Shown: positions 1-32,000, numbered from the stretch's first letter. The stretch is 32,000 nt of DNA from Promethearchaeum syntrophicum (GCF_008000775.2 NZ_CP042905.2:1230001-1262000); one strand, 5' to 3'. The notes: generated by a model not told the origin, from the letters alone. Numbers and translations are program-made.

Positions 1-1129
1 TGGGTTTAATCAGAGAAGGTACAATCAATTTAGCTTTTATTCCTTCTTCCTCTTCATATTCATATTCTTCAGAATGCGTACCATGAATACTCTTTAAATT
101 TGATTTTGATTTTTCTTTTGGTTGATCTTCCATTATGTGGGACACTATACGGATTTCGCCCTCAAATCTCTCGATTAAGGCAGTAGTTATCTCCTCTTTA
201 TTTTCAGTTGGAATAAATGCCTTAAGTCTAATAATATCTCCCCTATATGTTTCTCTAAATTGTTTTTCAAGAAGATCATATTTTTTAAAACTCTGTAATA
301 ATTCCATATATCCTCGAAATTTTGGGGCTTTATTTTTTTCTGAATCAATTAAAATCTTATTTTTTTCAATTCTTTCATTGCGAAATTTAATGACTTCATC
401 TAATAAGATTAAATTTAAGCCAGATTCATTAAAATATACCTCAAAGTTTGTTATTTCAGTTGCGTTATGGCAAATTTCTGATATTTTTTGATGATAAGAA
501 TGATGAAATATTGTAAAGAAAAAGGTGAAATTATCATCAAATTCTTTGAATTCGATTACTAGTGGTATTTCCTCATACTCTAAATTAACTTCCATATCAG
601 TAAATTCCCCAGGTGTCGAATAAAATACTCTAAATTCCAACTGATTAAACCAATCTAAAGAAACACTTGTTGTATCGTACTCCGATAACCATATTAGGAT
701 CTCTCTTAAGATCTCATCGTTTCTGATCTCTTCTTGAGTTACTTCAATATCTTTTATAAAACCTTTTAAATGTCGAATTTCAGGTGCAATTTGTTCATGT
801 AATTGATTTATTCCATCAACCATTGATGAAATTACCATTTTATGTCTTAATTCTTTCTTAGGTTTTTCAATTTTCTCTGGTTCTAATTGGAAATGCTGGA
901 AATAAAATATAATGTTATCTTCAATTTCACTAATTTTCTGTTTGATTTCGTCAAGAGCGGTGGATTCAGTCAAGAAATGTTCTCTTCGTAGATGATGGGG
1001 CGTCTTTTTTTCAGATTCTTCAAACAGTTTGATATGGATTTTATGTTTAGGAACTTCAATTAAAAACTGAGGTATTCTTGATTTATGAATTGAAATTTCC
1101 AGTAAACTCATTTTTTCGGGACGTAACAT
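1..1129 (-). CDS. atpI: A/V-type ATP synthase subunit I (a), N-terminal part; the gene continues beyond the left window edge
   Basis: Absent from the ORF track because it has no stop codon in the window. Hand translation of the minus strand from the ATG at 1129 is open to position 1: MLRPEKMSLLEISIHKSRIPQFLIEVPKHKIHIKLFEE...IVSHIMEDQPKEK...KLIVPSLIKP. The opening (M-x-R-P-E-K-M-s-l-l-x-I) and the long soluble N-terminal domain are typical of subunit I. It lies 20 nt downstream of atpD on the same strand. Confidence 0.75.
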   Translation of the reverse strand, partial: MLRPEKMSLLEISIHKSRIPQFLIEVPKHKIHIKLFEESEKKTPHHLRREHFLTESTALDEIKQKISEIEDNIIFYFQHFQLEPEKIEKPKKELRHKMVISSMVDGINQLHEQIAPEIRHLKGFIKDIEVTQEEIRNDEILREILIWLSEYDTTSVSLDWFNQLEFRVFYSTPGEFTDMEVNLEYEEIPLVIEFKEFDDNFTFFFTIFHHSYHQKISEICHNATEITNFEVYFNESGLNLILLDEVIKFRNERIEKNKILIDSEKNKAPKFRGYMELLQSFKKYDLLEKQFRETYRGDIIRLKAFIPTENKEEITTALIERFEGEIRIVSHIMEDQPKEKSKSNLKSIHGTHSEEYEYEEEEGIKAKLIVPSLIKP

Positions 1130-1149
1130 ATATTTTCACTAATTTTTTC

Positions 1150-1788
1150 TTAGTCTTTTTCAATATCCAAAAATTCTTTAATATTTTTCATTCTAATAAA
1201 TTCCTCACGTTCTTCATCATTCAAAATTTCAGTGATTGTTAGGATAGATGCAGATAAGCGTGGAATAATGATTTCGTCCAGGGCATCTATACGTCGAGTC
1301 ACTTTTTTATTTTCTTCAGCTACATGATAGAGTAGATAATCACTCTCTGCAAGTTTCATTATTATTTTCAATATTTCTCTTAACTTTTTAATTAAAATAT
1401 CGATATAAAGCGTTGTGCTGGAGTATGAATAAGTAGGAAATTTTTTTTTAGGAAGAATTAACTCAATTTTAGGGACGTCAATCCCCATAGAATGGATATA
1501 AGTAATCTCTATTTCTGGTTCTAATGTAGTTTTAGTCAAATTTGCAATTCGATTGATTTTCCTTATGCCAATCGTTTCATATGCCTTTTTAAGAAGTTTA
1601 ATATTTTCTAAAAAATGTTCTCGCATTTCTAATCTTAGATTAAAATAATCCTTCGAATATTCTCTTAGTAATTTAAGAATTTGCATTCTCTTTAAATCGA
1701 GGAGATTTTCCCCACGAAGAGAGAACTGTTTCTTTTTTTTTAGTGAGTCAAGCTCTGGCTTTGTATTTTTTAAATTCTTAAATGACAA
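1150..1788 (-). CDS. atpD: A/V-type ATP synthase subunit D (central stalk)
   Basis: 212 aa and helical. The N-terminus (KPELDSLKKKKQFSLRGENLLDLKRMQIL) fits the subunit D pattern (P-T-r-x-e-L-l-x-l-k-x-r-l-x-l-a-x-r-G-h-x-L-L-k-x-K-r-d). It sits immediately after atpB with a 6-nt gap. Confidence 0.85.
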   Translation of the reverse strand: MSFKNLKNTKPELDSLKKKKQFSLRGENLLDLKRMQILKLLREYSKDYFNLRLEMREHFLENIKLLKKAYETIGIRKINRIANLTKTTLEPEIEITYIHSMGIDVPKIELILPKKKFPTYSYSSTTLYIDILIKKLREILKIIMKLAESDYLLYHVAEENKKVTRRIDALDEIIIPRLSASILTITEILNDEEREEFIRMKNIKEFLDIEKD

Positions 1789-1794
1789 CTATTG

Positions 1795-3171
1795 TTATCT
1801 CCTTTTTACAAAATATTTTTTAATAAAATCTTTCTTAATCCTAGTTAATTCTCCCATTCCTAGGGGGCTCAATATATTCCAAGCAATATTTAGTGTCTCT
1901 TCGAAAGTTCTCTCAGTTTCTCCTTGATTGGCAAAGTAGGTCTCGAATAATTCTCCAAATTTTAAATACTTTTTATCAATGAGAGTTAAACTATCTGAAC
2001 CTATAATTGATTCCAGTTCTTTGACTTGGAGAAATTTATTATATGCCGCATAAAGTTGAGATGCAATATCTCCATGATCTTCTCGAGTGCTACCTTCACC
2101 GATTGCATCCTTCATTAACCGAGACAATGAAGCAAGTGGATATATTGGTGGAAAGATACCTTTCTGATGAAATTCTCGAGAAAGCACAATTTGACCTTCT
2201 GTAATATAACCTGTTAAATCTGGAATAGGATGTGATATGTCATCATTTGGCATTGTTACAACAGGAATTTGAGTAATTGAACCTTTTTTTCCTCGAATAC
2301 GACCTGCTCGTTCGTATATTGAAGCTAGATCACTATACATATATCCGGGGAATCCTTTTCTGGCAGGAATTTCGCCTTTAATATTTGATACTTCCCGTAA
2401 TGCCTCTGCATAACTGGTCATATCACTCAAAACAATTAAAACATGCATATCATGCTTAAATGCTAAAAATTCTGCTGTGGTTAAAGCGATTTGAGGGACA
2501 ATTAATCTCTCAATTGTAGGATCTGAAGCTAAATTTATGAAAGAAATTAATCTTGTTTTTCCTCGTTCTTCAAATTTCTGTTGAAAATATAGTGCACTTT
2601 CTGCCAAAATTCCAATTCCACAAAAAATTGTAACGAAAGGTTCATTAGTACGAACTTTTGCATTATTTACAATTTGTGCAATTAATCTATTGTGCGGAAG
2701 GCCTTGCCCTGTAAAAATTGGAAGTTTTTGTCCTCGAATAAGAGTATTAAGTCCATCGAAAAGAGAAATACCCGTTTGAATAACATCTTTTGGATACGCT
2801 CGTCTTACAGGATTTATAGGTTCTCCATTAATGTTACGCATCTCTTCTGGTAATATAGGGTCTCCTCCATCTATCGGGAGCCCCATTCCGTTAAATCTAC
2901 GACCTATCATTTCTCTTGAGACACCAATTTGAAAAATATCATCAAGAAATGTTATTTCTGTTTCAGTTGTTCCAACTCCAATTCCAAAAGTTCCTTCAAT
3001 GACTTGTATTACTACAATTTCATGACTTACACTTAAAACTTGTCCTGTTCTTATCCCTTCTCTTGTTTTTATACGGACAATACTCCCATTTTTTATATTG
3101 TGATGGTCTATTGGTTTTAAATACATCAAAGGATCTTTCACAGTTGTTAGATTTTTATATATTATTGACAT
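1795..3171 (-). CDS. atpB: A/V-type ATP synthase subunit B (non-catalytic)
   Basis: 458 aa with conserved blocks: [77 protein letters not shown]. Confidence 0.95.
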
Positions 3172-3174
3172 TTT

Positions 3175-4959
3175 TTAGAGCAACTCCGCATATTGACGAT
3201 GAATTTGTAAAAGATCTCGGGAAAGCATCAAATCTAGCAAATCCAATTCATCTAGATTTTCATTACTAATATCTAATCTTGCTCGTCTTATTGAATTAAT
3301 TACTTCTAATTCTTTGAATCGAAAGAATGGAACATTTTTTCTAATTAAACCTAAACTTTCATTGTAAAACTTGAGAAATAAGCTAATAAGCTTCATTGTT
3401 TTTTCTGGAGAAGAATACCGATCATTATCATTAAAGCCATTTTGGATAAGAAATCCTTCTTTGATTAATTCTGCTGTATATATAATAAGTTGCTGATCAG
3501 GTGGTAAATTTTCTGGACCAATTAATTTAGCGATGCTTGATAATTCACCTTCTCTTGAAAGTATAAAATTAATCGCTTTACGATATTCCTCCCATCCTTT
3601 ATGTATATTTTCTTCCCAAAATTCTGCTAAATTATCATACAAAGAATAAGAATTTATCCAATTAACCGATGGATAATGCCTGGCATAAGCTAGATTAGGA
3701 TCCAATGCCCAAAACGCTTTGACGAATCTTTTTGTATTGGTTGTAACAGGTTCCGAGAAATCACCACCGCCAGGAGAAACCGCACCAATGATTGTGATTG
3801 AACCAACTCTTCTTGGATTTCCAATAATTTCAATCAATCCCGCCCGTTCGTAAAAATTGGCTAATCTTGTTGCTAAATAGGCAGGATAACCTCCTTCGGT
3901 TGGCATTTCCTCAAGCCTTCCTGATAACTCTCTTAAAGCTTCAGCCCACCTACTTGTACTATCTGCTAAGAGTAAGACATTCTTTCCCATATCCCGGAAA
4001 TATTCGGCCATTGTTATTCCTGCAAAAATTGAAGCTTCACGTGCAGATACCGGCATATTACTTGTATTCGCAATCATAATTGTTCGTTCCATTAAGGGAC
4101 GATTATTTTCTGGATCTACTAATTTAGGAAAACTATTCAACAAATCCGCCATCTCATTGCCACGTTCACCGCAGCCAATGTAAACTATAACATCAGCGTC
4201 TGCAAATTTTGCCAAGGAATGTTGCACGACCGTTTTACCCGTACCAAACCCTCCAGGAACTGCTACAACACCTCCTCTGGCTACAGGAAATAATAAATCA
4301 AACACACGAGTTCCGGTTATTAATGGTCTGTCTGGCATTAATCTTTTATGATAAGGACGGGGGATACGGATCGGCCATTTGGAAAGAATTATTTGATCAT
4401 AATTTTTATTTTCATTTTTTATACTATAAATTTTCTCAATTATATTGAAATCTCCTTCAGAGATTTCTGTAATCGTACCAGTTAAACCTTGAGGGACCAT
4501 GATTTCATGATAAAGAGAATATTCTTGTACATATCCTACAATATCTCCTTCTTGTACAGTTTCACCAATTTTAACTGTTGGTACAAAATGCCATTTTTTT
4601 TCCCGATCAAGAGCATTAACTTTCATTCCACGTGAAATGAAATCTCCAGTAATATCTGCTATGTAATCTAAAGGACGCTGTATCCCATCATATATTGAAT
4701 TAAGTAAACCCGGACCCAATTCCATTGAAAGAGGATATTGAAGATTGGTTACAATTGCATTTAATTTTAACCCTAGGGTTTCTTCATAACATTGAATTAC
4801 GGCAATATTATCTATTATTTTAATAATTTCTCCTATAATATTTAATTCTTCACTTACATTAACCATGTCTCCGACAGATTGATGAGAAAAACCTTTCACT
4901 TTGATAACAGAACCATTTATTGAACTAACATTGCCTATTATTTTATGATTTTCACTCAA
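3175..4959 (-). CDS. atpA: A/V-type ATP synthase subunit A (catalytic)
   Basis: 594 aa. Walker A is PGGFGTGKTVVQH. Other conserved blocks are ADSTSRWAEALRELSGRLEEMP and GSITIIGAVSPGGGDFSEPVT. The length is normal, so there is no intein. Confidence 0.95.
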   Translation of the reverse strand: MSENHKIIGNVSSINGSVIKVKGFSHQSVGDMVNVSEELNIIGEIIKIIDNIAVIQCYEETLGLKLNAIVTNLQYPLSMELGPGLLNSIYDGIQRPLDYIADITGDFISRGMKVNALDREKKWHFVPTVKIGETVQEGDIVGYVQEYSLYHEIMVPQGLTGTITEISEGDFNIIEKIYSIKNENKNYDQIILSKWPIRIPRPYHKRLMPDRPLITGTRVFDLLFPVARGGVVAVPGGFGTGKTVVQHSLAKFADADVIVYIGCGERGNEMADLLNSFPKLVDPENNRPLMERTIMIANTSNMPVSAREASIFAGITMAEYFRDMGKNVLLLADSTSRWAEALRELSGRLEEMPTEGGYPAYLATRLANFYERAGLIEIIGNPRRVGSITIIGAVSPGGGDFSEPVTTNTKRFVKAFWALDPNLAYARHYPSVNWINSYSLYDNLAEFWEENIHKGWEEYRKAINFILSREGELSSIAKLIGPENLPPDQQLIIYTAELIKEGFLIQNGFNDNDRYSSPEKTMKLISLFLKFYNESLGLIRKNVPFFRFKELEVINSIRRARLDISNENLDELDLLDLMLSRDLLQIHRQYAELL

Positions 4960-5635
4960 TATCTTTTACCTCGGGATGTTTTTGATGAAAAATTTCTGTT
5001 GCATTTTTAACATTTACTTCAAATATCGGAAAAATTTTCATAAATTCAATTGAAATCTCTTGTTTGTGTTTCATTATGAGAGATTCAAACGTGTAATCGA
5101 TACATAAAGTGTTATGTCTATCAATAATTTTAAACCCAAACAAAGTTTCGATGGGATTATCACTTAATTTAAGTATATCTCGCTTTTCGGGTAGTAATTT
5201 ATAAATTGAATTTTTTTTAAGATATTTAAGATCTTTAGAATTTATATAGATATTTGATGCAATGTTCACTAATGGGAGTAATTCGATTATTTTCCTTTTT
5301 AAAAATGAAAAATATTTATCTGGATCTTTTTCAATTCTTCTAATTATCTCTTTTTGTAAAAGTTCAATAAAATTATCAACACATTCTGTCTTTTTCTGGG
5401 AAATCTTTTGATTTATTTTTGAAATGCGTTTACTTTCTTCAATATTTAACTTAGTTTGGGTTTTTTTTATTAATTTCTTTTCGAGTTTAAGAAGATCTCT
5501 CTCAGTCTTGTCAAGGGTTGTTTCCTTAATATAACTAATAGAAGATTCTTTCCTTTTTTGAAGAACTTCAATTTCTTTGTTTATTATCCTTGCCAAATCA
5601 TAAGCAACATCTTTAAAATCTTCACGTAATGACAT
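4952..5635 (-). CDS. atpE: A/V-type ATP synthase subunit E (peripheral stalk)
   Basis: 227 aa. A long Lys/Glu-rich N-terminal helix is followed by a globular C-terminus (ETLFGFKIIDRHNTLCIDYTFESLI) that fits the subunit E pattern (GG-v-i-v-x-x-d-g-x-i-x-x-d-n-T-f-e-s-l-l). It overlaps the atpA start by 8 nt. Confidence 0.7.
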   Translation of the reverse strand: MSLREDFKDVAYDLARIINKEIEVLQKRKESSISYIKETTLDKTERDLLKLEKKLIKKTQTKLNIEESKRISKINQKISQKKTECVDNFIELLQKEIIRRIEKDPDKYFSFLKRKIIELLPLVNIASNIYINSKDLKYLKKNSIYKLLPEKRDILKLSDNPIETLFGFKIIDRHNTLCIDYTFESLIMKHKQEISIEFMKIFPIFEVNVKNATEIFHQKHPEVKDIE

Positions 5636-5659
5636 TTTTATTTCTCCATCGAATTATAT

Positions 5660-5962
5660 TTAAATTAAACCAATATATTTTTGAATAAATTGTTGAAAGT
5701 AATTGAAATCAAGGGTTCCTTTAATATCTGGAACTTCTATAATAATTGGGGATTTTTGTTTTTTCAAACTTGTAAAAAATCCCTTAAATCGTATTAAAAA
5801 TTTTTCGCTTATTATTATTAAACCAATATCTTTATCTCTTAATATTTCGTTAAATTGTTCCTTTAATTCATCCTCATCTTCAGTAGTTATTTCGAACCCT
5901 GTAATCCCTATCAAACTAAACATTAAATTTAGATGCTCGTCACCAACTGAAACAATTTTCAT
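5660..5962 (-). CDS. atpF: A/V-type ATP synthase subunit F
   Basis: 100 aa. The N-terminus MKIVSVGDEHLNLMFSLIGI matches the subunit F opening (M-K-I-a-V-i-G-D-x-d-t-v-x-G-F-x-L-a-G-i). Confidence 0.8.
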   Translation of the reverse strand: MKIVSVGDEHLNLMFSLIGITGFEITTEDEDELKEQFNEILRDKDIGLIIISEKFLIRFKGFFTSLKKQKSPIIIEVPDIKGTLDFNYFQQFIQKYIGLI

Positions 5963-5992
5963 TTTTTTTCCCCATTATTTATTAACTAAAAA

Positions 5993-6517
5993 TCAAAAAG
6001 TAATACCTAAAATTTCCAATCCTCTTTGAATTAATGATTTTGATTTAATTTTGTAAATCATATCTATTTCGCTTAAATTCATATGCTCTTGTGAAGATAA
6101 CATTTCTAAATTTTTTGTCATTTCTTCAGTTAATTCTGTTTTATAAAAATTAATTTCTTTATACTTGTTTTCTAGAGCCTTTTTATATTTTAAGCCATAT
6201 TTCTCTTTGTATTCTTCTATTTCGTTTTTAATATCGTCTTTTTCTTTTTCTATCGAATGTTTATAACGCTCTTCGATTGTTCTAACTTCCAAAAAAATTT
6301 TTTTAGGATTATTTGAAAAAGTTCTATTTCGTAAATGCTCACACTGTTCGGGGGTAATATCCTTACAAGATAGTTCTTCATCGGTATAATTACAACTTTC
6401 TTTATCTTTTTTTTTGTCATTTACTAGATTACCAACCTTTCCGATCATTTCTTTTTTCTTGTTTTTCTTATTTTTTTTCGATTTTACCATTTTTTCCCCT
6501 CGATTTCTTTTTTTCAT
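5993..6517 (-). CDS. Hypothetical Lys-rich/coiled-coil protein embedded in the ATPase operon; possibly a divergent peripheral-stalk subunit H (G-like)
   Basis: 174 aa. The start is 1 nt from the atpC stop and the gene ends 30 nt before atpF. The N-terminus is an extremely basic low-complexity tail (KKRNRGEKMVKSKKNKKNKKKE). A Cys-containing segment follows (CNYTDEELSCKDITPEQCEH), then about 100 aa of heptad-like Glu/Lys sequence. The subunit H assignment rests only on position and the coiled-coil character. Confidence 0.4.
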   Translation of the reverse strand: MKKRNRGEKMVKSKKNKKNKKKEMIGKVGNLVNDKKKDKESCNYTDEELSCKDITPEQCEHLRNRTFSNNPKKIFLEVRTIEERYKHSIEKEKDDIKNEIEEYKEKYGLKYKKALENKYKEINFYKTELTEEMTKNLEMLSSQEHMNLSEIDMIYKIKSKSLIQRGLEILGITF

Positions 6518-6518
6518 T

Positions 6519-7550
6519 TTATAATATACTTAGTTTGACTACTTGCGCGCGAATATCTTTAATTTCCATTTCCTTGAGTAATATTATTTGGAATATTAAT
6601 GCAAGAGACGATATTTGAATATCTGAAATTATTCCTTCCTTGAAATACATTAGAAACTGATTCAAAAAATAAGTTGAAAGCTTAACCCAAATTTCCGGAT
6701 CCGGTTTTTCTAATAATTCTGACAAAAAGTCATATTCTTTTTCAGACTTTAAAAAATTCGCTAAATAAGATAAAAATTCCTCTAAAGACCTACTACTGCA
6801 TAATTGATTAATCTGGGATGTACTAAATAGATAACTCTGATAAATTATATAAGGTTTTATTGACTCGACAGGAATTCCATTATATAATGTACGATAAATT
6901 AGATTTAGATTATAATAATCTATTTGAGTGTTAATATAAGGCGCAATTAATTTCTTTTCACGATGAGGGAGATAATCAATCTTTTCAATCATATTAGTAA
7001 AATTAAATTTATCCAATTCATTTTCAAAGTAAAAATTTTCACCAGATTTCTCAAACTCTTGTAAACCTATTTTGATAATTTTATCATAAGGAGTATTTTT
7101 TATTGTAGTATAAATTCCCTTCATATTTTTAGCTTTAATTAAATTTGAAATAAATACATCTCTTTCCAGCAATATTCCTGGTTTAAAGTAAATCTGATCC
7201 AAAATAGTATCTAATGGTGTTTTTTCTATGATACCATAGATCGCTTGCTTTATATTCCATATTTCATAACGAACTAAAAGAGATTTCAAAAAAATTTGGA
7301 TTGATTCAGGAGATGCGACAATGATTTTTTCAATAATATCAAAATAAATATTCCATAAAGAACGTTCAAATTCTATAAGATTATGTTCTTTTGGGGAAAA
7401 ATTAGGGAAAAATCGTTTGGTGAAGGTGCCTAAAGCATCTAAATTATCAAATGTTTTAATTTTTTGAGTATCTTCAGGTGTCATTAAAAGAGATTTTAAT
7501 AAAGCAAGCTTGACATACACAAACGAATATTCATCCACCGCAACCCGCAT
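6519..7550 (-). CDS. atpC: A/V-type ATP synthase subunit C (eukaryotic d homologue)
   Basis: 343 aa, all-helical. The opening (EYSFVYVKLALLKSLLMTPED) fits the subunit C pattern (Y-a-Y-v-n-a-R-v-r-a-x-k-s-x-L-l). Size and operon context also agree. Confidence 0.8.
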   Translation of the reverse strand: MRVAVDEYSFVYVKLALLKSLLMTPEDTQKIKTFDNLDALGTFTKRFFPNFSPKEHNLIEFERSLWNIYFDIIEKIIVASPESIQIFLKSLLVRYEIWNIKQAIYGIIEKTPLDTILDQIYFKPGILLERDVFISNLIKAKNMKGIYTTIKNTPYDKIIKIGLQEFEKSGENFYFENELDKFNFTNMIEKIDYLPHREKKLIAPYINTQIDYYNLNLIYRTLYNGIPVESIKPYIIYQSYLFSTSQINQLCSSRSLEEFLSYLANFLKSEKEYDFLSELLEKPDPEIWVKLSTYFLNQFLMYFKEGIISDIQISSLALIFQIILLKEMEIKDIRAQVVKLSIL

Positions 7551-7583
7551 ATAACTCCCGACAATTTCTTTTATATTATTCGA

Positions 7584-7928
7584 TCAAGGGATCTTTGTCC
7601 AAAGCAAGATACCTATGATAAGCCCGTATACGGCAAGTGCTTCACCTAAGGCAACTACTAAGAAGGCTTTGAAAAACGCTTCCGGTCTTTCTGCCAAAAC
7701 TGATATTGCAGCTGTTCCAGTTGTTTTTATTGCAATTGCAGCACCTAATACTGATGCACCAATAGAAACTGCGGAACTAATTGCGAGTATTGAAGCAACA
7801 TCAACACCACTGGTTTCTTGAGTAGGTAATGCCAATGCAGTAATCGTTTTGACTGAAGAAATAACAGTTAAGATTAACACAACCTGCCAGCTGAACAATA
7901 AAATGTAAAATTTTGTTTTACCACGCAT
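7584..7928 (-). CDS. atpK: A/V-type ATP synthase proteolipid subunit K (c), single hairpin with an extra N-terminal hydrophobic segment
   Basis: 114 aa. The Gly/Ala-rich helix is SSAVSIGASVLGAAIAIKTTG, the loop is LAERPEAF, and the second helix carries the ion-binding Glu (VVALGEALAVYGLIIG). Confidence 0.85.
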   Translation of the reverse strand: MRGKTKFYILLFSWQVVLILTVISSVKTITALALPTQETSGVDVASILAISSAVSIGASVLGAAIAIKTTGTAAISVLAERPEAFFKAFLVVALGEALAVYGLIIGILLWTKIP

Positions 7929-7950
7929 TTTAACACACTTTCATAGTGAT

Positions 7951-7959
7951 TTTATATAA
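7951..7959 (-). promoter_or_regulatory. Candidate archaeal TATA box for the ATPase operon
   Basis: The minus strand reads TTATATAAA, centred about 27 nt upstream of the atpK ATG (7928). This implies a leaderless or near-leaderless transcript. TATA-like strings are frequent in this AT-rich DNA. Confidence 0.3.
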
Positions 7960-8116
7960 CACTATTATAAGTAATTAGGACATAATCCCGTAATAATCTT
8001 TCCAAATTCAGATTTAATGAGGACGGTAATGTCTCTTTGAATACTTGTAGGAAGAAGGAAGAAAGAAAAATGATAATTGGAAATTTCAATTTTTATACAG
8101 TTCAAAGTAAGGTGAT

Positions 8117-8369
8117 TTAACCACCTGCACTTAGAAATTTTGATCTAAAATCACCTACCAATTCTGATAATTTCTCAGAATTTGCTCGAAAAAGAATGGA
8201 TACTTTAGATAATCTTATGGATCCAAATTTTGAAGTACATTCTTCAATAATCTCAATTTCCCACTCATCTCCAAAGAATTTATTCGCGTTTAAAGAATAG
8301 TTACCTACGGATTTGAAATATTCTTCAATTTTTTCGAGGAATTCCGCTTATAATTGTATATTCATCCAT
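8117..8369 (-). pseudogene. Small ORF interrupted by a frameshift (or unannotated small gene without a canonical start); the product would end in Gly-Gly
   Basis: Hand translation of the minus strand. The ATG at 8369 gives MDEYTIISGIPRKN*. The adjacent frame is open from 8344 downwards: AEFLEKIEEYFKSVGNYSLNANKFFGDEWEIEIIEECTSKFGSIRLSKVSILFRANSEKLSELVGDFRSKFLSAGG*, with no ATG/GTG/TTG near its 5' end. Confidence 0.35.
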
Positions 8370-8416
8370 GAAATCAACTAGCAGAGAATAAAGATCAATA
8401 AAAATACAAAAAAAAA

Positions 8417-9058
8417 TTAATGTGTCGCAAGTATTATTCGAACTGAATCCCCTACTGAAGCACATGAGTCGCAAGCTTCTTCAATATGTTTTGCAACACT
8501 CAAATATTGCATAATAATTCGAAGTGGAATGTCTGCCCTATTATATAAATGACCATGGAGATCTCGATAAATATTATCCACATTATCTTCAATCTCATCC
8601 AATTTATTACAGAAACTTGCAGCTGAATGCATATCATCTCCCAATTTTCTCATGAGATCATGTAATGTGTCTCCCATCTGAATAAAAACTTCAACCAGCT
8701 GTTGAAATTTGGGGATCATCTCATCTTCTGGTCTGGGACTATATCGAATGTTTCCCAATCTAACAGTAGATCCTGCTTGATTTGCTTGTACATCATTCAT
8801 CTTCATAACTAAACGGAAAAAATCTGATCTATAGATTGAAACTGCTTTTGCAACGGTTTCCAAGTTTTGATGTTTATACTTTATCGATTGTGTTTCATGA
8901 TTTCTTATCTTCAAGACTGATTTTTGGAGAGTTTCATCATCTCCCTTAAAATATGCTGTAATTGCAACTCCCATTTCTTTAAAAGAACGACTAATTAGCT
9001 TACTTTGTTCTTCCAAAGTTTTAAAAACAATTTTTTCCATTCGGTCCATATTTTTCAC
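8417..9058 (-). CDS. DUF47/PhoU-like helical-bundle protein
   Basis: 213 aa, all-helical, with two repeated halves. Acidic positions recur in ...RNHETQS... and ...LDEIEDNVDNIYRDL..., as in the PhoU_div/DUF47 family. The assignment is by pattern only. Confidence 0.5.
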   Translation of the reverse strand: MKNMDRMEKIVFKTLEEQSKLISRSFKEMGVAITAYFKGDDETLQKSVLKIRNHETQSIKYKHQNLETVAKAVSIYRSDFFRLVMKMNDVQANQAGSTVRLGNIRYSPRPEDEMIPKFQQLVEVFIQMGDTLHDLMRKLGDDMHSAASFCNKLDEIEDNVDNIYRDLHGHLYNRADIPLRIIMQYLSVAKHIEEACDSCASVGDSVRIILATH

Positions 9059-9152
9059 ATTTCTATTTTTCGTATTACAAAAAAGAATTTTTAAATTTTA
9101 TTTCCCTTCAATATCAATAGCGGCAAAAACGCCTTAAAATGTTTTGCTACCT

Positions 9153-10052
9153 TTACTCGAAATTTATTAAAGTATTTAAAAGTAAAGTAATTGCAGAAGT
9201 CATAACTGCAGCAAAAACCATTTGTAATCCATATTTAATTATCGAATCCTTAGAAAGTTTTGCTAAATATCCTCCTAAAGAGAAAAGGACGACCACTGTT
9301 AATATAAAAGAAATAATAAATTGAATTGCTAGAGTATCTCCAGTTAAACTAAAAATGAAAGGCAACACCACAATCATCACTCCTGCAAAGGGGGAAAATC
9401 CATCAACAAGAGCGGCTACTATACCTGCGAAATGTTGAGCTTCTTCATAAATAGTTTGCTCATTTACAATTTTTTTTTCTTTTTGTACTCCTTTATACTT
9501 CTTATAAGAGGTTTTTACTTTGGTTCTATCAATATTTTGGCTATCTTGAGAAGATTTCCCTAATTTTATTCCCAATTTTCTTGCCTGGTCTTCAGTTAAT
9601 CCTAAATGCTTATATTGGACATCCATTTTACTTTTCTTCTTTCTAATGCTCTTTTCAAATTCACCTAAAGCAAGTTTTAAGTCATTTTCAGACCATTTTG
9701 GCACATCAGAATCAGTTGATTTTTTGTCTTCTTCATGTTGCAATCCGAGAACTTGCTTCATCTGGATAACATTCAAACGCCGTTCCGCAGTTTCTGCTAA
9801 ATGGCTTCCTGTTAAACCTGAAATTCCAATTGCGATGGCTGTAATTAAACTAGTCAAAAATAAGAACATATTTGATTGAGGTTTATCATCTAGAAAAAAT
9901 AAAAAAGACGCTAATACAATTCCCAATGCGGTAAGAATCCCGTCAAAGAAATTCATGGCAAAATATCGACGAATTATTGGTGATGCTTCACTAATTTGCC
10001 ACAAAATTTTATAACGTTCAAAGAGTTTAGTTTTTAGTTTAGATTCGGACAT
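9153..10052 (-). CDS. VIT1/CCC1-family (iron/manganese transporter-like) membrane protein
   Basis: 299 aa. The N-terminal motif is RRYFAMNFFDGILTALGIVLA (family pattern x-G-x-n-D-G-l-x-s/t-x-x-g-i-v-x-g). There are five predicted TM helices with a roughly 120-aa charged loop between TM2 and TM3, which is the VIT1 topology. Confidence 0.55.
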   Translation of the reverse strand: MSESKLKTKLFERYKILWQISEASPIIRRYFAMNFFDGILTALGIVLASFLFFLDDKPQSNMFLFLTSLITAIAIGISGLTGSHLAETAERRLNVIQMKQVLGLQHEEDKKSTDSDVPKWSENDLKLALGEFEKSIRKKKSKMDVQYKHLGLTEDQARKLGIKLGKSSQDSQNIDRTKVKTSYKKYKGVQKEKKIVNEQTIYEEAQHFAGIVAALVDGFSPFAGVMIVVLPFIFSLTGDTLAIQFIISFILTVVVLFSLGGYLAKLSKDSIIKYGLQMVFAAVMTSAITLLLNTLINFE

Positions 10053-10232
10053 TTTTCGTTCGTAAACAATAGAAAAGAAGGAATTAAACCTTTAAAATTT
10101 TTTTGACGAAAACCGAAGTTTTACCATTTCGCTAAGTTGGAAGGAAATTAGATTATTTGGATTCAAATTTGTGTATCTAAATATCAATCGTAAATTCTGA
10201 GTTTTCTTCTTTCAATATAGTAAAACTTTCAC

Positions 10233-10619
10233 TTATCTATAGCGCATCCAATCCTTCCAATCATTTAATGTTGACATCAATGTTAAAGTCTTTTCTTTTG
10301 AGCCTAGAGGTATTGTAATATCACCTAAAATCACACCCTTTCCTTTAACTCCAATTATATTCAAGTTTTTTATTTCAACACCTATAGCAGATATAATTTT
10401 AGGATCCATAATTTTTATGAAATTGTTGGAATCGGGATGAATGCTATTACGCGCGTGGATTATTTTATGAGAGCTGGTATCTACATCCGGATTGAGTTCT
10501 AATTCAAAAGAAAGTACACCATTTGCTGAATATAACCAAAGTTCTTTTAGATTTTCTGGAATCATCCACGGATTCGGTCTCCATTTAAAACGAGTAAGAG
10601 AAATTTTTTGTTGTGGCAT
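10233..10619 (-). CDS. Hypothetical protein
   Basis: 128-aa ORF with no competing ORF. It appears beta-rich, I recognise no motif, and it is divergent from the dehydrogenase gene. Confidence 0.45.
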   Translation of the reverse strand: MPQQKISLTRFKWRPNPWMIPENLKELWLYSANGVLSFELELNPDVDTSSHKIIHARNSIHPDSNNFIKIMDPKIISAIGVEIKNLNIIGVKGKGVILGDITIPLGSKEKTLTLMSTLNDWKDWMRYR

Positions 10620-10678
10620 TAGTATTTGCTCTAATTTATCCTCGAATAAAATTTATTATATGTGATATTGATTATATT

Positions 10679-11986
10679 ATGAAAATTTCTTATATGGGAA
10701 CTGGATATGTGGGTCAAGTTAGCGGAGCAGTGTCTGCTCATTATGGGCATGATGTAGTGCTTGTAGATATTGATAAAAAGAAAGTAGAGTCTATCAATCA
10801 AGGAAAACCAACTATTTTTGAGAAAGATTTGGATGAGATGATGGAAGATTTAGTAATAAATAAAAAAAAATTACGAGCTACATTGGATACTCATCAAGCA
10901 GTTTTAGATACAGAAGCTTCCTTTATCTGTGTTGGAACACCTGATAGAGGTGGCATGATAGATTTATCCTATATTCAAAACGTTTCAAAATCTATCGGTA
11001 AGGCTTTGAAAGACAAAAAACAATTTCATCTAGTGATCGTAAAATCAACCGTTGTTCCTGGCACTACTATCAATACCGTCAAACCAATAATAGAGGAGTT
11101 TTCGGGAAAAAAAGCAGGTGTTGATTTTGGAATTGCGATGAATCCAGAATTTTTACGTGAGGGGCTTGCAGTTTCTGATAATATCGATCCAGATAATATA
11201 GTTATCGGAACCCAAGATGAAAAATCCCAAAAAATGTTAAAAGAAATTTATGCTTGGGCAGCGAAAGAAAAATATACATTTGTGAATGTCACGGCCGCTG
11301 AAGCAATAAAATATGCTCAAAACTCTTTTTTAGCAATGAAAATTACCTTTGCAAATGAATGGGGTAATTACTGCGATGTAATGGGGATTGATGCCAAAGA
11401 AGTTCTTGATGCGATAGGAGCTGATAGGAGAATAAGCCCTATGTTTCTGAGAAATGGACCTGGTTATGGAGGAAGCTGTTTTCCTAAGGATGTAAATGCA
11501 ATTGTTCATTCCGGACAGATAAATCATTCACCTTTCAGAATTTTGGAAGAAGTAGTTGCAACAAACAATAAACAATACCTATCTCTTATAGACCTGGCAA
11601 AATCAAAAATTGGTTCAATTGCCAGACGTAAAGTTGGTATATTGGGGCTTTCTTTCAAACCCGATACAGATGATACTCGAGAATCTCCCGCTTTAAAGAT
11701 TATTTCTTATCTAGTATCTCAAGGATGTAATATTAAAGCGTATTGTCCACAAGGCACTGAGATGGCAAAGAAATGGTTAACCGATAACAGAATCACAGAA
11801 ATATTTTATGCAAATTCTGCCGAAGAATGTGTTAAAGATGTTGAATTCGTTTTAATTCCTACAGATTGGCCTGAATTTCGAGAACTCCTCCCAAAAATCA
11901 CTGTACCTACATTTGTTGGTCATCGTTCATTTGTAAATCCTGATAATTTTGAGAATGTTTATAGTCTCGGTTTTCCAAAAAAGTGA
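10679..11986 (+). CDS. ugd: UDP-glucose/GDP-mannose 6-dehydrogenase family protein (most like UDP-glucose 6-dehydrogenase)
   Basis: The Rossmann motif sits at the true N-terminus (MKISYMGTGYVG). Other motifs are NPEFLREG and the catalytic Cys block GYGGSCFPKD, with a C-terminal UDP-binding domain (LGLSFKPDTDDTRESPA). The start was moved from the track's 10613 to the in-frame ATG at 10679. Confidence 0.85.
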   Translation: MKISYMGTGYVGQVSGAVSAHYGHDVVLVDIDKKKVESINQGKPTIFEKDLDEMMEDLVINKKKLRATLDTHQAVLDTEASFICVGTPDRGGMIDLSYIQNVSKSIGKALKDKKQFHLVIVKSTVVPGTTINTVKPIIEEFSGKKAGVDFGIAMNPEFLREGLAVSDNIDPDNIVIGTQDEKSQKMLKEIYAWAAKEKYTFVNVTAAEAIKYAQNSFLAMKITFANEWGNYCDVMGIDAKEVLDAIGADRRISPMFLRNGPGYGGSCFPKDVNAIVHSGQINHSPFRILEEVVATNNKQYLSLIDLAKSKIGSIARRKVGILGLSFKPDTDDTRESPALKIISYLVSQGCNIKAYCPQGTEMAKKWLTDNRITEIFYANSAEECVKDVEFVLIPTDWPEFRELLPKITVPTFVGHRSFVNPDNFENVYSLGFPKK

Positions 11987-11992
11987 TTAATA

Positions 11993-12517
11993 ATGCCTAA
12001 AGATTTAACAATTCGTCAAAGACATTTTCTAAAATCAAAAGATAAGAAAATTGTTATAGACCAATTCAAGTCATTGTTTCCAGGAAAAGATGAAGAGTTT
12101 GCAAAACTAATCACCCCTAAAACACGAATTGAATGGATAAAATTAGATCAAAACCAAGTCCTTTATGCTATTGATAATGTATTGACTTTTTGGTTAAAGG
12201 GGGACAAAATTATTCCTTTATTAAGCTATTTAATGAAAAATCCAAATCCCTTTAAATTCGTGAAAGTGGATCAAGGTGCAATAAAATTTGTTTCAAAAGG
12301 CGCAAACGTAATGCGACCGGGAATAACGACAATCGACCCTACAATTAAAAAGGGAGATATTGTAACTATTCTTGATCCACAACATGATAGAGTTTTATCG
12401 GTTGGTGAATCTCTTTATAATGCTGAAGAAATGGAAAAATTAAGCGATGGAAAAGTAATCAAGTGTGTTCATTCTTTAACAGATAACATATGGTTATTTT
12501 CAAAAAATTTCGATTAA
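11993..12517 (+). CDS. PUA-domain RNA-binding protein (MCT-1/Tma20-like pre-PUA + PUA)
   Basis: 174 aa. The C-terminal PUA pattern is VDQGAIKFVSKGANVMRPGI...KKGDIVTILDPQHDRVLSVGESL. Confidence 0.75.
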   Translation: MPKDLTIRQRHFLKSKDKKIVIDQFKSLFPGKDEEFAKLITPKTRIEWIKLDQNQVLYAIDNVLTFWLKGDKIIPLLSYLMKNPNPFKFVKVDQGAIKFVSKGANVMRPGITTIDPTIKKGDIVTILDPQHDRVLSVGESLYNAEEMEKLSDGKVIKCVHSLTDNIWLFSKNFD

Positions 12518-12526
12518 AATTTATTC

Positions 12527-13495
12527 TTACTCTTTTTTTATACTTTCATATGTTTTATGGGATTCAATTGCATCGGAAACTCCTTTTTCCCATGGATATT
12601 CTGGATTCCAATTAAAAACTCTCTTAATTTTCTCATTTGGGAAATGAGCACCAAATTTTGAAAAACTAATCATTAGTAAATAATCCTTATCTTTCAAATT
12701 AGTTAAAATAGAAAAAATCGATTTTGTTGTTAAATTTGTTTTAATCGATAGGTTCTTTATATATTCGTTGATAAATTTCGACCATTTAGTATGGTAATCC
12801 GTACAATTAAAATAATCATTTTTTGGACCGATTTCTAATACATTTTCAATAAGTGACCCTAAATTTTGAATATATAATGTTGAAAATATCTTGTCTTTTT
12901 TTCCAGAAAAATAAAAGTTGCCCTTTAACAATTTGGTAATGAGTGAAGAACTTAGGATTGTGTCATTCCTGCCTAAAACTGCAGGTAATCTTAAAATCGT
13001 ATATGGAATACCACTTGATTCGATATACTTTTCAGCTTTTGCCTTAGAACGCATGTAAGGAATTGCAAAATAACCTTCATATCGTTTAGTTGATTGTTCG
13101 GATCTATTTTCTCCTATTGATTTTAATCCATATACAGCAACTGAACTTATTTGAATAAAGTGCTTGCATTTCATATTTCGACTCCAGTCAACTAATCTCT
13201 TTGTTCCCCTGAAATTAACCTCAAACATAAGTTTTTTGGGTTGATTCTGATCAACAATACCGATTGTGTTGATGATAATATCATAATTTTGGTTTTTCAA
13301 TCCTTGGAGACTATCAATTAATCTTACATCAAATTTTATTTCATTTTTGCCAGGGGATCTTCTAAAAACTGTTCCAAAAATGCTATATCCTCTATTTTCT
13401 AAGTGTTTTTTTAAATAATTTCCGATAAAACCGTCGGTTCCCGTTATTAATATTTTTATCGTTATCATACTCCTTTTTGTATAATTTAAATTCAT
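12527..13495 (-). CDS. NAD(P)-dependent epimerase/dehydratase (extended SDR)
   Basis: Carries ILITGTDGFIGNYL (GxxGxxG) and the catalytic YMRSK (YxxxK). The start is 3 nt after the methyltransferase stop, so the two are probably co-transcribed. The true start may be the internal Met at about 13468. Confidence 0.75.
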   Translation of the reverse strand: MNLNYTKRSMITIKILITGTDGFIGNYLKKHLENRGYSIFGTVFRRSPGKNEIKFDVRLIDSLQGLKNQNYDIIINTIGIVDQNQPKKLMFEVNFRGTKRLVDWSRNMKCKHFIQISSVAVYGLKSIGENRSEQSTKRYEGYFAIPYMRSKAKAEKYIESSGIPYTILRLPAVLGRNDTILSSSLITKLLKGNFYFSGKKDKIFSTLYIQNLGSLIENVLEIGPKNDYFNCTDYHTKWSKFINEYIKNLSIKTNLTTKSIFSILTNLKDKDYLLMISFSKFGAHFPNEKIKRVFNWNPEYPWEKGVSDAIESHKTYESIKKE

Positions 13496-13498
13496 TTT

Positions 13499-15850
13499 TC
13501 AGAATAAAGCTTTATACCAACAACTTTCTTTTATTTTTGCATAAACTTGTGAATAAGATTGCATTTCTTCAATTGAGTGAAACATATCTGTACATACATC
13601 AAATAAAAATTCTACATCATAATTCTCAGAAGAAAAAGTTAATCTTGAGATTGAAACGTGTTTCTTAAAAATAATTTTAATATCATTTATAAACTTAGAA
13701 AAATCAGAACTTTTGAGATTCTTCTCTTCTATAATACTAAATTCTTCTGAGTTAAATATTACAGAACCCAGCAAGCAAATTGATACTGCGTTTTCTATCC
13801 ATCTTATTAAAAATTCTTGATTTTGTATAAATTTCGGAGAAGAATCCATTTTTATATTAGTTAGAAGCAAACCAAAGAAAGTGAATAATTCAATATCAAA
13901 AGGGATTAAAGGAATTCTATAAAAATAATTACTTCGGAATTTTAGTGCATCTCCCCATGCACTTGAACTATATAAAGCACGATAAATATTCAAAACAATA
14001 TTTGAAGATAAATAGGTTAGAAATGCTGGTAAATTTCCTTTTGCCGGATATATCTTAAACGCTGAGAATTGTATATCACTTTCTTTAAAAAAGTAAACAC
14101 CCCCATAAGCAATTGAAGGCAAATTTGATCCAAATTTTAATCCTGCATATAACTTTTTTCCTAATTCTCGAAAATATAAAGTAGTTTCACTCATATATGC
14201 GATTATTTCTGTTTTTTTAAGGGAATTCCTAGATTGGTCAAGAAGTTCTGGGAGAGTTATATATTGTCGATGTTTTCCGATATGATAACGAGTAATATCT
14301 TTTCCTCTTATTTCACCAATGTACTCCGATTTTTTAATTTCTGATAGTTCCGACCATTGTTCAGAAGTAATTCTAATAGGAGTTGAATCAGGAATTTTGT
14401 GTTTAAAGCGGGCAATTCGTGTTCCTTCATGAATTTTAAGGATTTTTTTCAATCGAGGGAATTTATTAACTGAAATAAGAAAATTTTGCATCTCTTCTGA
14501 AAGTTCAGTAAAGAAAATATTATACATATATGAGAGATCTTGAGAAATTTTTTGCTTTTCGATAGTATTTATGTTGAAATTCTGTAAGATAGAATTTTTT
14601 TTGATTAATGCAGAATAATAAAGATGATCTTGTTCAACTTTCTCATTAATATCTAATCTTCCTTGTTTTGAAATTGTAAGGATACACGGATGAACATTTG
14701 CCCGAGGAAAAATTTGTATTTTCGGATTAAAATCAACAATTAATTGAATTTTACATTGTTTTAATAGGAAAACGCGCAATTTTAAGGCATAATCATTAGA
14801 TAAAACTCGGTTAGGGATAATAAAAGATAAAAATCCTTTATATTCAAGATGATCTACTGCTCTTTTCAAGAAATAAAAATATAAATCTGGTTTACTTCCT
14901 TTTTTTATTACCAAAGAATAATTTTCTTTTAATTCATTAAGCGTTTTTTTAGATATGTTTTTTTTAATATTATCTGAACTGATATATGGCGGATTTCCAA
15001 ATATTATGTGAAATTTCAATGGAAAATCTTTTCCAAAATTTGTTAATGTATTACCAAGATATGAGTGAAAGGTAATTTTATCAATTAGATGACTGTATTT
15101 TCTTGAAAAAAGAGTTATTAAAATACATTTAATACGAATTTTAGTGATTTCTAATGAGTAATTATTGAGATCAGCAAAATAGAGATTTTCTTTGATAAAA
15201 TTACAAATTTCTGAAATGATATCTGTTCTAATTTCTTCCGAATACGAGAAAATGAGAATTTTTATTGATTTATTAAAGATTTCTGTATCAATATCAGTAT
15301 CAATATTATTATTCCGAATAAAATATAGGGTAAAAATTTTACAGATTTTTTGAATCAAGGATGTAATAAAAGCACCCCCTCCCACACAAGGATCCAAAAT
15401 TTTCACCTTTTTCATTGCTTTCTTAAATAATATGTTTGTAAAGGATTGATAATCAAATTTTTCATCATTATTGAGCATTCTTCTAAGAAGTTGATCTAAA
15501 CTCTTGGGCTTTTTTTTTAAAAAATCATTAGAAAAATAGCCATTCAATTCCAAAAAAAGCCATTGATCAAACGTATAATCAACCATGGTATCTGTTATCC
15601 ATGAGGGTGTGAAGATTATACCGGAATTGTTAGATTTATTATTTCCTACAGATTCAAAAATTTTTTCTAGTGTTTTTGGGGTAATTAAATTGCATTCTGC
15701 ATTAATTTTAGCTTCTTTAAGAGATAATTTCCATAATCTCCCTTTAAATTGAAAATTGTCTTTATTTTTGTCTTTGATTAACTCTTTGAATCCATATATC
15801 AATCTGTCCAATGTTTCTTCTGTTTCAAGGATTTCATGATTTGGATTCAA
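13499..15850 (-). CDS. Gamma-class N6-adenine DNA methyltransferase with a C-terminal TaqI/Eco57I-type target-recognition domain; no nuclease domain seen
   Basis: 783 aa. Motif X is GIIFTPSWITDTMVDY, motif I is ILDPCVGGGAFI and motif IV is FGNPPYISS. The C-terminal half carries TRD-like strings (IRGKDITRYHI, LSSNIVLNIYRALYSS). As given, the ORF begins at a TTG codon. Confidence 0.8.
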   Translation of the reverse strand: MNPNHEILETEETLDRLIYGFKELIKDKNKDNFQFKGRLWKLSLKEAKINAECNLITPKTLEKIFESVGNNKSNNSGIIFTPSWITDTMVDYTFDQWLFLELNGYFSNDFLKKKPKSLDQLLRRMLNNDEKFDYQSFTNILFKKAMKKVKILDPCVGGGAFITSLIQKICKIFTLYFIRNNNIDTDIDTEIFNKSIKILIFSYSEEIRTDIISEICNFIKENLYFADLNNYSLEITKIRIKCILITLFSRKYSHLIDKITFHSYLGNTLTNFGKDFPLKFHIIFGNPPYISSDNIKKNISKKTLNELKENYSLVIKKGSKPDLYFYFLKRAVDHLEYKGFLSFIIPNRVLSNDYALKLRVFLLKQCKIQLIVDFNPKIQIFPRANVHPCILTISKQGRLDINEKVEQDHLYYSALIKKNSILQNFNINTIEKQKISQDLSYMYNIFFTELSEEMQNFLISVNKFPRLKKILKIHEGTRIARFKHKIPDSTPIRITSEQWSELSEIKKSEYIGEIRGKDITRYHIGKHRQYITLPELLDQSRNSLKKTEIIAYMSETTLYFRELGKKLYAGLKFGSNLPSIAYGGVYFFKESDIQFSAFKIYPAKGNLPAFLTYLSSNIVLNIYRALYSSSAWGDALKFRSNYFYRIPLIPFDIELFTFFGLLLTNIKMDSSPKFIQNQEFLIRWIENAVSICLLGSVIFNSEEFSIIEEKNLKSSDFSKFINDIKIIFKKHVSISRLTFSSENYDVEFLFDVCTDMFHSIEEMQSYSQVYAKIKESCWYKALF

Positions 15851-15995
15851 TTTTTTTCATACCTTTCTAAATTTTATTAATTTTTATGCTTTTTTATGAT
15901 TTTATATTCAATATATAATGAATATTTCTTTTTTCAACGTGTTAACCATAAAAAATAAATTAAATCATGTATTTTTTTGATTAGTTGAAAATCGC

Positions 15996-16247
15996 ATGCA
16001 CAACCCTGCCCTAAGATTGAATCTAAAAGGAATGCTTAATAAGGATGTATCTATTAAAATCCGAGTTTACCGTGTTTATCTTAAGGGAAAATTAATCGCT
16101 TTTGATCAATATTCAAACATTCTACTGGAAAATGTGGTTGAATTTAAATTAAATGAGAAAGGAGAAAAAGAAGAAATTTGCAAATATTCAGGAAATGTTT
16201 TATTGCGTGGCGATTCGATAATAGCACTAACGATAAATAAGGATTGA
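15996..16247 (+). CDS. Sm-like archaeal protein (LSm/SmAP)
   Basis: 83 aa. Sm1 is [21 protein letters not shown] and Sm2 is [11 protein letters not shown]. Confidence 0.85.
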
Positions 16248-16252
16248 TAATA

Positions 16253-16516
16253 ATGACTAAAGGAACAGCAAGTTTTGGAAAACATAATAAAGCTGCGACA
16301 CATACCATGTGCCGAAGATGTGGCAGCCGATCATATTTTAAAAGGAAAAGTTTTTGTGCCTCTTGTGGATACGGAAAAACTGCTAAAATTAGAACATACA
16401 ATTGGAACGTTAAGATCAAAGCAGCAAATGGTCAAAAAACCAGAAACGGACGTAAAGAAATGTTTAAACGTAAATGGAATAAACGTTTCGTAAGCAAGCA
16501 TCAAAAGAAGCATTAA
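16253..16516 (+). CDS. rpl37e: Ribosomal protein eL37 (L37e), long form
   Basis: [51 protein letters not shown], with a C4 zinc ribbon. The start was moved from the track's TTG at 16244 to the ATG at 16253. It lies 5 nt after the LSm stop. Confidence 0.9.
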
Positions 16517-16555
16517 TTATTTTTCTAATTTTAATACCAATTTTCATTCCTACCT

Positions 16556-17158
16556 TCATTTAGAAGGTATTTTACATAAATACCAAGCAGTATGAGAATT
16601 TATTTCGAAAATTTGAACATCATCGAAGAAATTTTCAAATTCTGCTGGAATAGAGCGCACAAAATTAAAATAATCTCCTCGTTCTATCCATTCGATTATG
16701 CTGATATGCCATTTTCTTCTTGGAGAATAATCTTGAAAAAGGACATATTCTTTTGCGATACGACTGGTTTCTTTGTATAATACATTACGTTTATTCTGAT
16801 CTAAACCGTGTAAAACCATACCTGCGATTACTAAATCAAAATTATTATCTGGAAACCGTAAACCCTTTAAGATATCTCCATGTTCGCATACTAATTTATT
16901 TTTCATTTTAGCACGCTTAACCATTTTCTCTGCAATATCTATTCCTTGAACTTCATAACTTTCATCTTTAAGTTTAAAAGCTTTACCAAATGCACCAGTT
17001 CCGCATCCAATATCAAGAATTTTTCCCCCTTTAGGAATATTAAGATGTTTTCCATATTTATCAATATTTTTTGAGTATCCCTTTACTTGACTTTTAAAAA
17101 ACCACTGGTAAAAATAAGCAATTATATTAAATAGCCAAGTATGATATTGTAAATTCAT
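16556..17158 (-). CDS. Class I SAM-dependent methyltransferase
   Basis: Motif I is KILDIGCGTGAFG, followed by an acidic residue after beta-2 (GIDIAEKM) and DLVIAGMVLHGL. Confidence 0.75.
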   Translation of the reverse strand: MNLQYHTWLFNIIAYFYQWFFKSQVKGYSKNIDKYGKHLNIPKGGKILDIGCGTGAFGKAFKLKDESYEVQGIDIAEKMVKRAKMKNKLVCEHGDILKGLRFPDNNFDLVIAGMVLHGLDQNKRNVLYKETSRIAKEYVLFQDYSPRRKWHISIIEWIERGDYFNFVRSIPAEFENFFDDVQIFEINSHTAWYLCKIPSK

Positions 17159-17199
17159 AAATTATTTTTCATATGTTCTTTTAATATTTAGTTTTATGC

Positions 17200-17904
17200 T
17201 CAAATTAGAGCGAATAGTGTAGAAAATGCAAGATATGCCCCATATCCGACCATAAATAAAGCACATATAACGAAAATAGTTTTATAGATTTTGGGTGTAA
17301 TAAACTTGCGGGAAAATCCTATAGCTGTGGCAAAAGATACATACCAAAGAAAAACACCTAGTTCCTTCCCAACAATTAATCCCCAGAAGGCCGATGGATT
17401 TGTAAAATTCACGGAATTTTCAACAATAATAGAGAGTCCTGCTGTTGTCCACCACAACCACCAGTGGGGGTTTGACATCAAAAAAATTATGCTTCCCAAA
17501 ATAGGATGTCGAGAATACAACTTTAATTTAGTATCATCCATGCCAGTATCGTGTTTGAAATCATTTGAGGATAAAAAGGATGTGTTAATTTTTTCCCGAA
17601 TAACATCTAATAAAATTTGTAATCCAAAAAAAATGAGTAAACTACCACCCAAAACACCAATAATTATGAAAATTATAGGATTGGCAAATAATGATTCTGC
17701 ACCCACCAGTATGAGCAAAATTAAGAGAAATTCAATAAGTGCATGCCCTAAACTAATAAAAAGACCTACCAACCAGGCTTTTTGTTTTGCCTCAAGAGAT
17801 TTGAAAATTGTATATGTCATTAAGGTTCCCGGAGACATAGCTCCACCTAATCCTAACAAAAAAATAACAGAAAAAACACTCCAAAATGACATTGATTTGA
17901 TCAA
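17200..17904 (-). CDS. LysE/RhtB-like multi-pass membrane protein (putative exporter)
   Basis: 234 aa with about 6 TM helices. An N-terminal GLGGAMSPGTL resembles the LysE-family G-x-x-x-s-P-G-P motif. It is preferred over the 221-aa antisense ORF 17291..17956, which has low-complexity composition. Confidence 0.45.
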   Translation of the reverse strand: MIKSMSFWSVFSVIFLLGLGGAMSPGTLMTYTIFKSLEAKQKAWLVGLFISLGHALIEFLLILLILVGAESLFANPIIFIIIGVLGGSLLIFFGLQILLDVIREKINTSFLSSNDFKHDTGMDDTKLKLYSRHPILGSIIFLMSNPHWWLWWTTAGLSIIVENSVNFTNPSAFWGLIVGKELGVFLWYVSFATAIGFSRKFITPKIYKTIFVICALFMVGYGAYLAFSTLFALI

Positions 17905-17984
17905 ATCTCAAGAAAATATCAATTTATGGAATTCCTTAAAAGACCTAAAATATTGAATGATAAGAAATCCCAAAAAAAAAGGTT

Positions 17985-19481
17985 TTACAAACGTTCTTCT
18001 CGTTTTTTAGCATGCATTAAATCCAGTTTAACCTTCATTTCTGTAATTTTTTTTCCATTTAGAGGATACCAAATCCAAGCAATGGCCCCAATTAGTGCCA
18101 ATACTGCGGGAAGTAAGAATACACCAGTCGCAACTCCAATTATTGCATTTCCTGTTCCTTGGGATGCATATGTTGGTTCTGCTATGGGATTGTCAGGTTC
18201 TGTAGGTATAAGACCGTAGATTGCTAAAAATAACGGAAGAAGAGAAAACACTACTGATTCCATCACTTTACCAAACAAACACGCCACACCGGCATAAACT
18301 GCTTCCCTTCGTTCACCTGTTTTAAGTTCATCGTAATCTATCGTATCTGCTCGCATAACTTGATGGAAGATAAAATCACCAGTAAATCCAAGGAATAAAA
18401 TGGATAAACCCACAGAAACCCAGATAAGATTGCTTGGTGCTAGCCATATCGCTCCATCGGAGAGATTCTTGCTAGTAATGATCGCAATGTACGCAATAAA
18501 TCCTCCAATAGCTTCGGTCCAAAGAGAATAACTTAATGCGGCTTTCACAGACAAACGTTTACCGATTTGAATTTGGATCGGAATCCCAATAAAAGCAAAA
18601 ACAGCAGGAATGAGAAAATATATCATATAATCTTCACCGGTTGTATTTAGATCAAAGCCTCCGAATACCCATGATAACATGAAAAACAAACCACTGATGA
18701 GAGCATTTAACACTCCAACACTTATTCCATCATAAATCATATAAAATATACCAGATTTATTTGTGAAAACATGCTTTATTCCAGTCCAAAAAGGTGTGGA
18801 TTCCTTTGGAATTAATTCTTTCTTTTCTTTCACGACTTTTGCAATCCAAAACCATGGGAAAATGGAGATAATTGCAAATACAGCAACACATATCTGAAAT
18901 GTTCGGATTGATTCTTCAGTTGGATCGGTAAGGAAAATTAACGGAAATGCCATGGAAATTCCCCATCCTAACAAGCTAAAGACGGAAGAAATTCCATTTA
19001 ATTGCACTCGTTCTTTCTGATCGAATGTCATCTGAGGTGCTAAGGCAGTGTATCCAATATACATGATCGTATAAAACGTGTCATAAATCCATTGAGAAAC
19101 TAAATACCATGTCAGAAGAGCAATTTGATAGGCTTCACCCGATGTTTGATATCGCCATGTTTGAGGAGGGAAAAACAAAAATATAAACCCGATTGAAAAG
19201 GGAATTGCACTCCGTTTCATCCATGGTATTAATCTTCCCTGTTTTGAGCGGGTTTTGTCCATTGCATAACCAAAGATTGGATCGTTAGCTACATTCCAGA
19301 TCATGTATAAAACTTGCCCAAGGACAATATATGGTGCTGAAAGACCCATCCAACCGTAATAAAAAACAGTAAGTGCTCCGGTGAAGGATGAGAAAAACCC
19401 TGCAGGGAGATTTCCAGCAGAATATGCCAATTTTTGATTCCATGTTAATTTAACATGTTCACCATCAGTATTTATTGCCAT
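17985..19481 (-). CDS. GPH-family (glycoside-pentoside-hexuronide:cation symporter-like) MFS transporter, paralogue 1
   Basis: 498 aa with about 12 TM helices. The family signature after TM2 is NVANDPIFGYAMDKTRSKQGRLIPW. Confidence 0.8.
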   Translation of the reverse strand: MAINTDGEHVKLTWNQKLAYSAGNLPAGFFSSFTGALTVFYYGWMGLSAPYIVLGQVLYMIWNVANDPIFGYAMDKTRSKQGRLIPWMKRSAIPFSIGFIFLFFPPQTWRYQTSGEAYQIALLTWYLVSQWIYDTFYTIMYIGYTALAPQMTFDQKERVQLNGISSVFSLLGWGISMAFPLIFLTDPTEESIRTFQICVAVFAIISIFPWFWIAKVVKEKKELIPKESTPFWTGIKHVFTNKSGIFYMIYDGISVGVLNALISGLFFMLSWVFGGFDLNTTGEDYMIYFLIPAVFAFIGIPIQIQIGKRLSVKAALSYSLWTEAIGGFIAYIAIITSKNLSDGAIWLAPSNLIWVSVGLSILFLGFTGDFIFHQVMRADTIDYDELKTGERREAVYAGVACLFGKVMESVVFSLLPLFLAIYGLIPTEPDNPIAEPTYASQGTGNAIIGVATGVFLLPAVLALIGAIAWIWYPLNGKKITEMKVKLDLMHAKKREERL

Positions 19482-19670
19482 ATTTGTACTTATCTTTTTT
19501 TCTTTATTAGTTTTCTATTGTTTTCATATTTTTAATTCCCACGTTTTTGGAGAATACTCACATTTTGGCTTTATTTCTTTCTTTTCATAATTTGATGTTG
19601 AATCACATATCTTTAAAGTATCTACAATATTGAAAAATGATTTAAATGGTTTACATGATATTTGCTATTT

Positions 19671-20063
19671 ATGGCTAATTTAAACTCTGTTGAAGACTGG
19701 AAAAAAAACCGAGAGGATGTCAATGTTGGAATCATGAATAAAGGAAATCGCAATATTAAGCGTTTTTTTAATCTTGATACCGCCGCTTACATAGATGGGG
19801 CTCTTCCCGCAAAAACTAAAGAATTACTTGGTTTATCTGCATCAATGGTGTTGCGGTGTGATGATTGCATTACGTATCATATAATACAAGCAGTACTGGC
19901 GGGGGCGACTGACGAAGAATTATATGAAACATTTAATGTAGCTTTAATCGTTGGAGGATCGATTGTGATTCCACATCTACGACGTGCAGCGTCTCGCTTA
20001 GAAGAATGTAGAGAATTGGAGAAAAAAGATCCAAAACTTCTCTCATTGGAGAAGTCTGATTAA
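19671..20063 (+). CDS. Carboxymuconolactone decarboxylase/AhpD-like CxxC protein
   Basis: Contains LPAKTKELLGLSASMVLRCDDCITYH, the AhpD-type CxxC motif. The start was moved to the ATG at 19671 (the track uses a TTG at 19662). Confidence 0.7.
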   Translation: MANLNSVEDWKKNREDVNVGIMNKGNRNIKRFFNLDTAAYIDGALPAKTKELLGLSASMVLRCDDCITYHIIQAVLAGATDEELYETFNVALIVGGSIVIPHLRRAASRLEECRELEKKDPKLLSLEKSD

Positions 20064-20875
20064 TCAGATCTGGACAAAATTTCAATTTTCCATTTTTTTG
20101 GAGAAAATTTACGTTTTGGTTTTGTTCCCATTTGTTCATAAATCGGTTTAATCCAATAATTTTCAATATGCATGTTTGGAAAGAGTTTTCTTTTTATTCT
20201 CACATATGCTTCCCACATTAGAAACCGATGAAATGGGACATATCTTCCTAATGGTCTACATTTTCCTTTTTTGAGCGCTGCTACTAAATCATCTGGATCT
20301 TTACTATTAATTTCAACTTGGGTATATGCAAATCCAAATTGACTGACATGATGTGCATCGCTCCCCGCAATTTTTCCTTTTTGATAATCATTGAATTGTT
20401 CCCATGTGATCTTATTTAGACCATAGTTTGATCCGTTCAACCATTCGACACCATCTACATCCAAACGATCCACTATTGCCCGAGTCCAATAACCTTGCCA
20501 TGGATTTATTCCAGGGTGAGAAACAAAAATCGCGCAATCTTGAGCCCGTAATCGTTCAATAACTACTTCCGGATCCCAGCAATCCTTAGCAAGATTCCAT
20601 TCTTGAACTCCGTATGCTAATAAATGGTTAAAACCTGTAGAAACCTCCATAGCAGGAATTACAGGCAAATTGTATTCTTTTGCAATTTTCTTTATTCTAT
20701 GAATTCCCCGTATAGTATCATGGGCCATAGCATTTACCCAATTAAATCGTCGTTTAATTGTATATCGAATTAAATCCTTTGGGTTTATTCGACCATCATG
20801 AAAATCAAAATATGTATGAATATGAGCATCAAAGATTGCTCCAAATTTATCTACTGCGTATATTTTATTATTCAA
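20060..20875 (-). CDS. PHP-family metal-dependent phosphoesterase
   Basis: The N-terminus is FDAHIHTYFDFHDGRINP (H-x-H motif), followed by AMAHDT, SHPG and SDAHH histidine clusters typical of PHP domains. Confidence 0.65.
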   Translation of the reverse strand: MNNKIYAVDKFGAIFDAHIHTYFDFHDGRINPKDLIRYTIKRRFNWVNAMAHDTIRGIHRIKKIAKEYNLPVIPAMEVSTGFNHLLAYGVQEWNLAKDCWDPEVVIERLRAQDCAIFVSHPGINPWQGYWTRAIVDRLDVDGVEWLNGSNYGLNKITWEQFNDYQKGKIAGSDAHHVSQFGFAYTQVEINSKDPDDLVAALKKGKCRPLGRYVPFHRFLMWEAYVRIKRKLFPNMHIENYWIKPIYEQMGTKPKRKFSPKKWKIEILSRSD

Positions 20876-21026
20876 ATTATCACCATTGCCGGGACACCAT
20901 TAAATTATGACCAGAATTTATTAATAATTTCTAATTTTCTGCTTTTATTTAGATTTATGAATAAATAAATTGAATGATCAAATCCTTTTATTGAATAATT
21001 CCTTAATTTTTTAATTGGAAAAGAAA

Positions 21027-21785
21027 ATGTCAAAACAAAAATCTTCCCTTGAACACAGAATTAATACCGCTGCTAAATGGATTGCCCAATCTAAATATTT
21101 GGTTTTCTTTACAGGAGCTGGTATTAGTACAGATTCCGGGATTCCAGATTATAGAGGACCTAATGGAGTTTGGACTAGAAGGGATAAAGGATTACCACCT
21201 CCTAGAATGGAAAAAAAAATTTCTCAAATGGAACCTAATGATGGGCATAGAATTATAAAAGAATTACAAGATATGGGATTATTGAAATTTTTAATATCTC
21301 AGAATATCGATAATCTTCATTTAAAATCGGGTATTCATATGAAAAATATAGCTGAATTACATGGCAATAGAATGTTAATGCGATGCTTAAATTGTCATAA
21401 ACAATTTCCTAAGAAAGGATTCTGGAATGTAGATAAGTGGGGAGATCCTTCCCGAAAATCACCCGTCCATCCAAATCAACCAAAATGTCCTGAATGTAAT
21501 GGTAGAATTATTAATTCGGTCGTAAATTTCGGAGATCCAATGCCAAGAAATGAATTAGAAACAAGTTTTTATCATTCAAGTCTTTCTGATGTATTTGTGG
21601 TAGTTGGATCTTCACTTGTGGTCACCCCCGCAGCCTTACTACCAAAAGAAGCAACAAATCATGGTTCAAAATTAATTATCATAAATCAAATGGAAACCCC
21701 TTATGATAATATAACAGATTTGCGGTTCTTTGAAAATGCAAGTGAAATTTTGAAGGAAATCTTAAAAAAAATTAAAAAATTTTGA
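21027..21785 (+). CDS. sir2: NAD-dependent protein deacylase, Sir2 family
   Basis: Motifs: GAGISTDSGIPDYRG, QNIDNLH and ELHGN. The zinc ribbon is CLNCHK...CPECNG, followed by VVGSSLVVTPAA. The start was moved to the ATG at 21027. Confidence 0.9.
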   Translation: MSKQKSSLEHRINTAAKWIAQSKYLVFFTGAGISTDSGIPDYRGPNGVWTRRDKGLPPPRMEKKISQMEPNDGHRIIKELQDMGLLKFLISQNIDNLHLKSGIHMKNIAELHGNRMLMRCLNCHKQFPKKGFWNVDKWGDPSRKSPVHPNQPKCPECNGRIINSVVNFGDPMPRNELETSFYHSSLSDVFVVVGSSLVVTPAALLPKEATNHGSKLIIINQMETPYDNITDLRFFENASEILKEILKKIKKF

Positions 21786-21849
21786 GACAGAATAACTTTT
21801 ATTTCAAAGTGAAAACATTTTTTTATTCTTAAGCTGAGAAAAAAATACT

Positions 21850-23241
21850 ATGGAAGAAAAAAAACCTTCTACCTTTTCTATTCGGTTTAAAATGCTTTGG
21901 GGAATTGGAAGTCTTGGAACCAATATTATTTCGAATAGCTACGCTGCTTTATTAATAATCTTCTTTCAAGATTATTTGGGATTATCGTCTGAATTAATGG
22001 CGCTTTCTGCTTTGATATATGCAATATGGAACGCTTTTAATGATCCTCTATTCGGTTTTTTATCGGATAGTTCAAAATCAAAGAAAGGCAGAAGGATACC
22101 CTTTATGAAATTTTCTGCTCCATTTCTAGGATTGTTTTTTATAGGGATTTGGCTAGTTCCTACAACTTGGAGCCCAAATGCGTTATTCTGGTGGATGCTT
22201 GCTGGAATGTTTCTTTATGATACTGCGTATACCATTATTGGCTTAGTATATTCCGCGTTATTGCCCGAATTAACAGAAAGTGATTCAGAAAGGGGCTCTC
22301 TACAAACATATTCTTCAATATTTGCTTTACTTGGGAGCATTATTGGTTTTCTGGTTCCCGATTTTCTCCGTCCTGGAGTAGGAGAAACAAATTTACTTCC
22401 ACTATATCTTGGAGTCGGCGCCATTGGTATTGCAGGTACTGCATTTATTTTGATTACAAGTTTTTCAGTGAAAGAACGTCCTGAATTTACCCAAGTAGAT
22501 GAGCCTTTAGGACTAGTAGATTCTATCAGATTTACCTTCAAGAGTAAATCTTTCATTGTGCTTGTGGCGGCTAATTTTATGTCGATTTTAATGCAATCAC
22601 TTGTTTTAGGTTCGATGTTTTACTTGTCTGATTATGTTCTTAAAATAAGTTCATCTATGATGTTATTAATCCCATTTTTTGTGGGAATTATAATAGGAAC
22701 TCTGATTGCAAATTTAATTGCTAAAAAAATCGGAGTTGTAAGAGCACAACAGTTACTACTCCTAATTGCTGGAATTTTTCTATGTTCAATCTTCTTTATT
22801 CCAAATCAGATGATATATGTGGCTATGTTTATTGCAGGTTTTGGATTATCGGGACCACTAGTATTAACAAACATAATGTTCGCGCAAGTTGCTGATGAAG
22901 ATGAAATTCGCTCTGGTGTTCGGCGTGAAGCTATGTTCTTTGGAACAAATGCTTTAATAACCAAACCAGCTCAATCAATAGCAATTGCAATTGTTCCATG
23001 GATTTTAGGACTAACTAGTTTTATTTCCAGGGCAGAAAACGGCGGTGAAATATTTCTTAATCAAGGAGAGGATGCGTTAAGGGGAATTAAAATTTTCACG
23101 GGTTTGATTCCTGGAATTGCAATGTTATTAGGGGCTTTGATACTCTTTGCATATCCTTTGCATGGGGATTATCTCCAAGAAGTTCAAGATAAAGTATTGG
23201 AAATGCATGCTGAAAAGAAAAATAAACTTAAATCAACATAA
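21850..23241 (+). CDS. GPH-family MFS transporter, paralogue 2
   Basis: 463 aa with about 12 TM helices. The signature is NAFNDPLFGFLSDSSKSKKGRRIPF. Confidence 0.8.
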   Translation: MEEKKPSTFSIRFKMLWGIGSLGTNIISNSYAALLIIFFQDYLGLSSELMALSALIYAIWNAFNDPLFGFLSDSSKSKKGRRIPFMKFSAPFLGLFFIGIWLVPTTWSPNALFWWMLAGMFLYDTAYTIIGLVYSALLPELTESDSERGSLQTYSSIFALLGSIIGFLVPDFLRPGVGETNLLPLYLGVGAIGIAGTAFILITSFSVKERPEFTQVDEPLGLVDSIRFTFKSKSFIVLVAANFMSILMQSLVLGSMFYLSDYVLKISSSMMLLIPFFVGIIIGTLIANLIAKKIGVVRAQQLLLLIAGIFLCSIFFIPNQMIYVAMFIAGFGLSGPLVLTNIMFAQVADEDEIRSGVRREAMFFGTNALITKPAQSIAIAIVPWILGLTSFISRAENGGEIFLNQGEDALRGIKIFTGLIPGIAMLLGALILFAYPLHGDYLQEVQDKVLEMHAEKKNKLKST

Positions 23242-23294
23242 CAGCGATGGTTCTCCTATGGAGAAGATGACCACTGACTGATGGAAATTTAGTC

Positions 23295-23308
23295 TTTTTT
23301 TCACTTTT
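23295..23308 (+). terminator. Oligo-T tract, candidate archaeal intrinsic terminator
   Basis: TTTTTTTCACTTTT begins about 54 nt after the transporter stop codon. Archaeal RNA polymerase terminates at T-runs. Confidence 0.3.
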
Positions 23309-23819
23309 ACTTTGAAAGCTGATTATGAACAACTGATTTAAAGATATATCCCTTGTTTCGGAGCAGACCCCTTCACTTCGGGGTAGTTATGGGATTTAAT
23401 ATATAGAGGGGGATTATTAAGATAATATGATGGTATTGGTGTATTTATGGACAAATTGGAGATTATTTGAGTGAATAAAATTCAGGAAAATTCACTATCC
23501 TTAGTGAAAAATGATTTTTGGCTTAGAACCACCAACTTTTAACTACTTCTGGCTAAAGTTTTTTTTCCACAATTTCGAGCTAATTATCAATAATTAAGAT
23601 TAGGCAACAATAATTAAAATAAAATCACCTCATATATCGGAAAAGATAAAATTTATTCGCTAATTGATCAAATTGTGAATAATAAAGAAATCCAAGAGAT
23701 TAAGAGTAAGATTTTGAAGGAATAAAACAACAATTCTTTTTTGAAATTTGATAAATAATTTTTCAGTAATTGTACAAAAAGGAACCTTTTTAAAGATCAA
23801 GATTAAAATTATTATTGAA

Positions 23820-24575
23820 ATGACAACAATAAGAACAAGAACATATACATACAGATGTAATTGTGGACAATCTGGAAAAATATCCAAATCTAATCGAAAT
23901 TTTGGGAGCCTTGACCTAGAACCATCTGATATTCCAAGATGCATTAATTGTAAAGCAGTTGTCTGCAGTAGTTGCTTAGGGGGGAAATCCGGATTATGCA
24001 AACGTTGTTTTGCACAAATCCCTCCCCAATTAAAAGAGTCTTTAGAGAGAATTCAGATCCTTAGCACAATTATTCCATGTTTTTCTTCATTTCTTATTTT
24101 TTTAATTGCTACACTTATACTACCTCAGGCTTTCGGTTTTTTTATAATTGGTGGTATATTCTTAACCGGGATACTTTTATCTGCAAGTGATTCGAATGCA
24201 AAATCAAAAAGACAAAAGAAAATCGAAGCATATTTTTTAAATCAGCGATCCAGATTTAAATCCGGTTTTGTAAATTCTAATGCATACAATGTATCAGGAA
24301 AAAGAATTGAAAATCCAAGGGATTTTATGAATGCATTAAGTGGTGAGGGCTTTTCAATAAACTTAGGTCCAGTTAAACAACAAATGAAACCTCAATTGAG
24401 AGAATCGATACTTAAAATAAGTAGAGAACAAAAGAATAAATCTATGACGATATACGAAATCGCAAAACAGTCTGGAGTGATATTTCCCGATGTCATACGG
24501 AGTACATTACATAAAATGATAAATAATAATAACATTAAAGCAGATTTCGATGAGATTAATATAACATTTCATTAA
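23820..24575 (+). CDS. Membrane protein with an N-terminal multi-Cys zinc ribbon, two TM helices and a C-terminal winged-helix-like domain
   Basis: The start was moved to the ATG at 23820: MTTIRTRTYTYRCNCGQSG...CINCKAVVCSSCLGGKSGLCKRC (eight Cys). Two hydrophobic helices follow (ILSTIIPCFSSFLIFLIATLIL and FGFFIIGGIFLTGILLSA). The C-terminus is MTIYEIAKQSGVIFPDVIRSTLHKMINNN, which is HTH-like. Confidence 0.6.
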   Translation: MTTIRTRTYTYRCNCGQSGKISKSNRNFGSLDLEPSDIPRCINCKAVVCSSCLGGKSGLCKRCFAQIPPQLKESLERIQILSTIIPCFSSFLIFLIATLILPQAFGFFIIGGIFLTGILLSASDSNAKSKRQKKIEAYFLNQRSRFKSGFVNSNAYNVSGKRIENPRDFMNALSGEGFSINLGPVKQQMKPQLRESILKISREQKNKSMTIYEIAKQSGVIFPDVIRSTLHKMINNNNIKADFDEINITFH

Positions 24576-24628
24576 TGTTGAGAATTCTACTTAAATATTT
24601 AAAAAAAATCATAATTCTCTAATTGTGT

Positions 24629-25282
24629 TTATGTGTTTAGAATGATTATAGCTACTACAATCGCCACAACTAGTACAACACAAGTAGCCACGCAGTATAT
24701 AGTAATTAATGCTTGTTGGCTCTTAGGAGTATATGGGGTTACACTTTCTGCTTGAATACCTATAGGAATTTGTGTATTCTCGGCTAAGAATTTATTCAAA
24801 TTTTGGGCAAATTCTGTAGAATTCTCATTATCCAAAAAATTGGTCAGATGTTTTGGTCTTCTAGATTGAAAACATAAAGAAAGAAGTTGGTTTTGCGTGA
24901 CTCCATGCATAGAACCTTTTTTATTCGCATAGACATTATGGACTTCAAATCCTTTTATATCATTGAGTGGATAAGATTTAGTAAAAGTAAAATAATTTCC
25001 CCATTGGGATTCAAGAATTAATGCTCCATTTTGTTCATCAACTTTAAAAACTAAAGCCAAATCTCTTCTTAAAAAACCGAATACTACAGGTAAGATAACT
25101 ATCGATCCATTAAAAACATGTAATACAATATAACCATTGATACTAACAGGATCTGAAAAATCACCTTTCAGTATAGTTAGTACTATCATCATTATCCAAA
25201 CTAAACTCATTATCGCAGAAAATTGATATGAGCCTTTGGTGTTAGTCTGTTTAGGTAATATAAATTCTGGTTTCGATTCCAT
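24629..25282 (-). CDS. Membrane protein (2 N-terminal TM helices, a beta-rich soluble domain, 1 C-terminal TM helix); possibly a bacterial-PH-like fold
   Basis: 217 aa with clear hydrophobic segments. The middle domain has alternating beta-like strings ending in a helix (TEFAQNLNKFLAEN). The fold assignment is a guess. Confidence 0.5.
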   Translation of the reverse strand: MESKPEFILPKQTNTKGSYQFSAIMSLVWIMMIVLTILKGDFSDPVSINGYIVLHVFNGSIVILPVVFGFLRRDLALVFKVDEQNGALILESQWGNYFTFTKSYPLNDIKGFEVHNVYANKKGSMHGVTQNQLLSLCFQSRRPKHLTNFLDNENSTEFAQNLNKFLAENTQIPIGIQAESVTPYTPKSQQALITIYCVATCVVLVVAIVVAIIILNT

Positions 25283-25528
25283 GACAATTTTATAGATCTA
25301 CTTCCTAATAAATTAATCTCCGACAAATAATTGATTAAGAAAATAATAAGAGAATTTGTACCATAAACATTCGATTTTAATATGCGTTTCGAACGTAAAT
25401 ATTTAAATGTTTTATTTTCATATATTATCGTATAGTTTTAATATGTTATACAAATACTTTGTCACAAGAATATAATTAATAAATATAGGAAAATTGAAAG
25501 TTACCTTTCAAAATTCAAAATCAATACC

Positions 25529-25537
25529 TATATAAAA
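25529..25537 (+). promoter_or_regulatory. Candidate TATA box for the GT2/PIG-L/BshC-like operon
   Basis: TATATAAAA is centred about 25 nt upstream of the ATG at 25558, which would imply a leaderless transcript. Confidence 0.3.
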
Positions 25538-25557
25538 GAAAAAATGATGAGAATCTT

Positions 25558-26541
25558 ATGGGAATAAGAAAAAATGAAAATATTAAGATATTATTATTTC
25601 TTCCCTGTTACAATGAAGCGGAAAATTGTGTTCGAGTACTAAATGAACTACACATACAAAAAACTATTCTTGAAAAAAATTTTTTAATCGATTTCGACAT
25701 TTTAATTATCAATGACGGCTCCACGGATGATACCGCTTTAATTCTCTCACGAAACCATCATATATTAGATTATTCCGTAATAAATTTGGTAGAAAATAAG
25801 GGATATGGATTTGCACTAAAAACTGGTTTTAAATTTGCTCAAGAAAATAACTATGATTGGGCTATTTCATTTGATATTGATGGTCAACATGAATCAAAAT
25901 TTATTTATGATTTTATTGAATTCATTATAAATGGCAATTCTAATTTTGATATTCTATCCGGTACTCGGTATAAAGACCCTCACCTATTTTGGCAAAATCC
26001 TTGGAAGGATAGATTTTTAGTAAATGCAGTTATAACTGGTGTTTTGAATAATTTTGGTTTTTCTTTAACAGATGCATTTTGTGGATTTAAAGCGTATAGG
26101 GTTGATAAGCTCGAATGCCTAAAAATTTCAATCGATGGTTATGAAATGGCAATTGAACTACTCATGGAAGCCAACAAAAATAATTTTCATATCGTTGAAA
26201 TTCCCGTCCCAGTTATTTATAAAGATCATGATACAATTCTCAAAAAACGCACCAATGAAAGTTTCCTCTTTACGGAAGGCGAAAAAAGAGTAGAAAAATA
26301 TCTCAAAATAATATCAAAATATGTAGGCCATCGCTTAATTCACGAGATCAAATATTTCCAAGGGATCTTCAGTACATTTTTTAATTCATATGAAGATATT
26401 TCAAAATTTAATTTTGAAGAAATAAAAGAGAAAATTATTGAGGAGATATCTACCTTACATCTTACAGAACTTACAAAAATTCAGTGCAATCATGATGACT
26501 CTAAAACTCGATGTACTTGCTGTGGGTGCACATCCCGATGA
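25558..26541 (+). CDS. Family 2 glycosyltransferase (GT-A fold, DPM1/GtrB-like) with a roughly 90-aa soluble C-terminal extension
   Basis: Motifs: LLFLPCYNEAEN, IINDGSTDDT, GYGFALKTG, and FDIDGQH (DxD-type). Confidence 0.8.
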   Translation: MGIRKNENIKILLFLPCYNEAENCVRVLNELHIQKTILEKNFLIDFDILIINDGSTDDTALILSRNHHILDYSVINLVENKGYGFALKTGFKFAQENNYDWAISFDIDGQHESKFIYDFIEFIINGNSNFDILSGTRYKDPHLFWQNPWKDRFLVNAVITGVLNNFGFSLTDAFCGFKAYRVDKLECLKISIDGYEMAIELLMEANKNNFHIVEIPVPVIYKDHDTILKKRTNESFLFTEGEKRVEKYLKIISKYVGHRLIHEIKYFQGIFSTFFNSYEDISKFNFEEIKEKIIEEISTLHLTELTKIQCNHDDSKTRCTCCGCTSR

Positions 26542-27184
26542 TATTGAAATTGGCTGTGGTGGAATATTAGCCCATTATAAGAAGATGGGAAAAACAACAG
26601 GAATTTTAGATCTTACGAATGGTATGCCCACCCCTTATGGAACCGTAGAACAACGTTTAGCGGAAGCTAAGAATGCAGCTGAGATTCTAAAAGTTGATGT
26701 AAGGGTCACTTTAAACATGGAAAATCGTTATCTTGAGAATTCTATTAAGAATCGGAAAGAGATCGGTGATATGTTTAGGAAATTTCGACCAAAAGTCATT
26801 CTCACACATCCAATTGAAGATTTTCATCCTGATCATGTTGCGTGTCATCACTTAGTAAATGCCGCAATATTTCAAGCTAAATTGACAAAAACTGAATCAA
26901 AATTTCCTGAATACTACCCGCCAAGAGTCCTCTATTTTGATCACTCACATATTAGAAAACAGCGTGAATTAGATTTTCTCGTTGACATCACCGATTCTTT
27001 AGAAGATAAAATTAGCGCTTTAGAAGCTTATCGGTCTCAATTTATTGAGAATAAGAAGAATTCAATTGTTTTTAGCTATGTTAGAGACAGAGCCAGTTAT
27101 TTAGGTCATCAAATAGGAGTAAAATATGCTGAAGGGTTAATGTGTCCGAATTATTTTCAAATTAATGACATAACAAAAATTTAG
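26492..27184 (+). CDS. PIG-L/LmbE-family N-acetylglucosaminyl deacetylase (BshB/MshB-like)
   Basis: MMTLKLDVLAVGAHPDDIEIGCGG (family motif A-H-P-D-D-x-E) plus DFHPDHVACHH (H-P-D-H). The start was placed at the ATG ATG at 26492, which overlaps the GT2 3' end by 50 nt. Confidence 0.85.
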   Translation: MMTLKLDVLAVGAHPDDIEIGCGGILAHYKKMGKTTGILDLTNGMPTPYGTVEQRLAEAKNAAEILKVDVRVTLNMENRYLENSIKNRKEIGDMFRKFRPKVILTHPIEDFHPDHVACHHLVNAAIFQAKLTKTESKFPEYYPPRVLYFDHSHIRKQRELDFLVDITDSLEDKISALEAYRSQFIENKKNSIVFSYVRDRASYLGHQIGVKYAEGLMCPNYFQINDITKI

Positions 27185-27191
27185 TACTGGT

Positions 27192-28907
27192 ATGAAGATG
27201 CCTCATAATGATAAAGATGCCTTAGATTCTTATAAAAAGTGGGCTATTGACAATAAATCTTCTTGGATTTCAGATCAAATGCAAGATTTCATTCCTCATT
27301 CTATGAAAAATGCAATAGATCTCGCAAAACGAAATTTTGGAGAGATTTTATCATTTCAAAATGATAGAGATTTAAAAGAGAAGCTTGGTAAAATATTTGA
27401 AGAAACAACTAAAAAATATAATGCATTTACAGAAAAAGCCAAAAATCACCTTGAGGTTTTTTATCAAAATGGTTTAGGAATTGAAATTGCCCATCAACCT
27501 AAATTTCTCGGCGGAGAACGATTTGTGTATAACAAATTATCTTGTGGTGCAATGTTTGCCCAACAGGAAGATAAGTTTTTTCCATTCTTTTACAATGCAG
27601 ATTATGATAAAGTTCATCCCGAATTAATAAAAACTCATTTTCCTTTATACAATTCTAAATCGGGATATTCTTCCTCGATTTCGGCTTCTCAAGAGATTGA
27701 ATACAATGAGGCAAGAATTAAAGATTTGCCCTTACCAACAGAAGAAGAAATCAACAATTATTTAGAGAATATTAAACAGAAATATCTATTCTCAATTAAG
27801 GCAATTGTAGAAAACAAATGGCAACAAAAACTCATTGAAGAACGATTTGAAACTACTTCGCACATAATCAAATCAAGTTGGGCTAAATCTAAAGAATATC
27901 CCGATTTATTTGTCAATATAATTAGTAATTTTTCAAATATTGTATATAACCAAGGATTTCTTTTCCTTTCAGCTAGTGATCCAAGATACAAACAGCTACT
28001 AATCCCCCAATATGAATTTTTATTAAAAAATCAAGAAAAATACTTTGCCAATTACGATACAATTAGAAATAAATTCTTCCAGCTTGGTATCAATCCACCT
28101 TTAAGGGAAATTAAACCAGATTTAATCCCATTCTTTTATGAGTGCCAAAATCCGAACTGCTTCCATCAACGAATTCAACTTTATTACGAATCACGTGGAT
28201 CCAAAATATTAATGAAAGGAATTTGTCCTAAATGTAAAACACCGATAGAATTTGAAGCAGATATTAATCATCCCGATTTATCCGATATCGGATTAAATCT
28301 CACCCCTCGAGTTGAATCTCGCCAAAATCTTGTATCTAGCACAATTCCGATTGGAATACATGTAGCTGGAACTGGAGAAGCGCGTTATTATACAATGGGA
28401 ATTCCAATTTTTAAAAATATCAATCCTGAAATAATTCTTCCCGTTATTTATTTCTATAATAAGACCACAATGAATACAGTGATTACCAGAAATCTGGAAC
28501 AAAAACTTATTGATCTTCAAATACCGGCATTTTTGGATAATTTAAAAATACTAATGAAATATACTGGAAAATTCAATAAACTATGTAAAAAGCAAGAAAA
28601 TGAACAAGAATTTTCAAACAGGAAAGAAAAAGCAATAGAATTTCTAAAAGAAGTAAAAAATTATCAAATTAAATTAGAAGAAGCGTGCAATCAATATATC
28701 AAAGAAAATCCAAACTCTCCAGATTCAAAATTAGTATTATATTACTTAAGTAATATGTTTGGAAAAATATCAAAAGAAAAACACGGCCAAGAGGCCGTCT
28801 TTAATTGGATAGATTTAAGTATTAAAAATGGTTTAACTCATATTTTAGATGATTATAAAAGACTTTACAGGCCTTGGCTTCCTCCCGGAATGGAGATTAT
28901 GTTTTAA
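27192..28907 (+). CDS. BshC-like protein (putative cysteine/amino-acid-adding enzyme of a bacillithiol-type pathway), divergent and carrying a zinc ribbon
   Basis: 571 aa. Four collinear motif matches to Bacillus BshC as I recall it: IAHQPKFLGGERFVYNK, FFPFFYNADYD, LTPRVESRQ...HVAGTGEARYY, and the C-terminal QEAVFNWIDLSIKNG. A coiled-coil segment precedes the C-terminus. It sits 7 nt after the PIG-L gene. Confidence 0.55.
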   Translation: MKMPHNDKDALDSYKKWAIDNKSSWISDQMQDFIPHSMKNAIDLAKRNFGEILSFQNDRDLKEKLGKIFEETTKKYNAFTEKAKNHLEVFYQNGLGIEIAHQPKFLGGERFVYNKLSCGAMFAQQEDKFFPFFYNADYDKVHPELIKTHFPLYNSKSGYSSSISASQEIEYNEARIKDLPLPTEEEINNYLENIKQKYLFSIKAIVENKWQQKLIEERFETTSHIIKSSWAKSKEYPDLFVNIISNFSNIVYNQGFLFLSASDPRYKQLLIPQYEFLLKNQEKYFANYDTIRNKFFQLGINPPLREIKPDLIPFFYECQNPNCFHQRIQLYYESRGSKILMKGICPKCKTPIEFEADINHPDLSDIGLNLTPRVESRQNLVSSTIPIGIHVAGTGEARYYTMGIPIFKNINPEIILPVIYFYNKTTMNTVITRNLEQKLIDLQIPAFLDNLKILMKYTGKFNKLCKKQENEQEFSNRKEKAIEFLKEVKNYQIKLEEACNQYIKENPNSPDSKLVLYYLSNMFGKISKEKHGQEAVFNWIDLSIKNGLTHILDDYKRLYRPWLPPGMEIMF

Positions 28908-28950
28908 AATTTCAAAGTTTTAAAGTGATAAAAATGGAATTAGCTTAGCA

Positions 28951-29940
28951 ATGATTAATATCTTCGCAAAAGAGAATATGGAAAAAGACTATTGGGATCT
29001 CCCCGCGACCTATGATGGCCCTAAATTTGATGCTCACACACATATCTGGGACATTAAGCTAGCAGAGAAACATCTAAAATATGCTGAGGCTTTTAACATT
29101 CAAAAGATTATGGCAATTTTAGATGAAGATGTCGCGGGGAGATTGTCTCCAGATTTACATGATAGATTTATTTTTGCTAGGTTTCTCCGTAGTCAAAATA
29201 TGTTAAGTAATAATTCCAATGATATGGCTGATATGGTGGATGAATATTATTCTCAAGGTTATTCTATTATCAAATTTTGGTTTGCTCCTCGGTGGCGGGA
29301 TTATGTGGAACAAGAACTAAAGATCCCCGTTGATACAATAAAGTTATCCAGCTCTCTCTTTGAACCTATTTATACACGAATCGAGGATTTAGGGTTAATT
29401 TTTCTTATTCATAACAGTGATCCTGACCTTTGGTATGAAAAAAAATACCAACCAGAATCAAAATACGGTTCAAAGAAGAATCATCTTCAAGATCTTGAAA
29501 ATGTGCTACAATCTCATCCCAAAATGAAAGTTCTAGGAGCACATTTTGCTGCTCAACCTGAACATTTAGAAAATCTTGGGAGATGGTTTGATACATATCC
29601 TAATTTTTACGTGGATGCAAGCTCAGCTCGGTGGATGGCTAGAGAATTTTCGCGAAGAAAATCTAAAATTATTCCCTTCTTTAAACGATATTCTGATAGA
29701 ATTTTATGGGGGACTGATCTATCTTTTGGGGGTCAGGCTCGAAACAATATCCCCAAATATTATTTCACGCGATATTTAACATACCAGGTGTTATTGGAAA
29801 GTAATCTACAAGGAGTGCCTCTTTCTTTTCCTGATCCCGAAAATACTTCAGGAACGAATATAAATGGACTGGATCTCCCATTAGAAATCCTTGAAAAAAT
29901 CTATTGGAAAAATGCGGAGAAATTCTTTAAGAAAATCTAA
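28951..29940 (+). CDS. TIM-barrel metal-dependent hydrolase (amidohydrolase-2-like)
   Basis: FDAHTHIWD lies near the N-terminus (H-x-H metal ligands). Later motifs are IIKFWF, GAHFA and WGTDL, the last containing the terminal Asp ligand. Confidence 0.65.
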   Translation: MINIFAKENMEKDYWDLPATYDGPKFDAHTHIWDIKLAEKHLKYAEAFNIQKIMAILDEDVAGRLSPDLHDRFIFARFLRSQNMLSNNSNDMADMVDEYYSQGYSIIKFWFAPRWRDYVEQELKIPVDTIKLSSSLFEPIYTRIEDLGLIFLIHNSDPDLWYEKKYQPESKYGSKKNHLQDLENVLQSHPKMKVLGAHFAAQPEHLENLGRWFDTYPNFYVDASSARWMAREFSRRKSKIIPFFKRYSDRILWGTDLSFGGQARNNIPKYYFTRYLTYQVLLESNLQGVPLSFPDPENTSGTNINGLDLPLEILEKIYWKNAEKFFKKI

Positions 29941-29945
29941 TATTT

Positions 29946-31481
29946 TTAGGATAAAGTCTCTAAAAATTCTTTAGTCACATTTTTTGAATGCAACATTGTC
30001 CCTGGTAATCCACCTGCAGTTTTATCACTCTGAGAGCCAATGAACCATAGTCCTTTAATGGGAGTTTTATGAGGGGCCCCTGATTTTCCCATAATTGGAG
30101 CTCTTCCCCCAAATGCATGATGAGATTGATGGGTTCGAATTCTGAAATCTGCAGGAGTCATAATTTCCTTAACTAAGATATGTTCTCGTAAGTTTGGGAT
30201 CACTTTTTCTGCTTCAATTAACAATTTTTCAGAGAATTCATCTCGTCTTTCATTCCATGTTCCATGATCCAACTTATTGGGTGCAATAGTATATATAGTC
30301 ATAGCAAATTTTCCTTCTGGAGCCATTTCAGGAGAATGAAGGGAAGGAACATAAATAAGAAATCCGTCTTTTCCTTCATGATATACACCCTGCCGACAAC
30401 GAATCACTGCGCCTTCAACGTCGTTTGTTCCAATATAATAGCATAAGGCAGCACGTTGAAATTTACGAGGATCAAGATCAATTCCGAGATGAATCATATG
30501 AACCGATTCCATTAAGGGAATATCGATAATTTTATCAACGTAAGCAGGAGGAAGTCTGTCTTTTCCAACATTGTTAAAGAAAAATTCTTTCGCCCCTCCA
30601 CTTGCAAAAATTGCATCAGCAGTTATTTCATTTCCATTACGTAATCGAATACCTTGAACTCTATTTTTTTGAATAAGAAGTCGCTCTACTGGGGAATTCA
30701 CATAGATTTTTCCTCCATGAGCCAGAATATACTCTTCAAATACGTGTACAAGTTTTTCCATTCCCCCGAGAATATAGTGATAACTTGGGCGTGGTCCAGC
30801 AGATGTAATTTGAAGAGGTACGCGAATATCAAACGCATTTTCGTTATTAATAATCGGAAGACCTAACGCTGGAAATTCTGATGGTTTAGTTACAAAATCT
30901 GCTAGAAGACCGAGAAAAACTCCTTTAATTGCATCAGTATCAAAATATTCGTTCATTATCTGTGCTGCTGACATTGATTTTTTATCCTTAACATGTTGAA
31001 ATAAGAATAACATGCGAATTTTTAACAACAGTTTTCCAATTCCAGTAGCAGTATCAATGCGGCGAGAAATCGCCATTAAATCTGATACTCTTTCTCTAAA
31101 TTGATAATATTTAATTAAACTATCCCTTTCTTCAGGAAATAACTCTATTAATTTATCTCTTCTCCAAAACTGGCCAAAATATTTTTTCGGTTTCCAAAGA
31201 TCGAACTCTGGCATAACTAAACCTCGATCTGATTGTAAAAATTGTACTTGATCATAGATCCCCAGATCAACTAAGATGTTTCCTGCTGGTTCGTCTCGAA
31301 GAAAATCTTGAACGAGCATTGGACCTAGATCCCAACTAAAACCTTCTTTAGAGAATGTCGCAGTGACTCCACCAATTTTTGGAAATTGTTCAAAAATCTT
31401 AACTTCATAACCTGCTTGAGTTAAATAAGCTCCCGCAGTTAACCCTGCCATACCAGCGCCTATTATAATTATTTTTTTCAT
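29946..31481 (-). CDS. FAD/NAD(P)-dependent oxidoreductase of the phytoene desaturase (CrtI/CrtD-like) family
   Basis: N-terminus KKIIIIGAGMAGLTAGAYLTQAGYEVKIFEQFPKIGG. C-terminus GLWFIGSQSDKTAGGLPGTMLHSKN, typical of this family. Confidence 0.8.
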   Translation of the reverse strand: MKKIIIIGAGMAGLTAGAYLTQAGYEVKIFEQFPKIGGVTATFSKEGFSWDLGPMLVQDFLRDEPAGNILVDLGIYDQVQFLQSDRGLVMPEFDLWKPKKYFGQFWRRDKLIELFPEERDSLIKYYQFRERVSDLMAISRRIDTATGIGKLLLKIRMLFLFQHVKDKKSMSAAQIMNEYFDTDAIKGVFLGLLADFVTKPSEFPALGLPIINNENAFDIRVPLQITSAGPRPSYHYILGGMEKLVHVFEEYILAHGGKIYVNSPVERLLIQKNRVQGIRLRNGNEITADAIFASGGAKEFFFNNVGKDRLPPAYVDKIIDIPLMESVHMIHLGIDLDPRKFQRAALCYYIGTNDVEGAVIRCRQGVYHEGKDGFLIYVPSLHSPEMAPEGKFAMTIYTIAPNKLDHGTWNERRDEFSEKLLIEAEKVIPNLREHILVKEIMTPADFRIRTHQSHHAFGGRAPIMGKSGAPHKTPIKGLWFIGSQSDKTAGGLPGTMLHSKNVTKEFLETLS

Positions 31482-31642
31482 ACATCCAACTTCTATATTC
31501 TAAAAACCTATGATATTAAGGATTTTTTCCTTCTAATTGCTTATAAAATGCGATTAATACTTTAATAAACATTGGAATAGAACTAAATACTCCAAAAATG
31601 TGAAAACGCTACTATTATAAAGCTCAAAACAGAAGATAGTGT

Positions 31643-32000
31643 ATGAGTGATGTACAGATTGAAAATAAAAATGATTTGAAATTTGACTATTCACGCTGGA
31701 CCCATATAAGTTTTGGTGCTCGTGACTTGTTTAGCCAATGGCATACAGCAGCTTTCGGAGCGTATACTATTTTCTTTTATGAATCAGTTATCGGATTATC
31801 GGGAGGATATGCTATTGCTGCCTTTTTGATCTTTGCGATTTGGAATGCAATTAACGACCCATTGATGGGTTATTTAATGGAAAAATTCATCATGCCTTGG
31901 GAAAAGAAATGGGGATTTCGAAGATTTCCATGGATAATAATCGGAAGTGTGGCATTTATCTTTTCTTATTTGATAATTTTTCTAGTACCTTCAGGATGGT
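31643..32000 (+). CDS. GPH-family MFS transporter, paralogue 3 (N-terminal part; continues beyond the right edge)
   Basis: Not in the ORF track because it has no stop in the window. Hand translation from the ATG at 31643: MSDVQIENKNDLKFDYSRWTHISFGARDLF...AIWNAINDPLMGYLMEKF...RRFPWIIIGS. It carries the same N-D-P-l-x-G signature as the other two paralogues. Confidence 0.75.
   Translation, partial: MSDVQIENKNDLKFDYSRWTHISFGARDLFSQWHTAAFGAYTIFFYESVIGLSGGYAIAAFLIFAIWNAINDPLMGYLMEKFIMPWEKKWGFRRFPWIIIGSVAFIFSYLIIFLVPSGW

Follow-up and report, generated by a model that had tools for sequence, protein, structure and literature searches.

We found that a compact gene block in an Asgard archaeon joins a GT2 glycosyltransferase, a BshB1-type deacetylase, a divergent BshC-family protein, and an Amidohydro_2 hydrolase. 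On balance, we favor the view that this block builds an aminoacyl-glucosamine metabolite by the three-step logic through which bacteria synthesize the antioxidant bacillithiol, with a different aglycone and a non-orthologous first enzyme. As judged from the protein sequences, the product is probably a cysteine–sugar compound related to bacillithiol, not bacillithiol itself. The block lies in the window, the whole 32,000-nucleotide stretch of DNA that was analyzed, whose host was rightly recognized as an archaeon in the original prediction and is a Lokiarchaeia/Promethearchaeum-like member of the Asgard group.

The GT2 open reading frame (25558–26541, plus strand, 327 aa) is followed on the same strand by the LmbE zinc deacetylase (26492–27184, 230 aa counted from the ATG at 26492), the BshC-family protein (27192–28907, 571 aa), and the Amidohydro_2 TIM-barrel metal-dependent hydrolase (28951–29940, 329 aa). 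The deacetylase frame opens with a TTG at 26438 and has its first ATGs at 26492 and 26495; with the start placed at 26492, it overlaps the GT2 gene by 50 nt, and gaps of 7 nt and 43 nt separate the remaining genes. The AT-rich intergenic region upstream of the GT2 gene (25283–25557, plus strand, 275 nt), whose sequence was read directly, contains a TATA-like element, ctatataaaag, at about 25528–25538, 20–30 nt 5' of the GT2 ATG, and probably acts as a promoter, giving an operon transcript with a short leader or none. The earlier description of three packed same-strand genes thus held in all coordinates and spacings, including the 275-nt upstream region and the 43-nt gap to the fourth gene.

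The middle gene had been read as a PIG-L/LmbE deacetylase, and the searches further place it specifically in the BshB1 type. Its product matches the NCBIfam BshB1 model TIGR04001 over its full length at 201.1 bits (cutoff 182.5; E = 2e-59) and Pfam PIG-L at 3e-26, and its nearest solved relatives are three bacterial BshBs, namely BC1534 (5e-37), the S. aureus GlcNAc-malate deacetylase (1e-32), and TT1542 (2e-29). The MshB and Mca models reach 33–35 bits, far under cutoff, and the Thermococcales diacetylchitobiose deacetylases (Dac) are matched at about 1e-13, which the BshB matches beat by at least 20 orders of magnitude. The zinc and catalytic motifs AHPDD (AHPDDxE) and HPDH align with those of BC1534, in which His12, Asp14, Asp15, His110, Asp112, and His113 have been assigned as zinc ligands or catalytic residues (PMC4101496); Arg53, listed beside them, is invariant in 29 of 29 BshBs from the Asgard clusters. 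The pocket is different at Arg109, which contacts GlcNAc-malate and whose replacement by Lys lowers activity (PMC4101496). This residue is kept as Arg in all three solved bacterial BshBs (BC1534, S. aureus BshB, and TT1542), whereas it is Phe in the window deacetylase and aromatic in each of the 28 orthologues from Asgard clusters whose sequence spans this position (W23/F4/Y1). The suggestion that the scaffold is probably not malate gains independent support from this replacement. We propose from these sequence features that the deacetylase would perform the second step, HexNAc-X to HexN-X.

Profile searches and the predicted fold both indicate that the 571-aa protein is, as had been supposed from its motifs, a BshC homologue, true but very divergent. 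It matches TIGR03998 (BshC) at 32.0 bits (E = 6e-8, residues 212–508), below the equivalog cutoff of 265.8, so that equal function with BshC is not assured by the sequence; the orthologue at locus L002 scores 36.9 bits. The window protein has no match to PF10079 (Rossmann-like_BshC) at E<=0.1, while 24 of the 37 family members do match it (best 3.6e-16), and the top PDB match of the family profile is B. subtilis BshC, 4WBD (0.0028). The AlphaFold (AF2) model of the window protein (pLDDT 92.8) finds the same structure in Foldseek as its sole significant PDB match (E = 1.2e-16, TM 0.66/0.69, 12% identity), the next being class I aaRS at E>=0.02. The model contains the Rossmann-like core, the inserted beta subdomain, and the C-terminal coiled-coil hairpin of the BshC fold; the hairpin (helices 447–466, 471–505, and 510–523) occupies the place of the BshC coiled coil, where a coiled coil had indeed been foreseen. 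Four motifs are present in the translation, HQPKFLGGERFVYNK, FFPFFYNADYD, TPRVESRQ..VAGTGEARYY, and QEAVFNWIDLSIKNG, and the signatures [GH]Q[QP]..G..K, P.F..A.[DE]D, R...Q, and AGxGE..Y are collinear with those of B. subtilis BshC in HMMER alignments to 4WBD and in a multi-tier alignment. Three of the four B. subtilis motifs given in the original prediction, GGQQAGLLTGPLYTIHK, IPIFWVAGEDHD, and VVTRPLMQE..IAGPGEINYW, were checked against 4WBD in the HMMER alignments and agreed with it. The archaeal protein also carries a Cys4 zinc-ribbon subdomain (C318, C323, C345, and C348), and the equivalent subdomain of Bacillus BshC has no Cys. Bona fide BshC is defined by the addition of cysteine to GlcN-malate and by a build-up of GlcN-Mal in mutants. 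The BshC-like protein is proposed to act third, joining an amino acid (probably Cys) to the amine set free in the second step. The reaction of Bacillus BshC itself has never been reconstituted (PMC5790435).

The glycosyltransferase had been assigned to GT2 and not to GT4, and Pfam, PDB sequence matches, and Foldseek agree on a GT-A enzyme of the DPM1/GtrB/ArnC kind. It matches PF00535 at 3e-16, and its catalytic domain carries a DxD motif with invariant D106 and D108. Along with the PIG-L, BshB1, TIGR03998, and 4WBD matches given above, this Pfam score places the similarities of the trio far outside what chance would produce. The closest PDB sequences found by phmmer are DPMS (1e-8), GtrB (2e-6), and ArnC (2e-5), and the AF2 model (pLDDT 85.9) is nearest in Foldseek to ArnC (8e-14), DPMS (1e-12), GtrB (6e-12), and GpgS (about 1e-9). 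The best NCBIfam match is PpgS at 77 bits, and none of the characterized equivalog cutoffs for polyprenyl-phosphate GT2s (PpgS 370, ArnC 529, and AglJ 325) is reached. A GT4/GT-B BshA was ruled out for this gene by the PF00535 assignment, the GT-A fold, and the lack of an NCBIfam BshA match, and no GT4 was found within the window. A conserved, non-membrane C-terminal extension of about 75 aa is modeled as a set of three or four helices of amphipathic or soluble character, and the Cys-rich tail, CTCCGCTSR, is lineage-specific. We propose the GT2 as the first enzyme of the block, placing a HexNAc, probably GlcNAc, on the acceptor.

Because the nearest relatives of the GT2 in both sequence and fold (DPMS, GtrB, ArnC, and PpgS) all use polyprenyl phosphates, a role in lipid-linked glycan synthesis suits this enzyme no less than one in making a soluble cofactor. 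The block might accordingly make a membrane glycoconjugate: GlcNAc would be attached by the GT2 to a membrane lipid, such as dolichyl or polyprenyl phosphate, and deacetylated there by the LmbE enzyme, and the resulting lipid-linked GlcN would be aminoacylated by the BshC-like protein and destined for the cell surface. The change of Arg109 to Trp or Phe, which makes the aglycone pocket of BshB more hydrophobic and less basic, points the same way, and transfer of an N-acyl amino sugar before its deacylation has established precedents, in lipid A modification (ArnC, then the deacylase ArnD) and in GPI synthesis (PIG-A, then PIG-L). However, DPMS, GtrB, and ArnC are anchored by C-terminal transmembrane helices, whereas the extension of the block GT2 is a soluble-looking helical bundle; no transmembrane segment is predicted in the GT2 (maximum 19-residue hydropathy 1.33, with no such segment above 1.6) or in any of the four block proteins. 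Human DPM1 and PpgS are members of the family that lack transmembrane helices and depend on partner proteins. Genes for membrane glycosylation, such as one for a flippase or an oligosaccharyltransferase, are not conserved near the block, and the neighbors that are conserved in other species (DinB_2, URO-D, and thioredoxin-type proteins) are cytosolic. Moreover, GpgS, a soluble GT-A enzyme type with small anionic acceptors, is almost as close in fold, ArnD is NodB-type and the eukaryotic PIG-L is of another kind than the BshB1-type deacetylase of the block, and none of the ArnC/ArnD, PpgS, and PIG-A/PIG-L pathways includes a BshC-family enzyme. Taken with these points, a lipid-linked product seems unlikely to us.

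It is more doubtful still that the block makes ordinary bacillithiol, with the BshB and the BshC-like protein served by a GT4 BshA encoded elsewhere, malate as the acceptor, and the GT2 decorating the product or engaged in unrelated glycosylation. The score of the deacetylase above the BshB1 equivalog cutoff is consistent with this reading, as are the name "bacillithiol biosynthesis protein BshC" that NCBI gives to several relatives and the InterPro counts of Asgard BshA and BshC homologues, which were read in this way in a 2020 review (PMC7278568). In a Heimdall-type Asgard locus (L034), a BshC-like gene does adjoin a genuine GT4 BshA (TIGR03999, 360 bits; cutoff 273.7). The BshC-like protein of this locus was found by the same family profile (about 220 bits) and belongs to the same superfamily as the window protein, but it scores 103 bits with the BshC model, has the bacterial-type TGQQ motif and a degenerate Cys site, and has no GT2, BshB, or Amidohydro_2 gene within 8 kb. 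The window-type proteins form a clade apart from the BshA-linked one and, in the case of the window protein, fall far under the equivalog cutoff. Among the best 120 of 5870 matches to the Heimdall BshA, the named Asgard orthologues are all Heimdallarchaeia, and none is labeled Lokiarchaeia or Promethearchaeota. In addition, all species examined have the GT2 gene closely linked to bshB, and in a 2025 RefSeq survey the full BshABC set was not found in any archaeon (PMC12719100). Together, the aromatic residue at the malate-contacting Arg109 in all cluster BshBs covering the site and the presence of a GT2 in place of BshA indicate that the product is most likely not bacillithiol itself.

The gene neighborhood was compared in 28 species-level Asgard genomes (39–89% identity), the related loci being searched by BLAST with the cluster genes as queries. 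The order GT2→BshB→BshC-like is invariant where DNA was available (24/24 and 27/27), with the GT2 upstream of BshB in 24 of 24 species, and the gene junctions span 0–10 nt, with median gaps of about 6 and 2 nt. Thus, the three genes do not scatter independently in related genomes, an outcome that had been named beforehand as refuting the pathway. The flanking genes are wholly different between lineages, while the block itself is kept. The Amidohydro_2 gene, which had been put forward as a possible member of the unit, adjoins the BshC-like gene in 24 of 25 species (same strand in 6, opposite strand in 19), so its adjacency survives a change of orientation between lineages. We conclude from these comparisons that the block most likely represents a conserved operon in Lokiarchaeia-type Asgard archaea. 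That the genes share no biosynthetic pathway, being neighbors by descent only or serving GlcNAc/chitin-type catabolism, is very improbable: the related genomes all belong to one archaeal lineage, in which some synteny is inherited, and LmbE enzymes include the catabolic Thermococcales deacetylases, but the block is retained amid completely different flanks with junctions of 0–10 nt and an amidohydrolase that stays adjacent through inversion, the BshB matches far exceed those to Dac, and catabolism has no place for a glycosyltransferase and a BshC-family ligase.

In the pathway that we favor, a soluble GT2/GT-A enzyme would glycosylate an acceptor X other than malate with HexNAc, probably GlcNAc taken from UDP-GlcNAc; X may be a polyprenyl phosphate or a small molecule that bears phosphate or carboxylate. 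The zinc deacetylase, which belongs to the BshB1 family and has an aromatic residue in its aglycone pocket, would then free the amine, and the BshC-family protein, for which homology and fold are evident, would attach an activated amino acid (cysteine being the likeliest) to this amine, yielding a Cys-GlcN-X thiol. To be weighed against this scheme, detection of bacillithiol has never been reported for an archaeon (PMC7278568). The Amidohydro_2 protein may act in the same pathway, in the preparation of the acceptor or acyl donor or in product recycling. It matches PF04909 at 59.5 bits (cutoff 26.4), and all 8 orthologues compared keep its HxH motif, K108, H154, H198, and D256; the searches returned no NCBIfam family and no significant PDB sequence relative, and give it no specific reaction.

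The logic of this scheme (glycosyltransferase, LmbE deacetylase, and BshC-family enzyme) is common with the BshA/BshB/BshC system of Bacillus and Staphylococcus, and of Chlorobiota, Bacteroidota, and Deinococcota, with which the block shares a BshB1-type deacetylase above cutoff and a third protein with the BshC fold and signature motifs. The glycosyltransferase gene also lies beside bshB, as in the bshB1-bshA operon of B. subtilis, in which, however, bshC is transcribed apart from bshA and bshB1 (PMC5790435), whereas all three form one tight block here. The two systems differ in their components: bacterial BshA is GT4/GT-B and the block enzyme GT2/GT-A, the archaeal BshB has an aromatic residue for Arg109, the BshC-like protein shares 12% identity with its Bacillus counterpart, scores far under cutoff, and carries a Cys4 zinc ribbon, and Amidohydro_2 is a fixed extra member of the Asgard block. 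The mycothiol system of Actinomycetota (MshA/MshA2/MshB/MshC/MshD) likewise places GlcNAc on an acceptor, deacetylates it with an LmbE enzyme, and ligates Cys by a class-I-aaRS-like enzyme, but MshA is GT4, and MshC is a CysRS paralogue outside the BshC family. Mycothiol is a Cys-GlcN-X thiol with an inositol aglycone, which illustrates that the aglycone can vary (PMC7278568).

Since Asgard BshA and BshC homologues had already been noted (PMC7278568) and NCBI uses the BshC name for some relatives, finding bacillithiol-type genes in an archaeon is no novelty by itself; we found no published account of the swap to a GT2, of the amidohydrolase as a conserved member, or of the change in the BshB pocket. 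The surroundings of the block in other species bear on the use of its product. In most of the other species, DinB_2 genes with an invariant His triad adjoin the block, and genes for thioredoxin-fold proteins and TrxR lie near it at some loci, while the window itself has no DinB_2 or URO-D neighbors. DinB-fold proteins include the bacillithiol and mycothiol S-transferases. The recurrence of DinB_2 genes beside the block, together with the presence of S-transferases in this fold, suggests that its product may be used as a low-molecular-weight thiol in these archaea.

Four plus-strand genes form a compact block in the window, encoding a GT2 glycosyltransferase (327 aa, 25558–26541), a PIG-L/LmbE deacetylase (ORF opening at 26438, first ATGs at 26492 and 26495, end at 27184), a 571-aa BshC-like protein (27192–28907), and an Amidohydro_2 protein (329 aa, 28951–29940). 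The ORF list agreed exactly with the gene coordinates of the original prediction. The packing is operon-like: the GT2 and deacetylase genes overlap by 50 nt, and gaps of 7 nt and 43 nt precede the BshC-like and Amidohydro_2 genes, respectively. A 275-nt AT-rich spacer lies 5′ of the GT2 gene, where we read a TATA-like element, ctatataaaag, about 20–30 nt before the ATG. The spacer is bounded upstream by a divergent gene (24629–25282, minus strand), whose product is a membrane protein of 217 aa that matches no family; in the three closest MAGs (L005–L007), one to three tandem paralogues of this protein precede the block, and in other lineages none do. At the other end, a minus-strand gene for a CrtI/phytoene-desaturase-family FAD oxidoreductase (29946–31481; TIGR02734 score of 105 bits, under the cutoff) is convergent with the amidohydrolase gene, their stop codons lying 5 nt apart. 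It adjoins the block in no related locus and was rejected as a member.

The G+C content of the window is 25–38%, and its minus-strand operon for an A-type (archaeal) ATP synthase (subunits A, B, and C/AC39; 1150–7928) is consistent with an archaeal source. A gene for a 783-aa Eco57I-like restriction-modification methylase (13499–15850, minus strand) lies in the stretch of lowest GC (0.25–0.28) and may be mobile or recently acquired. A 275-aa ORF (23748–24575, plus strand) has an N-terminal Cys-rich segment of CxxC..CxxC type, a hydrophobic middle, and a faint C-terminal winged-helix match (PF22560, E=0.049), with no other family match. Further genes encode UDP-glucose dehydrogenase, an epimerase, and MFS transporters, and no GT4 glycosyltransferase was found among the window ORFs scanned.

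The identity of the 571-aa protein rests on several lines of evidence. It has no Pfam match and matches the NCBIfam BshC model TIGR03998 only weakly (6e-8, 32 bits; cutoff 265.8), yet its homology to BshC is real despite this low model score. The Pfam BshC domain was matched by 24 of 37 clade members (best 3.6e-16), and the clade profile searched against the PDB returned the B. subtilis BshC structure, 4WBD, as its top match, with collinear motif alignments. The predicted structure (pLDDT 92.8, pTM 0.92) had 4WBD as its sole significant structural match (E=1.2e-16, TM 0.66–0.69, 12% identity), followed by class I aminoacyl-tRNA synthetases at E≥0.02. Three of the four B. subtilis BshC motifs given in the original prediction were found in the 4WBD sequence. 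In the core clade, four invariant cysteines (C318, C323, C345, and C348) lie within a four-stranded beta subdomain of the model, whereas the same subdomain in B. subtilis BshC contains none. This Cys4 site is probably a structural zinc site, as the analogous zinc knuckles in the connective-peptide domains of class I aminoacyl-tRNA synthetases suggest. Three of the four zinc-ribbon cysteines are kept in all archaeal tiers of the family, and the site is degenerate in a Heimdall protein linked to BshA. On a 3.7-Mb Promethearchaeota scaffold (L031:9968-11044), the BshC-like ORF breaks off within the zinc-ribbon region, near residue 350, and has no Amidohydro_2 gene after it; the GT2 and BshB genes there are intact, and the block may be a decaying copy.

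All 75 homologs of the 571-aa protein came from Asgard archaea, the closest with 89% identity and that of Ca. Lokiarchaeum ossiferum with 60%. The neighborhood was assessed by calling genes near three relatives and by BLAST at 28 species-level loci, taken at one genome per species, of which 27 are labelled Promethearchaeota/Lokiarchaeia-type and one Bathyarchaeota, labels that may be unreliable for MAGs; the closest are Promethearchaeum sp. MAGs. Synteny was invariant for the deacetylase, which lies directly upstream of the BshC-like gene in 27 of 27 loci with enough DNA, and for GT2, upstream of BshB in 24 of 24, and Amidohydro_2 lies directly downstream of the BshC-like gene in 24 of 25. The median gaps are short (~6, ~2, and ~10 nt for GT2 to BshB, BshB to BshC-like, and BshC-like to Amidohydro_2), and beyond the block the flanks are wholly different among lineages. 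The Amidohydro_2 gene shares the strand of the block in six loci, those of the Promethearchaeum/Lokiarchaeum lineage, and lies on the opposite strand in the other 19, and this adjacency in both orientations argues for a linkage that is functional rather than just inherited. The protein is assigned by Pfam (59.5 bits) and keeps its metal ligands (HxH, Lys, His, His, and Asp) invariant. It has no NCBIfam family, and searches of the PDB with the single sequence and an eight-member profile gave nothing significant (best LigW, E=0.099).

In 17 of the 28 loci the block is followed by a URO-D/MtaA-like gene, accompanied in most cases by one or two DinB_2 genes (L002:12821-14403, L004:12819-15013, and 15 other loci); the window has neither. 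The URO-D protein is weakly MtaA-like (50 bits), of the methylcobamide:CoM methyltransferase type, and a zinc-dependent thiol methyltransferase beside a putative thiol pathway is suggestive. The His triad is invariant in the DinB_2 neighbors. DinB-fold proteins include bacillithiol and mycothiol S-transferases. BstA, for example, is a DinB-fold bacillithiol S-transferase (PMC5790435). The DinB_2 neighbors thus fit a thiol product, a link made at the Pfam level only, and they showed no significant sequence match to solved structures of the YfiT/BstA type. A Pyr_redox_2 gene upstream of the block, present in one lineage only, was considered in locus L002 as a YpdA/Bdr bacillithiol disulfide reductase and rejected, since it scores as a thioredoxin reductase (314 bits versus 92 for YpdA).

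The GT2 protein belongs to Pfam Glycos_transf_2 (3e-16); its best match to a curated NCBIfam family, the polyprenyl-phospho-GalNAc synthase PpgS, reaches 77 bits, a score well under the PpgS cutoff. Among solved proteins it is closest in sequence to the P. furiosus dolichyl-phosphate mannose synthase, GtrB, and ArnC, and an AlphaFold model built from 36 homologs (pLDDT 85.9) gave the corresponding fold matches (ArnC 8e-14, DPMS 1e-12, GtrB 6e-12), with soluble GT-A enzymes that act on small acceptors, among them glucosyl-3-phosphoglycerate synthase, close behind (~1e-9). That the nearest relatives use polyprenyl phosphates favors a lipid-linked product over a soluble cofactor. Against this reading, which we regard as the less likely one, none of the four block proteins is membrane-bound, GT2 itself having no predicted TM segment, and the conserved neighbors are cytosolic redox-type proteins. 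All GT2 orthologs share a helical C-terminal extension of ~75 aa. In the window the protein terminates (26470–26541) in a tail rich in Cys, ..CNHDDSKTRCTCCGCTSR, which is modelled with low confidence. The tail is limited to the Promethearchaeum/Lokiarchaeum lineage, L029 and L032 having variant forms, and it accounts for the 50-nt overlap between the GT2 and deacetylase genes, which in most other species are ~6 nt apart.

The deacetylase is a PIG-L/LmbE protein (Pfam, 3e-26) that passes the curated NCBIfam BshB1 equivalog cutoff (201.1 versus 182.5 bits), and its three best PDB relatives are all bacterial BshBs: BC1534 (5e-37), the S. aureus GlcNAc-malate deacetylase (1e-32), and TT1542 (2e-29). 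A catabolic role as a chitobiose deacetylase was rejected on score and genomic context. In BshB, Arg53 and Arg109 contact GlcNAc-malate; Arg53 is kept throughout the LmbE superfamily, and R109K reduces activity (PMC4101496, a review of LmbE). In the Asgard enzymes Arg53 is invariant (29 of 29). The position of Arg109, which is Arg in all three solved bacterial BshBs, is Trp in 23 Asgard BshBs, Phe in four (the window included), Tyr in one, and Arg in none. Judged from sequence, this replacement is a change correlated with the swapped upstream glycosyltransferase, and it would provide independent evidence for an aglycone other than malate.

We infer a pathway in which GT2 would form HexNAc-X, the BshB-type enzyme would convert HexNAc-X to HexN-X, and the BshC-like enzyme would N-acylate HexN-X, most likely with cysteine; Amidohydro_2 would act somewhere in the same pathway. 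The predicted product is a bacillithiol-like thiol on a different aglycone. GT2 enzymes are normally inverting and BshA is retaining, so its anomeric configuration may also differ from that of bacillithiol.

An exhaustive profile search for BshC-like relatives found 246 among 1.84 billion representatives, in three tiers: a core tier (>750 bits), a second tier from other Asgard archaea (Heimdall, Hodarchaeales, and Thor; 200–350 bits), and a third tier that includes Nitrososphaeraceae (50–110 bits). Of these 246, 20 full-length proteins were sampled for canonical BshC, and all scored below the BshC cutoff. The second-tier protein nearest to canonical BshC (103 bits) carries the bacterial TGQQ motif, and its gene adjoins a genuine GT4 BshA (TIGR03999, 360 bits versus a cutoff of 273.7; 4e-83 to a solved BshA). 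This Heimdall pair is probably behind at least some of the InterPro counts of BshA and BshC homologs reported previously for Asgard archaea (PMC7278568). When the Asgard BshA was used as a probe, all named orthologs at 56–96% identity, among the 120 of 5870 matches listed, were from Heimdallarchaeia; below them in the same 120, at ~42% identity, came bacterial and Bathyarchaeia BshA, and no Lokiarchaeial or Promethearchaeial name appeared. Together with the neighborhoods, these data define two Asgard arrangements, a GT4 BshA with a BshC-like protein in Heimdall and GT2, BshB, BshC-like protein, and Amidohydro_2 in Loki, and they suggest that GT4 BshA may be absent from Lokiarchaeia, where GT2 would have displaced it.

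In a single case (L038:5302-8656), the gene of a second-tier BshC-like protein (P0216) lies ~250 nt downstream of a CysRS-family gene (PF01406) on the same strand, which agrees with an old proposal that enzymes of the BshC type require cysteine in activated form. Tentatively, and with less than even confidence, we propose that a GT-A enzyme replaces BshA and that the zinc ribbon, Amidohydro_2, and this one upstream CysRS of a sister lineage point to the "missing" component or activated-cysteine donor that has blocked BshC reconstitution since 2010. In a Nitrososphaeraceae locus (L035:6187-10773), a third-tier BshC-like protein shows the motif HQPN..KK and has no match to the NCBIfam BshC model; the genes flanking it encode a PHP phosphoesterase and two ligases of the ATP-grasp_3 family. 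Ammonia-oxidising archaea thus appear to put the BshC fold to another, as yet uncharacterised, use.

To date no archaeon has been found to contain a glucosamine-based thiol, and redox cofactors have yet to be characterised in Asgard archaea, the nearest known relatives of eukaryotes; a 2020 review predicted Asgard bacillithiol from InterPro matches (PMC7278568). A 2025 RefSeq survey found a complete BshABC set in no archaea (PMC12719100). Some relatives of the 571-aa protein are already named BshC in public annotation. Our literature search found no account of the block beyond those InterPro counts, and none of the papers it found describes the use of GT2 in place of BshA, the constant Amidohydro_2 neighbor, the zinc ribbon, or the replacement of Arg109. 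Two points make the block more valuable: the BshC reaction is still unsolved (PMC5790435), and the lineage has cultured organisms, Ca. Lokiarchaeum ossiferum among the carriers. It offers a concrete four-gene candidate for an Asgard glucosamine-based thiol cofactor, and the divergent BshC branch with its fixed gene partners provides new candidates for the missing BshC factor. It would also represent enzyme displacement within one superphylum, with a GT-B BshA in Heimdallarchaeia and a GT-A GT2 in Lokiarchaeia, the downstream aglycone pocket changing in step.
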